Of a stretch of DNA of 64,000 nucleotides, positions 1 to 64,000 are shown one piece after another. The notes under the pieces are model-generated. The model worked only from the letters and a program-made list of their open reading frames with translations. It ran no database searches and was not told where the DNA came from. Position 1 is the stretch's first letter, and every line of letters begins with the position of its first letter. The position numbers were made by a program, and so were the translations under genes. The DNA lies in assembly GCF_003719825.1 (NCBI RefSeq), contig NZ_RIBS01000008.1, forward strand, positions 51,324-115,323. The letters run 5' to 3'. This stretch comes from Montanilutibacter psychrotolerans. Its GTDB lineage: Bacteria; Pseudomonadota; Gammaproteobacteria; Xanthomonadales; Xanthomonadaceae.

Positions 1-260
1 CGAAACCGAACTGGATCCGCGAAAGCATCAATGCATCCACGCCGCTATCTCCGCGGCGCGCGGGATGTCGCCGCGCCGGGCATTGTGCGCCGCAGCGTAG
101 GCGAGGAACAGCATCAGTTGCCCTCCCCAATCTGCGCATCAGTGCCAGGAACGCCGCCACTGGGGCCTTTCAGCCAAGGTGACGGCATGACCGATGGCCC
201 GATTGCGCACAGCGGCGGGCTGCTACGCTGCGGCCGGTTTCCCTAACGCCCGGCCCCTCG

Positions 261-2669
261 ATGCGCCTGTCCCCGGTCTCGCTTGCTGTCTCGCTCCTGT
301 TGCTCGCCGCCTCCGCGCACGCCCAGGACCCCGCTCCCCGGACCGCCACCGCAGGCCCGCTGGCGATCAGCCTGGAACAGGCGATGGCCGACCCGGACTG
401 GATCGGCTCGCCGGTCGAACAGGCCTGGTGGTCGTGGGACGGACAGCGTGCGCAGTACCTGCTCAAGCGCGAGGGCGCGACGGTCCGCGACACCTGGCAG
501 CAGGCGGTCGCCGGCGGCACGGCCGCGCGACTGGACGGCTCGGCGCGCTCCGACCTAGACGCGGCCAATCCCGCCTACGACGCGCAGCGCACGCGCATGG
601 CGTTCGTGCGCAACGGCGATGTGTTCGTTCGCGATCTGCGCAGCGGCGCGCTGACCCAGGTCACGCGCAGCAACGACACCGAGGCGCTGCCGCAGTGGAG
701 TCGCGACGGCAACCTCGTGTTCCGGGTCGACAACCTCTGGTACCAGTGGCGCGCCGGACAGAGCGTGAGCCAGGCCGCGGTGGTCAAGGCCGAGAAGGAC
801 CCGGCGGCCGCACCCAAGCCCGACGACCTGCGCGACCGGCAGCTGGCGATGATCCGCACGCTCAAGGACGACAAGGCGCGCCGCGAGGCCGCCCGTGACC
901 AGGACGCCGCCTGGCGCGACGCCGATCCCAGCCGCGCGCCGGTACCGGCCTACCTGGGCGAAGACGTCGAGATCGTCGACAGCGCCCTGTCGCCCGACGC
1001 GCGCTGGCTGCTCGTGGTCACCCAGGAGAAGGACGGTGACGGCGGGCAGGACGGCAAGATGCCCAAGTACGTGACCGAATCGGGTTACGAGGAGTTCGAG
1101 GAAGTCCGCACCCGCGTGGGCCGCAACGCGCCGTTGCCGCACACGCTGTGGCTGGTCGACGCGTCCGCCGGAACCGCGCGCAAGGTCGGCTTCGGTACGT
1201 TGCCGGGGATCGCCGAGGATCCGCTGGCGGCGATGCGCAAGGCGGCCAAGGCCGACCCGTTGCAGGGCGATCGCGCCGTGCGCATCGAAACCGACGGCGA
1301 CGGCACGGGCCCGGCCATCCACTGGAGCGATGACGGCCGCGAGGTCGCGGTGATGCTGCGCGCGGTGGACAACAAGGACCGCTGGATCGCCACGCTCGAC
1401 CTGGCCGGCGCGCGCCTGCAACCGCGCCACCGCCTCACCGATCCGGCGTGGATCAACTGGAACTTCAACGACTTCGGCTGGACGACCGCGGACGGCGGCA
1501 ACGCGCTGTGGTTCCTGTCCGAGCACAGCGGCTACTCGCACCTTTACCTGAGCCAGTCCGGCGCCGCGCCGCGCGCGCTGACCTCGGGCCGCTGGGAGGC
1601 GTCGACGCCGCAGCTTGGCGCGGATGGCCGCACGTTCTACTTCACCTGCAACCGCGCCCGCCCCGGCGACTACGAGGTCTGCGCGGTCGACCGCGACGGC
1701 GGCGAGGTGCGCGAGGTCACACGGCTCGATGGCGTCGAGGACTTCAGCCTGTCGCCCGATGGCAGCGCGCTGCTGGTGCGGCATTCGCGCAGCTACCTGC
1801 CGCCGCAGCTGTCGGTGGTGGCATCCAGCGGCGGCGACGCGCGCCAGCTCACCGACACGCGCACCGACGCGTTCAAGGCGCGCGAGTGGATCCAGCCCGA
1901 GACCGTGCAGGTGCCCAGCCGCCACGGCGCGGGCACGGTCTGGGGCAAGTTCTACGGCCCCAAGGTGCACGAACCGGGCCGCAAGTACCCGATCGTGATG
2001 TTCGTGCACGGCGCCGGCTACCTGCAGAACGTCAGCGAGCGCTACCCGAACTACTTCCGCGAGCAGATGTTCCACAACCTGCTGGTCCAGGAAGGCTACG
2101 TGGTGCTCGACCTCGACTACCGCGCATCGGAAGGCTACGGCCGCGACTGGCGCACCGACATCTATCGCCAGATGGGGCACCCGGAACTCGAGGACTACCT
2201 CGACGGCCTCGACTGGCTGGTCGAGAGCCACCAGGGCGACCGCGACCGCGCCGGCATCTACGGCGGCAGCTACGGCGGCTTCATGACGTTCATGGCGTTG
2301 TTCCGCAAGCCCGGCGTGTTCAAGGCCGGCGCCGCATTGCGCCCGGTCACCGACTGGTCGCAATACAACCACGAGTACACCGCCAACATCCTCAACACGC
2401 CGCTGCTGGACCCGCAGGCGTACGCGAAATCGTCGCCGATCGAGTACGCCAGCGGCCTGCAGGATCACCTGCTGATTGCCCACGGCATGATCGACGACAA
2501 CGTGTTCTACAAGGACTCGGTGATGCTCGCCCAGAAGCTGATCGAGCTGCGCAAGGACAAGTGGGAACTCGCCAGCTACCCGCTTGAACGCCACGGCTTC
2601 ACCCACCCCGACAGCTGGTACGACGAGTACCGGCGCATCCACGAGTTGTTCGAAAAGACGTTGAAGTGA
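261..2669 (+). CDS. Secreted S9-family serine peptidase (dipeptidyl-peptidase IV / prolyl oligopeptidase-like), 802 aa
   Basis: N-terminal signal peptide (MRLSPVSLAVSLLLLAASAHA). The N-terminal half has a propeller-like DPP-IV character. The C-terminal alpha/beta-hydrolase has the GGSYGG nucleophile elbow and a typical S9 catalytic region. Confidence 0.85.
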   Translation: MRLSPVSLAVSLLLLAASAHAQDPAPRTATAGPLAISLEQAMADPDWIGSPVEQAWWSWDGQRAQYLLKREGATVRDTWQQAVAGGTAARLDGSARSDLDAANPAYDAQRTRMAFVRNGDVFVRDLRSGALTQVTRSNDTEALPQWSRDGNLVFRVDNLWYQWRAGQSVSQAAVVKAEKDPAAAPKPDDLRDRQLAMIRTLKDDKARREAARDQDAAWRDADPSRAPVPAYLGEDVEIVDSALSPDARWLLVVTQEKDGDGGQDGKMPKYVTESGYEEFEEVRTRVGRNAPLPHTLWLVDASAGTARKVGFGTLPGIAEDPLAAMRKAAKADPLQGDRAVRIETDGDGTGPAIHWSDDGREVAVMLRAVDNKDRWIATLDLAGARLQPRHRLTDPAWINWNFNDFGWTTADGGNALWFLSEHSGYSHLYLSQSGAAPRALTSGRWEASTPQLGADGRTFYFTCNRARPGDYEVCAVDRDGGEVREVTRLDGVEDFSLSPDGSALLVRHSRSYLPPQLSVVASSGGDARQLTDTRTDAFKAREWIQPETVQVPSRHGAGTVWGKFYGPKVHEPGRKYPIVMFVHGAGYLQNVSERYPNYFREQMFHNLLVQEGYVVLDLDYRASEGYGRDWRTDIYRQMGHPELEDYLDGLDWLVESHQGDRDRAGIYGGSYGGFMTFMALFRKPGVFKAGAALRPVTDWSQYNHEYTANILNTPLLDPQAYAKSSPIEYASGLQDHLLIAHGMIDDNVFYKDSVMLAQKLIELRKDKWELASYPLERHGFTHPDSWYDEYRRIHELFEKTLK

Positions 2670-2823
2670 GTCCGGCCGGCGCCGGGCCGGCTGAACGCGC
2701 CATCGCAACGATGAGGAACGCGCTCGACACCGTGCTCGTCCGCCTGCCCTCGCACGACGGTGGCAACGCGCCAGCCGGCCGCGGAAAGCGGCATCTGCGG
2801 TGCGCGCCACTACAATGCGCGCC

Positions 2824-3762
2824 ATGACCGATACCGCCAGCCTTCCCGCGGCCGACAGCTTCGAGCGCGTCCGCGACTACCTCACCGGTCTGCAGGACCG
2901 CATCTGCGCAGCGATCGAAACCGCCGACGGCGGTGCGCGGTTCGTCGAGGATGCGTGGACACGCGAAGAAGGCGGCGGTGGCCGCACGCGCATCCTGCGC
3001 GGCGGCAACGTGTTCGAGCAGGCCGGCATCGGCTTCTCTGACGTTTCCGGCACGCGGCTGCCACCGTCGGCAAGCGCCGCGCGCCCGGAACTGGCCGGCG
3101 CCTCGTGGCGTGCGGTCGGCGTGTCGCTGGTGTTTCACCCGCACAACCCCTACCTGCCGACCACCCACGCCAACGTGCGCCACTTTCGCGCGGTGCGCGA
3201 TGGCCAGACCGTCGCCTGGTGGTTCGGTGGCGGCTTCGACCTGACCCCGTTCTACCCGTTCGACGAGGACGTGCTGCATTGGCACCGCACCGCCCGCGCG
3301 CTGTGCGAGCCGTTCGGCGGCAGCGATCGCTACGACGCGCACAAGCGTTGGTGCGACGAGTACTTCCTGCTGAAGCACCGCAACGAGACGCGCGGCGTTG
3401 GCGGGCTGTTCTTCGATGACCTGCACGGGGACTTCGAACGCGACTTCGCCTACCAGCGCGCGGTCGGCGACGGCTTCCTGGATGCCTACCTGCCGCTGGT
3501 CGATCGTCGCCGCGGCCTGCCGTACGGCGAGCGCGAACGCGCGTTCCAGCTCTATCGGCGCGGTCGCTACGTGGAGTTCAACCTGGTGTTCGACCGCGGC
3601 ACGCTGTTCGGCCTGCAGTCGGGCGGCCGCACCGAATCGATCCTGATGAGCCTGCCGCCGCTGGTGCGCTGGGAGTACGGGTTTACGCCGGAGCCCGGCA
3701 GCGCCGAAGCGCGGCTGGCCGACTACCTTCGCCCGCGCGACTGGCTGTCCGAACTGGCCTGA
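2824..3762 (+). CDS. hemF: Oxygen-dependent coproporphyrinogen-III oxidase
   Basis: Near-colinear match to E. coli HemF over its whole length (e.g. [89 protein letters not shown]). The ORF track starts at GTG 2800. In-frame ATGs at 2815 and 2824 fit the E. coli N-terminus length better. Confidence 0.93.
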
Positions 3763-3812
3763 GCGTCGCGCTGGGCTCACCGCGGGGCGCAGCGCCCACG
3801 ATGCGCGGGCAG

Positions 3813-4307
3813 TCAGGGTGCCTCGTCGTCGTCGCGCAGCTCGATGCTGATCCGCCCGTTGGTTTCCAGCAACGCCAATCGGACGCGGGCAAGATCGCCG
3901 CAACCGGATTCACGCATCGCCTCGTCGAAATCGGCGCGACTGACCAGCTCGCGCCGCAGGACCTGCTGGAACACGTGGCCATCGCGCGCCAGCACCACCG
4001 GCTCGCCCTCGATCAGGCGGCGAGCCGCGGGCTTGCGCGCCGACAGCCAGGCCACCGCATAGTTCAGCGAAAGCAGGCACAACGACAGCACCAGCGCCGT
4101 GGTCAGCGAGTTGTCCCCACCGTTGAGGCCGTTCTGAACCGCGTTGCCGATCAGGATCAACAGCACCAGGTCGAAGGGCGTCATCTGCCCGACCGCGCGC
4201 TTGCCCGACATGCGCAGCAACAGCATCACGCCCAGGTACACCGCCATCGGGCGCAGCACCAGCTCCCACCACGGCAGGCTCGGTTCCCATATCGAGGACG
4301 GTTCCAT
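3813..4307 (-). CDS. DUF421 (YetF/YcaP-like) membrane protein
   Basis: Two N-terminal TM helices followed by the conserved DUF421 soluble region (GKRAVGQMTPFDLVLLILIGN...). I took the start at internal Met MEPSSIW; the longer ORF (to 4433) has an Arg/Cys-rich N-terminus that looks non-coding. Confidence 0.7.
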   Translation of the reverse strand: MEPSSIWEPSLPWWELVLRPMAVYLGVMLLLRMSGKRAVGQMTPFDLVLLILIGNAVQNGLNGGDNSLTTALVLSLCLLSLNYAVAWLSARKPAARRLIEGEPVVLARDGHVFQQVLRRELVSRADFDEAMRESGCGDLARVRLALLETNGRISIELRDDDEAP

Positions 4308-4479
4308 CCAGCGTCTCCCATCCACCACGACGGCGGCAGTCCGCCGATCGCAGCAAGACAGGCGTGAGTGCGATGCAAACGCGCGCTGTCGATTGCCGGT
4401 GCGACGTTGTGCCGACGCAATCCATCGCAGCAACGCGCGGCAAAGCGCAGGCGAATTCCCGGCAAACCGCAGGCAATAA

Positions 4480-4522
4480 AAAGCCCCGCTGGCAGGGGGG
4501 GCCGGCGGGGCTGGTGGAGCGG
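4480..4522 (-). terminator. Rho-independent terminator downstream of polA
   Basis: Perfect GC hairpin agccccgc...gcggggct preceded on the + strand by aataaaaa, which gives a U-run after the stem on the minus-strand transcript. Confidence 0.5.
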
Positions 4523-4713
4523 GGCCTGGGGAGGGGCCGTCGCTCCGGGATCACTCCAGGGGAGGGAGAGATCAGCGACAGACGTTGCATCTGTCGCGGC
4601 CTATATGACCACCATATCCATGGATAGTTCGTGAAGATGAGAGTTAAGAAAATGTTGGGTTCAGGAGCGATTCACTCCGACATCTTCGGCAAACACGCGT
4701 TCATCTTCCGTGT

Positions 4714-7482
4714 TTAGTGCGCTTCTTCCCAATTGTCGCCGACGCCACTGTCGACCACCAGAGGCACCCGCAGGTCGGCGGCAGCGACCATTCGTCGCCC
4801 GGCTTCCTCGAGCAGGGTTGGCACGAAATCCGCATCAGCCTCGAACACCAGTTCGTCGTGCACCTGCAGCACCATCAGCGCCTGACCGCCTTGCCCGGCC
4901 AGCCAGGCGTCGATGGCGATCATCGCCCGCTTGATGATGTCGGCGGCGGTGCCCTGCATCGGCGCGTTGATCGCGGCGCGCTCGGCGCCGGCGCGCAGCC
5001 CCTGATTGCGTGCGGCGATGTTCTCCAGGTACAGCCGGCGACCGAACACGGTCTCGACGTAGCCCTTCTCGCGCGCGTCCTGCCGGGTGCGCTCCATGAA
5101 CTCGCGCACGCCCGGGTACCGGCTGAAGTACAGCGCGATGTAGTCCTGCGCCTCGCCACGGCCGATGCCCAGTTGCTTGGCCAGGCCGAAGGCACTCATG
5201 CCGTACATCAGGCCGAAATTGATCGCCTTGGCGGCGCGGCGCTCGTTGGGGTCCACCTGGTCGATGGACTTTCCGAACACCTCGGCCGCCGTCGCGCGGT
5301 GGACGTCGGCGCCGGATGCGAACGCACGCAGCAACGCGGGGTCCTCGGACAGGTGCGCCATGATCCGCAGCTCGATCTGCGAGTAGTCGCAGGCGACGAT
5401 CTTTCGGCCCGCCGGTGCGACGAACGCGGTGCGGATGCGTCGGCCATCGTCGGTGCGGATCGGGATGTTCTGCAGGTTCGGATCGCTGGATGCCAGGCGA
5501 CCGGTCGCCGCGCCCGCCTGGTGGTAGCTGGTGTGCACGCGCCCGGTGTCGGGGTTGACCATCTCCGGCAGCTTGTCGGTGTAGGTGCTGCGCAACTTGG
5601 CCAGGCCGCGGTAGTCGAGGATGACGCGCGGCAGTTCGTGCTGGTCGGCAATCGCCTCCAGCGCCTCTTCGTTGGTCGACGGCGCCCCGCCCGGCGTCTT
5701 CACCAGTGCCGGGAGCTTGAGCTCGTCGAACAGCAGCTGGCCCAGTTGCTTGGGCGAATCGAGGTTGAACGTGCGGCCGGCCAGCTCGGTGGCCTTCTGC
5801 TGGGCGGCAAGCATGCGCCGGCCCAGGTCCGCCGACTGCCGGCGCAGCTCGGCGCCATCGATCAGCACGCCGTTGGCCTCGATGCGCGCCAGCACCGGCA
5901 CCAGCGGCATCTCGATGTCGCGGTACACGGGCCCCAGCGAGGGCTCGCCGGCCAGCCGCGCCGACAGCACGCGGTGCAGGCGCAGGGTGATGTCCGCGTC
6001 CTCGGCCGCGTAGCGGGTGGCGTCGTCCAATGCGACCTGTGAAAACAGGATCTGCTTGGCGCCCTTGCCGGCAACGTCGCTGAACTTGATGGTGTCGTAG
6101 CCCAGGTACCGCTTGGCCAGCGAATCCATGTCGTGGCGGCTGGCGGTGGCGTTGAACACGAAGCTCTCCAGCATCGTGTCGTCGGCGTAGGCGTTGACCT
6201 CGATGCCGTGGCGACGCAGCACGTGCAGGTCGTACTTGCCGTGCTGGCCAAGCTTGCGCTTGCCCGGGTCGGCAAACACGCCGCGCAGCGCATCGAGCAC
6301 ATGTTCGCGCGGCAGCTGCGTCGGCGCCCCCGGATAATCGTGGCCCACCGGGATGTAGCACGCCTTGCCGGGCTCGGTTGCGAAGCTCAGGCCAACCAGG
6401 TTGGCGCGCATCGCGTCGAGCGAGTCGGTCTCGGTATCGAACGCGAACTCGTCGCAGGCCTGCAGGCGTGCGCACCAGGCGTCGAGCTGTTCGTCGGTGA
6501 CCACCATGTCGTACTCGCCGGGCGCCGACAGCGCCGCGTCGGGCACGTCCTCCGCCGGCGCGACCGAGCGCGCGTAGCCGGCAGCGGTGTTGCGCACGCC
6601 ACCACCGTCGGCGGTGGCGGCCGTGCCACCCAGCTCGCGCAGCGCCTGCTTGAAGCCGTAGCGCGCGTACAGGCCGCTCAGCGCATCGACCTGCTGCTGG
6701 CGAAGCAGCAGCTGGTCGGGCGCCTGCTCCAGCGCGACGTCGGTGCGGATGGTTGCCAGTTCGCGGTTCAACGGCAGGCGCACCAGGGCGGCGCGCAGGT
6801 TCTCGCCGATTTTCCCCTTGATCGCATCGGCGTTGGCAATCACCGCGTCCAGCGTGCCGAATTCGGCCAGCCATTTGGCCGCGGTCTTGGGTCCGCACTT
6901 GTCGACCCCGGGGATGTTGTCGACGCTGTCGCCCATCAGCGACAGGTAGTCGATGATCTGGTCGGCGCGTACGCCGAACTTGGCCATCACCGACGCATCG
7001 GAGTCCAGTCGACTGCCGCTCATCGTGTTGACCAGCGCGATGCCGGGGCCGCCTTCCTGCTGCCTGACCAACTGGGCGAAGTCCTTGTCGCCGGTCGAGA
7101 TGGTGACGTCGATTCCGGCCGCCACGGCCTGCACCGCCAGCGTTCCGATCACGTCGTCGGCTTCGACGCCGGGCACGCGCAGGATGTCGATGCCAAGCGC
7201 ATGCACGATGTCGCACATCGGCTGTACCTGCGAGCGCAGGTCGTCGGGCATCGGCGGTCGATTCGCCTTGTACTGCTCGTCGAGGTCGTCGCGGAACGTC
7301 CTGCCGGGCGCGTCGACCACGAAGGCGGCGTAGTCGGGCTGTTCCTTGAGCGTGGCGCGCAGCATGTTGACCACGCCGAACAGGGCGCCGGTCGGTTCGC
7401 CGGCGTCGTTGCTCAGTGGCGGCAACGCATGGAATGCGCGGTACAGGTAGCTGGAACCGTCGATCAGCACGAGTCTTTTCAT
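4714..7482 (-). CDS. polA: DNA polymerase I
   Basis: N-terminus MKRLVLIDGSSYLYRAFHALPPL is the 5'-3' exonuclease signature. A 3'-5' exonuclease region and C-terminal polymerase motifs (e.g. RRAAKAINFGLMYGMSAFGL, QVHDELVFE) are present. I used the start at Met40 of the listed ORF, the hallmark PolA N-terminus. Confidence 0.97.
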   Translation of the reverse strand: MKRLVLIDGSSYLYRAFHALPPLSNDAGEPTGALFGVVNMLRATLKEQPDYAAFVVDAPGRTFRDDLDEQYKANRPPMPDDLRSQVQPMCDIVHALGIDILRVPGVEADDVIGTLAVQAVAAGIDVTISTGDKDFAQLVRQQEGGPGIALVNTMSGSRLDSDASVMAKFGVRADQIIDYLSLMGDSVDNIPGVDKCGPKTAAKWLAEFGTLDAVIANADAIKGKIGENLRAALVRLPLNRELATIRTDVALEQAPDQLLLRQQQVDALSGLYARYGFKQALRELGGTAATADGGGVRNTAAGYARSVAPAEDVPDAALSAPGEYDMVVTDEQLDAWCARLQACDEFAFDTETDSLDAMRANLVGLSFATEPGKACYIPVGHDYPGAPTQLPREHVLDALRGVFADPGKRKLGQHGKYDLHVLRRHGIEVNAYADDTMLESFVFNATASRHDMDSLAKRYLGYDTIKFSDVAGKGAKQILFSQVALDDATRYAAEDADITLRLHRVLSARLAGEPSLGPVYRDIEMPLVPVLARIEANGVLIDGAELRRQSADLGRRMLAAQQKATELAGRTFNLDSPKQLGQLLFDELKLPALVKTPGGAPSTNEEALEAIADQHELPRVILDYRGLAKLRSTYTDKLPEMVNPDTGRVHTSYHQAGAATGRLASSDPNLQNIPIRTDDGRRIRTAFVAPAGRKIVACDYSQIELRIMAHLSEDPALLRAFASGADVHRATAAEVFGKSIDQVDPNERRAAKAINFGLMYGMSAFGLAKQLGIGRGEAQDYIALYFSRYPGVREFMERTRQDAREKGYVETVFGRRLYLENIAARNQGLRAGAERAAINAPMQGTAADIIKRAMIAIDAWLAGQGGQALMVLQVHDELVFEADADFVPTLLEEAGRRMVAAADLRVPLVVDSGVGDNWEEAH

Positions 7483-7641
7483 GAGCGCAATTCTACGTGG
7501 TGCACCCTGCGCGGTGCGGGCGACTTGCGGCCACGTCCCGCGCCCGTGCGCCATGTGGCATCCGGGCGCAACGGTCAGCCGGCTGCGCAAAAGCTTCACG
7601 GCAGCGCGCTATCCTGAAACCCCATGCCCAGGAGCACGGCC

Positions 7642-7947
7642 ATGCGTACCGCCGCATCCATCGCGCCGCTGGTGTTGCTGCTGGCCCTCGCCAACGGCTG
7701 CGCCAGCATGCGCGGCAACGACGACCCCACCGCCAACCTGCAGGGCGCGGAGGTCACCACCCGCAACATCGACAACGGCGACGTGATCGAGGAGTACCGG
7801 ATCGTCGGCCAGCTGCGCGTGGTCAAGGTGATCCAGCGGGTCGGACCCACTTATTATCTGATCGACCACGACGGCGACGGCCGTCTCGACAGCCGCCAGG
7901 GCGATGCTCCCATCGCGCCGGTGTACTTCAAGTTGTTTGAATGGTGA
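7642..7947 (+). CDS. Small lipoprotein of unknown function
   Basis: Signal peptide with lipobox LALANGC. AGGAGC Shine-Dalgarno 6 nt upstream of ATG 7642. The stop overlaps the start of the downstream GNAT gene (ATGGTGA). Confidence 0.55.
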   Translation: MRTAASIAPLVLLLALANGCASMRGNDDPTANLQGAEVTTRNIDNGDVIEEYRIVGQLRVVKVIQRVGPTYYLIDHDGDGRLDSRQGDAPIAPVYFKLFEW

Positions 7948-8408
7948 CGGCAATGATCGACAGCGACACCGCAACCGCAACGCCCGGTATCCGCAACGCA
8001 CACGACGAAACCGCATTGCGCGCGACCTGGCCGTTGGTGTCGCAGCTGCGGCCCGAGTTCGACGAAGACCGTTTCGTCGCCCAGATGCTTCGCCAGATCG
8101 ACGACGGGTGCCGCGCCACGGTGCTGTACGACGAAAACGGCGAACCGCGTGCGTTCGCCTGCTGGCGTGTCCTGGAAATGCTCGCCGTCGGCCGGCACGT
8201 CTACGTCGACGACCTCGTCACCGACGCGGCAGCCCGCAGTCGCGGCCATGGCAAGGCGATGCTCGACTGGCTCAAGGACGAGGCGCGAAGGCTTGGCTGC
8301 ACGCGCCTGCAGCTGGACTCGGGCACGCAGCGCCAGCACGCCCATGCCTTCTACCTGCGCGAAGGCCTGCGCATCGAGGCCTTCCATTTCGGCATCGCGC
8401 TGGGTTGA
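7941..8408 (+). CDS. GNAT-family N-acetyltransferase
   Basis: Acetyl-CoA binding motif A region (VDDLVTDAAARSRGHGKAMLDWL) and typical GNAT size (155 aa). Confidence 0.85.
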   Translation: MVTAMIDSDTATATPGIRNAHDETALRATWPLVSQLRPEFDEDRFVAQMLRQIDDGCRATVLYDENGEPRAFACWRVLEMLAVGRHVYVDDLVTDAAARSRGHGKAMLDWLKDEARRLGCTRLQLDSGTQRQHAHAFYLREGLRIEAFHFGIALG

Positions 8409-8628
8409 GCGCGCGCCCTCGCAGGATGGGCTGAGCACAGCAATACCCATCGAGAACCGCTCCGGCCGCTACGACAGAAGAGCGCAGGTCGACCGAAGCT
8501 CAAGGCGCGGCGCTTTTCACAGGACCCGTTTTTCGCTGGCACCGTTGCGGGTGAAAACTCCCCACCCCGGCGCCAGCATCAGGCGCCATCCCGGGCCGGC
8601 AATCACGCTGCCGGTCCTTGTTCCGATC

Positions 8629-10257
8629 TCACCAGTCGGTCGGCCGGTAGTCCTTGAGGAACTGGCCCCACAGGTGGTTGCCGGTGTTGATGCCGTCGAT
8701 GATCGGGTCGAGGATGCGCGCCGCGCCGTCGACGATGTCGAGCGGCGGATGGAAGCGCTCTTCCAGCGTCTTGCGCGCGGCGAGCTCGGCGGGATCTTCG
8801 TCGGTCACCCAGCCGGTGTCGACGCTGTTCATGTGGATGCCGTCGCCGTGGTAATCGGCCGCCGAGGTGCGCGTCATCATGTTGAGCGCGGCCTTGGCCA
8901 TGTTGGTGTGCGGGTGGCGGGTGGTCTTGAAGTTGCGATAGAACTGCCCCTCCATCGCCGACACGTTGACCACGTGCTTATCGCGGCCGGGCGTGCGCAG
9001 CATCAGCGGCTTGAGGCGGGCGTTGAGCAGGAACGGCGCGATGGCGTTGACCAGCTGCACTTCCAGCAACTCCACCGACGGCACCTCGTGCATCAGCAGG
9101 CGCCAGGAATTTCGATCGCGCAGATCGACCTGCTGCAGGTCCTGGTCGAGGCGACCCTCCGGGAACAGATGCGGCTGGGACACCAGCTCATCGGGCATCA
9201 ACGGCAGCTGCGACAGTTCGGCCGCGTGCGTCAGGCCCGGCGCGGCGGAAATGACCTGGCCGAGCACGCTGGCCGCGGTCTCGGCGCTGGCGCCGTCCGA
9301 GGGCAGGCCGATGCCGCCCTCGCGCATGCCTTCGTACCGACCGAGCATGTTGCGCACCTCGGCGGGCGCGGCCGACAGGGCGGCGCGCTCGCCGTCCATC
9401 ATGTGCGCGTAGAAGCTCGGCGGACGACGCACGGTCTGGCAGGCGTTGTTGACGATGAAGTCCAGGCGTTCGTGGGTGGCCAGCAGGCCACGGCAGAACG
9501 CTTCGACACTGGGCGTGTGGCGCAGGTCCAGACCGAAGATCTCGAGTCGATGTCCCCACTGGTCGAAGTCGGGCTCCTGTGCGTAGCGCATTGCCGAATC
9601 GCGCGGGAAGCGCGTGGTGACGATCAGGTGCGCGCCACAGCGCAGCAGCTTCAGGCCGGTCTGGAAGCCGATCTTGACGCGGCCGCCGGTCAGCAATGCC
9701 ACCCGGCCATGCAGGTCGGCCAGCTCGGTGCGCTTGGCGAAGTTGAAGTCCGCGCAGGTCGGACACATCTGGTCGTAGAAGTGGTGGATCAACGTGTACT
9801 TCTGCTTGCACACATAGCAGTGCTGCAGCTCGATCGACTCGCGCCGGCCGATGTGCGCGGCGTCTTCGGCGGGCGGAATGTCGCGCGCCTCGAAGCCGCT
9901 TGGCGGGAAGTAGTTGCTGGCGGTGAACACCGGCTTGCGGCGCAGCTCGCGAATGCCGGTGCTGTCCAGCAGCGCGTCGTCATGACGGATCTGCGCGGCG
10001 TTGCGCTCGCGTTCGGCCGCCTTGAGCCGATTGCGGCGCGCGACCGGATCGGGATGGTAGACGCCGGCGACCGCGCGCTGCAGGCGCTGACGCTGCTCGG
10101 CGGGCAGGCGCTCGAGCAGCGAGTGGTCGGCGGCGACCAGTTCGAGCGCATCGGTGGCCGCGGCCAGGCGCTGCTGCAACTGCTCGTCGGAGAGGGGTTG
10201 CGGGGTAGCGGCTTCGTCCGCGCCGGTGGGTGGCGGGTTGTCGTGCGGGGTGTTCAA
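8629..10257 (-). CDS. Fusion protein: N-terminal helical + CxxC...CxxC zinc-ribbon region, C-terminal SDR-family oxidoreductase
   Basis: C-terminal two-thirds is a short-chain dehydrogenase (Rossmann TGGRVKIGFQTG, active-site region). The N-terminal part contains HCYVCKQKY...MCPTC. The ORF's first ~75 codons are Arg/Pro/Thr-rich and look non-coding. A TTG (10257) is a plausible start; the start is uncertain. Confidence 0.7.
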   Translation of the reverse strand: MNTPHDNPPPTGADEAATPQPLSDEQLQQRLAAATDALELVAADHSLLERLPAEQRQRLQRAVAGVYHPDPVARRNRLKAAERERNAAQIRHDDALLDSTGIRELRRKPVFTASNYFPPSGFEARDIPPAEDAAHIGRRESIELQHCYVCKQKYTLIHHFYDQMCPTCADFNFAKRTELADLHGRVALLTGGRVKIGFQTGLKLLRCGAHLIVTTRFPRDSAMRYAQEPDFDQWGHRLEIFGLDLRHTPSVEAFCRGLLATHERLDFIVNNACQTVRRPPSFYAHMMDGERAALSAAPAEVRNMLGRYEGMREGGIGLPSDGASAETAASVLGQVISAAPGLTHAAELSQLPLMPDELVSQPHLFPEGRLDQDLQQVDLRDRNSWRLLMHEVPSVELLEVQLVNAIAPFLLNARLKPLMLRTPGRDKHVVNVSAMEGQFYRNFKTTRHPHTNMAKAALNMMTRTSAADYHGDGIHMNSVDTGWVTDEDPAELAARKTLEERFHPPLDIVDGAARILDPIIDGINTGNHLWGQFLKDYRPTDW

Positions 10258-10342
10258 GGCGGTGATCCGTGACGAATGCGTGGGGGTGTTGCGTGGGAAC
10301 GGGTTGTGCACGCGGCGGCACGACGGCCGCCGCGCGCGACAC

Positions 10343-12520
10343 TCAGGCCGGTTGCAGGTTGGCGTACGCGAGCACCAGCCACTTGCTGCCGGCGTCGTCG
10401 AAGTTGACCTGCACGCGGGCGTGCGCGCCGCTGCCTTCGTAGTCGGTGACCGTGCCGGTACCGAAGCTGGGATGACGCACCTGCGCACCGAGCTTGACCG
10501 GCGCGGCCTCGATCGCGGCGTGCCCGAAATCGCGGCGCGGTTGCGGGCTGAACATCGGCCGCGACACCTGCACCTTCGGCCGCACCTCGTTCAGCAACGA
10601 CGGCGGGATCTCGCGCAGGAACCGCGACGGCATGCCGTACATGTCCATGCCGTGGATGCGGCGCGACTCGGCGTAGCTCAGCACCAGCTTCTCGCGCGCA
10701 CGGGTGATGCCGACGTAGGCAAGTCGACGTTCCTCTTCGAGGCGGCCGGATTCCTCGGTGGACTTGTTGCTGGGAAACAGGCCCTCCTCCAGGCCGCCCA
10801 GGAACACCAGCGGAAACTCCAGGCCCTTGGCGCTGTGCAGCGTCATCAATTGCACACCGTCCTCGTCGGCGCGCGCCTGGCCCTCGCCGGCTTCCAGCGA
10901 GGCGTAGCTGAGAAACGCGACCAACTCCGGCATCGCCGCAGCGTCTTCCTCGTCGCCGCGGGTGAAGCGTGACGCCACCGAAACCAGTTCGTCGAGGTTG
11001 TCGGTGCGCGAATCGAGCTGGCCGCGCGACTCGTTGGCGTAATGCTCGCGCAGGCCGGAGCGCTGCAGTACGTGGTCGATCTTTTCCTGCAGCGGCATCG
11101 CCGCCAGCTCGCCTTCCAGATCGTCCACCAGCTTCAGGAAACCGGCCAGTGCGTTGCGGGCGCGTGCCGCCAGTACCGGCTCGGCGGCAAGCCAACCGGC
11201 GGCCACTGCCAGCGGCGCGCCGTCGGCCCGCGCGCGGCGGCGCACTTCGTCGAGCGTGCGCTCGCCAATGCCGCGCGCCGGCGTGTTGACCGCGCGTTCG
11301 AAGGCGGCGTCGTCATTGCGGTTGGCCACCAGGCGCAGATAGGCCAGCGTGTCCTTGATCTCGGCGCGTTCGAAGAATCGCAGGCCGCCGTACACGCGGT
11401 ACGGCACCTGGGCACCGATCAGCGCCTCTTCAAACGCGCGGGACTGCGCGTTGCTGCGGTACAGGATGGCGACGTCGCCGTGGCTGCCGCCATCGCGCAC
11501 CCACTGACGCAGGCGCTCGACCACGAAGCGCGCCTCGTCCATCTCGTTGTAGGCCGCATACAGGTCGATCGGTTCGCCCTGCCCGGTGTCGGTCCACAAC
11601 TTCTTGCCGAGGCGGTCGGGGTTGTGGGCGATCACCGCGTTGGCGGCATCGAGGATGTTGGCGCTGGAGCGGTAGTTCTGCTCCAGGCGGATGGTCTGCG
11701 CGCCCGGGAAGTCCTTGAGGAAGCGCTGCACGTTCTCGACCTTGGCGCCGCGCCAGCCGTAGATCGCCTGGTCGTCGTCGCCGACCACGAACACCTTGCC
11801 GCTGTCGCCGGCCAGCACGCGCACGAACGCGTACTGGATGGCGTTGGTGTCCTGGAACTCGTCGACCAGGATCTCGCGAAAGCGCTGACGGTAATGCGCG
11901 AGCAGTGCGGGGTTGTCGCGCAACAGTTCGTGCGCGCGCAGCAACAGCTCGGCGAAGTCCACCAGGCCGGCGCGCTCGCAGCGCTCCTGGTAGGCCGCGT
12001 AGCAACGTCGCATGACGTCGCCCCACTCGTCCTGGCCGCCCTGGATGTTGTCGGGACGGCGGCCCTCGTCCTTCTGGGCGTTGATCCACCAGGCGATCTG
12101 GCGCGGCGGGAAACGCGTGTCGTCGAGCTCCAGCGCCTGGACGACGCGCTTGACCAGGCGCAGCTGGTCGTCCGAGTCCAGCACCTGGAAACCTTCGGGC
12201 AGCTTCGCGTCCTGCCAGTGCAGGCGCAGCAGGCGGTGGGCCAGCCCGTGGAAGGTGCCGATCCACATGCCGCGCGCGCCGTTGCGCAATTGCAGGTCGA
12301 CGCGCTGGCGCATCTCGCCGGCGGCCTTGTTGGTGAACGTCACCGCGAGGATGCCGTGGGTGGGCACGCCAAAGACTTCATTGAGCCAGGCAATGCGGTG
12401 GGTAAGCACGCGGGTCTTGCCGGAGCCGGCGCCGGCGAGCACTAGGTAGTGGCCGGGCGCCGCGCTGACGGCCTCGCGTTGCGCGGGGTTCAGCGCGTCG
12501 AGCAGGTGAGAGACATCCAT
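10343..12520 (-). CDS. uvrD: ATP-dependent DNA helicase II (UvrD-type, SF1)
   Basis: Walker A GAGSGKTRV at the N-terminus, SF1 helicase motifs throughout (TFTNKAAGEMR, VDEFQDTN, YRSNAQSR, VGITRAREKL), 725 aa, which fits UvrD rather than Rep. Confidence 0.93.
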   Translation of the reverse strand: MDVSHLLDALNPAQREAVSAAPGHYLVLAGAGSGKTRVLTHRIAWLNEVFGVPTHGILAVTFTNKAAGEMRQRVDLQLRNGARGMWIGTFHGLAHRLLRLHWQDAKLPEGFQVLDSDDQLRLVKRVVQALELDDTRFPPRQIAWWINAQKDEGRRPDNIQGGQDEWGDVMRRCYAAYQERCERAGLVDFAELLLRAHELLRDNPALLAHYRQRFREILVDEFQDTNAIQYAFVRVLAGDSGKVFVVGDDDQAIYGWRGAKVENVQRFLKDFPGAQTIRLEQNYRSSANILDAANAVIAHNPDRLGKKLWTDTGQGEPIDLYAAYNEMDEARFVVERLRQWVRDGGSHGDVAILYRSNAQSRAFEEALIGAQVPYRVYGGLRFFERAEIKDTLAYLRLVANRNDDAAFERAVNTPARGIGERTLDEVRRRARADGAPLAVAAGWLAAEPVLAARARNALAGFLKLVDDLEGELAAMPLQEKIDHVLQRSGLREHYANESRGQLDSRTDNLDELVSVASRFTRGDEEDAAAMPELVAFLSYASLEAGEGQARADEDGVQLMTLHSAKGLEFPLVFLGGLEEGLFPSNKSTEESGRLEEERRLAYVGITRAREKLVLSYAESRRIHGMDMYGMPSRFLREIPPSLLNEVRPKVQVSRPMFSPQPRRDFGHAAIEAAPVKLGAQVRHPSFGTGTVTDYEGSGAHARVQVNFDDAGSKWLVLAYANLQPA

Positions 12521-12730
12521 CCGCCCATTCTACCGGGCGCCGTCGTCGTGGCTGCGAGGTCGGACGCTCCCGCGCGTGTGGCGCTTCACGTTTGCTTTCC
12601 CCGACGAACCGCCCGACGCCGCCGGGCGCGACGATGATGAACAGCGCGTCGCACGCGCCCGTCATTACAGCCGCCACCGCCGGGGATGGGCGGCCGCCGC
12701 TGGGCCTGGTTGTGGCGGATGCCGGGGTAG

Positions 12731-15112
<2,382 letters not shown>

Positions 15113-15227
15113 GGCACGGAAGGCGCGTCGCGCGCGAGTGAGCAGATGCTTGCTCCCGCGCCGACCGGGTGGGTTCACACCCGGTCGCATCCAGCACCTT
15201 GAACCAGCGGCATCGCGCCGCGCCGGA

Positions 15228-16136
15228 ATGGAACATCGCTTGAAGCCCACCACGCCACGCCTTCGACACGCCGTGATGCTGCTGGCATTGGCCGCCGCAT
15301 CCGCACACGCCACCGACGCGCCACCGCCTGCCGCCGTGCCCGCCGCCGCCACGGGCAGCCGCACCGATGCCGACGCACGCGAACTCGTGCGATCGCTGCT
15401 GGTGAAGTCGCCGTACCGGATGTCCGCGCAAGCGCTGGCCGGCACGATCCGCTACCGGTTCGCGTTGACGCCCGCGCTCACGTGGCGCTGGCCGATGACG
15501 GGCGAACAGGTGGTCCGCGACGGCATCGAGATGACCACGCTGACGGTGTGCCGTGACTGCGGTATCGAACCGGCACCGGACGCCGCGACGTTGGCGACGT
15601 ACCTGGCCCCCAACGCCTGGGTGCAAAGCGATGCCCGCGAAGTGCGCGCGTTTGCGCGTACGCACGTGGCGCGCGGCAACGACGTCGACCACCGCATGCG
15701 TGCGCTGGCCGACGCAGTGCAGAAGCACATGACCGGGCCAACCGACTTCAACGGCTACCACGACGCGGTGACGGCGCTGCGCACCCGCGGCGGCGACTGC
15801 ACCGAGTTTGCCGTGCTGCTGGCGGCCCTGGGGCGCGCGCGCGACATCCCGACGCGACTCGCGTACGGCATCGCCTACTCCAGCCGATTCACCGGCGAAA
15901 GCCACGTGTTCAGCCCGCACGTCTGGGTCCAGGCCTGGGACGGCAAGCGCTGGCGCAGCTACGACGCCGGGCTGGGTCGCTTCGATGCCGGGCACATCGC
16001 GTTGTTCGTCGGCGATGGCGGTACCGACGGCCTGCCGGCCGTCACGCGTGCGATTGCCCGGCTGCGCATCGTCGACGCCGCCGGCATCGTGGCGCCCGAG
16101 GAAGCACCGGCACCGGATCCCTCACCCGCGCCGTAG
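15228..16136 (+). CDS. Transglutaminase-like (cysteine protease superfamily) secreted protein
   Basis: Signal peptide (MLLALAAASAHA). Transglutaminase-core Cys motif GGDCTEFAVLLAALGRA, followed by His (HVW) and Asp residues. Confidence 0.8.
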   Translation: MEHRLKPTTPRLRHAVMLLALAAASAHATDAPPPAAVPAAATGSRTDADARELVRSLLVKSPYRMSAQALAGTIRYRFALTPALTWRWPMTGEQVVRDGIEMTTLTVCRDCGIEPAPDAATLATYLAPNAWVQSDAREVRAFARTHVARGNDVDHRMRALADAVQKHMTGPTDFNGYHDAVTALRTRGGDCTEFAVLLAALGRARDIPTRLAYGIAYSSRFTGESHVFSPHVWVQAWDGKRWRSYDAGLGRFDAGHIALFVGDGGTDGLPAVTRAIARLRIVDAAGIVAPEEAPAPDPSPAP

Positions 16137-16235
16137 CCGGGGTACGCCGCAGAAGGGGCACGCGCGCTGGCATGTTGAACGCGCCAGCGCCGAACGCGTC
16201 CCGGAAGCCGCCGGCCTGCGCCCGCGACGCCGTGA

Positions 16236-16808
16236 TCAGCGTCCCGCCGGTTCCGTCGGCAACGCCGGCAGGTCGCTGTCATCGACCCACTCCGCGTTTC
16301 CGGGATCGCTGATGCCACCGCCGATCACCACGACTTGTTCCAGGTCCTGCGCCTGCGCGATTTCCTCGCGCAATGCCTCGCCAGTGAGCTGCGGCAGCTC
16401 CGGGGTGCTGCCGTCGTCGACCCAGCCGGCGTCCTGCGGGTCGCTGACGCCGCCAACAATCACCACCTCCAGCTGTTCCGGGTCCTGGCTCAACAGGCTC
16501 GCCTGCGCTACCGGTGTCTGCGCCGTCTGCGGGGTCGGCGGATTGGCCATCGCCGCGCCGGACACCAGCGTTGCGGCGATCGCCAGGCCATAGCCGGCAA
16601 CCCGGTGCGGCGGCGGACGGCGCGCGGCGGTGCGGTAGCTGACGCAGATCGGGCCGCTGGCGGCCTGCAGCAGCGCACGGCGCTGTGCGTCGTCCATCGC
16701 GTCCAGCGAATGCACTTCGGTGCTGCAATGGCCGCAGTAGCCGTCCAGGCGGCGCTGCGCGTCGATGTCCAGCGGGCACGGCTTGTCGATCTTGGGGAAG
16801 CAGGCCAT
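16236..16808 (-). CDS. Hypothetical protein with N-terminal Cys motif and two internal peptide repeats
   Basis: N-terminus CFPKIDKPCPLD...YCGHC. Two ~33-aa repeats (VVIVGGVSDPQDAGWVDDGSTPELPQL / VVVIGGGISDPGNAEWVDDSDLPALP) separated by an acidic linker. Confidence 0.5.
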   Translation of the reverse strand: MACFPKIDKPCPLDIDAQRRLDGYCGHCSTEVHSLDAMDDAQRRALLQAASGPICVSYRTAARRPPPHRVAGYGLAIAATLVSGAAMANPPTPQTAQTPVAQASLLSQDPEQLEVVIVGGVSDPQDAGWVDDGSTPELPQLTGEALREEIAQAQDLEQVVVIGGGISDPGNAEWVDDSDLPALPTEPAGR

Positions 16809-16997
16809 CGCGTTGTCCTTGGCAGATTGGGCGTCAGGTTTCTATCTATCACAACGTCCGCGCGTCTTCGCTCCCGACGCGACCCAACTCGCGCCGCGGC
16901 GCTGCCACGACACGGCCAACCGGCCCTGTGACCTTCGACGGATGGTGAGCGCGGCTGCCAGCGGCGATGCTTCAAACACTTTCCCGCAGGCCCTTCC

Positions 16998-18795
16998 CAT
17001 GACCAAGCCGCTCGTCCTCGCGATCTCGCTGGCGCTGCTCGCGCCCACCGCCGCCTTCGCGCAGGCGACCACAACGCCCACGCCGACCGCCGTGGCATCC
17101 AAGCCCGCGCCCGCCTGGGTCACCCGCAGCAACGAGCACGCGCAGGTGCTGCTGCTCGCGCAGGCACCGTTCCAGCCAGAGCTCTTGTCGTCCATCGGCG
17201 TGTCGGGCTTCGATGACCAGGTGTCCGACTACGGCCCCGAGTACGCCCGCCGCTACCGCGAGGCCACCGCCGCCGCGCGGACCCAGCTGCAGGCCCGATT
17301 GGCCGCCGAGACGGACCCCAACGTGCGCCAGGACCTGGCGATCCTGCTGCGCGCATCCGATGACGCGATCGAGGCCAGCGAAGTCAACGAACGCCTCGTG
17401 CGACCCTGGGCCGACGTGGGCCAGGTGGTGTTCCAGGGCATCAAGGGCCTGCTGTCCGAACAGGTGGCGCCGGAGCGGCGCGCCAAGGCGCTGCTGCGCC
17501 TGCAACGCTACGTGGGGATGGCCGAAGGCAGCACCGCGACCGCCACCCTGGCCCGTGCCCGCTACGAGGAGCGCAACCAGGCCGGCCTGCTGGCGCCCAC
17601 GAAGATCGAGGTCGAGCAGGGCATCAACAACGTGCCGACCTACATCAGCGGCATCCGTGCGCTGTTCACCCAGTACAAGATCGAAGGCGCCGAGCCCGCA
17701 CTGGCCGCGCTGGAAAAGCAGCTGGGCGACTACGCCGCCTGGTCGAAGGCCGAAGTGGTGCCGACCGCGCGCACCGACTACAAGCTGCCCACCGAGCTGT
17801 ACGCGCTGCAGCTCAAGAACGTCGGCATCGACATCGACCCGCGCCTGCTGATCCAGCGCGCGCAGGTCGGCTTCATGGAAACACGCGCGGCAATGCAGCA
17901 GCTCGCACCCCTGGTCGCGCGCGAGAAGGGCCTGACCCAGACCGGCTACTTCGATGTGATGCGCGCGCTCAAGCAGCCGCAACTGCGCAACGACCAGATC
18001 GAGCCGCATTACCGCAACGTGGTGATGCCCGAGATCGACCGCCTGATCGCGCAGCACAATGTGGTGGCGCTGCCGCAGCGGCCCATGCAGATGCGCCTGG
18101 GCACCCCGGCCGAAAGCGCCGCGCAGTCCGCACCGCACCTGGTGCCGGCGCCGCTGGTGGGCAACACCGGCCAGCAGGGCACGTTCGTGCTCCCGCTGAG
18201 CAACCCCAATGCCGGCGAGGACGGCGCCTACGACGACTTCAACTTCCCGTCGGTGGCGTGGACGCTGACCGCGCACGAAGGCCGCCCTGGCCACGAGCTG
18301 CAGTTCACCGCGATGGTCGAGCGCGGCGTGTCGCTGGCGCGCACGCTGTACGCGTTCAACTCGGTCAACGTCGAAGGCTGGGCGCTGTACGCCGAAGCCG
18401 AGATGGTTCCCTACGAGCCACTCGACGGCCAGCTGTTCGCACTGCAGTTTCGCCTGCTGCGTGCCGCGCGCGCGATGCTCGACCCGATGCTCAACCTCGG
18501 CTTGACCGACCGCGAGACGGCGCTGAAGGTGCTCATCGAGGAGGTGGGCCTGTCCAAGGCGATGGCCCGCCAGGAAATCGACCGCTACACCGTCAACGCG
18601 CCCGGCCAGGCCGGCAGCTACTTCTACGGCTACAGCCGCATCCTGCAGTTGCGCGCGGAAACCGAACTGGCGCTTGGCGACAAGTTCGACCGTCGCGCGT
18701 TCAATGACTTCCTGCTGGACCAGGGCCTGCTACCGCCGGACCTGCTGGCCAAGGCGGTGCGCGAGGAGTTCGTGCCGGCGATGAAGGCCAGGTAG
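16998..18795 (+). CDS. DUF885-family protein (putative secreted metallopeptidase-like)
   Basis: Signal peptide MTKPLVLAISLALLAPTAAFA. Large helical domain with the conserved DUF885 C-terminal region including HEGRPGHELQF (HExxH-like). Confidence 0.8.
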
Positions 18796-18805
18796 GCCGG
18801 GCTGC

Positions 18806-18926
18806 CTGGGTTCGCCGCACTTTGCCGGCGAACCCAAGGCGCGTGCACCGGTGCCGCGCACCCGCCGCGAAAGTGGCGGGTGGTCACTGATCGGAACGGG
18901 CCGGCGCCGGTTTCGCTACTGATCTC
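18806..18926. terminator. Two GC hairpins between convergent genes (bidirectional terminator candidates)
   Basis: gggttcgccg...cggcgaaccc (10-bp stem) and cacccgcc-gcgaaagt-ggcgggtg (8-bp stem), located between the DUF885 stop and the ubiB stop. Confidence 0.4.
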
Positions 18927-18932
18927 GCGGCC

Positions 18933-20612
18933 TCAAGCGCGCCGCCACGGCCAGGCTGCCAGCAGCGCCCAGAGGCCGCCGAGCCCGGCGATCCACGAAG
19001 ACGCAGGCACTCCGACGAAGCGCGGACCGCCGGCTTCCAACCCGTACAGCACGGCCGCCACGATCAGCAGGCCGGTGCCAAGGATGGCCGCGACCGCGCG
19101 TCGCGTCGCGTCCTTGACCGAACGCGTGAGCTCGGCCATGTCGTCCGAGCGCATCTTGAGCTCGTGCCCGCCACTGACCTGCTGGTCCAGCCAGGCGTGC
19201 AGCAGCCGCGGCATTTCCGGCGCGTGGGTGATCAGCTCCGGCAGTCGCTTGCGGAACTCGCTGGCCAGGCGCTGCGGGCTGTAGCGCTCGACCAGGATCT
19301 TCTGCAGCACCGGCCGCGCCACGGCCCAGATGTCGAGTTTCGGATCGAGCAGGCGACCGACGCCTTCGATGTTGAGCAGGGTCTTCTGCAGGAGGATCAA
19401 CTGCGGCTGCAGCGTCAGCTCGTAGCGCTGCGCGGTGCGGAACAGCTTGACCAGCACCTCGGCCAGCGAGATCTCGCTGAGCGGGCGCGTGAAGTAGGGT
19501 TCGCAGACCGCGCGCGCCGCGGCCTCGAGCTCGTCGATGCGCGTGTGCGCGGGCATCCAGCCGGCCCGCACGTGCAACTCGGCGATGCGACGGTAATCGC
19601 GGTTGAAGATCGCCATGAAATTTTCGGCGAGGTAGTACTGATCCTCGTCCGACAGCTGGCCCATGATGCCGAAATCCAGCGCGATGAAGCGCGGGTTGGT
19701 GCGTCGCGCGGGGTCGGTGTCGACCCAGATGTTGCCGGCGTGCGCATCGGCGTGGAAGAAGTTGTCGCGGAACACCTGCGTGTAGAACACGCGCACGCCC
19801 TTGGCGGCCAGCGCGCTTCGGTCGATGCCGGCGGCGTCGAGCGCGGCGATGTCGTCGGAGGGAATGCCGCGCACGCGCTCCAGCGTCAGCGCGCGTTCGG
19901 CGGTGTGCGACCAGATCACCTCCGGCACGTACAGGTCGTCGCTGTCGAGCCAGAACCGCCGCAGCACGCTGGCGTTGCCACCTTCGCGCTGCAGGTCCAG
20001 CTCGGCGGCGAGCGTGTTCTCGATTTCGGCGACCACTTCGCGCGGGCGGATCTTGTCGGCGTTGGGGTGCGCACGTTCGACCACCGTGGCCAACGCGTTG
20101 AGCAGGGCGATATCGCCGGCGATCTGCTTCTCGATGTCGGGCCGCAGCACCTTGACCACCACCTCGCGCGGTGGCGCGCCGTCGACCGGCGGCAACGTCG
20201 CGGCGTGCACCTGCGCAATCGAGGCCGAGGCCAGCGGCGTGGTGTCGAACGATGCGAAGGCCTCGCTGACCGGACGTTCGAGCGCACGTTCGACGATCGC
20301 ACGCGCGGCCTCGCCGTCGAACGGCGCGACGCGGTCCTGCAGCAGCGCCAGCTCGACCGCGACATCGGCGGGAATCAGATCGCGACGGGTGGAGAGGATC
20401 TGCCCGAACTTGACGAAGATCGGACCGAGCTCCTGCAATGCCAGGCGCAGCCGCGCACCGGGCGACATCGCCTCGATCTCGGCCGAGGCGCGCGGCACGA
20501 ACGGCCGCGCGAGCTTGAGCCAGCGTTCGACCGGGGTGTCGTCGAGCAGCGCGTCGAGGCGATAGCGCAACAGCACCCGGCCGATGCGCCAGGCGCGCAG
20601 CGCCGACCTCAT
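18933..20612 (-). CDS. ubiB: Ubiquinone biosynthesis regulatory protein kinase UbiB
   Basis: ABC1/UbiB kinase domain ([33 protein letters not shown]..., [13 protein letters not shown]). Two C-terminal TM helices. Start overlaps the ubiJ stop (ATGA). Confidence 0.95.
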
Positions 20613-21274
20613 GCCGCGCCTCCGGCGCTGGCGGCGTCGACGCGAGCGCGGATGCGCGCGACACGTGCCGCGATGCGCTCCACGTCGTCGCGCAGGGTGT
20701 CGACGTCGTCGAAGAACGCATTGAGCTCGGCCTTGCCGAGCACGTCACGCGATTCCTCGGTCACGAATTCGGCGGCGTTGCCGGCAAACGCGCCCGCGGC
20801 ATCGCGCGCATGGCGCAGTCCGGCGCCGATTGCATCGGCCAGTTGCACGCCAATCACCTCGCCAAATGCCTGGACGAAGGGCTGTTGCCAGTCCGGATCG
20901 AAACGCGTGGCGAGCTTCTGCAGACGTCGCGCAAGATCGGCATCGCCCTCGATACGCAGCTTGCCGACCGGCGGCGCGTCGTCGTTGCGCAGGAACGGCA
21001 ACTGCGAGAAGAGCGCGCCCAGGGTGCTGCGCACCGACAGGTCGGGTTGTTCGGCGCCATCGACCGGCCCCACCGCGAGACGGTCGCCGGCGACGGTTAC
21101 CTGCAGCGCCAGTGGAGGCGCCGCCACATGCAGCGCGACACGGCGCCCGTCGAGTGCGCGCAGGCCATCACGGGTGTCGGGATCAAGCGCCAGCGCGCGG
21201 TTCAGCGCGGCCTCGAGCACGCGCCCGGCCAGCGATTTCAGCGCAGTGAGGGGATGTGGGGTCGGTGCGGTCAT
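20609..21274 (-). CDS. ubiJ: Ubiquinone biosynthesis accessory factor UbiJ (SCP2 domain)
   Basis: Position immediately upstream of ubiB with a 4-nt overlap. N-terminal SCP2-like region and the conserved ubiJ-ubiB synteny. Confidence 0.8.
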
Positions 21275-21461
21275 GCCGGCATTCTAACGGCCCGCGCCGC
21301 CGGGCTTGACGTGCCGAACCTGTCACGCCGGGTCGGGCACTTCGACCGGATTCGTCCAACGCCACCCGCCTGCCGGCGGCACGGGTTCTGGCAATCCGGG
21401 CCGATCGGCAGGCGGGCGACGGTGCGCGCGGCCCCGGGAGGCTCGCGCGTTGCGATCGGAG

Positions 21462-21620
21462 TCAGACCTTCCTGCCACGGAAGAAGGCGATGGCGGCCAG
21501 CACGAGGAACACCACGAACAGGATCTTGGCGATACCCGCTGCGGCACCTGCGATGCCACCGAAGCCGAGGACGGCGGCGATGATCGCGACAACCAGGAAT
21601 ACGACGGCGTAGTGCAGCAT
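21462..21620 (-). CDS. DUF1328 small membrane protein (52 aa)
   Basis: [52 protein letters not shown], two TM helices. The longer ORF (to 21884) is an Arg-rich read-through. Confidence 0.7.
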
Positions 21621-21682
21621 GGCGACCTCCAGAGGGGCTCGTTGCCCCGTTTGCAGCATCGAGATTCGCCAGTGCGCGGTCA

Positions 21683-22693
21683 TCAACTCGTGATGGCGAC
21701 CGGTTCGTGATGGGCGCCCTTCAGCCTCATGAGGCCTTCGTGAAAGGACACCTGCGGCACGTAGCCGAAGTCGCGCCGCGCCGGTCCCATGTTGTACCAG
21801 TGCGTGGTCACCAGTTGCTCGGCGAGGAAGCGCGTCATCGGCGGTTCGCCCTTGAGCGGCAGGACATGCCACAGCCCTTCGCACAGCACGCCGGCCGCGT
21901 AGGCGACACGGAATGGAACGGTCTTGTCGACCTGCGGCGCGCCGACTGCCGCCAGCAGCCCGTTGAGCGTCTCGCGCATCGTCCTGGGCTCACCGTTGCT
22001 GATGAAGTACGCGCGCCCCGCGCAGGCCGCGCCCGGAGCGAGCGCGTCGAACGCATCCAGGTGCGCCCGGGCCGCGTTGTCGATGTAGGTGGTATCGACG
22101 AGGTTGCTGCCATCGCCGACCAGGCGCAGTCGCCCGGCGTTGGCGCGTTCGACCAGGCGCGGCAGCAGCTGGTTGTCGCCCACGCCCCAGATCAAGCGCG
22201 GGCGCAACGCGACGGTCGCAAGCGACGCGTCGTTGGCGGCCAGCACTGCCAGTTCGGCGATCTTCTTGGTGGTCGCGTACGGCGCCTTGAAGCCCTCGCC
22301 GTACGGCACGGTGTCGGCAGTGCCGCCCTCGACCGGGTGCGTGGCGCGATGGGTCACGCTGGGTGTCGAGGTGTAGACCAGCCTGGCGATACGGTGCTCG
22401 CGGCAGGCCGCCAGCACATTGTCGGTGCCCACCACGTTGGCTTGGTGGTAGCTGTCGTAGCTGCCCCACGCGCCGGCCTTGGCCGCGTTGTGGAACACCG
22501 CCTCGCACCCCTGTGCCGCCGCGACCACGGCGTCGCGCGAGGCGAGATCGCCCTGCACCTGGGTCACGCCGATCGCATCGAGCGCGGGGTAACGCCCGCG
22601 ATTGAAGCTGACGACCTCGTGGCCGCGCGCGCGCAGACCGCGGCACAACGCCTGCCCGAGGAAACCACCACCACCGGTCACGAGGATCTTCAT
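21683..22693 (-). CDS. oleD: NAD(P)H-dependent reductase of the 3-beta-HSD/epimerase family, OleD-like
   Basis: [16 protein letters not shown] Rossmann and YxxxK. Sits downstream of an AMP-ligase and an alpha/beta-hydrolase in the characteristic oleB-oleC-oleD order. Confidence 0.8.
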
Positions 22694-22777
22694 GGGTACC
22701 CGCTGTTCGTTTGCCGTTGTGCCATCGCCCGGCGACGACGATGCTGCCGCCGTCGTCCTGCTAGCCGGTTCCGCCGC

Positions 22778-24424
22778 CTAGGCCGATTCCGCGGCCCATG
22801 CCGCCAGTTTCTCGCGTCCGATCTTGGCATTGTGGCGAATGTCGACCGGGAACTTCGGATGGCGCAGGAAGCGTGCGATGCCGGCCGTGTGCGGATGCGC
22901 GGCGCCAATGGCGCGCAGCTCGCTCTCGATGCGCGGCCAGTGCCGGCCGTCCACGCCCTGGGCCAGCTCGACGCACAGTACCGCCTGCTGTTGTCCCATC
23001 GGCCCGATCCCGACCAACGCGGTGCGCCGCACCTGGTCGTGGACGTTGAACACCGGCTCGACCTGCTCGGTGTACAACGGACCGGACGCGCACTCGACCC
23101 GGTGCGATTTGCGGCCGCAGAACCAGAGCCGACCCTGGGCATCGAAGTAGCCCACGTCGCCCATGCGATGAACGATGCGCTCGCCGGCATCGACGTCGCC
23201 ACGCGGTTCGCGGATCTTCGCCAGCCGCGTCATTGCGTCGCGATTGAAATAGCTGTCGGTGGTGGTCGGCCCCACGACGGTGATCTCGCCCACTTCGCCC
23301 GTGGGAACGCACAGCGCGTCCGACCACCGCTCGACGGCGTCGTCGCTGATGCGGATGATACGGACCTCGTTCGGTGCGACCGCGCGACCAACGCAGGTTC
23401 CCGCGCCGCTTTCCGTTGCCGCACGCGTGGCCTGCAGCTCGCGCCCCTCGATCACTGCCACAGGCAGGCACTCGGTGGCGCCGTACGGCGTCCAGAACTG
23501 CGCATCGGCAGGCAACAGTTCCCGCATCCGCGCCACCACGTCGGCCGGCACCGGAGCACCGGCCGATGTCACGCGCTTCACGCCCGGCAGCGGCTGCCCG
23601 TGACGCGCCAGCACCGCCATCAGCGCCGGCGAGCCGAACAGCTGGTCGACACCGAAGCGCGCGATCGCATCGTGCAACCTGCGCGGGTCGGCGAGCGCTG
23701 GCTTGGTCGCGTCCATGTCCGGGATGACCGAGGTCACGCCCAGTGCCGGATCGAACAGCGCGAACGGCGGGAAGGTTGGCAGGTCCACAGCGCCGGCGCC
23801 GATGCCGAATGCTTCGCCCAGCATGGCGATCTGCGCGACGAAGTGGCGATGCCGGTAGACCACGCCCTTGGGCACGCCGGTGGAGCCGCTGGTGAACAGG
23901 ATCGCGGCGACGTCGTCGGGCCGCGTGTCGGCCAACTGTGCCGTCGCGCCGGCGCCGTCGCGCTCCACGCGCGCCAGCGTCGCGTCGGCCAGCAACGCGT
24001 GCCGGCCGGTGGTGATGCGCACGCGCGCCGATGACGCCCAACCCAGTACCACGCGAGCGAACTGCGCCAGGGGAATGCCGATGAAGGCCTCGGGCTGCGC
24101 TTCGTCGAGGCACTGCCGCAGCGCGCGGCGATCGATGCCGGGATCCACCAGCACCGGCACCGCGCCGGCCTTGAACAACGCGAACATCAGCAGGAAGAAT
24201 TCCGGCGACGGCCGCACCATCACCACCGTGCGGGTGCCGCGCACGATGCCGCGACGCGCCAGGCCAGCGGCGATCGCGTCGCTGCGCGCGTCCAGTTCGC
24301 GGTAACTCAGCTCGACGTCGTAGCGCGCCAGGCCGTCGGCGCCACGCGAGCCGGGGCAGCGCATCGCGATGCGATCGGGTGCCTCACGTGCCAGGCGCGG
24401 CAACGACGCGGCGATGTTGCACAC
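22778..24424 (-). CDS. oleC: AMP-dependent synthetase/ligase, OleC-like (beta-lactone synthetase)
   Basis: ANL-superfamily motifs TSGSTGVPKGV, YGATE, DVGYFD. Start uncertain: the ORF track extends to 24841 with a Cys/Arg/Thr-rich non-coding-looking N-terminus. Plausible starts are GTG ~24424 (VCNIAASLPRLARE...) or ATG 24370. Confidence 0.8.
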   Translation of the reverse strand: MCNIAASLPRLAREAPDRIAMRCPGSRGADGLARYDVELSYRELDARSDAIAAGLARRGIVRGTRTVVMVRPSPEFFLLMFALFKAGAVPVLVDPGIDRRALRQCLDEAQPEAFIGIPLAQFARVVLGWASSARVRITTGRHALLADATLARVERDGAGATAQLADTRPDDVAAILFTSGSTGVPKGVVYRHRHFVAQIAMLGEAFGIGAGAVDLPTFPPFALFDPALGVTSVIPDMDATKPALADPRRLHDAIARFGVDQLFGSPALMAVLARHGQPLPGVKRVTSAGAPVPADVVARMRELLPADAQFWTPYGATECLPVAVIEGRELQATRAATESGAGTCVGRAVAPNEVRIIRISDDAVERWSDALCVPTGEVGEITVVGPTTTDSYFNRDAMTRLAKIREPRGDVDAGERIVHRMGDVGYFDAQGRLWFCGRKSHRVECASGPLYTEQVEPVFNVHDQVRRTALVGIGPMGQQQAVLCVELAQGVDGRHWPRIESELRAIGAAHPHTAGIARFLRHPKFPVDIRHNAKIGREKLAAWAAESA

Positions 24425-24584
24425 GCCCGAGTCCCCAGACGATTCCCGCACGGATTGCCCCGCCCCACGATCGCCGTCGGTCGCCTCGTCGGTCACGGCT
24501 GCGGCCCGTGTCCGGCAACCATCCTCCGCGCGACGCGCGGTGGCGACGCGATGGGAAGAACGCCGGTCACCACCGCCGCCACGT

Positions 24585-25505
24585 TCATTTCGCCAGCGCG
24601 TCTGCGTCGAGGAAGCGACGGATCGCCGGCACCAGCACGTCGGCCTTGTCTTCGAGCACGTAGTGGCCCGCGTCCTCGAACTGGTGCACCTGCGCCTGCG
24701 GCAATGCGCTGGTGAATCCCGCGAGGAAGTGGTGGTCGAACACGAAGTCCTTGAGACCCCAGCCGATGAACGCCGGGCGATCGGCGTACGACGGCAACTT
24801 CGCCGCCATCGCCTGCACCAGCGGCCACGCCGCATCGCCATCGCCCAGCGGGATGTCCTGCACGAAGCGCGAGGTCGAGATGCGGTTGGCCCAGCTGTCG
24901 TACGGCGCGAGGAAGGCGCGGCGGACGGCGCGCGGCATCGGTTGCACCACGCCCATGCTGGCAGCGCCGCCGGCGAAGGCGTTGAAGCCGCGGATCAGGC
25001 CGGTGCCGATCGCCGAATCGCGCCCGAGCTTGAGGCGCTTGGGCAGCGACTTGGCCGCCGGCAGCGGGAACGCGCCGGTGTTGAGCACCACCAGGCGCTG
25101 GATCTGGTCGGAATGCCGCAGCCCCCAACCGAAGCCGATCGCCCCACCCCAGTCGTGCACGGCCAGGGTGACCGGGCCGGTGATGCCCAGGTGCGACAGC
25201 AGCGCCTCGACATCGTCGACGCGCGACTGCAGCGTGTAGCGATAGCGGTCTTCGCCGGGCTTATCGGACAGGCCCATGCCCACGTGGTCGGGCACGATGC
25301 AGCGATAGCGGTCGCGCAGGCCCAGCACCAGCTTGCGCCACAGATAGCTCCACGACGGATTGCCGTGCAGCATCACCACGGTTCCGTCGTGGTCGACGCC
25401 TTCGTCCAGGTAGCTCATCCCGATGCCGGGACGCACCTCGAAACGCTGCGCGGTGAAGGGATAGTCGGGGAAGGTCCGGGCTTGCTGGGGGCTCAGGCTC
25501 ATCGA
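24585..25505 (-). CDS. oleB: Alpha/beta-hydrolase (haloalkane-dehalogenase-like), OleB-like
   Basis: HGNPSWSYLWR, nucleophile elbow VHDWGG, C-terminal His. Start placed at the internal MSLSPQQARTF. Confidence 0.8.
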   Translation of the reverse strand, partial: SMSLSPQQARTFPDYPFTAQRFEVRPGIGMSYLDEGVDHDGTVVMLHGNPSWSYLWRKLVLGLRDRYRCIVPDHVGMGLSDKPGEDRYRYTLQSRVDDVEALLSHLGITGPVTLAVHDWGGAIGFGWGLRHSDQIQRLVVLNTGAFPLPAAKSLPKRLKLGRDSAIGTGLIRGFNAFAGGAASMGVVQPMPRAVRRAFLAPYDSWANRISTSRFVQDIPLGDGDAAWPLVQAMAAKLPSYADRPAFIGWGLKDFVFDHHFLAGFTSALPQAQVHQFEDAGHYVLEDKADVLVPAIRRFLDADALAK

Positions 25506-25622
25506 TAACGGTTCATGCGCCCCGGCCCGGCGCGGTGCGCGGGCCTGGCGGGCTGGGCCGGCATTATCCGTCGTGGGCCGGGCCATGAACACTTCGGCGT
25601 GCGCCGGGCCGTCCGGCAAGGC

Positions 25623-26315
25623 CTAGGCCAGGGCCGGGTACTTCGCCCACAGGGCGTCGAACTGGCCGCCGAAGCAGCGCACCAGGTAGGCGTCCTGGCT
25701 GACCACCAGGTTCTCGTCGTTGCTGGTGGTGGCGCTGCGGGTCCAGTTGAAGGAGCCGTTGGCCAGCGCGTTTCGGTCGAACAGGGCGAACTTGTGGTGC
25801 ATGTGGAACGCGCTGACGTCCAGTCGCACCGCGACGCCCTGGGCGGCCAGCATCGCGATGTCGCTGCCGGTATCGCCGCGCTTGTCGTTGTCGCTGATCA
25901 CCCGCACCGCGACGCCGCGTCGGTGGGCGGCGAGGATCTCCTCGCTGAGCCGATCGTCGGAGATAGTGTAGACGCAGATGTCCAGGCTGCGCTTGGCGCC
26001 GCGGCACATCTCGCGCAACTTGCGCAGGCAGCTTTCGCCGGGCGAGAAGTAGGCGCTGCTGGAGGCAGCGGCCACCGCAGCGGACAGGTCGAGGGTCTTG
26101 ACCACCTGTTCGAGCCAACGCAATGCATCCAGCATCCGCGCCGGCTCGGCGATCATCAGCTCGCGCGCCATCGCGAACGCGCGGTTGCGCAGGTAACGGA
26201 TGTGCTCGGCGTCGATCCGTCCGCCGAGTTCGCGCAGCTCGAACTTCTCGTCGTTGTCGAGCTGCAGGTCGGCAACGCTGCTGCGCAGCGCTTCGTCGAG
26301 TTGCTGGAAATCCAT
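25623..26315 (-). CDS. Single-HKD phospholipase-D-family protein (nuclease- or lipid-acting), 230 aa
   Basis: Perfect HKD motif HMHHKFALFDRNALANGSFN (HxKxxxxDxxxxxxGSxN) at about 25776-25805, plus an ~90-aa N-terminal helical extension. Starts 21 nt after the stop of the giant ATPase gene and is probably co-transcribed with it. Confidence 0.8.
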   Translation of the reverse strand: MDFQQLDEALRSSVADLQLDNDEKFELRELGGRIDAEHIRYLRNRAFAMARELMIAEPARMLDALRWLEQVVKTLDLSAAVAAASSSAYFSPGESCLRKLREMCRGAKRSLDICVYTISDDRLSEEILAAHRRGVAVRVISDNDKRGDTGSDIAMLAAQGVAVRLDVSAFHMHHKFALFDRNALANGSFNWTRSATTSNDENLVVSQDAYLVRCFGGQFDALWAKYPALA

Positions 26316-26336
26316 GCCGTCTCCGGTGGGTAGCGC

Positions 26337-29300
26337 TCAGCGCCGTGTACGTTCGTGCAGGCGCGCGGCGATCTCGGACAGTGCCAGATGAAGGCGCATC
26401 TGCTCCTCGGTGGACACCCCCGGGGCCGCCGGCGCGACGCTGGCGGTGGTACCGGCCGGCTGCTGCTTGAGCTGGGCGAGCGCCTCGACCAGCGATTGCT
26501 GCATCCGCTCCTGCTGTGCCTGGCGATCCTGCAGGCCGGCGACCAGCGGTGCGAACGCGGCCTGCAACGCGGCGGCGAGGTCCACCGCGCCCAGTTGCGG
26601 CTCCCGGGCGTCGGTTGGCGCCTGCGGCGCCACGACCGGGCGCGCCTGCGCCGTCGCCACGCCTTCGAGCAACTCGACGATGCGCGGCCACGGCGCCGCT
26701 TCGGCCTTCGGCGCCGGCTCGCCAACCGTGGCATCGAGCGCGCGCACGCCCTCGACCAGGTCGGCCAGCTGCGCCACCACGCGCCCGCCGACGTCATCTT
26801 CGCTGCCGCCCATCGCCTTGTTGCGCAGGAAATCGCGCTTGATCTGGGCCCAGCGTTCGGCCTGGGCAGGGTCGAGTACGCCACGCAGCTCGGCCAGCTT
26901 GAGCAGGTTCTCCTCGGCGCCCGTGGTCAGCAGTTGCGCCTCGCCCAGATAGTGATCGCCGATCAGTTGCTGCAACTCGGCCTCGTTCATCACCGGCGAA
27001 ATTTTCTCGGCCAGCTTGTTCATGTTGCGATAGCTGCCCTGCAACCGGAACGGCGGTTCGACGCGGTACTTGTCGGCCTGCGCCGCGCTGGCGATGTACT
27101 GCTGGTTGACCCGGTAGACGACGTCGCGCACCTGCATCAACCGCTGAAGGGTCGCGACGATCTCGTTGATCTCCGCGCCGCTGTACGCATGGCTCAGGTC
27201 GTTGGCGGAGAACTCCCGGCCGCGGGCCTTCTCGACCAGGCGATAGAGGTCGCCAAGATCGCGCGTGGCCAACGGTGCCAGCACCGGATTGCTGGTCAGG
27301 CAGTTCTCGACATAGCTCAGCGTGAAGGCATCCTCCATGCCGCCCAGCACGTCGCCGAGGTTGTAGATGTCGGCGCGGTTGGCCAGCATGTCCGGGATCT
27401 TGAAGACCTCGCCCGACTCGGTGTACGGGTTGCCGGCCATCACCACGCAGAACTTCTTCCCGCGCATGTCGTAGGTGCGCGTTCGCCCCTTCCACACGCC
27501 TTCGATGCGGCGCGTGCCGTCGCACAGCGAGATGAACTTCTGCAGGAATTCGGGGTGCGTGTGCTGGATGTCATCGACATACAGCATCACGTTGTTGCCC
27601 ATCTCCAGGGCGAGGTTGAGCTTTTCCAGTTCCTGTCGCGCGGTGGCGTCGGGCGCCTGCACCGGGTCGAGCGACCGCACCTCGTGGCCCAACGCAGGGC
27701 CGTTGATCTTCATGAAGATCAACCCGAGCCGATGCGCCACGTACTCCATCAGCGTGGTCTTTCCGTAGCCCGGTGGCGAGATCATCATCAGCAGGCCCAT
27801 CAGGTCGCTGCGCTTGGCCTCTCCGACCGTGCCGATCTGCTTGGCGAGGTTGTCGCCGATCACCGGCAAGTAAATGTCGTTGATCAGCTTGTTGCGCACG
27901 AACGAGCTCAACGGCCGCGGCTTGAACTCCTCCAGCCGCAGCGAGTCACGATGCCGAGCCAGCACCTCGTGACGCAGCGTCTGGTAACGCTGGAAGCCGG
28001 GAACGAACACCTCGCGGTGCTGCTGCAGGCGCGCACTGAACTCGTCCACGCCCAGCGCCAGGCGACCGCCGTCGATGCGGGCATGCTGGCCCAGCAGGCC
28101 TTCCACGACGACGCGAAGATCGACCTCGGTGACCCGGCGCGCGATGCCCTCGTCGATCAGCCACAGCGCAACGGCTTCGTCGAGGTAGTCCGAGAGCGCG
28201 GCGTGTTCGGGCTCGCTGCACAGCGCCTGCAACCAATGGCGGGCGAGGCTCCAGCGCGCGCCGAGGCGGCCGTCCAGCTGCGCGAGCGTGCGCTGCACGC
28301 CATCCCACAGATGCGCCGCGGCCAGCCGTTGCTGCAGCGCGCCGAGCAACCGCTGTGCGTATTTGCTGAAGACGAACTGCGGGTGGTCGGCCGACAGTTC
28401 GAGCACCAGGTAGGCCGCCGCGCGCGCCGCCAGCGGCGCCGCGACCGGCAGCGCCTGTGCGTCGACCACGCCCTGGATCGCGCTGGCGACCTCTCCCTGC
28501 AGGGCCTGCAACGCATCGCGCCGACCGAACATCCGCTCGATGGCGCTGGCGCTGCGTGCCCGTTCTGGCCACTGCGAGGGCAGGTCCTGTGTGCGCAACG
28601 TGGACCATGCCAGCACCGCCAGCGCACGCGCGTCAGCGGCGTGGACCAACGCACCTGCGCTGTCCAGCAACGGCAGCAGCGAGCGCAGGATCAGCGCGGC
28701 GTCGTGGTCGTGGATGCCCTTCTCGTAGCCCTCGCGGTACCGCGGCGCGGCGAAGTCGCGCAACGTGCGTTCGAGCTGTTCGGGCTGCAGCAGCTGTTGG
28801 CGCAGCAGATCCGGCGTCAGCCCGTCAGTGCGATCGCGCGCAGCGTCCAGCACCCGCCCCGCCAGGTACTCGGCGCGATACAGGGTCGCCGACTCCGAAT
28901 CGAGCGCGACCTGCCAGTAATCCCGCAGCGCCTGCAGGCCGTCGTCGTGCAGCGGCTCGAGGTAGTCGGTGCCGGTCAGCTGCAGGTTCAGGCCATCGCC
29001 GCGCGCGAGCACGGTGATGTCGAGTTCCTGCGTGTTGACGCTGAAGCGATGGCGCGGGCCCAGCTTGATGACGTCGCCGCCCGCCTCGAACAGCTCGCTG
29101 CGATCGCGCAGCGCGCGCACCGCCTGGTCGCGCGCGCCCTTGAGGCGCGCCTCGACGTCATCGGCCTTGACGTTGTCGCGCAGCGTGCGCAGTCGGGTGG
29201 CCAGCTCGCGCAGCTTGAGGATCAGCGCGTCCCCGGCGAAGAACGCATTGAGCTCGGCCGGGTCGGCCAGGCGCGCGGTGCGCCTGCCCAGGCCGTCGAG

Positions 29301-31718
29301 GATGCGCGTGGCCGCGTCCATGACCGCCTGCGCCTTGCGCTGGCGGTCGTCGAGCAGGGACTGCTTGTGGGTCTCGAAGGTTTCCAGCAGCTCTTCGCGC
29401 TTGGCGAGGATGTCGCCAAGGAACTGCTCGTGTTCGCCGAACTGGCTTTCCAGTTCTTCCAGTTGCACCAGCAACCGCGACATCTGCTCGTCGCAGCGCT
29501 CGGGATCGGTGGACAGCGCCAGTGCGCTGGTGATGCCCTGGCCGAACAGCGTGAACTGCGCGCCGAACTGGGCGATCGCCTCGCTCGATCCGAGCTGCTT
29601 GCGGCGCTGATCGGCGCGCGCCTTGGCCTGGTTGAGCCGCGCGTACACCTGCGAGATCGACTCGACGATGCGCGTGCGTTGCGTGGCGTCGTCGACCTTC
29701 AGCGTGGCCATCAGCGCCGACAGCATGTCCAGGTCGGCCGACATCGATTGCATCTGCGCCAGTGTCCTGGCGAGCTCAGCCGCGCTGACCGCCTGTTGCG
29801 CCTGCGTGTCGAGTAGCTGGAGGCGCTCGAGCAGCGGCGCGAGCGCCTTGTCGCTGGCCAGGAACCCGCCCGTGGCGGCGCCGGTGGCCTCGTGCGCGGA
29901 AAGCAGCTGCGCTTCCATCGCATCGATGGTGGCAACGTCGATGTAGCGGTACTCGCGGATCGTCAGCAGGTGCCCGCGCAGCGCCGACAAACCGTTGAGG
30001 GCGTCGACGAACTCCTGCACCTGCTGCCAGTTGTCCGGCAGCAGTGTGGCCAGCAACGCCGCCTGCCGGGCCTGCGCGTCGCGCAGCGCCTGCGCGGACT
30101 GGTCGCGGATGCCCTGCACCTTCTCGAACTCGTCGAGCACGGCCTCGCTGGTGGCGGCGATGTCGTGCAACAGCTTGCCGGTGTCGCCGCAGTTCGGGTC
30201 GGCGATCCAGTGGTGCAGGTCGAACAGGCGCCGGGTGTTCTGGCCGAGCTGCGCATAGCGCTGCACCGAGACGTCCGGGCTGTCGATCTCGCGGCACAGG
30301 CTCAGCACGTCCGACAGCCCACGAACCAGCTCGGCGTTGCCGATCTTGCCCATGAACCCGGTGCCGCGGGGCTGGTGCGCCGCGTGGTCCTCGCTGCAGA
30401 ACGGCGTCTGCCAGACCTGCATCGGATGCACGCGCGTTGGCTCCACGCCTTCGGCGCTGAAGATCACCATGCGGCCGTCGTCCAGGCGCGCCCAGCCGTG
30501 CCCGAAGATCGGCGTCTGCAGGCGACGCTCGATCATGTTGTAGGTGAACAGCGCCGAGCGTCCCTCGACGGGTTCGTAGAAGACGTACAGCACGTCCTCG
30601 CCGTTGGGCGAGCGGATCGCACGCTGGAACGCCATGCCGTGCATGGACTGCTCGAACGCCTTGTTCTCTCCGCTGGGCAGGTAGTAGCCGCCCGGGAAGA
30701 TGATGCCGTGGTCCTCGGGCAGCTGGATGCACGCCAGCCCGATCGCATCGATGCGCTGCACCGAGCGCGTGAGCGTGTTGAACACCAGGTAGCGCCACGT
30801 CGACTCGCGGTACGGCAGCACTTTCAGCAGCACCAGGCTGCCGATGGCCGCGAACTCCACGTGCGCGTCGTCGAGCGACTGCGTCTTGTCGTCCACCGGC
30901 TCGCGGTAGACGCCCAGACCGTCCTTGGTGTTGTCCTCGATCTTGATCGTCAGATCGCCGGCAAACGTCTCGACGAACAGCTTGTCGAGGATGTTGAGAT
31001 GCGGATGCCGACCGTGCACCACCATCTCGCGCGTCGCGCGGGTCCACTCGAAGTCGAACGGCGCCGGCGGCACGATATCGCGTTCACCGCGATTGTCGAT
31101 GTAGGCGACCTCGCCACTGGTGGCGACCGACCAGCGGAACACGCGGACGTCGTCGATGCGCTCGCCAATCTGGAAGGCGGCCAGCAGCTTGCCGTCGCGC
31201 ACCGCCAGCTGCACCAGCCGGGTGCTCTTGTAGTACGCGTAGAGCTCGTTGAAGTCGCGCACGAATGCGGCATCGCCGAGGAAGCTGCTCGCCGGATCGA
31301 CCGCTTCGGCATCGTAGCCGTCGGCGCCCTCGATCAGCCGATGCAGTGAGAACACGTCCTCGACACGGGTGTCCTTGCGCAGCCCGATGAACACGTTGTA
31401 GCCGAACAGCAGGCAATCGCCGACCTGGACGATGTCGCGCGCGACGCAGTTGTTCTCGGTGCGGATGCGCAGCCGCCCGACCACTTCCATCGCACTGCTG
31501 CCGAACTGCTGCAGGCGTTGCTGGTTGAGCCCTTCGGCCACGCCGCGCAGGCGCTGACCCTGGTCCGCCAGTCGCTTGTGCAGCACCTCGTAGGCGCCGC
31601 CCTGGGCCACGGCCTGGTCGATCTGCGCGGTGTCGGGCCCGGTCGATCCGGTCGGCCCGGCCGACGGCGACGAAGACGGGGCGGTCGACGAGGCGCTCTG
31701 CGAAGTGTTCTGCGACAT
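26337..31718 (-). CDS. Giant (~1,793 aa) coiled-coil protein with a single C-terminal AAA+ ATPase core of MoxR/dynein (AAA_5-like) type
   Basis: Walker A MMISPPGYGKTTL (about 27755-27790), Walker B NVMLYVDDIQHT (about 27560-27590), sensor-1-like VVMAGNPYTE, and MoxR-like spacing (DDIQHTHPEFLQKFISLCDG...IEGVWKG...FCVVMAGNP). N-terminal ~450 aa globular (beta-rich), then >700 aa of helical/coiled-coil sequence. ATG 31718 is preceded by AGGA; the ORF track starts at GTG 31736. Confidence 0.8.
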   Translation of the reverse strand: MSQNTSQSASSTAPSSSPSAGPTGSTGPDTAQIDQAVAQGGAYEVLHKRLADQGQRLRGVAEGLNQQRLQQFGSSAMEVVGRLRIRTENNCVARDIVQVGDCLLFGYNVFIGLRKDTRVEDVFSLHRLIEGADGYDAEAVDPASSFLGDAAFVRDFNELYAYYKSTRLVQLAVRDGKLLAAFQIGERIDDVRVFRWSVATSGEVAYIDNRGERDIVPPAPFDFEWTRATREMVVHGRHPHLNILDKLFVETFAGDLTIKIEDNTKDGLGVYREPVDDKTQSLDDAHVEFAAIGSLVLLKVLPYRESTWRYLVFNTLTRSVQRIDAIGLACIQLPEDHGIIFPGGYYLPSGENKAFEQSMHGMAFQRAIRSPNGEDVLYVFYEPVEGRSALFTYNMIERRLQTPIFGHGWARLDDGRMVIFSAEGVEPTRVHPMQVWQTPFCSEDHAAHQPRGTGFMGKIGNAELVRGLSDVLSLCREIDSPDVSVQRYAQLGQNTRRLFDLHHWIADPNCGDTGKLLHDIAATSEAVLDEFEKVQGIRDQSAQALRDAQARQAALLATLLPDNWQQVQEFVDALNGLSALRGHLLTIREYRYIDVATIDAMEAQLLSAHEATGAATGGFLASDKALAPLLERLQLLDTQAQQAVSAAELARTLAQMQSMSADLDMLSALMATLKVDDATQRTRIVESISQVYARLNQAKARADQRRKQLGSSEAIAQFGAQFTLFGQGITSALALSTDPERCDEQMSRLLVQLEELESQFGEHEQFLGDILAKREELLETFETHKQSLLDDRQRKAQAVMDAATRILDGLGRRTARLADPAELNAFFAGDALILKLRELATRLRTLRDNVKADDVEARLKGARDQAVRALRDRSELFEAGGDVIKLGPRHRFSVNTQELDITVLARGDGLNLQLTGTDYLEPLHDDGLQALRDYWQVALDSESATLYRAEYLAGRVLDAARDRTDGLTPDLLRQQLLQPEQLERTLRDFAAPRYREGYEKGIHDHDAALILRSLLPLLDSAGALVHAADARALAVLAWSTLRTQDLPSQWPERARSASAIERMFGRRDALQALQGEVASAIQGVVDAQALPVAAPLAARAAAYLVLELSADHPQFVFSKYAQRLLGALQQRLAAAHLWDGVQRTLAQLDGRLGARWSLARHWLQALCSEPEHAALSDYLDEAVALWLIDEGIARRVTEVDLRVVVEGLLGQHARIDGGRLALGVDEFSARLQQHREVFVPGFQRYQTLRHEVLARHRDSLRLEEFKPRPLSSFVRNKLINDIYLPVIGDNLAKQIGTVGEAKRSDLMGLLMMISPPGYGKTTLMEYVAHRLGLIFMKINGPALGHEVRSLDPVQAPDATARQELEKLNLALEMGNNVMLYVDDIQHTHPEFLQKFISLCDGTRRIEGVWKGRTRTYDMRGKKFCVVMAGNPYTESGEVFKIPDMLANRADIYNLGDVLGGMEDAFTLSYVENCLTSNPVLAPLATRDLGDLYRLVEKARGREFSANDLSHAYSGAEINEIVATLQRLMQVRDVVYRVNQQYIASAAQADKYRVEPPFRLQGSYRNMNKLAEKISPVMNEAELQQLIGDHYLGEAQLLTTGAEENLLKLAELRGVLDPAQAERWAQIKRDFLRNKAMGGSEDDVGGRVVAQLADLVEGVRALDATVGEPAPKAEAAPWPRIVELLEGVATAQARPVVAPQAPTDAREPQLGAVDLAAALQAAFAPLVAGLQDRQAQQERMQQSLVEALAQLKQQPAGTTASVAPAAPGVSTEEQMRLHLALSEIAARLHERTRR

Positions 31719-31833
31719 CAGGTGTCCATCCTGCACGGTTCGGATCCGCGACCGGGGCCGCGGGTACTGACTGTTGCGTGGCGTACCGGTCGCGCAGCCC
31801 CTGCGCAGGACGCAGGGGGCGCGGACGATTCAC

Positions 31834-33906
31834 TCAGCCGCCCAGCGATGTCTCGCTGCTCTTCTCGGCAACGTCGAGCGGCTTGCCGATAGCGGCCTTG
31901 CCATCCCCGCTCTTGGCCAGCAGGCGCTGCAGGACGTCCTGCACGATCGGGCTCTTGCCGGCCACGCCCTCGATCGCCTTGCCCACCGAGAGCGCCTTGG
32001 CGAACGAATCGAAGAACGCACCTTCGCCGCCGACGATATCGATGTTGGCCTTGCTGAGCGCCGCGGCGAGCACGTCGGACTGCTCCTTCGCGATTTCCTT
32101 GTTGGCCTCGATGCCGGCCATCGCCTGCTCGAAGCTCTTTTCCAGCTGCATGCGGAACTCTTCGTGCTGGCGTGCGTCGTCGCTGAGCGCGTCGAGCGCG
32201 TTGAACTTCTGCGCCAGGCCCTCGGCTTCCGACTTGAACTTCTGCAGCAGCACGTCGGCCTCGGACATGCCCAGGTCGCGGGTCGCCTTGGCCTTCGCGC
32301 TGCCCAGCGACTCTTCGCCGCGCGCCTGCGCGAACAGGTTCTCTTCCAGCACCTTGGCGTCGGACAAGCCCTGCTTCTGCTTGGCGTCGGCATGCGCCTC
32401 GATCACGCGCGCCTGCGCCAGGCCCTTCTCCTGCTCGCCGCGCGCCTCGGCAACGAGTTGCTCGGCAGTGACCTTGGCGTTGACCAGGCCTTCCTTCTCG
32501 GCCGCGGCCGCGGTGACCTCACGCACGCGTGCATCGGCAAGACCGGGCGCCGCGCGTTCGGCCTCGATGCCTTCGGCGAGCTTCTTCTTGGCCTCGGCCT
32601 GCTTGCCGGCCGCTTCGAGCTCGGCCTGCGCCAGCACCGTCACCTCGACCGCCTTGTGCTTGGACGCCACCTCGTCGGCCTCGGCCTGCTTCACCTGGCG
32701 GACCAGCTCCTGCTCGGCCTCGGCCTGCGCGTTGAGGATGGTGACCTGCTTGGAGCGGTCGGCCTCGGACACCTCACGCACTTCCTTGATGCGCTCTTCT
32801 TCCTGGGCAACGGTCTTCTCGACCGCAACGCGCTCGCGGATCACGTTCGCGATTTCCTTGCGCTGCACTTCCAGCGCCTTTTCCTTGTCGATCTTCTGCA
32901 GCTCGACCTCGCGCTCGCGCGACACCACTTCCAGGTCCTTGGCGCGGGTCACCTTCTCGACTTCGATGACCACCGCACGCTGGCGGTTCTGCTGGGCCAC
33001 CTCGACTTCGCGCTGGTGGTTTTCGGCACGGATGTCGAGCTGCTCCTGCACCTGGATGCGGGCCTGCTCGGCCTTGAGCCGCTCTTCTTCCTGCACCTTG
33101 GCGGTTTCGGCCTGCTCGCGCGCCTGGATGGTCAGGATCTCGCGCTTCTGGCGCGCCTCGGCGTCAGCCTGCTGGCGCTCAAGCGCCAGCATCGCTTCGC
33201 GCGCTTCGACGTTCTTCTTGGTGATCGCCAGCTTCTCGTTCTGTTCGAGTTCGTTGGTGATGACGTTCTGCGCGGCGGTCAGCTCGGTGATCTTGCGAAT
33301 GCCTTCGGCGTCGAGGATGTTGCTCGGATCGAGCGAGCTCTTCGGGGTCTGTTCGAGGTAGTCGATCGCGACGTCCTCGAGCACGTAGCCGTTGAGGTCG
33401 TTTCCGATCACTTCGATGATCTGGTCGCGGAACTGCTGGCGGTTCTCGAACAGCTTCACGAACTCGATCTGCTTGCCGACGGTCTTCAGCGCCTCGGAGA
33501 ACTTGGCGTTGAACAACTCGTTGACGGCGTCGCGGTCGGACGCGCGATCGACACCGATCGCCTTGGCCACGCGCAGCACGTCGGCCTGGGTCTCGTTGAC
33601 GCGCAGGTAGAACGCCACGGTGATGTCGGCGCGCATGTTGTCGCGACAGATCAGCCCGTCCTTGCCGCGGCGATCGACCTCCAGCGTCAGCAGGGAGATC
33701 TTCATGAACTCCTTCTTGTAGATCACCGGGTACACCATCGCGCCGGTGAAATGCACTTTCGGGGTCGCCGACAGGTCGTTGACGATCAGCGCGGTGCCCT
33801 GCGGAACCTTGACGTAGAAGGTCTTGAACAGCCCGAACATGCCCAGGATCAGGAGGAACAGGACACCGGTTCCGATCAGGAACGGCATGACTTGCGCAGC
33901 ATTCAT
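31834..33906 (-). CDS. Flotillin/SPFH (band-7) family protein, YqiK-like, with extended E/A/K-rich coiled coil (690 aa)
   Basis: N-terminal TM helix, SPFH domain (QGTALIVNDLSATPKVHFTGAMVYPVIYK...), long EA-repeat coiled coil. Located immediately downstream of a YqiJ-like gene, as in the E. coli yqiJK pair. Confidence 0.85.
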   Translation of the reverse strand: MNAAQVMPFLIGTGVLFLLILGMFGLFKTFYVKVPQGTALIVNDLSATPKVHFTGAMVYPVIYKKEFMKISLLTLEVDRRGKDGLICRDNMRADITVAFYLRVNETQADVLRVAKAIGVDRASDRDAVNELFNAKFSEALKTVGKQIEFVKLFENRQQFRDQIIEVIGNDLNGYVLEDVAIDYLEQTPKSSLDPSNILDAEGIRKITELTAAQNVITNELEQNEKLAITKKNVEAREAMLALERQQADAEARQKREILTIQAREQAETAKVQEEERLKAEQARIQVQEQLDIRAENHQREVEVAQQNRQRAVVIEVEKVTRAKDLEVVSREREVELQKIDKEKALEVQRKEIANVIRERVAVEKTVAQEEERIKEVREVSEADRSKQVTILNAQAEAEQELVRQVKQAEADEVASKHKAVEVTVLAQAELEAAGKQAEAKKKLAEGIEAERAAPGLADARVREVTAAAAEKEGLVNAKVTAEQLVAEARGEQEKGLAQARVIEAHADAKQKQGLSDAKVLEENLFAQARGEESLGSAKAKATRDLGMSEADVLLQKFKSEAEGLAQKFNALDALSDDARQHEEFRMQLEKSFEQAMAGIEANKEIAKEQSDVLAAALSKANIDIVGGEGAFFDSFAKALSVGKAIEGVAGKSPIVQDVLQRLLAKSGDGKAAIGKPLDVAEKSSETSLGG

Positions 33907-33946
33907 GGGTGCATCTCCGTAGGACGGGAACTTTGGAAGAACGGGC

Positions 33947-34585
33947 TCACAGGCCCTGGAATTCGTCTTCGCCGATCACGCGATAGGCGTTCTCGGTGGC
34001 GAGGTATTCGATGAGTACGACGCGGTCGCCGCGTTGGAACGCCTGTTGCCCGTGGCTGCGCACCTGCAGGGTCAGGGCCGCGCCACCGTCGTCGAACGCT
34101 GCGTAGCCGCGCACCGGCGACACGTCGGGACTGCGCACCACGCCGACCTGGCCGAGGATCGAACGCGCCGATGCCGGGCGCAGACGCTCGAAGACCTTGC
34201 GGAAGGGCCGCAGCACGAACGAGGTCGCAAACAGCCCGGCGAGCGCGGACAGCAGCATCACCACCACGCCCAGCACCCACCGGAGCCACTCGAACGGCAG
34301 GTGGCGCAGCAGCAGGTAGTCGGTGAAGTAGCTCGCCAGCCACGCGAAGAACACCAGCACGGTGAGGATCAGCGACAGCGGAATCCCGCCGAGGCGGAAC
34401 TTCATCAGCAGGCCGGCGACGCCTTCGATGTCCAGGCTGTCGCCATCGGGCACTTGCGCCGCGTCGAGCGCGTCGATCTCGACGATGCCCAGCGCGGCCA
34501 TCAGCCAGTAGCCCGCCGCGACCGTCAGCACAACGCTGAACAGCACGGTGGGAAACGCCAGAACAATCTGTAGGAATACGTCCAT
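33947..34585 (-). CDS. YqiJ/NfeD-like inner-membrane protein (DUF1449-like) with C-terminal OB-fold
   Basis: Three to four TM helices followed by a soluble beta-rich C-terminus (GQVGVVRSPDVSPVRGYAAFDDGGAALTLQV...GDRVVLIEY). Paired with the flotillin gene 40 nt downstream. Confidence 0.7.
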   Translation of the reverse strand: MDVFLQIVLAFPTVLFSVVLTVAAGYWLMAALGIVEIDALDAAQVPDGDSLDIEGVAGLLMKFRLGGIPLSLILTVLVFFAWLASYFTDYLLLRHLPFEWLRWVLGVVVMLLSALAGLFATSFVLRPFRKVFERLRPASARSILGQVGVVRSPDVSPVRGYAAFDDGGAALTLQVRSHGQQAFQRGDRVVLIEYLATENAYRVIGEDEFQGL

Positions 34586-34763
34586 CTCGGCCTCCCCGCC
34601 GGTAGTCCCTCATCCGGCGCCAGGTGGCGCAACGGAGTTCTTGCGAGGCCGATGACGCAGGGCGCGCGGCCCGCTGCCGGGCCGCACATCGCTGCGCTTG
34701 GCCACCGGCGCGGACGCGCTCGGTGGACGGTCAGCGACGCGCCACGCGGCGGCCGAATCGGCC

Positions 34764-35456
34764 TCAGCCGGCGGCCTTTTCCTTGAGTCGCGCCAGCACC
34801 GATTCCGCGCTGGCCGCGTCGGCGATGATGCCGGCCTCGCGCAGCTTGGTGTCGAGCGCGTCCTGGCCTTCTTCCTTGGCCAGCTCGGCCGCGGCTTCCA
34901 TGCGCGCACCGCGCTCGGCCTGCTTGTGCTTGATGCGTTCAAGCGAATCGACCGCGGTCTGCAGCCTGGTCTGCGAGCCGCTGTAGCGGTGCGCGACGGT
35001 GGCCTGCGCACGTTGCACGCTTTCGGTGGCCTTGACCGTGTCGACCTGCTGCTTGAGCCGGCGGATGTTGCCTTCCGCCTGGGCGATGGCGCGACGCAGG
35101 TCGGCCACGCTCGCGGCGAACTGTTCAACCTGCTGCCGGTCGGTGTCGCGGCTGGTCTCGAGCACCGCGATCTTTGCGGCGACTTCACGGGCGAGGTTCT
35201 CGTCGTTGGAACCCAGCGCCTTCATCGCGTAGGCCTCGTATTCGGCGATCTTCTCGTGCGACTTGGCCAGACGGCCCTCGGCGAGCTTGTGCTTGGCCAT
35301 GATCTCGGCCAGCGCTTCCTTGGAGCGGCGCAGCTCGGTATCGGAGTCGCGGATTTCCTGGTCGAGGATGCGCAGCGCCTGGCCGTCGACCAGCGTTTCG
35401 CCGACTTCGTTCGCGCCGCCACGCAGTGCGGTCAACAGCTTGCTCCAGATGTTCAT
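34764..35456 (-). CDS. PspA/IM30 (ESCRT-III-like) family protein, YjfJ-like, 230 aa
   Basis: Entire length is coiled-coil with the PspA/IM30 N-terminal signature (MNIWSKLLTALRGGANEVGETLVDGQALRILDQEIRD...) and the same size as E. coli YjfJ. Confidence 0.85.
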   Translation of the reverse strand: MNIWSKLLTALRGGANEVGETLVDGQALRILDQEIRDSDTELRRSKEALAEIMAKHKLAEGRLAKSHEKIAEYEAYAMKALGSNDENLAREVAAKIAVLETSRDTDRQQVEQFAASVADLRRAIAQAEGNIRRLKQQVDTVKATESVQRAQATVAHRYSGSQTRLQTAVDSLERIKHKQAERGARMEAAAELAKEEGQDALDTKLREAGIIADAASAESVLARLKEKAAG

Positions 35457-35483
35457 GCTCTCGTCTCCTGGCTCGGGCCTGGG

Positions 35484-35924
35484 TTATGCCGCTTCACGCA
35501 GCTGCGACTCGAACGCCTCGGTGGCGCTGATCACGTTGTCGGCAAGCGTGTCGATCTCGAACAGCACGTCCGACAGGCTCGATCCGGCGCTGAGCGCGCC
35601 GAACATGATGTAGACCGCTTCGCCATCGATGTTCTCGATGCCAATCGTCGACAGCGGGAACATCTTGTGGGTGCGCAGGACCTGCTCGTTGAACCCGGCG
35701 GGGTCGCGCACCTGCGAGACCGGCCACAGCAACGCCTCGACCACGATCTGTTCGCCCACCACGGCCATGAACAGGGGCAGGTCGCCGTAGTCGTGCATCA
35801 CCAGGTGCAGGCTGGGCTCGGCCCCGTCGAGCAACTCGACGCGCGCCGCACCGCTTTGGAACTGCTCGATCGCCGACATCGCCTCGTACAGGGCGGTCGC
35901 CGTCCAAATCTTGGGGTCGCTCAT
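35484..35924 (-). CDS. DUF2170 (YjfI-like) protein
   Basis: MSDPKIWTATALYEAMSAIEQF... with a GGAG Shine-Dalgarno 7 nt upstream of ATG 35924. The ORF continues in-frame a further 70 codons upstream (to 36134), encoding a basic N-terminal extension of uncertain reality. Confidence 0.65.
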   Translation of the reverse strand: MSDPKIWTATALYEAMSAIEQFQSGAARVELLDGAEPSLHLVMHDYGDLPLFMAVVGEQIVVEALLWPVSQVRDPAGFNEQVLRTHKMFPLSTIGIENIDGEAVYIMFGALSAGSSLSDVLFEIDTLADNVISATEAFESQLREAA

Positions 35925-36273
35925 TCCTTTCTCCCTCTGGATGGGCGCCAGGCCACGCGGCTGGCGCATGCGCTTCTCGACAGCCAGGAGCTCATCGGTG
36001 AACTCCGGCAGGATCCACAACTCCTTTTTCACCAGCCCCTTGTCGCGCAACCGCTCGCGGTGGCGTCGCTGGTAGTAGGCGGAAGATTTTCGTTCCATGT
36101 AAGACACCATATTCATCACATGTGACGTCGTCAACGGTTACACATGTGATGCCGACGAGCGGTAAGACGTCCGGCTGGCAGGCCCCATCGCACCGGCAGC
36201 GGCAGTCAGTCCTCAAACGAAAAAGCCCGGCGGATCGCTCCGCCGGGCTTCGGTTCACTGCGTGGTTGCGCGC

Positions 36274-38886
36274 TCAGTACTCGCTACGCAGCACCGCCTT
36301 GGTGATCGCAGTACGTGCGTGCACGCTGACATACACGTAGCCGGCCGCCGGGTTGGTCAGGACCACCTGCTCGATCTTGTTGTTGGTGGCCGAGCGGTGC
36401 GTGAACGACGCGGGGCTGGCCCACCCGGTGGTGCTGACGTACAGGTCCGGGTTGCCGCCGCCACTGGCGCCGGTCAGGCCCAAGGACAGCCGCTTCACGC
36501 CGGCCGGCACCTGGATGTAGAAGTACAGGGTCTGCCCGGCCGCGGCCGACAACCCACTGCGCATGCAGTTGCGACCCAGCACCCGGACGTCGGAGGCGGG
36601 GCAGGCAAGCGTTCTTACGACCGTGATCGCGCGAACCTGGGTGTGGCTTGCGCCGTGGTCGTCGGTGACCGTCAGCTTCGCCTGGTAGGTGCCGGGGCTG
36701 CTGTAGGTCTTCAGGACGTCCTTGAGCGTGCTGGAGGTGCCGTCACCGAAATCCCAGACCTGGCTGGCGACGCGGCCATTGGCATCGGTTGCGGTGCTGC
36801 GGAACAACACCTGCGTGCCGCTGGTCACCGCGGTGAAGCTGGCAACCGGCGGCGTGTTGCCACAGGTGGTCGATTGCGGGTCGGCGGCGCACGGCAACCA
36901 GCCAGCGAAGGCCTGGTCGTAGCGCGTGCCGATGCCGGCCATGAAGGTGCCGTAGCCGGTGTAGTTGCCGGGGCGGAAGTAGCCGAGGATCGAATCGACA
37001 TCGCCGTGGCGCTTCTCGAACATGTAACGCACCGCCAGGTAGCCCCACTGGTAGACCCGGGTGGAGCCGCTGGCGTAGTCGTTGCCGTGGATCTGGCTGA
37101 GCTTGTAGGCGCCGGTCGCCGCCTGCTCGCGGGCGCGGACGTAGTCCTCCTTGCGGTACGAGTACGACAGGTATTCGGCCAGGCCCTCGACCCACCACAC
37201 GGTCTTCTGCGACATCGCGGCCTGGAAGTCGCCAAACATGTCGAAGCGTCCATCGAGGTAGTGCACGTACTCGTGGGTCAGGTTCCAGATCTCGAACTTG
37301 GGCAGCAGCCATTCGGCCTGGTAGGCGATGAAGCGCGCCTGGTTGCCGGGGCGGGACGGGTTGCCTTCGAGGTACATGCCGCCGTTGTTGGTGTCGATGC
37401 CGTACAGCGCGCCGGCGTAGGTGCCGTAGTCGTCGCTGCTGCGGAACACCACCATCTCCAGGGCGCTGTTGTTGTCGTTGGCGACCGGGCGCTTGGCCGT
37501 GGCCAGCTGCTGGTGGAAGTAGGCCTCCTGCCCGGCGACCGTGGCGCAGCTCTGTGCAAGCTCGGCCGCGGTCAAGGCCTGCGCGCGGATGCGCAGGGTG
37601 CTGCTGCACTGGTGGCGCACGGGCAGCACGGCCGCGTCGATGCGCGCGGTGTAATCGCACAGCTGGTAGTAGCTGCAGTTGGCCTTGTCGTGGAAGTCGA
37701 CCATCTCGCCCACGCCCATCCACAGCTTGGCCGTGTTGCCGGTGATCTGGCTGCGGTCCAGCATCGACTTGGCCAGCGGTCGCACTTTCGTCCGCAGCGC
37801 ACCGTCGTACTGCAGGAACCGCCCCATCTCGCGACCGGCGTTGGCGACGAGGTAGTCCTGCTCGCCGCCAAGCTGCGCGAAGTGACGCGTGACGAAGCGA
37901 TTCAGCGTGTCGACGATGGCACTGTTGGCCTGCACGGCCGCGCGGAACGCATCGTTGTCATGGCCGCGGAACAGCACCGTGTAGGCGTTGTTCACCGCCG
38001 CCTTCATCCAGTAGTGCGCGTTGTAGCTGGTGTTGTAGCCATCGAGCAGGCGCGACACGGTCGACAGGTAGCGCGCGTTCTCGCCCGAGCTGTCGATCAG
38101 GGTCACGACCTCGGCCAGCACTTCACCGTGCACGTTGTCGATGCGCCCGAAGTTGGCGTTGCCGATGTACGCGTCGAGTGCACCCCGCACGGCCGACGTC
38201 AGGGCGCTGCCGTAGTTGCCGACGGCGTCGTCGTAGAACTGCACGTAGTAGCCGGCGCGCATGAACAGCACCAGTTGCAACGTCGACCCCGCGTTGGTGC
38301 CGTCGTACGACAGCGACGCCGTGCGCAGTCCGTTGGCGACGGTGACCATCTTCGCTTCGTTGAAGGTGCGCTGTGCGGCCGCACCCTTCAGGCCAAACAG
38401 CTCGTTGATGCAGCCGGTTTCGGACGTCTTGATGGCCGTCACCAGTGCCGCACCCGACAACGCACCGAAGCGGTTCACGTCGCAGGCGGCAGCGGCCGTG
38501 AGCGCGGACCGGCCATTGCTGGTTCGCACCGACGGGCGACTCAGCAGGTTGGCGCGCTGCGCGGACGTGTCGGTGCCGGTGCGCAGCCAGTGGCCTTCCG
38601 AGGGCTGCAACGGAATCCGCAGGTTTGGCGGCAGCGGCCGCTGCTGCACGTGATCACCAAACACCTGGCGTTCGGTGCTGGGCGTGATGCCCGCGACCAG
38701 GCGCCCGGCGGCGTTCGTCCTTGCGGCAATCAGCTGCGATGCCGCGGCCGTGGTACCAGCCTGCACGGACGGGGCCACACCGCGCGTTTCGGTACGCCCC
38801 GACGTCGCGGCATAGCTGAGAAACACCGCAGCCGCGGCGGCCGTACCGGCCAACCAGGCCGGCACGGATCTTCTGGAAATCTGCAT
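36274..38886 (-). CDS. Secreted microbial collagenase (peptidase M9) with PKD and pre-peptidase C-terminal domains
   Basis: Signal peptide (MQISRRSVPAWLAGTAAAAAVFLSYA). Zinc motif HEYVHYL with downstream E (M9 Vibrio/Clostridium collagenase type). PKD-like segment (FTAVTSGTQVLFRSTATDANGRVASQVWDFGDG...TVTDDHGA). C-terminal PPC domain. Confidence 0.9.
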   Translation of the reverse strand: MQISRRSVPAWLAGTAAAAAVFLSYAATSGRTETRGVAPSVQAGTTAAASQLIAARTNAAGRLVAGITPSTERQVFGDHVQQRPLPPNLRIPLQPSEGHWLRTGTDTSAQRANLLSRPSVRTSNGRSALTAAAACDVNRFGALSGAALVTAIKTSETGCINELFGLKGAAAQRTFNEAKMVTVANGLRTASLSYDGTNAGSTLQLVLFMRAGYYVQFYDDAVGNYGSALTSAVRGALDAYIGNANFGRIDNVHGEVLAEVVTLIDSSGENARYLSTVSRLLDGYNTSYNAHYWMKAAVNNAYTVLFRGHDNDAFRAAVQANSAIVDTLNRFVTRHFAQLGGEQDYLVANAGREMGRFLQYDGALRTKVRPLAKSMLDRSQITGNTAKLWMGVGEMVDFHDKANCSYYQLCDYTARIDAAVLPVRHQCSSTLRIRAQALTAAELAQSCATVAGQEAYFHQQLATAKRPVANDNNSALEMVVFRSSDDYGTYAGALYGIDTNNGGMYLEGNPSRPGNQARFIAYQAEWLLPKFEIWNLTHEYVHYLDGRFDMFGDFQAAMSQKTVWWVEGLAEYLSYSYRKEDYVRAREQAATGAYKLSQIHGNDYASGSTRVYQWGYLAVRYMFEKRHGDVDSILGYFRPGNYTGYGTFMAGIGTRYDQAFAGWLPCAADPQSTTCGNTPPVASFTAVTSGTQVLFRSTATDANGRVASQVWDFGDGTSSTLKDVLKTYSSPGTYQAKLTVTDDHGASHTQVRAITVVRTLACPASDVRVLGRNCMRSGLSAAAGQTLYFYIQVPAGVKRLSLGLTGASGGGNPDLYVSTTGWASPASFTHRSATNNKIEQVVLTNPAAGYVYVSVHARTAITKAVLRSEY

Positions 38887-39359
38887 ACGCACTACGCTCT
38901 CCTTGCTGGTCACCCGGCCGGCTGGCGTTTCGCGCGCACAGCCCAGGCGGACGGCGCAGCCATCGGCCGGCCGCCCGACCAATGTCGGGATCGGAATGGA
39001 TTGGAACTTCGGTGGCGTGACCACGCTCGGCGCCGGACGGCGTCGACGGTCACGGGAAGCAGCGAAAACGACGTGTAGCGATCGGGCCCCTCCTCGACCC
39101 CGGAAGACGCAGCCCGCATCGCGACGGACGCGCATCCTGCCCAGGCGTCGGCAGACGGCCGCACAAACCTGTAACGCAAATCGTATACGTTATTTTTCGT
39201 TCAGCCGTGACCCAAGGCACGTTCCAGCACGCTGGCACAGCCGTTCGTCAGGCATGGGCGGATGCACCGATGACCCGGCGTCGCGGGATATGCTTCAGAC
39301 GCTGCCCCCGCATCACTGCACGCGGAACCCGCGCGCGCTTTCGGAGACCCCCCTATCCC
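38887..39359. promoter_or_regulatory. Divergent promoter region (collagenase <-> GntR regulator) with AT-rich stretch and a small perfect palindrome
   Basis: AT-rich stretch around 39171-39200 (gtaacgcaaatcgtatacgttatttttcgt), which contains the palindrome cgtatacg. GT..AC-type palindromes are typical GntR-family operators. Confidence 0.35.
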
Positions 39360-40076
39360 ATGAGCATCGTAAGCAGGACGCTGTCGGACCAGGCCTTTGA
39401 TGTCGTCCGCGAACGCATCCTTACCGGCGCGATCCCGCCCCTGGCCCCCATCCGTCAGGAGGCCCTGGCCGAGGAACTCGGAATCAGCAAGATTCCGCTG
39501 CGCGAAGCATTGGGACGGCTTGAACAGCACGGCCTGATCGCCTCGCACCCCAACCGCGGCTTCCACGTCTCACCGCTGTCCAGGGCGGAGGCCGAAGAGG
39601 TGTTTGCGCTACGCGCCAAGATCGAGCCCGACGCCGCCGCACTGGCCAGTCGCAATGCCGACGAGGACGATCGCCTGACTGCGCGTGCCGCGCTGGCGGC
39701 CCTGGAAGAATGCTGCGCGCGCGCAGATCCAGCCGAGACCGCCATCCTCAACCGCGATTTCCACCTGTCGCTGGTCCGCCCGTGCCGACAGCGCCTGACC
39801 ACGCAACTGGTCGAGCGCCTGCACGTGCTCTCGGAACGCTACGCACGCAAGCACCTCGAGCCCGAAGGCCGCGAGGACCGCGCGCTGCACGAGCACCGCG
39901 CCCTGCTCGACGCCTGGCTGCAGCGCGATATCCCGCTGCTCACGCAACTCACCGCCGGCCACATCCTCTCGGCGATCGAGGATCTGCGCGTCCAGTTGCA
40001 CGGCGAAGAGCAGCGCCAGGCGGCCTCGGACGTCGCCGCGGGCGCGGGCACCTCGCGGCGCGGCGCGCGCAAGTAG
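39360..40076 (+). CDS. GntR-family (FCD subfamily) transcriptional regulator
   Basis: N-terminal winged HTH (QEALAEELGISKIPLREALGRLEQHGLI) and C-terminal FCD helical domain. Confidence 0.88.
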   Translation: MSIVSRTLSDQAFDVVRERILTGAIPPLAPIRQEALAEELGISKIPLREALGRLEQHGLIASHPNRGFHVSPLSRAEAEEVFALRAKIEPDAAALASRNADEDDRLTARAALAALEECCARADPAETAILNRDFHLSLVRPCRQRLTTQLVERLHVLSERYARKHLEPEGREDRALHEHRALLDAWLQRDIPLLTQLTAGHILSAIEDLRVQLHGEEQRQAASDVAAGAGTSRRGARK

Positions 40077-40284
40077 ACCGCCACGGCGCGAACGGCAGGG
40101 CTTGCCTACCGTCGCGCACGGCCACCGCCGCCGTGCAGGGTCATTCGAAGGGGTCGGGGATCGCCCGGCCCCGAAGCCCGGCGGCGACGACCGTGGGGCA
40201 CGCCGCAACGCGGCAACGTCGTGGATTCGACAAATCCGTCGCGCGGCACCTCGTGCCGTCGCCGCGACACAAGGCCCGCCGTCG

Positions 40285-40530
40285 TTACGCGCCGATACCG
40301 TGCTGTGCACGCACCTGGGCGATCCGCGCGGCGACGGACGGGTCGATCTTGGTCTGCTCGGCCTGGATGAAGATGTTGTTGAGCACGCGCTTCTCGTCCT
40401 CGTCGATCGTCTCGTCGCGCGAGGCCAAGGCGATCAGCTTGTCGAACTCGGCGACATCCAGCAGGCCGTCATTGCCAAACACGTGAATGGCGGCCAGGGC
40501 GATTTCGAGGTGGCTTTTGGGCTGGCTCAT
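40285..40530 (-). CDS. Small hypothetical protein (81 aa), possibly TerB-like helical domain
   Basis: Acidic helical peptide (DETIDEDEKRVLNNIFIQAEQTKID). Lower GC than surroundings. Confidence 0.45.
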   Translation of the reverse strand: MSQPKSHLEIALAAIHVFGNDGLLDVAEFDKLIALASRDETIDEDEKRVLNNIFIQAEQTKIDPSVAARIAQVRAQHGIGA

Positions 40531-40748
40531 TGCGTACTCCTTGGGTTGTTCGTAAGGGCGGACGCCGGATCATAGCCAAACTGCGAGGGTACCCACGCGG
40601 CATTCCGTGCACGACGACGAATGTGGGACGACCGCGATTCGCCGTACACGTCGTCATCGCGATCGTCGGGTATCCGTCGTGCGTCCAACGGGCAACCCAA
40701 GACTCGCGATGAGTGTGTTTGCCGACACCAGCCAATGCACTCAGTCGA

Positions 40749-41285
40749 TCAGAACGCCTTGCACGTGGGAACGAAGCGCGGGTCGTCGGTGGGCAGCGGC
40801 CACTCGAGCGCGTCGCCTTCGCAACGTGCGGCAGCGGCAGCGCAGATCATTGGGATGGCGTTTTGCTTGTACGAAACGGCGCCCGGCGACGGAAACCCGT
40901 CGGTATCCGGATCGCCGAATGTCGTGGCTTGCACCAGCTGGCCGTCGGCCGCGAGGAATCGCGCCTCCAGGAAGCGCACAGCGACTGAGTGCTGGCCACA
41001 CTCGACGTGCATGCGGACCCGAACGCTGCCGCCGGGCGCGAGGGCCATGCCTTCGGGCATGTCGACCTCCCTTGAGGGCGACTTCGTCCACGCCGCCCAG
41101 CCGCCTTCGTGGGGCACGAGTGAGTTGACATCGATCTCGTGCCAATCCCCCATGTCGGGCATGACGCGCCGCCAATCCGGGCCTGTCAGACCGTCTGCTG
41201 CATCGGCACAGCCCATTGCGCCCAGCAGCAGGGCCAGCACCGACGCCATCGTTCGGACGGAAGGGTTTCGGGAAATCAGGGGCAT
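40749..41285 (-). CDS. Lipoprotein, tandem paralog A (candidate T6SS immunity protein)
   Basis: Lipobox LLLGAMGC. Conserved C-terminus ICAAAAARCEGDALEWPLPTDDPRFVPTCKAF shared with paralog B. Confidence 0.6.
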   Translation of the reverse strand: MPLISRNPSVRTMASVLALLLGAMGCADAADGLTGPDWRRVMPDMGDWHEIDVNSLVPHEGGWAAWTKSPSREVDMPEGMALAPGGSVRVRMHVECGQHSVAVRFLEARFLAADGQLVQATTFGDPDTDGFPSPGAVSYKQNAIPMICAAAAARCEGDALEWPLPTDDPRFVPTCKAF

Positions 41286-41360
41286 GGGTGCTCCGGAAGA
41301 GTGCGAGCCCAAGGCTCGCTATGAGCGAATTGGCCGAGACCTGCCAGCGCACTCAATCGG

Positions 41361-41900
41361 TCAGAACGCCTTGCATGTGGGAACGAACCGCGGGTCGTCG
41401 CGTGTGGGCAAAGGCCACTCGAGCGCGTCGCCTTCGCAGCGCGCGGCGGCGGCAGCGCAGATCATCGGAACCGTCGCCTGCCCGTACGAAATCCCGTTGA
41501 TGGACGTGAGCGCTTCGACTCCGGGTTGCCCCGCCTTGGCAGCGTGGATGACCTCCCCGGACGGCGCGACGATCTTCAACTCAAGGGGGCGCACGTCGGC
41601 CGAATCGCTGCCGCAATCGGCATGCATCAGGATGTGAAGCTTGCTTTGCGGCGGCACGTCGATGCCTTTCGGAATGTCGCGCTCCCACACGGGCGACCTT
41701 GCCCAGCTCGTCCAGCCGCCTTCGTGGGCAACAAGTGAGTTGATATCGATCTCCTGCCCATCCCCCATGTCGGGCATGACACGTCGCCAATCCGGACCTG
41801 TCGGACCGTCCGTTGCATCGGCACAGCCCGTTGCACCCAGCAGCAGGGCCAGCACCGACGCCATCGTTCGGAGGGAAGCGTTTCGGGAAGTCAGGGACAT
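41361..41900 (-). CDS. Lipoprotein, tandem paralog B (candidate T6SS immunity protein)
   Basis: MSLTSRNASLRTMASVLALLLGATGC lipobox and the same conserved Cys-containing C-terminus. DNA-level repeat with copy A includes the flanks. Confidence 0.65.
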   Translation of the reverse strand: MSLTSRNASLRTMASVLALLLGATGCADATDGPTGPDWRRVMPDMGDGQEIDINSLVAHEGGWTSWARSPVWERDIPKGIDVPPQSKLHILMHADCGSDSADVRPLELKIVAPSGEVIHAAKAGQPGVEALTSINGISYGQATVPMICAAAAARCEGDALEWPLPTRDDPRFVPTCKAF

Positions 41901-42024
41901 GGGGTCTCCGGAAGTGTGCGAGCCCGGGGCTCACGATGAGTGCGTTGGCCCAGAACAGCCACCTGCTGGACTCGACGATGATGCTTCGACCGGCAACGTA
42001 TGGACAGGCGACGAGCCGGTGGGT

Positions 42025-43098
42025 TCAACCGAGCTCCGCCGCCATGGACCAGCCCATCCAGACCATCCCGACGAAGGCGCCGCCATACAACAGTGTGGAC
42101 AGCACGTGGGCGACGCGCCACCGGGCATTGACCTGGGGTAAGCGGCCTTCCATCGCGTCGCGTTCGAGCCCCGTCGGCGGCGTGATCGTGTAGGGGTTGT
42201 CGCCTTCCCATGTCATGGCCTCGGTCAGCTCCGGAGGCAGCGCCGGGCGCGGCGCGGTCCGCTCGATCCAGGCCATGGCGCGGTAGTACCAGTACTCCAG
42301 CATCGCCGAAAAGCCGAAGTAGAACGTGTGGAAGAACCCAGGCGGGAGTCGATGTTCCGCATCCACATAGCCTGTGTAGATATCCCGCTCGATACGCGCG
42401 TACAAGGAGGCGCGATCGCCCGGTAACGGTCGGTACGGGACCGCCGGCAGCTGCTTTTGGCTTCGGTCCATGTAGCGACGGATGAACTCCCACAACCCGC
42501 AACCTACTTCGTGGCTGCGGGCGGCTTCGGAGACGGGTATCTGCGCCAGGATGCGACGGCCGGCGGGTTCCATGTCGACCACGTGCAGGCGAAAACCCAC
42601 GTAGCCACCCGCCTGGGTGGCCACGACGTTCATGTTGATCAACGCCACCGCGCGGTCGTAGTCGACGCTGACCCAACCGGACTTGCGATCCTTCCAGTAG
42701 TAGAAGCGACGCAGTCGCCGGCTCAGGATGACGGGCGCCATGGGCAGGCGCGCTGCGCGGTAGGCGATGAAGGCGCCCACCAGCGGAAGCAGCATCACGA
42801 AAGCGGACAGTCCGTACGCGACCAACGGGCCGACCTTCGGTGCCGCGTGCACCATCGACCACACCAATGGCGCGAGCATGAGCAGGCACATCAACCCGCC
42901 GCCGCCGCCCAGCACCCAGCCGAATCCGCGCCAGCTGTTGCGCTCGGTCTGCACGAACTCCAGGTACGCGGGATTGATGTCGCGTACCTGCCCCGCACCG
43001 TCGGGCTGATCGGTGGCGGGCTCGCCTCGCGAAGGCAACAGCAGGCAACTCGGCCCACTGGTGTCAGGGACGGAGCGAAACGGGAGAACCAGACTCAT
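42025..43098 (-). CDS. Polytopic membrane protein, candidate immunity protein for the adjacent T6SS membrane-disrupting effector
   Basis: Multiple TM helices (LMCLLMLAPLVWSMV, LVAYGLSAFVMLLPLVGAFIAY, LLYGGAFVGMVWMGW). Starts 3 nt after the effector stop. Confidence 0.55.
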   Translation of the reverse strand: MSLVLPFRSVPDTSGPSCLLLPSRGEPATDQPDGAGQVRDINPAYLEFVQTERNSWRGFGWVLGGGGGLMCLLMLAPLVWSMVHAAPKVGPLVAYGLSAFVMLLPLVGAFIAYRAARLPMAPVILSRRLRRFYYWKDRKSGWVSVDYDRAVALINMNVVATQAGGYVGFRLHVVDMEPAGRRILAQIPVSEAARSHEVGCGLWEFIRRYMDRSQKQLPAVPYRPLPGDRASLYARIERDIYTGYVDAEHRLPPGFFHTFYFGFSAMLEYWYYRAMAWIERTAPRPALPPELTEAMTWEGDNPYTITPPTGLERDAMEGRLPQVNARWRVAHVLSTLLYGGAFVGMVWMGWSMAAELG

Positions 43099-43101
43099 CG
43101 G

Positions 43102-46100
43102 TTACTTCTTCGGCGGATACTCGAACACGGTTGCCAGGTTGGGAAGGTTGACCACATCGGGCCAGTAGCTGCCGCGCAGTTCCATGGCGTCGGCGTACTG
43201 GGCATCGGGATTGGATTCGGTGCCAACGATCCATTCGATCACGTTCTCGGCCCAGGTCTCGTCCTGCATCGTGGAGAAGTAGCCCTCCAGCTCCATCACG
43301 CCGGACTTCGCGTCGACCTTGAGCTCTGGGTCCTTGCGCATGCCCGTGAACTTCTTGGTGATGTCCGAACGCGATGGCTTGGGCTTGCCGTCTTCGCAGA
43401 CGATGCCTCCGGCCGGGATGCGTTGTCCCTTGTAGATGGCAGTGAACTCCAGCTCCAGTCGGCTGCCCTTGGCGTAGCGCGGGAGTGCGATGTGGTAGCT
43501 GAAGTGCAGGCTGTAGCCGTGGCTGTCACTCATCTTGCCGAAGCGCCCTTGGCCCACCAGGGTCACCTTCTGCAGGCCATAGATTTCCTCTTCCAGAACC
43601 GCAAACAATGAGACGGTCTTGCTTTTTGTCACGTAGTACGGACTGTTGACGGCCGTCTTGCCGGTCCGGTGCGCACCCTTGCCGAAGATGCCGTTGTCGA
43701 GCCAGTACTCGACGGGCAACATGTTCTCGTCGTCGGTCCCGAATGCTTGCCAGGCGCAGTACAACGCCAGGCCCAGGAAGCCGATGATCAGCAGCGCCCA
43801 ACCCACGGGACCCAGGCTTGCACCAATGCCCAGGACCGCACCGGTCGATGCACCATAGGCCGCCGCACTGCCCAGCACGAGCGCTACGCCAGAGCCCATC
43901 GTCCACAGCCCGGAATCGACGTCACCACCCTGGGCCTTGCCAAAGCCTTTGGCGATGCCGTAGACACCTTCGATCACACCGGCGGCCAAGCCGAGGCGAG
44001 CCGACCAGCGTTGCATGAGTTGCCTGGAAGCCACCTGCGCGCCACGCAGCGACTGCACGGCCAGGCACATGTCCATCCCCGCACCCAGGCCCGCCAGCGC
44101 CGAAACGGTAATGCCCACGCGCATGTCCCGCAGGTCGCCGGCGTCCCGCAGGCCCTCGTCCTTCTTGAAGTAGTCGGTCACCGCACCGACCATGGCGTTG
44201 ACCTGGAAGAACAGCGCGCCCGAGCTCAGTCCCACTTCGGCCTTCTTGCCGATAATGCTCATGTGGTTGCGCTGGAACGGGTTGTCGTTGGCGCCAGCGC
44301 GCGAAGCGAGATCCAGGTTCTCCAGCCCCATCCTGCGGACGACTTTTGGATCGAGCTGCCCGCCCGATTCGAGCTTGTTGGCCACCCAGGCAACGGTTTC
44401 CGCGGCTTCCGCCCGGCTGTTGGGCAGGTCCAGGACGATCGCGCCGTCGAGGCCTTGCGACAGCCCCCAGCCCTTGCCACCCAGGTTGCCCTGGGTGGCC
44501 AGATAGGGCCCTCGGCCGGCATTGGGCACGGTGCGTATCGGCGCGCTCCCGCCGATACGTGGCGCGCCGGTGGCGATCTCCATGATCTTTCCGGCGATTC
44601 GGTTCCAGGTGCCCTTGACCACCACCGGGCGCATGACGACGTCATCGCGCGTGAGCAACGACAACGCCACCTTGCGGATCAGCTTCTTGTAAGCCTTGGG
44701 ATTGTCGCGACGCAGATCGAACAGGATGCCCGCGCTGGATTCGACCAGGGTGGCCATTGCCTCGTTCGCCGCGCGCTGGGCGCGGATCGAGGCACGGAAG
44801 ACGTTGACCTGCGTGATGGCCTTACCGGTCAGCAAGTCGGACAGCTGGGTGGCTTCCTTGACCGTGTCGTACGCCTCGTCCTGGTCGCCGGGATTGCCGG
44901 CCAGGTACTCGAGGAATGGCCTGTGGTCGCCCGTGAGCGCACGTGCCAGCCAGTTGTCCGGATCGGTGGGCTCCATGTCCAGGGCCGGGTACCAGACCAG
45001 GTCACGCTCGAGCTTCGTCCGCCCGGAGCCGGCCACGGAACTGGCGATCATGTCGCATCGGTCCAATGCGGAGCGGTGGTCGGTATCGTCGAAGTCGCTG
45101 CGCTGCACCCGCTTCCACTGCGCGGATTCCTTCACCGAGCAGTAATCGGCACTGACCTTCTTGACGTACTCGAGCAGGGAGGTGAACTGCTTCGATTCCT
45201 GCCGGGTGGCCTGCCAGTCGGCCTGGTTGATGTGCCGCAGGTAGCGGTCGGGACCGTAGTTTTTATCCCACCACGGCCCCGGGTTCGCCTCGGCGTTGGC
45301 GCGGATGCCTTCGATGATGTCGGCGATGACGCGCTTGCGCGTGCGCACCGGGTCGCCCATGCCCGACACCGCGGCGGCATCGGCGGAAATCCGGTTGCGG
45401 TAGCCGTTGAGCTGGCGGGTGACGCCGACGATGTCGTCGAGCAGCACGATCGCCCCGACCTTGGCCTCGGTGTTCTTGGAGGCGGTGGCCATCGCCGTGG
45501 CCAGCACCGTGCCGTTGGCCAGGGTCATCAGCGGCATGGTTGCGCTGGCGCCGCGATCGTGGAGCGGCTCGACCTGCGACTTGTTGATCTTGGTGCGCGT
45601 GGCCGGCGACGAGTAGTCGGCGACGTAGTTGCCGATCGACGCCGTCATCTTCATGCCGTGCGGAACCGGGCTTCCCTCATAGCCGCCCAGCTTGCCTGCG
45701 GCCGCAGACACCACGTCCAGGCGCGTCATGCGGCTGTCGCGAAGGCCGTCGACGTTGTCGGCGTAGGCCTTCATCACCTTGGGCGTCCAGCGGTAGCGGC
45801 TGAAGGCCATCCAGACTTCCTTCGTGCGCTTGGGATCGAGCACGAAGAACTGCAGCGCGACGTTGTTGTGCTCCGAGCGGCTGCACGCGCCGGGCTTGTC
45901 CATCGGCCCGATGCCATCGGGCGACTCGGGCATGCCCGACGACGGCATGGCCTGCAGCAGGCCGGAGCTGTCGACGAGGTAGGCGTCCCAGGTCTTGTCG
46001 GGCTTGAGCACGTACAGGTAGCCCGCGCGCAGCGCGCGCATGAAGTACCAGTGCTCGGTGAGGTCCTTGGTGGTCAGACCATTGCTGAGCGCCTTCAGTT

Positions 46101-46290
46101 CAGTGGAGACGGTGAGGTCTTCCAGCGGAAACACGGCGGGCAACGATTCCGTCTTCGAGAACGCGCCGGAAATGACCGGCAAGATGGCCAGTCCTTCCTT
46201 CACGCAATTCGGGCACGGCGCGCCGGACTTCTTCGCTGTGGTGTTGGCTGCTGCGCCGCGCTTTGCCGCGGCAATGCCCGTGTCGGCCAT
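43102..46290 (-). CDS. T6SS MIX-clan, VasX/Tme-like membrane-disrupting (pore-forming) effector, 1062 aa
   Basis: N-terminal MIX-like motif (LAILPV ... FMRALRAGYLYVL = hRxGhhYhh). C-terminal Gly/Ala-rich hydrophobic helices (GLGAGMDMCLAV..., GSGVALVLGSAAAYGASTGAVLGIGASLGPVGWALLIIGFLGLALY) typical of colicin-like pore formers. Located downstream of vgrG and a DUF4123 adaptor. Confidence 0.75.
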   Translation of the reverse strand: MADTGIAAAKRGAAANTTAKKSGAPCPNCVKEGLAILPVISGAFSKTESLPAVFPLEDLTVSTELKALSNGLTTKDLTEHWYFMRALRAGYLYVLKPDKTWDAYLVDSSGLLQAMPSSGMPESPDGIGPMDKPGACSRSEHNNVALQFFVLDPKRTKEVWMAFSRYRWTPKVMKAYADNVDGLRDSRMTRLDVVSAAAGKLGGYEGSPVPHGMKMTASIGNYVADYSSPATRTKINKSQVEPLHDRGASATMPLMTLANGTVLATAMATASKNTEAKVGAIVLLDDIVGVTRQLNGYRNRISADAAAVSGMGDPVRTRKRVIADIIEGIRANAEANPGPWWDKNYGPDRYLRHINQADWQATRQESKQFTSLLEYVKKVSADYCSVKESAQWKRVQRSDFDDTDHRSALDRCDMIASSVAGSGRTKLERDLVWYPALDMEPTDPDNWLARALTGDHRPFLEYLAGNPGDQDEAYDTVKEATQLSDLLTGKAITQVNVFRASIRAQRAANEAMATLVESSAGILFDLRRDNPKAYKKLIRKVALSLLTRDDVVMRPVVVKGTWNRIAGKIMEIATGAPRIGGSAPIRTVPNAGRGPYLATQGNLGGKGWGLSQGLDGAIVLDLPNSRAEAAETVAWVANKLESGGQLDPKVVRRMGLENLDLASRAGANDNPFQRNHMSIIGKKAEVGLSSGALFFQVNAMVGAVTDYFKKDEGLRDAGDLRDMRVGITVSALAGLGAGMDMCLAVQSLRGAQVASRQLMQRWSARLGLAAGVIEGVYGIAKGFGKAQGGDVDSGLWTMGSGVALVLGSAAAYGASTGAVLGIGASLGPVGWALLIIGFLGLALYCAWQAFGTDDENMLPVEYWLDNGIFGKGAHRTGKTAVNSPYYVTKSKTVSLFAVLEEEIYGLQKVTLVGQGRFGKMSDSHGYSLHFSYHIALPRYAKGSRLELEFTAIYKGQRIPAGGIVCEDGKPKPSRSDITKKFTGMRKDPELKVDAKSGVMELEGYFSTMQDETWAENVIEWIVGTESNPDAQYADAMELRGSYWPDVVNLPNLATVFEYPPKK

Positions 46291-46302
46291 GACTATCTCT
46301 CC

Positions 46303-47274
46303 TTAGACGGTTCTTGTTGGCGCATCCGACCGGGGGCCTTCCCCAAGCCTGGTCCAGTACTGCTCGTCGAAACGATCCAATGCATCGATGGGCGACATGC
46401 CCTCGGCCCACGCTTCGGCCATAGCCGCGCGGACGTCTTCCACCCGGTCGAACCCCTCGCCGACCAGGACGCCGTACAGCGCGTACGTCACCTGGTCGCG
46501 ATCGGTTTCCAGCCCCCACTCCTTGGCGCCGCGACCGATCAGGTGGGCGACACGCGTCACCAGGTCCGCGTCGACCACGGCATGGCCCATGTCCTGCAAC
46601 ACATCGAGCGTGCGATTGACGTGCTCGGCCTGGAAAAGGCTGCGGACCTGCAGCGAGTCGAACTGCCAGCCGTTGCTTTCGGACACGTGGCTCGCGGCCG
46701 ACTCGCTGCGCGCGATGCTGCGCAGGCTGCCGTCGCGCGCCAGCCATGACCACGAGCGCGCGGGGCCAAGCAAGGCATCCACCTGCGCGGGCTTCAACGA
46801 CGCCTGCAGCAGATCGAGCACGCGCGGATCCCAGAAGCGCAGCAGCTTCATCTCCTGTCCGACGCGAAGTCGCGCGCGTTCGGCCAGGTGCGCGGCCAGC
46901 ACGCCGGGCGCAGCGTCGGTGACCACCCAGCCGCAGATCGAGCGGCCTTGCGGCTTTTCCTCATCGCCGCGCATCGCCTGTCGCAGGCTGGCGGCAAGCG
47001 AACGGTCGATCACGTCGTCCCGACCAAAGTCGCCCAGCGGCAACAGGTACGGGAACTGCGCGGCCTTCATTTCGGGGTGGCGAACGGCAATCGCCACGGC
47101 CGCGCTTCGCGCGGTCTCGGCCTGAAACGGGTCGCCCAGCACCGGATCGATCACCGCATGCAACGATTGCCCGTGGCCGACGAGCGCCAGCAGGCGCTCG
47201 TACGACGCCGCGAGCGCCGCCGCCGCCGCCGCCGTTGCTGACTCAGACAAGTCCAGCTCCACCCTGGGCGGCAT
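46303..47274 (-). CDS. DUF4123-family T6SS effector adaptor/chaperone (Tap/Tec-like)
   Basis: Conserved DUF4123 core (AVIDPVLGDPF...FPYLLPLGD...LRFWDPRVL) and canonical vgrG-adaptor-effector order. The annotated start overlaps the vgrG 3' end by ~30 nt, so the true start may be internal. Confidence 0.8.
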   Translation of the reverse strand: MPPRVELDLSESATAAAAAALAASYERLLALVGHGQSLHAVIDPVLGDPFQAETARSAAVAIAVRHPEMKAAQFPYLLPLGDFGRDDVIDRSLAASLRQAMRGDEEKPQGRSICGWVVTDAAPGVLAAHLAERARLRVGQEMKLLRFWDPRVLDLLQASLKPAQVDALLGPARSWSWLARDGSLRSIARSESAASHVSESNGWQFDSLQVRSLFQAEHVNRTLDVLQDMGHAVVDADLVTRVAHLIGRGAKEWGLETDRDQVTYALYGVLVGEGFDRVEDVRAAMAEAWAEGMSPIDALDRFDEQYWTRLGEGPRSDAPTRTV

Positions 47275-50036
47275 TCTGCATCTTGAAATCGCAGCCCTTG
47301 TAGCTGGCAGAGGGCAGCTCGACCTTCGCCGCGCTCGCGCTCTTCGGCCCGGTCCACTCCTTCTTGCTGGCCTTGAACTCGATGGTGCCCGGCGCGCCCA
47401 GTTCGATGTTGCCGCCCTCGAGTTTCAGGTAGGCGCCGGCCGCGGTGACCAGCACGTGTTTGCTGGGGGCGGCGATGCTGACGTCGGCCTCGGTGCTGGA
47501 CAGGGTGACGTTGAGCTGCGCGGCAACGCGGGCGATTTCCTTGTGCGCGCGGGCGCTGACCGCGCCTTGTGCGGCGTGCAGGGCGATGCCGCGCTCCTGG
47601 TTGGGCTTGCCCGCGGGCGCCTCGCCGCCCTGGGTGAACAGCACGATGCCGCCGGCCGCTGCGTGCACCGTCTCGCCCTGGCTCAGCCACTGCAGGTCGC
47701 CGTCGGCGGCCAGCAGGGTCTGTGTGCCCGATACCCACACCTGGTCGGCCGGGGTCACGCTGACCAGACCGGCCGGGCTGCTGGCGACGATGGCCGAGCT
47801 GGACCAGCCGGGCACCTCGCCGTCGCCACCGCCGATGCCGTCGCCGGGGGCGCTGCCGCTCTGCGTGGCCTTGAGGGTTTCGGCCGTGGTCGCCAGGGTG
47901 GTCTGCACCGGCAGGTCGCCGCTGTCGTCGGGGAGCCCCGCGGTCTGCGCGCTGGCCGCCCCGGCCAGTGACTGCACCAGCTGCGTCGACTTGCCCAGCT
48001 GCGATTGTGCGCCGCTGGCGGCCATCTGCTCGCGGCCGGGCTCGGTGCTGATCAACAGCCCGGCGCCGGCGCGCAGCGCGCCGCTCGCCCGCGTCGCCAG
48101 TTCGGCACCGAAGCCGCGCTCGGCCCCGCGCAGGTTGTCTTCGCCGCCCTTGAGGTGGCCCAGGTTGAGTTCGCTGTCGTGCTGGGTGGTGGTGGCCTGG
48201 GCGCGGCCCTGGCCGGGCGTGTCGTCCAGGCGCAACTGCTGGTAGCCGCCGCTGCCGCCCTGGCTGTCGGCCAGCGCCTGGCTCTTGAAACCGGTGAACA
48301 CCGGCGCGTGCGCGTTGCCGTCGAACCACGCGGCCGCGTTGCCGGTGGCACCGGCGGCCCCGCCGGCCACCCGGTTGTGCGCGGCGTCGGTTTGGCCGCG
48401 ACCGTTGTAGACCGCGCCGATCACCACCGGCCGGTCGATGTCGCCTTCCAGGAACGCGACCAGCACTTCCTGGCCCTTGCGCGGCAGCAGCACGCCGCCC
48501 CAGTTGTCGCCGGCCCACGGCGTGGCCACGCGTACCCAGGTCCAGGCCGCGTCGTTGCCCGGCGCGTTGTCGTCGCCGGCCGGGTGCGATTGGCGGTTGC
48601 TGGCGTCGCCGCCGCGCTGCCAGGCGAACTGCACCTTGAGGCGGTGGTCGCGATCGGTCTGCAGTGGCGTGCCGTCGCTGACCACGATCGCGGTCTGGGT
48701 GCCGTGCACGGTCGGCTTGGGGTGCCGTCGCAGGCCGTGGCCGTCGACGGTCTGCGGCCGGTACGGCACCGCCGCGGGCAGCGCGTCGAAGGCGTTGCGG
48801 TAGAAATCGGTGGCGGTGGCGGTGTCGAGATGGATCGCGGTGTCCGACAGGCCCTCGTCGGCCGGCGCCGCGCCGCCGAACACCTCGCCCAGCGGCAGCG
48901 TCGGCAAGGCGACCAGGCCCAGTTGCGCCTCGACCTGTTCGAACACCTCCGCGCCGAGGTTGTTGCGTGCGCGGTGTTGCACGCGCAGGCAGTGGAACGC
49001 CGCGCCCTCGTGGTTGGGATGCTGGCGCAGCACGAAGCGCGCGCCGGGCGCGAGCACGCGCCAGCTGCCGCCGCCGTGCACGCTGTCGGCGGCGACCTGC
49101 AGCGCTTCGAGCTGCTGGCGCGCGTAACGCGCGCCGGTGGCCGCGTCGGGCCAGGCGTACGGGCCGGCGGTGTCGACGTCGGCAATGGCCACGCCGCCGT
49201 GTTGGGTGCCCTCGGCTTCGCTCGGACGCAGGCCGCGGCTGCGGTAGTCCCAGCTGGCGCGTTGCAGGCGCGTGGTCTGCCAGCGCCGCGTGGACGACCA
49301 GTGCTGGATGCTGTCGCTGCGCTCGGTGGCATCGCTGCGGTGGAAACGCACTGCACCGGCATCGACGAACGCGTCGTTGTGGTCGGCCAGTACCAGGGTG
49401 TGTGTGCCCAGGCTCTCGCCGCCGGTGTCGCCGCGGTGCTCGAACCAGTAGCCGATGCCCTCCTCGGCCAGCACGCGCTCGACGAACGCCAGGTCGCTCT
49501 CCTGGTACTGCGTGGTCAGGCTGCGCTTGCGGTACACCGACTGGTCGGCCAGCTCCCAGCGCCAGGCCGGCGCCAGCTTGCCGGCATCGGCGTAGTCGGC
49601 AAACACCGACTCGACGATCTCGACCACCGTCATGTCCTGGAACACGTAGCTGTCGATGCGCTGGCGGGCGAACGCGAGCCACGGCTCCAGCACCAGCCGG
49701 TAGCGCGCCAGGCCGCCGTTGCTGCCCAGTCGCTCGAAGCGGGTGACGTGCGCGTGGAACGGCCGCAGCTGCGTGCGCGACGCGTCGGTCAGCAGCTCCA
49801 GCAGCACCGGCTGGCCCAGCAGCTGCGTCAGGTCGATGTGGGCATCGACCGACAGCGCCGTCAGCTCAAGGCGAAAGCCGGCCTCGGCGTGCGCTCCGGG
49901 CGACAGCGACTCGACGCCATCCAGCGTCTCGGCGACCAGCACCTCGGGACCCAGCGGCGTATGCAGCCGCAGCAGGCGTTCGTTCTGTACCGGACCACCG
50001 ACCATCGCGGTCAGCACCGTGGCGAGGACATCCATG
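47243..50036 (-). CDS. vgrG: Type VI secretion tip/spike protein VgrG (TssI)
   Basis: gp27/gp5-like VgrG N-terminus (MDVLATVLTAMVGGP...RLLRLHTPLGPEVL...) with C-terminal beta-helix repeats. Start set at the internal MDVLAT rather than the longer ORF. Confidence 0.93.
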
Positions 50037-50173
50037 GCATTCGCCTCCTGAAAAACCGTTCCGTCATGGCGAAGGCCCATCGGGGTCTTCGCGAATCGTT
50101 CGTACCTGCGCCCTGTCACGCTGACAGGCGGATGGCCGGAACCCTACGGCTCCGGCGCTCCGCCCACCGCGAA

Positions 50174-50524
50174 TCACGCCGTGATGGCGATCACGTGCAG
50201 CCCCGGCTGTTCACGGCAACGCAGGTGGTAGCCCCTGCCGCCGACCGACAACGTGATGTGCGCGTTCGGGTCGGCGCCGCGTTCCGCGTCGCCCTTGCCA
50301 CCGCTGTGCACGGTCGCGCCGATCCGCCACGGCGTGCTGGCCAGCTGGCGCAGCAGGGCATTGGCATCGGTGCGGGCCGGCGCCGCGGCATCTTCCAGCA
50401 GCTTGATCACGTGCTCCGGGCCAAGCTTCTGCCACACGCGCACGCCCAGGCCATCGGGCTGGTACTGGCGCGACCACTTGTCGCTGCAGTTTCGGATCAC
50501 CTTCTCGCGTAACTGTCCGTTCAT
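50174..50524 (-). CDS. Hypothetical protein (116 aa) between clpV and vgrG
   Basis: Complete ORF with no recognisable motif (…GATVHSGGKGDAERGADPNAHITLSVGGRGYHLRCRE…). Position suggests a T6SS accessory, small toxin or immunity protein. Confidence 0.4.
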   Translation of the reverse strand: MNGQLREKVIRNCSDKWSRQYQPDGLGVRVWQKLGPEHVIKLLEDAAAPARTDANALLRQLASTPWRIGATVHSGGKGDAERGADPNAHITLSVGGRGYHLRCREQPGLHVIAITA

Positions 50525-50595
50525 GGTGGAGCTCCTTGTTGTCGATGCGGGCCGCGCTCGCGCGGCAGGGGGTGATGCGGTGGTGGCGCCGTGAC

Positions 50596-53403
<2,808 letters not shown>

Positions 53404-53485
53404 GCGGCGCGGCTCTGCGGTGGGTGTCTGGTGGATGGGAGGGCGGCGGTGCGTGGGTGGCGTGGGCGGTGATGTCTTGCCCGTG

Positions 53486-54574
53486 TCATTGCAGGGTGTG
53501 GATGCCGTAGCGGGTGTCCGACCGCGGCGTCTCCGATGGACGCGAACACACGTAGCTGTCCCAGCCCAGTCGTGCGCCGCCACCGGCGCCCATGCGGATG
53601 CCGGTCACGTGCTCGGCCTTGAGCGTCAGGCGCACTTCGTACTCGAGGCAGGCGCCGGTCAGCAGGGTCAGCCACTTGGCCAACGCCTTTGCCGCGGAGC
53701 CGCCGGGCAGGAAGTCGTGGAAGTGGCCGCGGTCCAGCGGTCCGATCCACAGTCGCATGCGCAGGTCGCGCTGCCAGACGCGCTCGCCGGCCAGTGCGGT
53801 GGAACCCAGCTGCGCGTTGCCCACGCCAAGACGGGTTCGCTGCGCGCCGGGTACCGCGTACCAGGCACCGACGAACTGCTCGATGCGCACGCTGACATTG
53901 AAGTAATCCGACAGGATGCGCTGCAGCAGCACCGCCGATACCGGGTGCTGGCGTATCGCACCGGCGTAGTGCGCGATGGCCTGGTCGAACACGTCGCCTT
54001 CGCCATCGACCATGCGCCGACGCAGCGACTGCATGCCAACGCCCGACAGCGACAGCACCAGCGGCAGGAAGCGCTCGTTGTTGTCCAGCTCGTACTGCAG
54101 CGCCAGCCGGTGCTTCTTCCACGCGGCGTAGTGCAGTGCCACCGCACGGTTGGTGAACACGTCCAGGAACGCGCGCGCGGCGCGGTCTCGGTGGTAGGTC
54201 TCGCGCTCGGACAGACGCTCGGTGTAGTGCAGCGGCAACACGCCGCCCGCACCCAGCAAGCCCATGAACGCCGGTGTGATGTGAACCTCGCCGAGGTCCT
54301 CCATGGTCACCGCGTGCTCGATCGCGGCACTGCGGTCCAGGGCCATGCCGTCGCTGGCGAATGCCTGCGCCGATTCGATCTCGCTGGGCGCGAAGCCAAG
54401 CGACATCGAGTTCATGAAGCGCACCTTGCGCGGCACCACGTCTTCGACGCGATGGCCCTGGCGCACGAACAACCGCTCGAGGATCCGAAGCGCCTGGAAG
54501 AACTGGAAGCGCTGGGGTTCGGCGAGCAGCTGCTGCGCTACACCAGGATCGACTCGCCGCTTCGCGGTGCGCAT
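53486..54574 (-). CDS. tssG: Type VI secretion baseplate protein TssG
   Basis: MRTAKRRVDPGVAQQLLAEPQRFQFFQALRILERL is the TssG N-terminal signature. Overlaps the tssF stop by 37 nt. The listed 874-aa ORF is an upstream read-through. Confidence 0.85.
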   Translation of the reverse strand: MRTAKRRVDPGVAQQLLAEPQRFQFFQALRILERLFVRQGHRVEDVVPRKVRFMNSMSLGFAPSEIESAQAFASDGMALDRSAAIEHAVTMEDLGEVHITPAFMGLLGAGGVLPLHYTERLSERETYHRDRAARAFLDVFTNRAVALHYAAWKKHRLALQYELDNNERFLPLVLSLSGVGMQSLRRRMVDGEGDVFDQAIAHYAGAIRQHPVSAVLLQRILSDYFNVSVRIEQFVGAWYAVPGAQRTRLGVGNAQLGSTALAGERVWQRDLRMRLWIGPLDRGHFHDFLPGGSAAKALAKWLTLLTGACLEYEVRLTLKAEHVTGIRMGAGGGARLGWDSYVCSRPSETPRSDTRYGIHTLQ

Positions 54575-56373
54575 CGGACGATTTCCTCGCCGCTGTCGGA
54601 CGACAGCAAGACCAGTTGGGTGAAGCTGTTGGCGTGCACGTACAGGCCGAAGAAATGGTCGAGTACGCGGGTGAAGGCGGCGATGCCGGCGCCGACGAAA
54701 CTGTTTTCCTCGATGGTCAGGCGGATCTCGACGCCGCGCACGACGCTGGCGAAGTGCTTGCCGGGCAACCATGCCGTTGTCGGCACGTGCTCGAGACCGA
54801 CGATGCCGTCGATCTGCCGGCTGGTCACCGCCGAGCGGGCCATGTCGTACAGACGCAGCATTTCCTTGAGCGCGGGCAGGCCGCTCTGGGTCAACGACAG
54901 GTGGTTCAACGACAGGTGCGAGATCAGGCGCCAGTGGGCGCCGCGGCCGCGATCGAATCGCAGCGGCTTGCTGGGCTTGCGCAGCAGCGAAATCGTGCGC
55001 GCGACGCCGCCACCCTCCAGCGTGAGGTCGCCGCCCTGCACGCCGTAGGCCAGCATGTTGGGCAGGTCGCGGTTGCTGCAGGTGAGTTCGATGCTGGCCA
55101 CGTCGGTCTGCGGCAGCACCGGGTTGAAGTCGAGATCGACGAACGACAGCTCGGTCTCGAAGCCCGGGCTGTGGCGCGCGACGTCTTCGTCCCGATGTGC
55201 GACCCAGTAGTGGCCGGTCTGGTCGGGCGTCTCGCCGTGGTGCAACGAGTAGAACGGACGGAACTCGGTGATCTGTTCGCCCTGCGGGGTTTGCCGCACG
55301 CGACGCACCGAGTCGATCGAGTACACCTCGTAGGCGAACGCCCGACGCGCGTCGGCCACCACCGGGTAGGTCGCGGCGCGGTGCGTCACGCGGATCGGCT
55401 CGCCGTGCTGGGCGAAAAGATTGACCACCGGCGTGCAGCCCAGCAGCACGTTGTCGCGGGTCAGGCCCTCCAGCACGCGGGTGGTCGGCGAGTCCGGCGG
55501 CTGCGATGCCAGCACCAGGTGCACGGTGAAGGACGCACCCGCGTGCGCGCGCAGCGCGTGCAGGTCGAGATCGAAGAATCCGAACTTCTCGGGGAACGCG
55601 AACAACTCGGTCAGCAACCGGTAGGCCGGGTGCGAGCGCTCGGGGAAATCGATCAGCGACTCGTCTTCGCGGAAACCGGTCTGCTGCAGTGGGTTTTTGT
55701 CGAGACGATGCCAGCGGTGCGTGCCGGTGACCTCGACAAAGGCCGCGCGCACGCCGAGGGCGAGCGTGTCGCGCAACGCCGAGCAGAACGAGGGTTCGCC
55801 ATCGGTGAACAGACGCAAGGTCTCCAGACCCAGCGCAGCGGGCGAGATGTGGTCGCCGAGCAGTTCGAACGACAGCGAGATCTGGCCACCGACGCCCTGC
55901 GGCAAGCTGACGGCCATGGGCGCTTCGGCGATCGACTTGAAGGTCGCCGCGTTCAGGCGGATCGGCGCCAGCACCACGTCGTAGCAGCTGCGGAACCGGC
56001 AGCTGACGCCGCGCACGCTGCGCGAGTGCAGCAGCGTGTCGCGCTCGAGGGTGACCGGCGCGCTGAGCTTGGCCAGGCCGTTGCCCATGTCGAATCGCGC
56101 AATCGAGCACGACGGGAACGGGCGCAGGTAATGCGGGTAAAGCACCTCGAGCAGTGCTTCGGTGAACTCGGGGTAGTCGTCCTCGACCTTCTTGTTGACG
56201 CGCGCGCTGAGCAGCGCGAACGACTCGATCAGACGTTCGACATGTGGGTCCTGGCTGCCATCGCCCGACAGCAGCAGGCGCCCGGCGATCTTGGGGTAAC
56301 GCTCAGCAAATTCGCGGCCGTAACGGCGCAGGTACGCAAGCTCGCGCTCGTAGTACGGGAGCAGATCTTCCAT
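54538..56373 (-). CDS. tssF: Type VI secretion baseplate protein TssF
   Basis: MEDLLPYYERELAYLRRYGREFAERYPKIAGRL is the TssF N-terminus; 611 aa. Confidence 0.9.
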   Translation of the reverse strand: MEDLLPYYERELAYLRRYGREFAERYPKIAGRLLLSGDGSQDPHVERLIESFALLSARVNKKVEDDYPEFTEALLEVLYPHYLRPFPSCSIARFDMGNGLAKLSAPVTLERDTLLHSRSVRGVSCRFRSCYDVVLAPIRLNAATFKSIAEAPMAVSLPQGVGGQISLSFELLGDHISPAALGLETLRLFTDGEPSFCSALRDTLALGVRAAFVEVTGTHRWHRLDKNPLQQTGFREDESLIDFPERSHPAYRLLTELFAFPEKFGFFDLDLHALRAHAGASFTVHLVLASQPPDSPTTRVLEGLTRDNVLLGCTPVVNLFAQHGEPIRVTHRAATYPVVADARRAFAYEVYSIDSVRRVRQTPQGEQITEFRPFYSLHHGETPDQTGHYWVAHRDEDVARHSPGFETELSFVDLDFNPVLPQTDVASIELTCSNRDLPNMLAYGVQGGDLTLEGGGVARTISLLRKPSKPLRFDRGRGAHWRLISHLSLNHLSLTQSGLPALKEMLRLYDMARSAVTSRQIDGIVGLEHVPTTAWLPGKHFASVVRGVEIRLTIEENSFVGAGIAAFTRVLDHFFGLYVHANSFTQLVLLSSDSGEEIVRCAPRSGESILV

Positions 56374-56426
56374 CGCTCAGGCGCCTCCGTGGAGCCGGCT
56401 GGCATTGGTGCACGCGTCGCGCATGT

Positions 56427-56918
56427 TCAGGCCACCGCCGCGGTACGGCGCAGGCGACTCACCGAGTACTGCAAGGTGCTCGGCTGCAGCAGCGCATCGA
56501 AACTGATTGGCTCGCGTGCAGGCTGCACGTCGAGCAGGGCGTGGATCGAGAAGTGCAGGCCGCCGATGCTGCGCGCATTGGGCTCCAGCGACACACGCAC
56601 GTTGTGCAGGCGCGCTTCGTGGCGCGCGATCGACTGCTCCAGCGAGCGACAGATCGCTGCGCGGTCGTAGCCGTTGGAAAGGCTCATGGTCGAGAAGTCG
56701 CGCAGTCCGTAAGTCATCAACGACTTCTGGCAGTGCGGGAAGGCCTTGAGCGATTCCTCGGAGAATGCGGCGCGGCTGTTGAGCAGACCTTCGAGGTCGC
56801 GCGCCACCGATTCCTTGTACTGGTCGAGCGAGATCGACTTGAACAAACCCGTAGCCGCACGGGCACGCGGTTCGTCGTCGAACAGTTTCTCGAGCAGGCT
56901 GGGTTCGAATCCTTTCAT
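56427..56918 (-). CDS. tssE: Type VI secretion baseplate protein TssE (gp25-like)
   Basis: MKGFEPSLLEKLFDDEP... and GLLNSRAAFSEESL match the gp25/TssE lysozyme-like fold signature; 163 aa. Confidence 0.85.
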   Translation of the reverse strand: MKGFEPSLLEKLFDDEPRARAATGLFKSISLDQYKESVARDLEGLLNSRAAFSEESLKAFPHCQKSLMTYGLRDFSTMSLSNGYDRAAICRSLEQSIARHEARLHNVRVSLEPNARSIGGLHFSIHALLDVQPAREPISFDALLQPSTLQYSVSRLRRTAAVA

Positions 56919-57209
56919 GCTTCCATTCCGCCGTGGGGTCGGCGACCAGGGGTGCGGGCAGGTGAACGTCCTGCGCACCGATGAGCGCCCGAAGGCAGGA
57001 CCCGCGGGGCGGAATCCGGGATTGCGACGCAGCGCCGTGACGGCATGCCGCGACCAGCCCTGCGATCCGCACAACGACAGCCGGGAGCAGCATCGGCTGT
57101 TGGCAACGGCACCGGCACCCGCCGACGTCCTTGCCACCGCCCGGCCACTCGCCACGCAAGGGCCGCGAACGCGGTGGCGGCCTCGGCCGCCACCGCATCG
57201 ACTACAACA

Positions 57210-57707
57210 TCAAACCGCGAGCTGCGGGGTGTTCTTGGTGTTGCTCCACTGGGCAATGGTCTTGCCGCCGATTCCACCTTCCGGCTTCTGCTGCGTGTAC
57301 GACCACTTGATCGCACCGAAGCTCAGCTGGACGGACTCGGACGGCATGCCGTCGTGGCCCATGGTGGTGTTGACGCGGTGCACGAGCACGTTCAGCAGTT
57401 CGATCGTGTAGTAATTGATCGCCTTGCCGTCCTTGTCGGCGCGCATGAACTGGATCTGCGCCTTCGGGAAGGTCGTGCCGCCGGCACAGGCCTGGAACAA
57501 CGCGGTCGAAGCGAGATCGATACGCTTGTTGATCTCGATCGGGCTCATTTCAACGCGGGCAGCGGTCGTGCCGCCGGCGCTCGACGCGGTGGCCGAACGC
57601 GGCTGCAGGACGTCCTGATTGAAGGACTCGATTTCGATCCAGTCCTTGTGCTCGGAGTCCTTGGACTCGCCCTTGATGGTGTCGATGCTCAGAAAGGCAT
57701 GCTGCAT
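57210..57707 (-). CDS. hcp: Type VI secretion tube protein Hcp (TssD)
   Basis: MQHAFLSIDTIKGESKDSEHKDWIEIESFNQDV is the Hcp N-terminus; 165 aa. Confidence 0.93.
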   Translation of the reverse strand: MQHAFLSIDTIKGESKDSEHKDWIEIESFNQDVLQPRSATASSAGGTTAARVEMSPIEINKRIDLASTALFQACAGGTTFPKAQIQFMRADKDGKAINYYTIELLNVLVHRVNTTMGHDGMPSESVQLSFGAIKWSYTQQKPEGGIGGKTIAQWSNTKNTPQLAV

Positions 57708-57834
57708 GATCTGGTTTCCTTTGTTCCGTTCTTCCGTGAGATTGAGTGCCGGGTCGTGCCCGGCGTCGGTTTACAGCCAGCCTGCCGCGATGGAGGTGCG
57801 GACAGGCCGGGGTCTGCGCCCCTTCGGTGTTGCG

Positions 57835-59322
57835 TTACTTCTTGGAACCTGCCGGGAGTTCGGCAACCAGACGCAACGAGACCGAAAGCTCGTCGAGCTG
57901 GAAGTGCGGACGGAGGAAGGCCACTGCCCGATACACACCGGGCTTGCCTGGCACTTCCGAAACCTGCACTGAGGCCTCTCGCAGCGGGTATTGCGCTTTC
58001 GCTTCCTGCGTAGCGTTGTCGTCCAACAGCACGTACTGGGCAATCCACCGGTTGAGGAAATCCTCGACGTTCCCTGCCGAGGCGAAGCTGCCGATCTTCT
58101 CCCGCATCATCGCCTTGAGGTAATGGGCGACGCGCGACACGGCAAAAATGTACTGAAGCTGGGCCGACAGCACGGCGTTGGCGTTGGCTGCGTCAGTGTT
58201 GTACTTCTTGGCCTTCTGCGCCGACTGTGCGCCGAAGAACGCGGCATAGTCGGTGTTCTTGCAGTGGACCAGCGGAATGAAGCCGAGGTCGCTGAGCTCC
58301 TTCTCGCGGCGATCGGTGATCGCCACTTCGGTCGGGCACTTCAGTGCGACTTCGCCATCGTCGGTACGGAAGGTGTGGGTCGGCAGTTCCTCGACCAGGC
58401 CACCGCCTTCAACGCCGCGGATGGCGGCGCACCAGCCAAAGTCCTCGAACGCGCGCGTCAGGCGTGCGCCGAAGGCATAGGCGGTGTTGCACCACAGGTA
58501 CTTGGAGTGGTCGGCGCCGTCGACGTCCTCGACGAAGTTGAAGCCTTCGACCGTGGTGCCGTCCTTCGGGTTGTACGGCAGGCGGCCGAGGAAGCGCGGC
58601 AGCGTCAGGCCGACGTAGCGGCTGTCCTCGGAGTCGCGGAACGACTTCCACTTGGCGTACTCGACGGTGTCGAACACCTTGGCCAGATCGCGCGGCTTGC
58701 CCAGCTCGGTGAAGCTTTCCAGGCCGAACATCTCGTTGCTGGCCGCGGCGATGAACGGCGCGTGCGCCGCAGCGGCGACGTGCGACATCTGCTCGACGAA
58801 GTAAAGGTCCTCGGGCTGGCGGCCGATGTTGTAGTCGCCGATCAGCGCGCCGAACGGCGAACCACCGAACGTGCCGAACTCTTCCTCGTAGACCTTCTTG
58901 AACAGCGCGCTCTGATCGAAGTCGATCGCCGACTTGAAGTCCTTGACGAGGTCCTTCTGGTTCGCGTTCAGCACCTTGATCTTGATCTGCGTGCCGGTCG
59001 ACGTCTGGCCGCACAAGTAGTGCAGGCCGCGCCAGGTGCCTTCGAGCTTCTGGAACTCGGCGTGGTGCATGACCGCGGTGAGCTGCTCGGAAATCATCCG
59101 GTCCAGCTCGGCGACGCGCGCGTCGAGGGTCAGGTTGAGATTGTCCGAGACCACCACGGTGCCTTCCAGCACCTCGCGCGCGAGCTCGGAGATGATGTCC
59201 TTGGCACGCTTGTGCTCGGCGTCGGACTTGGCGACCTTGCTCTGCTCGACGATCTGGTCGAGCAGGCCGACCTCGGCCAACCCACCGGCGGCCATTGGTG
59301 CCCTTGCTGCCTCTCCGTTCAT
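57835..59322 (-). CDS. tssC: Type VI secretion contractile sheath large subunit TssC (VipB)
   Basis: Conserved TssC sequence along its length (ISELAREVLEGTVVVSDNL..., GRLPYNPKDGTTVEGFNFVE); 495 aa. Confidence 0.95.
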   Translation of the reverse strand: MNGEAARAPMAAGGLAEVGLLDQIVEQSKVAKSDAEHKRAKDIISELAREVLEGTVVVSDNLNLTLDARVAELDRMISEQLTAVMHHAEFQKLEGTWRGLHYLCGQTSTGTQIKIKVLNANQKDLVKDFKSAIDFDQSALFKKVYEEEFGTFGGSPFGALIGDYNIGRQPEDLYFVEQMSHVAAAAHAPFIAAASNEMFGLESFTELGKPRDLAKVFDTVEYAKWKSFRDSEDSRYVGLTLPRFLGRLPYNPKDGTTVEGFNFVEDVDGADHSKYLWCNTAYAFGARLTRAFEDFGWCAAIRGVEGGGLVEELPTHTFRTDDGEVALKCPTEVAITDRREKELSDLGFIPLVHCKNTDYAAFFGAQSAQKAKKYNTDAANANAVLSAQLQYIFAVSRVAHYLKAMMREKIGSFASAGNVEDFLNRWIAQYVLLDDNATQEAKAQYPLREASVQVSEVPGKPGVYRAVAFLRPHFQLDELSVSLRLVAELPAGSKK

Positions 59323-59328
59323 CGTCGC

Positions 59329-59832
59329 TTACTCCTGGTCAGCCTGGCCGAGCTTCTTGAGCTGCTCGGTGTTGTTGAGCACGTCGGTCAGCAGGTCTTC
59401 GAGCTTCTCGTTGCCGGCCAGCTTGTTGCGCAGATCGGCGAGCTTGGAGCGCGCTTCGAGCAGCTTGCGCAGTGGCTCGACCTGCTGCACCACGGACTCG
59501 GGACGGAAGTCCTCGATCGAGTTGAACTTGAGCTCGACGGCGAATTCGCCACCCTGGTCACTGAGCTTGTTGGGCACGCGGTAGACGGTGCGCGGCGCCA
59601 TGCCTTCCATGACTTCGTCGAAATTGTCGAGATCGACATTGACGAACTTGCGGTCCTTGATGCGCGGCAGCTGCTGCTCGGGATTGCCGCTGAAGTCGCC
59701 GAGAACGCCGACCACGAACGGGATTTCCTTCTGCTCGATCGCGTCACCCTTTTCCACGTCGTAGGTGAGCTGAACGCGCGGCGGGCGCACTTTCTGCAGG
59801 CGCTTCTGGATGCTTTCCTTCTTGGACATCAC
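59329..59832 (-). CDS. tssB: Type VI secretion contractile sheath small subunit TssB (VipA)
   Basis: MMSKKESIQKRLQKVRPPRVQLTYDVEKGDAIEQKEIPFVVGVLGDFSG; 167 aa; 6 nt upstream of tssC. Confidence 0.95.
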   Translation of the reverse strand: MMSKKESIQKRLQKVRPPRVQLTYDVEKGDAIEQKEIPFVVGVLGDFSGNPEQQLPRIKDRKFVNVDLDNFDEVMEGMAPRTVYRVPNKLSDQGGEFAVELKFNSIEDFRPESVVQQVEPLRKLLEARSKLADLRNKLAGNEKLEDLLTDVLNNTEQLKKLGQADQE

Positions 59833-59889
59833 ATCGTCTCCCTGACGATAGGCGGGACGGGCGGCGGCAACGCGGCCACCGCCTGGAAC

Positions 59890-60477
59890 TCAACGGAACG
59901 GGTTTTCGTCGCTCGGCTTGGCCTGCGGCTGCGGCTGCGGCTGCGGGCGGGCGGCCGGGCGGCCGCAACGCGAACCGCGGCACGGAGCCGGCGTGGAGGA
60001 GGCGCGGGACGGGGATTCGCCCATCGTCGAACGCAGTGCGGAAGCCAGCTGTTCGGCTTCCTTGCGGGCGGTGTCGGAGGTGGCGAGCGCGCCGTTGGCC
60101 TGCAGGCGCTGCAGCGACTGCACGGCGACGCGAAGGCCGCTGACGGTCAGAACGCTGTCGGCGACGAGGTCGGCCGGATCACGGCGCAGGACTTCCTCGG
60201 CGGCGGTGATCGCGCGGCCGTAGTTGCCGGCATCGAAGGCCAGCTGGGCGCTGCGCACCCACGGCTCTTTGTTGGTCGGATCGGCCTTGGCGGCCTCATT
60301 GAATGCAGCCAGCGCCGGCTCGACGCGCCCTGCGCTGACCTCGGATTCGGCCTGGCCGATCAACTGGGAGTAGTTGCCGCCGCCCTTCTTGGGGTTGGAC
60401 ACGCAGGCGGTCAGGCTCACCAGCAAGGTGGCCGCCACCAGGCAACGGACGACGACGAAAGACGGGTACTGCTTCAT
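59890..60477 (-). CDS. TPR-repeat lipoprotein at the head of the tssBC operon (T6SS-associated Tag protein candidate)
   Basis: Lipobox LLVSLTAC. Two to three TPR-like helices (ALAAFNEAAKADPTNKEPWVRSAQLAFDAGNYGRAITAAEEVLRRDP). Pro/Gln-rich tail. Confidence 0.6.
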   Translation of the reverse strand: MKQYPSFVVVRCLVAATLLVSLTACVSNPKKGGGNYSQLIGQAESEVSAGRVEPALAAFNEAAKADPTNKEPWVRSAQLAFDAGNYGRAITAAEEVLRRDPADLVADSVLTVSGLRVAVQSLQRLQANGALATSDTARKEAEQLASALRSTMGESPSRASSTPAPCRGSRCGRPAARPQPQPQPQAKPSDENPFR

Positions 60478-60690
60478 GCGAATTCACTCTCCCTGTGTGA
60501 GCCGCATGGGGCGATGCGGACCCAATCCCTGTGGAATGTCAGATCATGACACTTGTTAGCACCCAGAGCCGATATAGTAGCCTTTAATACCGTCGTCAAG
60601 GTGACATCACGGCGACGGCATTCTTACCGGATCGGCCGAACCTGCTTGACCCGCAAGTCCGGACAACCCGAAACAGGGGGCGCAAGCCCG
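60478..60690. promoter_or_regulatory. Divergent T6SS promoter region (tssB-side operon <-> tssJKL-side operon)
   Basis: 213-bp intergenic region with an AT-rich core (gatatagtagcctttaataccgtcgtcaaggtgacatcac) between oppositely oriented T6SS operons. Confidence 0.35.
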
Positions 60691-61365
60691 ATGGAGCGAC
60701 GCACTATGGACAGCCCCGGCAAAGTGACCAATTGTGGCACCCAAGGCCTCCGGACCCGCCGTCGCGCGGCGGCGACGGCATTGCTGGCGGTTCTGGCAGC
60801 CGTGGCGCTTGGCGGTTGCGCCAGTGGCGGCGGGGTCGGCAAGGCGGTCGGCAAGACCCTCGAGGCGATGGGCCTGAAGGCGCCGGTGGCTCCCACGCCG
60901 CAACCGGTTTCGGTGCCGCTGCGGCTGTACGCCGGCGAGAACCTCAACGCCGGCACCGGTGCCCGCCCGCTGGCCCTGGTGGTGCGGGTGTACCAGCTGC
61001 GCAACATGCAGCAGTTCGAGCAGACCCCGTTCGATGCGTTCCTCGACGAGGAGCGCGAACGCGCCGCGCTGGGCAGCGACCTGGTGCGCGTCACCGAGGT
61101 GCTGCTGCGCCCCGGCCAGCGCCACGAGATGATCGAGGACGTGGCCGCGGACGCGCGCAGCGTGGGCGTGGTGGCACTGTTCCGCACGCCGGCATCGAGC
61201 CGTTGGCGCTTCAGTTTCGACGCCCGCCAGGCCGCGAAGCAGGACGGCATCACCGTCGGCCTGCACGCCTGCGCCCTGACCACGTCGAGCGTCGCGCTGC
61301 AGACCCCGATTTCCGGCGATTCGCACGGCCTGGCGGCGGTCAATTGCGCCAGCACCCGACGCTGA
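60691..61365 (+). CDS. tssJ: Type VI secretion outer-membrane lipoprotein TssJ
   Basis: Lipobox AVALGGCAS followed by the TssJ/SciN core (LRLYAGENLNAGTGARPLALVVRVYQLRNMQQFEQTPFDAFLDEE). ATG 60691 chosen; a second ATG lies at 60706. Confidence 0.8.
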   Translation: MERRTMDSPGKVTNCGTQGLRTRRRAAATALLAVLAAVALGGCASGGGVGKAVGKTLEAMGLKAPVAPTPQPVSVPLRLYAGENLNAGTGARPLALVVRVYQLRNMQQFEQTPFDAFLDEERERAALGSDLVRVTEVLLRPGQRHEMIEDVAADARSVGVVALFRTPASSRWRFSFDARQAAKQDGITVGLHACALTTSSVALQTPISGDSHGLAAVNCASTRR

Positions 61366-61540
61366 GCGATGCCCGTCATCGCCAGCCGGTCGAGCCGGCG
61401 CCCGCAGCCCGGCAACCCTTTCCGCTTCGTCACGATGATGGATCGCGTGCGCGCCGTCCGTCGGATGTCGCCTTGCGCGAACATCGGCGAAGCACCACCG
61501 CAACAGCTGGAATGAACGCAGCGAGGCAAGCGTGAGTCGG

Positions 61541-62872
61541 ATGTCCAAGGTTTTCTGGGGCGAGGGACTGTTCCTGCGCCCGCAACACTTCCAGCGCCAG
61601 GACGCGTACCACGAGGCGCGCCTGCAGGATCTCGCCGCCACCGTGCACCCTTACGCCTGGGGCGTGCGGTTGGCGCGCTTCGATCTGGCCGGGTTGGCCA
61701 ACGGCACCTTGCGTGCGCAGCAGCTGTCGGCGGTGTTTCCCGATGGCGAGGCGTACTCGGCGCCGGGCGACGACGAGTTGCCCGAAGCACTGTCGCTGGC
61801 CAACCTTCCGGCCGGCGTGCAGTCGACCACGATCCACCTGGCACTGCCGTTGCTGAAGGATTACGGCGGCAACTGCGGTGGCGAAGGCAGCGGCGCGACG
61901 CGTTACATGCAGCACAACCGCAACACGCCCGATCTCTACACCGACGCGGGCGAAGCGGAGATGTCGTTCCTGCGCAAGACCGTGCGCCTGCTCACCGACG
62001 ACGAACCGCGCGATCCGTACGTGACCGTACCGGTCGCACGCGTCCGGCGCACCGCCACGGGCGGCTTCGAGTTCGACGAAGCCTTCCTGGCCCCCAGCAT
62101 CACCATCGCCTCGTCGCCGCTGCTGCAGCTCGAGTTGCGGCGCCTGCTGGACTCGCTGCAGGCCAAGACCGACGCGCTGTATGGCCTGCATCGCGAACCG
62201 TCGCAGTCGGTGATCGAGTTCCGCTCGGGCGATATCGCCTCGTTCTGGCTGCTGCACACCACCAACTCGGCATTCGCCGCGCTGTCCCACCTGTTCCGGC
62301 ATCCGGGCCTGCATCCCGAACGCCTGCACCAGGAACTGCTGCGCCTGGCCGGCTCGCTGCTCACCTTCTCCAAGATCTACTCGCTGGCCGACCTGCCCAC
62401 CTACCAGCACGGCAGCCCGGAGTCGGGCTTTGTGAGGCTGTTCGAGATCATCCGCGAGCTCATCGACACCGTGATCTCGGCGCGTTACTTCGCCATCGCG
62501 CTCAGCGAGGTCAAGCCGTCGTTCCACCTGGGTCGCCTCGACTCGCAACGCATCGATGAAGGCTCGGCGTTCTACCTGGGCGTCGCCGCCGACCTGCCCG
62601 GCCCCGAGCTGGTGCAGACGGTGCCGGTGCGCTTCAAGGTCGGCGCGCCGGACGATGTCGAGAAGTGCGTGCTGTCGGCGCTGCCGGGCGTGAAGCTGAC
62701 CCATGCCGCGCAGGTGCCCGCGGCGATCCCGGTGCGTCCGGGCAGCTACTACTTCGCGATCGAACCGCGTGGGCCGCTGTACGAACGCATGCTCAAGTCG
62801 CAGTCGCTGATGATCTACGTGCCCAGCGGCGTGCGTGACCTCAAGCTCGAACTGATCGCGCTCACCCCATGA
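61541..62872 (+). CDS. tssK: Type VI secretion baseplate protein TssK
   Basis: MSKVFWGEGLFLRPQHFQRQD is the canonical TssK N-terminus. The ORF track begins at an upstream GTG (61532). Confidence 0.9.
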   Translation: MSKVFWGEGLFLRPQHFQRQDAYHEARLQDLAATVHPYAWGVRLARFDLAGLANGTLRAQQLSAVFPDGEAYSAPGDDELPEALSLANLPAGVQSTTIHLALPLLKDYGGNCGGEGSGATRYMQHNRNTPDLYTDAGEAEMSFLRKTVRLLTDDEPRDPYVTVPVARVRRTATGGFEFDEAFLAPSITIASSPLLQLELRRLLDSLQAKTDALYGLHREPSQSVIEFRSGDIASFWLLHTTNSAFAALSHLFRHPGLHPERLHQELLRLAGSLLTFSKIYSLADLPTYQHGSPESGFVRLFEIIRELIDTVISARYFAIALSEVKPSFHLGRLDSQRIDEGSAFYLGVAADLPGPELVQTVPVRFKVGAPDDVEKCVLSALPGVKLTHAAQVPAAIPVRPGSYYFAIEPRGPLYERMLKSQSLMIYVPSGVRDLKLELIALTP

Positions 62873-62885
62873 AGAAGCCACGGCC

Positions 62886-63677
62886 ATGAACTATCCCAAT
62901 CCCCCCGTGCCACAGGGCATGCCGTCGCTGACACCGGACCAGCAGTCCGGCAACCCGGCCGCCGGCACCGCGCCGGCGCGAAGCCTGCTCGACCTGATGG
63001 CCGACGGCTTCTACCTGCTGATGCTGCTCAAGCGCGGCCAGTTGCCGAGCAGCGAAAGCACGTTCGTCGAATCGATCCAGCGCCTGCTGGAAACCGTCGA
63101 GCGCGGCGCGGTCAAGCTCGGCGTGTCTTCCGAAGACGTGTACGCGGCGAAGTACGCGTTCTGCGCAGCGGTCGACGAAGCGATGCTGTCCCAGCCCTCG
63201 CCGTTGCGCGAGGACTGGGAGCGCAACCCGTTGCAGCTGCGCCTGTTTGGCGAGCACCTCGCCGGCGAACATTTCTTCGATCGCCTCGAACAACTCCGCT
63301 CGCAGGGCGCACCGCGACTGGCATCGCTCGAGGTCTACCACTACTGCCTGCTGCTGGGCTTCGAAGGCAAGTACCGTCTCGAAGGTCCGGAGAAGCTGGG
63401 CTACCTCACGGCGCGCCTCGGCGACGAGATCGCCTACCTCAAGGGCCGCCGCGCGCCGTTCGCGCCGCACTGGGCGCCGCCGGATCGCATCGCCCATGCA
63501 CTGCGCCGGGTGGTGCCGTTGTGGGCACCGCTGGCGCTGTTCGCCGGTGTCGCCACGCTGTGCTACTTCGGCATGAGCGCGATGCTCCAACGCAACACCG
63601 ATCGTCAACTGGCCGGTTATAGCGACGTGGTGCAGATGCCGGCGCGCACCGCGCACCTGACCATCACACTGCCCTGA
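62886..63677 (+). CDS. tssL: Type VI secretion membrane-complex protein TssL (DotU/IcmH family)
   Basis: DotU-family cytoplasmic domain (FYLLMLLKRG...AAKYAFCAAVDEAML...LEVYHYCLLLGFEGKY) followed by a single TM helice (VPLWAPLALFAGVATLCYF). Confidence 0.88.
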   Translation: MNYPNPPVPQGMPSLTPDQQSGNPAAGTAPARSLLDLMADGFYLLMLLKRGQLPSSESTFVESIQRLLETVERGAVKLGVSSEDVYAAKYAFCAAVDEAMLSQPSPLREDWERNPLQLRLFGEHLAGEHFFDRLEQLRSQGAPRLASLEVYHYCLLLGFEGKYRLEGPEKLGYLTARLGDEIAYLKGRRAPFAPHWAPPDRIAHALRRVVPLWAPLALFAGVATLCYFGMSAMLQRNTDRQLAGYSDVVQMPARTAHLTITLP

Positions 63678-63695
63678 TCAGAAAGACCCCGCGGA

Positions 63696-64000
63696 TATGG
63701 ATATCCACGATTTTGCAGCCGCCACTGGCGGCTGGCTTGGCTTGTTGTCGCAACACGAACGCCTGATCGAGATCGACAGCGCGCTCGACGGTGCGCTGGT
63801 GGTCGAACGCTTCCGCGGCCACGAAGCAATCTGCGCCGACTACCGCTTCGACATCGACTGCCTGTCGCCGTCGGCCACACTCGACCTGGACGCCCTGGTC
63901 GCGCAGCCCGTCGCGTTGCGCCTGCGCGATGCCGACGGCGGCCACCGCCACTGGCACGGCTGGTGCACGCACGCCGCCGCGCTGGGCAGCGACGGCGGCT
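63696..64000 (+). CDS. vgrG: Second VgrG (TssI), N-terminal fragment truncated by window end
   Basis: MDIHDFAAATGG...ERLIEIDSALDGALVVERFRGHEAICADYRFDIDCLS...HGWCTHAAALG follows the VgrG N-terminal pattern (compare 47243-50036). No stop before the window end. Confidence 0.75.

Follow-up and report, generated by a model that had tools for sequence, protein, structure and literature searches.

A 64,000-nucleotide stretch of bacterial DNA (hereafter the window) carries a short gene of the PLD superfamily (hereafter PLD) directly behind the gene for a giant ATPase, which raises the question of whether its product is the effector of a defence module or an accessory enzyme of the membrane genes around it. 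The PLD open reading frame (ATG at 26315-26313, minus strand) has codon-position GC values of 0.66/0.43/0.91, typical for genuine genes in a window of 68% GC, and an identical copy of the protein is annotated in Montanilutibacter psychrotolerans. The complete HKD motif that the preliminary description of this DNA had reported in the 230-aa protein, HMHHKFALFDRNALANGSFN, matches HxK(x)4D(x)6GSxN at every defined position (H173, K175, D180, G187, S188 and N190), and the Pfam family PLDc_2 matches residues 102-223 in a single stretch per polypeptide (E 2e-26; 92.8 bits versus a cutoff of 27). Across 25 PLD homologues, H171, M172, H173, H174, K175, F176, A177, F179 and N186-R193 are invariant. The gene lies on the same strand as the ATPase and begins exactly 21 nt behind the ATPase stop codon, as described before, with GGAG placed 5 nt ahead of the PLD ATG. 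The further claim that the two genes are translationally coupled is not supported by the sequence: because they do not overlap and PLD has its own Shine-Dalgarno sequence, what is established is tight, co-directional spacing (Table 1).

Table 1. Features of the PLD locus, in positions of the window
Feature	Position	Strand	Basis
OleD, 2-alkyl-3-oxoalkanoate reductase	21683..22693	minus	NCBIfam NF042422, 636 bits versus cutoff 580
OleC, olefin beta-lactone synthetase	22778..24421	minus	NCBIfam NF045786, 1053 bits versus cutoff 900
OleB-like alpha/beta hydrolase, next downstream of PLD	24585..25502	minus	Abhydrolase_1 E 2e-29
Single-HKD PLD-superfamily gene, 230 aa	25623..26315	minus	ORF and translation; orthologue of P. 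aeruginosa BacF by sequence
Catalytic domain, MitoPLD/Zucchini-like	25638..26045, residues 91-226	minus	Human PLD6 alignment and Foldseek
HKD catalytic motif	25746..25805, residues 171-190	minus	Read from sequence and translation
Family-specific N-terminal four-helix domain, without TM segment or signal peptide	26052..26315, residues 1-88	minus	
Intergenic spacer of 21 nt (ATPase stop codon to PLD ATG), with GGAG Shine-Dalgarno	26316..26336	minus	Read from sequence
Giant DUF3686/DUF7902/AAA+ ATPase, 1799 aa, BacE orthologue	26337..31736	minus	Pfam; DUF3686 E 1e-202
Flotillin-like protein, N-terminal TM helix and long coiled coil, 690 aa, BacD-like	31834..33906	minus	Translation
YqiJ/NfeD-like multi-TM protein, 212 aa, BacC-like	33947..34585	minus	Translation
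PspA/IM30 family protein, BacB-like	34764..35456	minus	PF04012 E 7e-52
DUF2170/CesT-Tir-like protein, BacA equivalog, start codon uncertain	35484..36134	minus	PF09938 E 3e-51
Intrinsic terminator of upstream collagenase gene; upstream operon boundary	36222..36251	minus	Terminator pattern search

The surrounding genes form an operon of a known type. The membrane genes noticed earlier upstream of the ATPase were recovered, the PspA gene by PF04012 and the flotillin-like and YqiJ-like genes by sequence features together with Ravi et al. 2024 (PMC11237479), who assigned the YqiJ-like protein and described the flotillin-like architecture; the family names of these last two rest on those features and that study because Pfam and NCBIfam searches with both proteins returned no match. 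With the NCBIfam model NF050185 ('biofilm formation regulator BacA') the BacA-like protein scored 342 bits, above the cutoff of 300. The giant ATPase has a beta-propeller/coiled-coil/AAA+ architecture, and its homologues (E<=0.001) fall into 913 representative clusters. When the ATPase and the flotillin-like protein were compared with PDB sequences, chance or Walker-A-level matches were all that emerged, and a literature search for 'DUF3686' found no paper. The collagenase terminator is the sole minus-strand terminator-like site within 18000-36400; no terminator or promoter pattern was found between the ATPase, PLD and oleB, and the operon in the window may continue, across a PLD-oleB gap of 120 nt, into oleB-oleC-oleD-ubiJ-ubiB, with no terminator predicted on the way.

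An operon combining CesT/Tir-PspA, band-7/flotillin, YqiJ/YuaF and novel AAA+ proteins has already been described; in some Proteobacteria it can include a PLD (HKD) hydrolase, and shortened versions with flotillin, YqiJ and AAA+ occur elsewhere (PMC11237479). Every component listed there was found in the window, and our locus counts reproduce both the optional PLD and the abbreviated forms, whereas frequencies, a function for PLD, its link to MitoPLD/Zucchini, the rhomboid and TelA tail variants and the ole-cluster context are not part of that account. The experimental counterpart is the bacABCDEF operon ('biofilm-associated cluster') of P. aeruginosa, which is co-transcribed by RT-PCR from bacA to bacF and has been tied to biofilm formation, rhamnolipid secretion and virulence, as well as to a sigma-54 site that was proposed for it (PMC10948618). 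Its last gene product, BacF (PA14_16200), is given in that paper as a hypothetical protein only and never as a PLD, and our literature search found nothing on BacF beyond it. Five of the six published PA14 primers match P. aeruginosa-type contigs (L130/L131/L135) exactly, and the bacE/bacF reverse primer corresponds to codons 1-7 (MDFDGLD) of the PLD open reading frame in these contigs, whose PLD is 58% identical in protein sequence to that of the window. The two share the N-terminal MDFxxLD domain, and the gene order is the same throughout: DUF2170/BacA, PspA/BacB, YqiJ-like, flotillin-like, DUF3686 ATPase/BacE and PLD/BacF. Judged by sequence, the window PLD is thus the orthologue of BacF and, as such, the gene that facultatively closes the bac operon.

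There are also differences from P. aeruginosa. The window has an ATPase-PLD spacer of 21 nt, and the P. aeruginosa-type contigs have one of ~150 nt; the operon in the window may also run on into ole and ubi genes, unlike that of P. aeruginosa. In the stretch preceding the BacA-like gene (36135-36222), the sigma-54 pattern TGGCAC-N5-TTGC (<=2 mismatches) had no match; across the window it matched 69 times at this threshold versus 89 expected by chance. Separately, a sigma-70-like site overlaps the nominal start of the BacA-like gene.

To see how ATPase and PLD are associated, we surveyed 80 ATPase-anchored loci from other genomes, with counts made over 69 or 73 of them. The ATPase is preceded by a flotillin-like homologue in all 69 loci, and a YqiJ-like homologue is present in 68/69, with the order YqiJ-like, flotillin-like, ATPase kept, including in the P. 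aeruginosa-type contigs, and PspA is present in 40/69. PLD follows the ATPase in 17 of 73 loci (gamma- and betaproteobacteria), placed directly behind it, behind a rhomboid gene or behind p250 and TelA, and is absent from the other 56; an HMM search of six-frame translations of the 80 loci for divergent HKD genes elsewhere in them found none beyond the known 17. Other optional tail genes encode rhomboid (10 loci), TelA (14 loci), an MscK-like channel, Peptidase_M50B and an SRPBCC lipid-binding protein, so that each recurrent or tightly following tail gene besides PLD encodes a membrane or lipid protein and none a nuclease. Viewed from PLD, the picture differs: in 54 resolvable loci the ATPase lies upstream of PLD in 39, PLD sits inside an oleABCD olefin cluster in 9 and stands alone in 6, and the ATPase-linked state occupies all deep branches of the PLD tree. 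The constant co-occurrence that the preliminary description had put forward as a check is thus contradicted by the PLD-less majority of ATPase loci and by the unlinked (Tahibacter), ole-embedded and standalone PLD genes. The linkage is real but asymmetric; as most PLD genes of the subfamily lie inside the ATPase operon, 'accessory component of the operon' is the right description and 'two-gene effector' the wrong one. The core machine consists of the YqiJ-like protein, the flotillin-like protein and the ATPase, to which PspA/BacA and the tail genes (PLD, rhomboid and TelA) are lineage-specific additions.

These counts bear directly on the defence module proposed at the outset, in which the giant ATPase would sense infection and PLD would be its DrmC-like nuclease effector. 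The tight spacing of the two genes fits such a module, and PADLOC returned weak matches of PLD to DrmC, MkoB/C and DpdK models (best E 6e-10). However, the constant partners of the ATPase are the YqiJ-like and flotillin-like proteins and not PLD, and nothing better than E 0.005 was obtained for the ATPase against defence models. The comparison with DISARM DrmC that had been suggested was unfavourable: PLD has the superfamily fold in common with it, but scored only 29 bits against the NCBIfam cutoff of 133 (NF038319), and similarly 24.5 versus 100 for DpdK. The mapped neighbours here are bac, ole and ubi genes, and the locus is syntenic and chromosomal in Xanthomonadales, Pseudomonas and Vibrio rather than island-like. 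A search of plasmids and phages did not find the full-length PLD family on conjugative plasmids or phages; catalytic-domain relatives that are Nuc-like occur on >1600 plasmids, and these align with the PLD catalytic domain alone, at <=39% identity and without the N-terminal domain. With the published phenotypes of the P. aeruginosa operon also pointing elsewhere, we rejected assignment to a defence system, whose profile scores stayed weak and below cutoff, and consider an anti-phage role of the ATPase-PLD pair highly improbable.

The ole genes downstream suggest another setting. The OleB-like gene likely starts at ATG 25502 (its longest open reading frame extends to 25619, and the homologue in locus L086 is called at 298 aa), and the OleC model aligns to residues 141-685 of a longer frame, placing the true start near residue 141. 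A search of the whole 64-kb window for OleA homologues (E 1e-3) found none, so that the full oleABCD set is not present there. PLD might nevertheless belong functionally to the ole cluster in Xanthomonadales, its place behind the ATPase being a by-product of the position of the bac operon within that cluster. The order oleA-oleB-PLD-oleC-oleD without an ATPase within 8 kb occurs in two loci (L112 and L121) and seven shorter contigs; PLD is directly followed by oleB in the window and in four other loci (L086, L088, L132 and L134), and in three (L006, L009 and L030) the bac operon has oleA on its upstream side. Yet loci of Pseudomonas, Vibrio, Limnobaculum, Cellvibrionaceae and Burkholderiales have the ATPase-PLD pair and no ole genes. 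The ole-embedded PLDs all fall into one clade, which lies within the bac-linked PLDs, and in one locus (L046) the ATPase adjoins oleB with no PLD between them. A literature search for PLD together with ole genes found no paper, and we regard a primary role of PLD in the ole cluster as improbable.

What PLD does within the bac operon depends on what kind of HKD enzyme it is, and the choice between nuclease and lipid enzyme that the preliminary description had set out is the relevant one. As the earlier single-HKD assignment predicted, the protein has a lone PLDc_2 stretch and a fold like that of Zucchini, Nuc and NucT: the top Foldseek matches of the predicted monomer are mouse Zucchini (4ggj; E 6e-12), Nuc (1byr) and NucT (6ehi), with TM scores of ~0.7-0.8 normalised to these structures and E ~1e-10 for Nuc (pKM101/Salmonella) and NucT. 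Human PLD6 aligns with the catalytic domain over 136 residues without gaps (E 2e-28; 38% identity), and the PDB sequence matches are 9lkx_K (E 2e-28) and 4ggj_A (E 2e-27). PLD is therefore a member of the small single-HKD clade (Nuc/NucT/Zucchini type), presumably homodimeric like the family, and its nearest solved relatives are MitoPLD/Zucchini (PLD6), followed by Nuc; NucT equivalog models all scored far under their cutoffs (best 47.5 bits versus 211). MitoPLD/Zucchini, the best solved homologue, is eukaryotic and mitochondrial and carries an N-terminal TM anchor in the outer mitochondrial membrane, whereas PLD sits in a bacterial operon and has a soluble domain in that place. Its N-terminus, MDFQQLDEALRSS, lacks any hydrophobic stretch, residues 1-88 are modelled as a soluble acidic four-helix bundle (pI ~4.8), and neither sequence nor model contains a membrane anchor or an amphipathic N-terminus.

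The enzymes of the small single-HKD clade that are known from in vitro work (Nuc, NucT, BfiI and Zucchini) are nucleases, and whether the substrate of PLD6 is RNA or cardiolipin is disputed. It is possible, if on the unlikely side, that PLD is a Zucchini/Nuc-like endonuclease on RNA or DNA that is co-expressed with a membrane-stress operon and has no lipid substrate, for example cutting membrane-proximal RNA or degrading nucleic acid during envelope damage. The top sequence and fold matches are all to in vitro nucleases, two 2012 papers on Zucchini structures name it a nuclease or endoribonuclease in their titles, and the protein is soluble and unanchored, which counts against a lipid substrate. 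On the other hand, no nucleic-acid-related gene recurs in the operon, where the alternative tail genes all encode membrane or lipid proteins, and the second conserved context of PLD, oleA-oleB-PLD-oleC-oleD, is a membrane-hydrocarbon pathway; both observations, which are indirect in that they concern gene neighbourhood, favour a lipid substrate. The bacA mutant of P. aeruginosa is viable although its BacE and BacF protein levels are raised 8.9-fold and 6.1-fold (PMC10948618), which is hard to reconcile with a cytoplasmic nuclease acting without restraint. The catalytic domain is not basic but close to neutral, which would speak weakly against a nuclease, but charge and pI are near neutral in both the PLD family and PLD6 and so are uninformative for this choice.

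With moderate confidence we favour a reading of PLD as a cytoplasmic, single-HKD BacF orthologue that is the facultative tail of a membrane-stress/remodelling operon and serves it as a lipid-acting accessory phosphodiesterase. The gene, its motif, fold and orthology, and its facultative place in the operon are established by the analyses above; the substrate and the site of action are proposals. PLD would be expressed together with the bac operon and act at the inner leaflet on anionic phospholipid, by hydrolysis of cardiolipin or phosphatidylglycerol to phosphatidic acid or by transphosphatidylation. This could alter the charge and curvature of the membrane locally, at the sites of flotillin and PspA assembly, much as is reported for MitoPLD on the mitochondrial surface. 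PLD3/4 were earlier described as exonucleases. A report on these proteins (PMC12055030) describes nuclease and lipid activities in one PLD enzyme, so the lipid and nuclease readings may not be exclusive. For MitoPLD/PLD6 itself, conversion of cardiolipin to phosphatidic acid in a membrane-remodelling setting has been reported. A speculative and rather unlikely extension is that the PLD subfamily is the bacterial counterpart, and possibly the evolutionary source, of MitoPLD, recruited to flotillin/PspA (ESCRT-III-like) assemblies, where it would convert cardiolipin or phosphatidylglycerol to phosphatidic acid and drive membrane repair or fusion, with the giant AAA+ ATPase as a Vps4-like remodeller.

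The operon type and its optional HKD hydrolase were already known, and the PLD gene of the window is an added instance and not a new defence system. The above analyses offer a handle on the membrane action of the bac system, in that BacF is a Zucchini/MitoPLD-like HKD enzyme, PLD is one of several optional tail genes, occurring in place of rhomboid and TelA or alongside them, and olefin clusters harbour this enzyme as well. They also bear on the long dispute about the lipase or nuclease nature of PLD6-type enzymes, for which a bacterial orthologue surrounded purely by membrane functions offers an easily assayed protein. If the subfamily were indeed the bacterial counterpart of MitoPLD, membrane remodelling assisted by a mitochondrial-type lipid signal would predate eukaryotes.

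The PLD-superfamily gene (PLD) lies on the minus strand, which the preliminary description left unstated, and a codon-position GC filter placed it among 11 co-directional minus-strand genes (~36134 to ~18933) in the window, whose GC content is 68%. An identical annotated protein exists in Montanilutibacter psychrotolerans. Residues 102–223 match Pfam PLDc_2 (E 2e-26), and the HKD motif described earlier is complete (HxK(x)4D(x)6GSxN). We found that the PLD starts exactly 21 nt past the stop of the giant AAA+ protein (ATPase) on the same strand, as reported, with GGAG in the spacer five bases ahead of the PLD ATG. The tight spacing behind the proposed translational coupling was thus confirmed; the coupling itself is suggested by the spacing.

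In an alignment of 25 homologues (60–75% identity, full length), conservation is strong in the catalytic core and also in an N-terminal block, where L6, D7, D16, E23, R28, R40, R43, N44, W67, E69–V72 and T74–D76 are invariant. AlphaFold2 predicted four helices for residues 1–88 alone (pLDDT 86.5; 80 for the whole protein). The closest solved structure by sequence was MitoPLD/PLD6 (Zucchini; E 2e-28, 38% identity over a 136-residue ungapped alignment), followed by the endonucleases Nuc (1e-11) and NucT, and Foldseek ranked mouse Zucchini first, with Drosophila Zucchini, Nuc and NucT after it. The PLD has no signal peptide or transmembrane segment and is therefore cytoplasmic. Taken together, the PLD is an intact cytoplasmic enzyme of the Zucchini/Nuc clade with a single HKD motif and a conserved extra helical domain. 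Curated NucT, DrmC and DpdK models all scored far under cutoff against the PLD; the DrmC and DpdK scores count against ATPase and PLD forming a defence module, which we consider very improbable.

Features of the window and of homologous loci (L-numbers denote loci from other genomes or metagenomes)
Feature	Location	Strand	Details
PLD	25623..26315	-	230 aa, ATG start, third-position GC 0.91
HKD motif	25746-25805	-	HMHHKFALFDRNALANGSFN, residues 171-190
ATPase	26337..31736	-	1799 aa; DUF3686 E 1e-202, DUF7902, AAA domain near residue 1316
690-aa protein	upstream of ATPase	-	N-terminal TM helix, long coiled coil
212-aa multi-TM protein	upstream of ATPase		C-terminal beta-rich domain
PspA/IM30 protein	upstream of ATPase
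DUF2170 protein	upstream, operon head		above NCBIfam equivalog cutoff, 'biofilm formation regulator BacA'
Collagenase-gene terminator	36251-36222	-	strong
TCACATGTG pair	~36112-36147	-	~24 nt start to start
ole genes	18933-25619		oleB-like, oleC, oleD
oleB-like, longest ORF	24585-25619	-	hydrolase, downstream of PLD
oleC, longest ORF	22778-24841	-	downstream of PLD; 1053 bits (cutoff 900)
oleD	downstream of PLD		636 bits (cutoff 580)
SCP2 protein, ABC1/UbiB kinase	downstream of PLD
EF-hand-like ORF	40285-40530	-	homologue L001:3834-4073
VasX_N protein, DUF6708 match	42025-46290	-	1062 aa (VasX_N protein)
oleA	L009:1068-2081; L030:3773-4792
ole-embedded PLD	L112:5411-12941; L121, L094, L095, L102, L104, L113, L115, L120
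MscK-like, M50B, SRPBCC followers	L032:15581-19027; L034:15572-19060; L045:15237-15881; L040:5669-6151
TelA	L012, L013, L015, L016, L019, L022, L024-L027, L033, L036, L047, L063; L087:7155-9001; L168:10832-11764
Rhomboid	L001:9503-10000; L005, L010, L014, L017, L020, L021, L029, L050, L057, L059, L070
bacE/bacF amplicon	L130/L131/L135: 7846-8021		176 bp

Ravi et al. 2024 described an operon joining a CesT/Tir (DUF2170)–PspA dyad and a YqiJ/YuaF protein, which in some Proteobacteria also holds a PLD (HKD) hydrolase, shortened flotillin/YqiJ/AAA+ operons being more widespread (PMC11237479). Its P. aeruginosa version, bacABCDEF, affects biofilm, rhamnolipids and virulence; all six genes were linked by RT-PCR, a sigma-54 site was proposed, a bacA mutant had BacB to BacF levels raised 6- to 13-fold, and BacF, entered merely as a hypothetical protein, is co-transcribed and co-regulated with the operon (PMC10948618). 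Five of the six published primers match exactly in three P. aeruginosa-type contigs, whose PLD is 58% identical to that of the window, and the bacE/bacF reverse primer is the reverse complement of PLD ORF codons 1–7 (MDFDGLD); the bacD/bacE reverse primer had no match within two mismatches in these contigs. As judged from the primers, BacF is the PLD orthologue. The bacE/bacF amplicon on these contigs differs from the 501 bp in the supplement of PMC10948618.

The collagenase-gene terminator ahead of the bac operon is the sole minus-strand terminator-like site within 36400–18000. The nominal BacA-like start carries two copies of a palindrome-containing motif, a possible operator, that overlap TTGACG-17-TATGGT, a sigma-70-like site; with up to two mismatches, the sigma-54 consensus pattern was not found in the gap upstream of the BacA-like gene. 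Another conserved ORF (~80 aa, weak EF-hand-like match, 41% identity between window and homologue) is located between the flotillin-like gene and the ATPase in Pseudomonas, and in Lysobacter ahead of bacA; in the window, a GntR regulator and the M9 collagenase gene part it from the operon. A VasX_N-domain protein (T6SS membrane-targeting toxin type) followed by a weak DUF6708 match is likely an effector/immunity pair with no relation to the PLD.

To count what accompanies the ATPase, we aligned 48 DUF3686 clusters and with them collected 80 loci in species-representative genomes, from Gamma- and Betaproteobacteria, myxobacteria and Acidobacteriota as well as one actinomycete and one Clostridia MAG; DUF3686 proteins form 913 clusters, mostly of 1600–2000 aa, among 1.84 billion representative proteins. 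By local tblastn and HMM, flotillin-like genes stood upstream in 69 of 69 loci (flank of at least 6 kb), with YqiJ-like genes in 68, PspA in 40 and DUF2170 in 34. Downstream (73 loci, flank of at least 2.5 kb), the PLD followed in 17 (8 directly, 8 behind a rhomboid gene, 1 behind p250 and TelA), TelA without PLD in 13, a rhomboid only in 2, and none of the three in 41. No divergent HKD gene was found elsewhere in the 80 loci, and the PLD is missing in Stenotrophomonas, Luteimonas, Pseudoxanthomonas and Thermomonas, which are closely related to the source organism. These counts match exactly the pattern of Ravi et al., with an optional PLD and a common flotillin/YqiJ/AAA+ core. Other tight followers of the ATPase include an MscK-like mechanosensitive channel (two Comamonas genomes), a LuxR-STAND regulator, a Peptidase_M50B intramembrane protease and an SRPBCC/Polyketide_cyc2 lipid-binding protein, with no nuclease among them.

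TelA (PF05816, a toxic-anion/envelope-stress protein) is a second frequent operon tail, in Xanthomonadales and Vibrio; a ~250-aa uncharacterised protein usually precedes it. Loci with TelA may hold or lack the PLD, and the two genes come in either order. Often the ATPase and the PLD are separated by a gene for a rhomboid intramembrane protease; in Xenorhabdus, Providencia and Entomomonas this gene comes after the ATPase and the PLD is absent.

A metagenome scan with the PLD alignment gave 80 loci, with the ATPase upstream in 39, a rhomboid or TelA upstream on contigs ending before any ATPase in 7, the PLD between oleB and oleC in 9, standalone in 6 (near aceK, behind htpG and others) and of undetermined context in 19. 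Among genomes, Marilutibacter alkalisoli has the window's arrangement, Pseudomonas sp. GOM6 the whole operon, then rhomboid and PLD, Lysobacter daejeonensis ATPase, 250-aa protein, TelA and PLD, and the second chromosome of Vibrio campbellii YqiJ-like, flotillin-like, ATPase, PLD and TelA. Two Tahibacter species carry a full-length PLD (66–68% identical) with no ATPase nearby, one behind ubiJ-ubiB and the other alone. An SRPBCC/Polyketide_cyc2 domain also lies upstream of one standalone PLD (L163). In a neighbour-joining tree, bac-linked copies occupy every deep branch, ole-embedded copies form a single nested clade and standalone copies arose several times. Constant co-occurrence of the two genes thus held mostly from the PLD side and failed from the ATPase side. 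Since the PLD usually comes with the ATPase but follows few ATPases, the dependency is asymmetric: the PLD mostly accompanies the operon, and the operon is mostly without the PLD. The PLD is the last gene of this membrane-stress operon and a facultative one.

The other recurrent setting is the olefin cluster oleABCD. Two loci (L112 and L121) hold a complete oleA-oleB-PLD-oleC-oleD, OleA identity confirmed, and lack an ATPase within 8 kb. The ole-embedded clade has the order oleA-oleB-PLD-oleC-oleD-ubiJ-ubiB, ATPase not nearby, and in Lysobacter-type genomes (L006, L009, L030) the whole bac operon with PLD sits between oleA and oleB. In the window the ole genes come after the PLD and no oleA homologue was found across the 64 kb (tblastn E 1e-3), so the cluster is split or incomplete here. 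The longest oleC and oleB-like ORFs share 257 nt, the NCBIfam OleC alignment beginning at residue 141; oleB likely starts at ATG 25502, leaving a GC-rich spacer of ~120 nt after the PLD stop. That the PLD is an ole accessory seems improbable.

We favour a membrane phospholipid as the substrate, at about even odds, because every partner and alternative tail gene encodes a membrane or lipid protein, the sole other conserved PLD context is a membrane-hydrocarbon cluster, BacF over-expression is tolerated in the bacA mutant, and conversion of cardiolipin to PA in membrane fusion has been reported for the closest characterised homologue. To our knowledge, small single-HKD enzymes characterised in vitro are nucleases; PLD6 lipase activity is disputed, and the PLD has no obvious membrane-binding element. 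As these points count against a lipid substrate, a nuclease role is kept as a tentative, rather unlikely possibility. PLD3 and PLD4 were originally described as exonucleases. The two activities need not exclude each other, if these enzymes are a guide, because both are now reported to synthesise the lysosomal lipid BMP (PMC12055030).

The literature already covers the PLD family, its place in the bac operon and the fact that it is facultative, and the window gene is another member; a literature search found no mention of the PLD together with ole genes. Apparently unstated before are the specifically MitoPLD/Zucchini-like nature of BacF, the variable make-up of the operon tail, a cassette of PLD, rhomboid and TelA, a PLD of the same subfamily embedded in ole clusters, and the whole bac operon between oleA and oleB in Lysobacter-type genomes, which are useful leads rather than first-order surprises.

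What the first reader, a model, noticed from the sequence alone, without database searches (positions are those of the whole stretch)
25623..36134. Seven co-directional genes combining PspA/IM30, DUF2170 (YjfI), YqiJ/NfeD, flotillin (YqiK), giant AAA+ and PLD
On the minus strand, short intergenic gaps (27, 178, 40, ~97 and 21 nt) link a YjfI-like, a YjfJ-like (PspA/ESCRT-III superfamily), a YqiJ-like and a 690-aa flotillin gene to the giant ATPase and PLD genes. In E. coli the yjfIJ and yqiJK pairs are separate loci linked to envelope stress and membrane microdomains. Here they are fused into one neighbourhood with two very unusual extra genes, which suggests a membrane-remodelling or membrane-surveillance system. 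An ATPase-driven machine working together with ESCRT-III-like and flotillin scaffolds is one possibility. The whole block sits upstream of oleBCD in the position where oleA is normally found.
Basis: inference. Interest (0 to 1): 0.8.

Follow-up and report, generated by a model that had tools for sequence, protein, structure and literature searches.

The report
Known bacABCDEF membrane-stress operon, Lysobacteraceae copy
The block is a real, tightly conserved six-gene operon (not seven), but it is the already described bacABCDEF / PspA-flotillin-AAA+-PLD operon of Pseudomonas aeruginosa and many other Proteobacteria, here sitting inside an olefin (ole) gene cluster; its molecular mechanism is still unknown.

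Summary
Six minus-strand genes (not seven) lie in 25623-36134, with the stated gaps. They encode DUF2170/BacA, PspA/IM30, a 3-TM protein, a YqiK-type flotillin, a 1799-aa DUF3686+AAA+ protein and an HKD phospholipase-D-fold protein. oleBCD follows.

The block is not new. It is the orthologue of P. aeruginosa bacABCDEF, shown co-transcribed by RT-PCR (PMC10948618). The same operon type is described in a PspA comparative-genomics paper (PMC11237479). The same order recurs in most of 80 related loci from Lysobacter, Pseudomonas, Thermomonas and Nevskia. Variants are CDE, CDEF and ABCDE.

What this analysis adds:
- The ATPase module is MoxR-like, not Vps4-like.
- BacF is closest to mitochondrial PLD6/Zucchini.
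- Full-length BacA has a conserved N-terminal domain related to MazE-like antitoxins, absent from the crystallised form.
- bacA is preceded by a conserved sigma-70-like promoter. Two TYACATGTRA palindromes flank and overlap it, the geometry suggests a leaderless mRNA, and no sigma-54 site was found.
- A conserved internal SD+ATG suggests two BacA isoforms.
- In Lysobacteraceae the operon is nested as oleA-bacABCDEF-oleBCD. This window lacks oleA.

Verdict: a new member of a known kind, of moderate-to-low interest.

The parts
36222..36251 (-). Intrinsic terminator of the upstream collagenase-like gene (13-bp stem, 9 G-C pairs, T-run). It marks the upstream limit of the transcription unit.
36152..36162 (-). 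CCGCTCGTCGG, one mismatch from the AlgR core consensus CCGTTCGTC. The perfect 9-mer sits at this position in 26 related loci, in either orientation.
   Evidence: consensus from PMC4064291 and PMC4787818
36140..36149 (-). Operator-like palindrome box 1 (TCACATGTGT), just upstream of the -35 hexamer.
36106..36134 (-). Sigma-70-like promoter: -35 TTGACG, a 17-nt spacer containing box 2, and -10 TATGGT. The ATG lies 7 nt after the -10 with no SD, which predicts a leaderless bacA mRNA.
36116..36125 (-). Operator-like palindrome box 2 (TCACATGTGA), inside the promoter spacer.
35484..36098 (-). bacA (204 aa). Residues 1-48 form a domain related to MazE-like antitoxins (PF11455); residues about 65-204 form the DUF2170/CesT-like chaperone domain.
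35922..35939 (-). Internal SD-like GGGAGAAAGG followed by the in-frame ATG of M59. Candidate start of a short, DUF2170-only BacA isoform equivalent to the 146-aa crystallised form.
34764..35456 (-). bacB, a PspA/IM30 (ESCRT-III superfamily) protein of 230 aa.
34586..34763 (-). 178-nt bacB-bacC spacer, strongly structured as RNA (dG -115 kcal/mol, z -3.2), with no T-tail.
33947..34585 (-). bacC, 212 aa: three hydrophobic segments plus a C-terminal beta-rich soluble domain. It sits in the YqiJ/YuaF ('short NfeD') position; homology was not demonstrated here.
   Evidence: PMC13086221
31834..33906 (-). bacD, a 690-aa flotillin of the YqiK family: N-terminal TM segment, SPFH/Band_7 domain, then a long coiled coil.
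26337..31736 (-). bacE, 1799 aa. DUF3686 at residues 63-509, a helical/coiled-coil region including DUF7902 at 630-714, and a MoxR-like AAA+ module at about 1290-1650 (Walker A GYGKTT, Walker B LYVDD).
25623..26315 (-). bacF, 230 aa: a soluble helical N-terminal segment of about 90 aa, then a single HKD PLD-fold domain (HHKFALFD at residue 173) closest to PLD6/Zucchini.
21683..25501 (-). oleB-like alpha/beta hydrolase, oleC and oleD, directly downstream. No terminator-like site lies between bacF and oleB.

Best explanation
Identity. The block is the Montanilutibacter (Lysobacteraceae) orthologue of the bacABCDEF operon. It is one transcription unit encoding a PspA/IM30-flotillin membrane-maintenance module.

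Proposed working, inferred unless marked otherwise:
1. bacA is transcribed from a sigma-70-type promoter, probably as a leaderless mRNA.
2. Full-length BacA dimerises through its CesT-like domain. It binds the two TYACATGTRA palindromes that straddle the -35 hexamer and spacer through its MazE-like N-terminal domain, and so represses the operon. This fits the published 6-13-fold accumulation of BacB-F in a PA14 bacA mutant.
3. A short BacA isoform made from a conserved internal SD+ATG, and/or binding of BacA to the PspA-like BacB, would tune repression by partner switching when BacB is drawn to damaged membrane.
4. BacC (3-TM) and BacD (flotillin) form an SPFH microdomain in the inner membrane.
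5. BacB polymerises on stressed membrane, as PspA and Vipp1 do.
6. BacE is a soluble giant with an N-terminal DUF3686 domain, a long coiled coil and a MoxR-like AAA+ ring. It would use ATP to assemble or remodel this scaffold.
7. BacF is a PLD6-like single-HKD hydrolase that would act as a dimer. It would modify a local substrate, most likely cardiolipin or another anionic phospholipid, less likely nucleic acid.

Shown: gene content, homology, synteny, the promoter and operator motifs, and the absence of internal terminator-like sites. Taken from the literature: co-transcription, BacA-dependent levels, and biofilm, rhamnolipid and virulence phenotypes in P. aeruginosa. Inferred: DNA binding by BacA, the leaderless start, the two isoforms, and the roles of BacE and BacF.
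For: Identity.
- NCBIfam BacA equivalog scores above its cutoff.
- PDB 8q8o (PA14 BacA) matches at E 7e-46.
- Most of the 80 loci, including P. paraeruginosa L071, keep the order A-B-C-D-E-F on one strand with 47-88% protein identity.
- The literature reports RT-PCR across all five junctions and co-accumulation of BacB-F in a bacA mutant (PMC10948618). The same operon type is described in PMC11237479.

One transcription unit.
- A strong terminator lies just upstream of the block, and no minus-strand terminator-like site lies inside it.

Component families.
- PspA_IM30, 177 bits, with Vipp1 structure matches.
- Band_7, and E. coli YqiK at E 1e-42.
- BacF matches PLD6 at E 2e-28, about 40% identity, and the HKD motif is present in 64 of 64 orthologues.

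Regulation.
- The -35 / 17-nt spacer / -10 / 6-7 nt / ATG geometry, with two palindromes, recurs in about 64 loci.
- TYACATGTRA occurs nowhere else in the 64-kb window or in the roughly 21-kb loci.
- L076 lacks both the N-domain and the boxes. L049, L078 and L080 have altered N-termini together with altered boxes.
- A profile of the N-domain finds only 106 cluster representatives. Of 45 of these hits that were scanned, 14 match Pfam MazE-like, best E 8.9e-6.
- An internal ATG with an SD-like motif is present in 66 of 69 loci, against a 12% background.
Against: - No experiment or transcript data exist for this organism.
- The window BacA N-domain itself hits MazE-like only weakly (E 0.096), and AlphaFold models it with pLDDT below 50. 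DNA binding is therefore inferred.
- Published work proposes a sigma-54 promoter for bacA. I found no match in the window or in P. paraeruginosa, but this does not exclude a weak site.
- The PA14 bacA mutant is a transposon insertion, so raised downstream protein levels could come from read-out rather than derepression.
- A PA14 flotillin (paFlo3 = bacD) deletion has only marginal phenotypes (PMC13086221).
- BacF's closest relatives include true nucleases (Nuc, NucT, Zucchini), so a lipid substrate is not established.
- MoxR ATPases normally pair with a VWA protein, and none is in the operon.
- BacF, and BacA/BacB, are absent from some otherwise intact loci. The six proteins are therefore not an obligate complex.
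Confidence: 0.8

Rival explanations
1. BacE and BacF, or the whole block, form an anti-phage or abortive-infection defence system. A giant ATPase senses infection or membrane perturbation and licenses a PLD-family nuclease. The PspA and flotillin genes would act as sensors or as protection against self-damage.
For: - BacF resembles the nucleases NucT, Nuc and Zucchini and the defence PLDs DrmC, DpdK and MkoB/C (NCBIfam and PADLOC hits at E 1e-5 to 6e-10).
- Pfam and NCBI label DUF3686 proteins as 'DNA repair ATPase'.
- The distribution among Pseudomonas species is patchy and looks like horizontal transfer (PMC13086221).
- The AAA+ module is very similar across phyla.
Against: - BacE gives only one marginal, non-significant PADLOC match (LmuB, E 0.005, 14 bits), and BacF scores far below every defence-family cutoff.
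- PLD is the most dispensable gene, missing from several intact loci.
- Proteins are 55-88% identical across genera, and the locus holds a fixed chromosomal position between oleA and oleBCD in Lysobacteraceae. This is unlike fast-evolving defence islands.
- No flanking repeats or mobile-element genes were found.
- P. aeruginosa mutants show biofilm, rhamnolipid and virulence phenotypes. No phage-defence phenotype turned up in the papers read here.
Confidence: 0.1
2. The block is three independent modules, bacAB (yjfIJ-like), bacCD (yqiJK-like) and bacEF. They merely lie next to each other and do not work together.
For: - E. coli keeps yjfIJ and yqiJK at separate loci.
- Natural variants exist with CDE only, CDEF, or ABCDE.
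- Standalone homologues of the AAA+ module, about 620 aa, occur with no bac gene nearby.
- A 178-nt structured spacer separates bacB from bacC.
Against: - The order, strand and short gaps are conserved across most of the 80 loci in several genera.
- No internal terminator-like sites were found.
- RT-PCR spans every junction, and all five downstream proteins rise together in the PA14 bacA mutant (PMC10948618).
- In the related loci, bacC, bacD and bacE were missing only where a contig end or assembly break intervenes.
Confidence: 0.05
3. In Lysobacteraceae the operon is functionally tied to olefin biosynthesis. oleBCD would be read through from the bac promoter, so that membrane hydrocarbon synthesis and the PspA/flotillin module are co-regulated.
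For: - The arrangement oleA-bacABCDEF-oleBCD is seen in L001, L041, L043 and L047. oleB (+/- oleC) also follows bacF in L051 and L061, where oleA was not detected. oleA lies upstream of bacA in six more loci.
- There is no terminator-like site in the roughly 120-nt bacF-oleB gap of the window.
Against: - Pseudomonas and other carriers of the operon showed no ole gene in the flanks searched.
- Several Lysobacter loci have oleA upstream but no oleBCD within 5 kb downstream.
- The window itself has lost the oleA linkage.
- A -10-like GATAAT in the gap could give oleB its own promoter.
- Insertion of a mobile operon into a permissive intergenic site explains the pattern equally well.
Confidence: 0.05

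Closest known systems
Pseudomonas aeruginosa bacABCDEF (PA3732-PA3727 / PA14_16140-16200), the 'biofilm-associated cluster'
   Same: It has the same six genes in the same order and orientation. BacA passes the NCBIfam equivalog cutoff and matches the BacA crystal structure 8q8o. The P. paraeruginosa locus L071 is 54-80% identical protein by protein and carries the same twin-palindrome promoter.
   Different: - The host family differs (Lysobacteraceae).
- Here the operon is followed by oleBCD.
- The published BacA (146 aa, crystallised) starts at the internal Met and lacks the N-terminal domain found here.
- The published promoter proposal is sigma-54, which I could not find.
CesT/Tir-PspA + band-7/flotillin + AAA+ + YqiJ/YuaF (+ PLD) operon class of Ravi et al. 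2024 (PMC11237479)
   Same: The domain content matches exactly, including the remark that some Proteobacteria add an HKD phospholipase D. The shortened flotillin-YqiJ-AAA+ forms that they describe also appear among my loci.
   Different: That description is purely computational and gives no regulatory detail. The BacA N-domain, the operators and the ole nesting are not mentioned in the passages I read.
E. coli yjfIJ(KLMC) and yqiJK; B. subtilis yuaF-floT
   Same: YjfI corresponds to the DUF2170 domain, YjfJ to the PspA family, and YqiK to the flotillin (30% identity, E 1e-42). A 3-TM partner gene lies upstream of the flotillin gene.
   Different: - The E. coli pairs sit at separate loci.
- They have no DUF3686 ATPase and no PLD.
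- The 133-aa E. coli YjfI is too short to hold the N-terminal domain (inferred from its annotated length), and its locus L082 has no palindrome.
- Homology between BacC and YqiJ was not demonstrable by sequence.
Classical Psp system (pspF / pspABCDE)
   Same: It has a PspA-family effector and a dedicated regulator that probably binds it. P. aeruginosa BacB is induced by osmotic stress (PMC2587700).
   Different: - There is no PspF, PspB or PspC.
- No sigma-54 consensus was found.
- Regulation appears to work through a repressor (BacA) rather than a sequestered activator.
Mitochondrial cardiolipin hydrolase PLD6 (MitoPLD/Zucchini) and bacterial Nuc/NucT
   Same: BacF has a single HKD domain. 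Its best solved-structure match is PLD6 (E 2e-28, about 40% identity), and the catalytic H-x-K-x4-D and GSxN motifs are conserved.
   Different: BacF has a soluble helical N-terminal segment of about 90 aa where PLD6 has a membrane anchor (from general knowledge). Its substrate is unknown.
MoxR-class AAA+ ATPases (CbbQ, NorQ, RavA)
   Different: - BacE is about six times larger, with a DUF3686 N-domain and roughly 700 residues of helical or coiled-coil linker.
- No VWA partner is encoded in the operon.
- The Walker B motif is DD rather than DE.

Membership tests
bacABCDEF operon (P. aeruginosa Bac system) | Six co-directional genes in the order DUF2170, PspA, 3-TM protein, flotillin, DUF3686-AAA+, PLD | tested here: met
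   the same order is seen in most of the 80 loci, including P. paraeruginosa
bacABCDEF operon (P. aeruginosa Bac system) | BacA orthology | tested here: met
   NF050185 equivalog scores 342 bits against a cutoff of 300; PDB 8q8o matches at E 7e-46
bacABCDEF operon (P. aeruginosa Bac system) | Co-transcription of all six genes | not testable with these tools
   Only indirect evidence: a terminator lies upstream, none inside. RT-PCR exists for PA14 only.
bacABCDEF operon (P. aeruginosa Bac system) | Biofilm, rhamnolipid and virulence phenotype of mutants | not testable with these tools
   Taken from the literature on P. aeruginosa
PspA/IM30 (ESCRT-III superfamily): BacB | Full-length match to the PspA_IM30 profile and to solved Vipp1/PspA structures | tested here: met
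   176.7 bits against a cutoff of 33.9, covering residues 2-227; Vipp1 at E 7e-9
SPFH/flotillin, YqiK family: BacD | N-terminal membrane segment, then a Band_7/SPFH domain, then a coiled coil, with similarity to YqiK | tested here: met
   Band_7 scores 29.2 bits against 23.6 when the N-terminal 246 aa are scanned alone; there is no hit on the full-length protein. YqiK matches at 30% identity over 468 aa, E 1e-42.
YqiJ / NfeD family: BacC | Sequence homology to YqiJ (DUF1449/YqiJ_N) or to the NfeD profile | tested here: inconclusive
   BLASTP E 0.38. hhalign E 0.003, probability 10%. One of 12 orthologues hits YqiJ_N, at E 0.088. Only the 3-TM plus C-terminal beta-domain architecture and the gene position agree.
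PLD superfamily, single-HKD Nuc/PLD6 branch: BacF | PLDc_2 domain with H-x-K-x4-D and GSxN motifs | tested here: met
   92.8 bits against a cutoff of 27. The HKD motif is present in 64 of 64 orthologues. PLD6 matches at E 2e-28.
PLD superfamily, single-HKD Nuc/PLD6 branch: BacF | Substrate class (phospholipid or nucleic acid) | not testable with these tools
   Both activities are reported for the closest relatives. An enzyme assay is needed.
MoxR-class AAA+: BacE C-terminal module | AAA+ fold with Walker A and B motifs, closest to MoxR structures | tested here: met
MoxR-class AAA+: BacE C-terminal module | Partner protein with a VWA domain encoded alongside | tested here: not met
   No VWA domain in any of the six proteins
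Vps4-type ESCRT-III disassembly ATPase | Classical-clade AAA with an MIT domain, closest to Vps4 in structure | tested here: not met
Known anti-phage defence systems (PADLOC) | Significant match of the signature proteins | tested here: not met
   BacE: LmuB at E 0.005 only. BacF: DrmC at 37 bits and weak Mko hits. The NCBIfam DrmC and DpdK scores are far below their cutoffs.
Psp regulon type of control (sigma-54 / PspF) | A GG-N10-GC sigma-54 promoter upstream of the first gene | tested here: not met
   The best matches have at least 4 of 11 mismatches and lack the GG/GC cores, both in the window and in L071. A conserved sigma-70-like promoter is found instead.
MazE-like antitoxin domain (PF11455): BacA N-terminus | Significant match to the Pfam profile | tested here: inconclusive
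   The window sequence scores E 0.096, 13 bits against a cutoff of 22. However, 14 of 45 homologues recovered with the N-domain profile match, best E 8.9e-6.

The most novel reading that the evidence does not exclude
The Bac system would be an ATP-driven lipid-remodelling repair machine. The giant MoxR-like BacE would dock on the BacC/BacD flotillin platform and control the PLD6-like BacF. BacF would convert cardiolipin to phosphatidic acid at damage sites, creating the curvature and charge on which the ESCRT-III-like BacB polymerises. This would be a bacterial counterpart of MitoPLD-dependent membrane remodelling in mitochondria.

The system would be switched by a bifunctional BacA. BacA would be made in two isoforms: a long, leaderless form that acts as a DNA-binding repressor, and a short, SD-driven form that acts only as a chaperone. 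BacA would partner-switch with BacB. In Lysobacteraceae the system would be co-expressed with olefin synthesis.
Probability: 0.15. Interest if true: 0.7.

Novelty: new member of a known kind. Interest (0 to 1): 0.3.

Why it matters
The gene block itself adds little. It is another copy of an operon already named in P. aeruginosa and already catalogued in a PspA comparative-genomics study.

Its value lies in the open question behind it: what a PspA/ESCRT-III-like protein, a flotillin, a 1,800-residue MoxR-like ATPase and a PLD6-like hydrolase do together. The regulatory features found here make that question more tractable:
- a conserved twin-palindrome operator found only at this promoter;
- a previously unannotated MazE-like N-terminal domain on BacA;
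- a probable leaderless start;
- a probable second isoform;
- a candidate AlgR site.

These give direct, cheap experiments. They also suggest that the published 146-aa BacA structure and the sigma-54 promoter model are incomplete.

Tried and rejected
- Sigma-54 promoter. There is no acceptable TGGCAC-N5-TTGC match upstream of bacA in the window or in P. paraeruginosa.
- Defence-system assignment. PADLOC gives only weak PLD hits.
- Mobile-element boundaries. No meaningful direct or inverted repeats flank the block.
- Rfam. Nothing lies in the block; the only hit is sX13 at 4477-4586.
- oleA in the window. None was found by tblastn with a Lysobacter OleA or by Pfam/NCBIfam scans of neighbouring ORFs.
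- BacC as YqiJ/NfeD. Not demonstrable by BLASTP, hhalign or Pfam.
- Literature search for 'DUF3686' returned no papers. The search for bacE/PA3728 found only the Wallart paper.
- The many AAA+ hits of about 615 aa at first looked like gene-calling artefacts. L084 is one: a full-length BacE is encoded there. L086-L088 are genuine standalone genes.
- The AlphaFold model of the BacA N-domain was too uncertain (pLDDT below 50) for a fold search.
- The Budvicia locus L083 is broken by frameshifts and was used only qualitatively.

Full report
**What is in the sequence**

The window has about 68% G+C. One protein (see below) is 100% identical to a protein of Montanilutibacter psychrotolerans, family Lysobacteraceae.

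Between 25623 and 36134 there are six minus-strand ORFs with coding-type codon bias, GC3 0.87-0.91. The finding says seven. Its own title lists six products and its text lists five gaps, so I treat seven as a miscount. The gaps are as stated: 27, 178, 40, 97 and 21 nt.

Profile searches give these assignments:
- 35484-36134: DUF2170.
- 34764-35456: PspA_IM30.
- 26337-31736: DUF3686 + DUF7902 + AAA.
- 25623-26315: PLDc_2.

The 690-aa ORF gave no Pfam hit as a whole. Its first 246 residues alone pass the Band_7 threshold, and it is 30% identical to E. coli YqiK, E 1e-42. The flotillin call is therefore correct.

The 212-aa ORF has three hydrophobic segments and a beta-rich C-terminal domain. I could not show homology to YqiJ or NfeD by BLASTP, hhalign or Pfam. 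That label rests on architecture, gene position and the literature.

An alpha/beta hydrolase (OleB-like) lies downstream, followed by OleC and OleD, both of which score above their NCBIfam equivalog cutoffs.

**It is a known operon**

The first gene passes NCBI's equivalog model 'biofilm formation regulator BacA'. It also matches the crystal structure of P. aeruginosa PA14 BacA, PDB 8q8o, at E 7e-46.

Three papers cover the system:
- Macé et al. 2008 named PA3732-PA3729 the biofilm-associated cluster.
- Wallart et al. 2024 extended it to six genes, bacA-bacF. They showed RT-PCR products across all five junctions and a 6-13-fold accumulation of BacB-F in a bacA transposon mutant.
- Ravi et al. 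2024 describe the same operon class. [quoted passage not shown] They note shortened flotillin-YqiJ-AAA+ versions elsewhere.

García-Maldonado et al. 2026 call the flotillin PaFlo3 and its upstream partner a short NfeD. They find only marginal phenotypes for its deletion.

**Conservation**

A scan of one genome per species found at least 576 stretches encoding a relative of the ATPase N-terminus. In the best 80 loci I located all six proteins by tblastn. These loci come from Lysobacter, Thermomonas, Marilutibacter, many Pseudomonas-group genera including P. paraeruginosa, and Nevskia.

- The order A-B-C-D-E-F on one strand is kept in most loci whose contigs are long enough.
- Natural variants lack F (for example L024, L042, L063), lack A and B (L053, L056, L064), or carry CDEF (L058, and Budvicia L083 with a rhomboid gene inserted).
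- C, D and E were missing only where a contig end or an assembly break intervenes. This matches the published 'core'.

The linkage is therefore real, but it is not special to this genome.

**The individual proteins**

BacB matches solved Vipp1/PspA structures.

BacF has an intact H-x-K-x4-D motif, as do 64 of 64 orthologues. A colinear N-terminal segment of about 90 aa with no hydrophobic stretch is also shared. Its best solved relatives are mammalian mitochondrial cardiolipin hydrolase PLD6/Zucchini (E 2e-28, about 40% identity), well ahead of bacterial Nuc (1e-11) and NucT. That family includes both a reported lipid hydrolase and nucleases, so the substrate stays open.

Some homologues of about 620 aa covering only the AAA+ module are genuine standalone genes in unrelated contexts.

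PADLOC gave no convincing defence-system match.

**Regulation: observations I did not find in the papers read**

A strong intrinsic terminator at 36251-36222 ends the upstream collagenase-like gene. No minus-strand terminator-like site follows until beyond oleB.

The published 146-aa BacA starts at an internal Met. In the window, in NCBI's annotation of this species, and in P. paraeruginosa, the ORF extends about 59 codons further. This extension encodes a conserved basic segment, ME(R/N)KSSA(Y/H)YQRxxRxRLRxxGLxKKExWxLPE.

A profile of this segment, searched against 1.84 billion cluster representatives, finds only 106. They are either BacA-like proteins or standalone proteins of 45-100 aa. Of 45 of these hits scanned against Pfam, 14 match PF11455, 'MazE-like antitoxin', best E 8.9e-6. 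The window sequence itself is only marginal, E 0.096, and AlphaFold does not fold the domain confidently as a monomer.

About 64 loci share one arrangement immediately upstream of this extended start:
- a 10-bp palindrome TYACATGTRA;
- a TTGAnn -35 hexamer;
- a 17-nt spacer that contains a second copy of the palindrome;
- a TAnnnT -10 hexamer;
- the ATG 6-7 nt later, with no Shine-Dalgarno sequence.

This is the geometry of a sigma-70 promoter giving a leaderless mRNA, with operators over the -35 hexamer and the spacer.

The palindrome occurs nowhere else in the 64-kb window, nor in the roughly 21-kb loci. It is absent from loci that lack bacA and from the E. coli yjfI locus.

Natural controls fit BacA as the binding protein:
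- L076 has a BacA without the N-domain. It has an ordinary SD and no palindromes.
- L049 has both boxes changed to CACGCGTG together with a degenerate N-terminus.
- L078 and L080 have a variant N-terminus and different boxes.

I found no sigma-54 consensus in the window or in P. paraeruginosa.

The conserved internal Met (M59) lies in an otherwise variable linker. It is preceded by an SD-like purine tract in 66 of 69 loci, against 12% for arbitrary ATGs nearby. This suggests a second, chaperone-only isoform, which would be the form that was crystallised.

About 10 nt upstream of box 1, 26 loci carry a perfect AlgR core site, CCGTTCGTC, in one orientation in Lysobacteraceae and the other in Ectopseudomonas. 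The window has CCGCTCGTC (consensus).

**The ole context**

In L001, L041, L043 and L047 a PRK09258-type ketosynthase (OleA-like) lies upstream of bacA and oleB/C(/D) lies downstream of bacF. oleB (+/- oleC) also follows bacF in L051 and L061. Six more loci have the oleA side only.

The operon is therefore nested in the ole cluster in part of the Lysobacteraceae. In this window, oleA is replaced upstream by a collagenase-like gene, a GntR-family regulator and a type VI secretion region, and no oleA is present within 64 kb.

The roughly 120-nt bacF-oleB gap has no terminator-like site, but it does have a -10-like GATAAT. Read-through is possible and untested.

**Verdict**

Identity as a bacABCDEF orthologue is near certain.

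The working model is a BacA-autorepressed PspA-flotillin membrane-maintenance module, assisted by a MoxR-like giant ATPase and a PLD6-like hydrolase. It is the best-supported reading, but beyond regulation it remains inference.

The rivals are less likely for the reasons given in their entries: a defence system, three independent modules, and functional coupling to ole.

The finding as written is a new member of a known kind. Its interest is modest. It is raised slightly by the regulatory features, which are directly testable and appear to revise the published picture of BacA.

Noticed in passing
window 36106-36162 (-); same position in about 64 of L001-L075 and in L084: Twin TYACATGTRA palindromes sit 22-24 bp apart, flanking and overlapping a sigma-70-like promoter, with the ATG 6-7 nt after the -10 hexamer. 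This suggests a leaderless mRNA. The motif occurs nowhere else in the window or the loci.
   Followed up: yes
window 35949-36098 (-) (BacA residues 1-50): BacA has a conserved N-terminal domain that is missing from the crystallised 146-aa P. aeruginosa form. It is related, through intermediate homologues, to Pfam MazE-like antitoxins, and it also exists as standalone proteins of 45-100 aa.
   Followed up: yes
window 35922-35939 (-): A conserved internal SD-like tract plus an in-frame ATG (M59) lies in the variable BacA linker, in 66 of 69 loci against a 12% background. BacA may have two isoforms.
   Followed up: partly
window 36152-36162 (-); e.g. L001 5660-5668, L016 5212-5220: An AlgR-type core site, CCGTTCGTC, lies about 10 nt upstream of operator box 1 in 26 loci. 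Its orientation is opposite in Lysobacteraceae and Ectopseudomonas. The window has one mismatch (CCGCTCGTC).
   Followed up: partly
L001, L041, L043, L047 (oleA ... bacA-F ... oleBCD); L051, L061 (oleB side); L002, L011, L026, L031, L038, L044 (oleA side only): The bac operon is nested between oleA and oleBCD in part of the Lysobacteraceae. The window keeps oleBCD but has no oleA within 64 kb.
   Followed up: partly
window 34586-34763 (-): The bacB-bacC spacer folds into a very stable RNA structure (dG -115 kcal/mol, z -3.2 against shuffles) without a T-tail. It could be a processing or stability element that separates bacAB expression from bacCDEF expression.
   Followed up: no
L086 10001-11878, L087 8001-9878, L088 8001-9848: Standalone proteins of about 620 aa match the BacE AAA+ module closely (66% identity to residues 1200-1658 in L086). 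They occur in unrelated gene contexts, so BacE looks like a fusion of this module with a DUF3686/coiled-coil N-terminal part.
   Followed up: partly
window 42025-53583 (-): A type VI secretion region lies upstream: ClpV-like ATPase (50596-53583), VgrG (47243-50119), a DUF4123 adaptor (46303-47274) and a VasX-N-domain toxin (43102-46290), followed by an unannotated 357-aa ORF that might be an immunity protein.
   Followed up: no
window 4477-4586 (-): The Xanthomonadaceae sRNA sX13 is present (Rfam RF02232, 69 bits).
   Followed up: no
window 36274-39135 (-): A 953-aa collagenase-like secreted protease (weak ColA match) occupies the position where relatives have oleA or an RTX-like gene. It ends in a strong terminator.
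   Followed up: no
L083 (Budvicia aquatica) 3343-13292: This is a bacCDE + rhomboid + PLD version without bacAB. The genes are broken by many frameshifts in this assembly.
   Followed up: no
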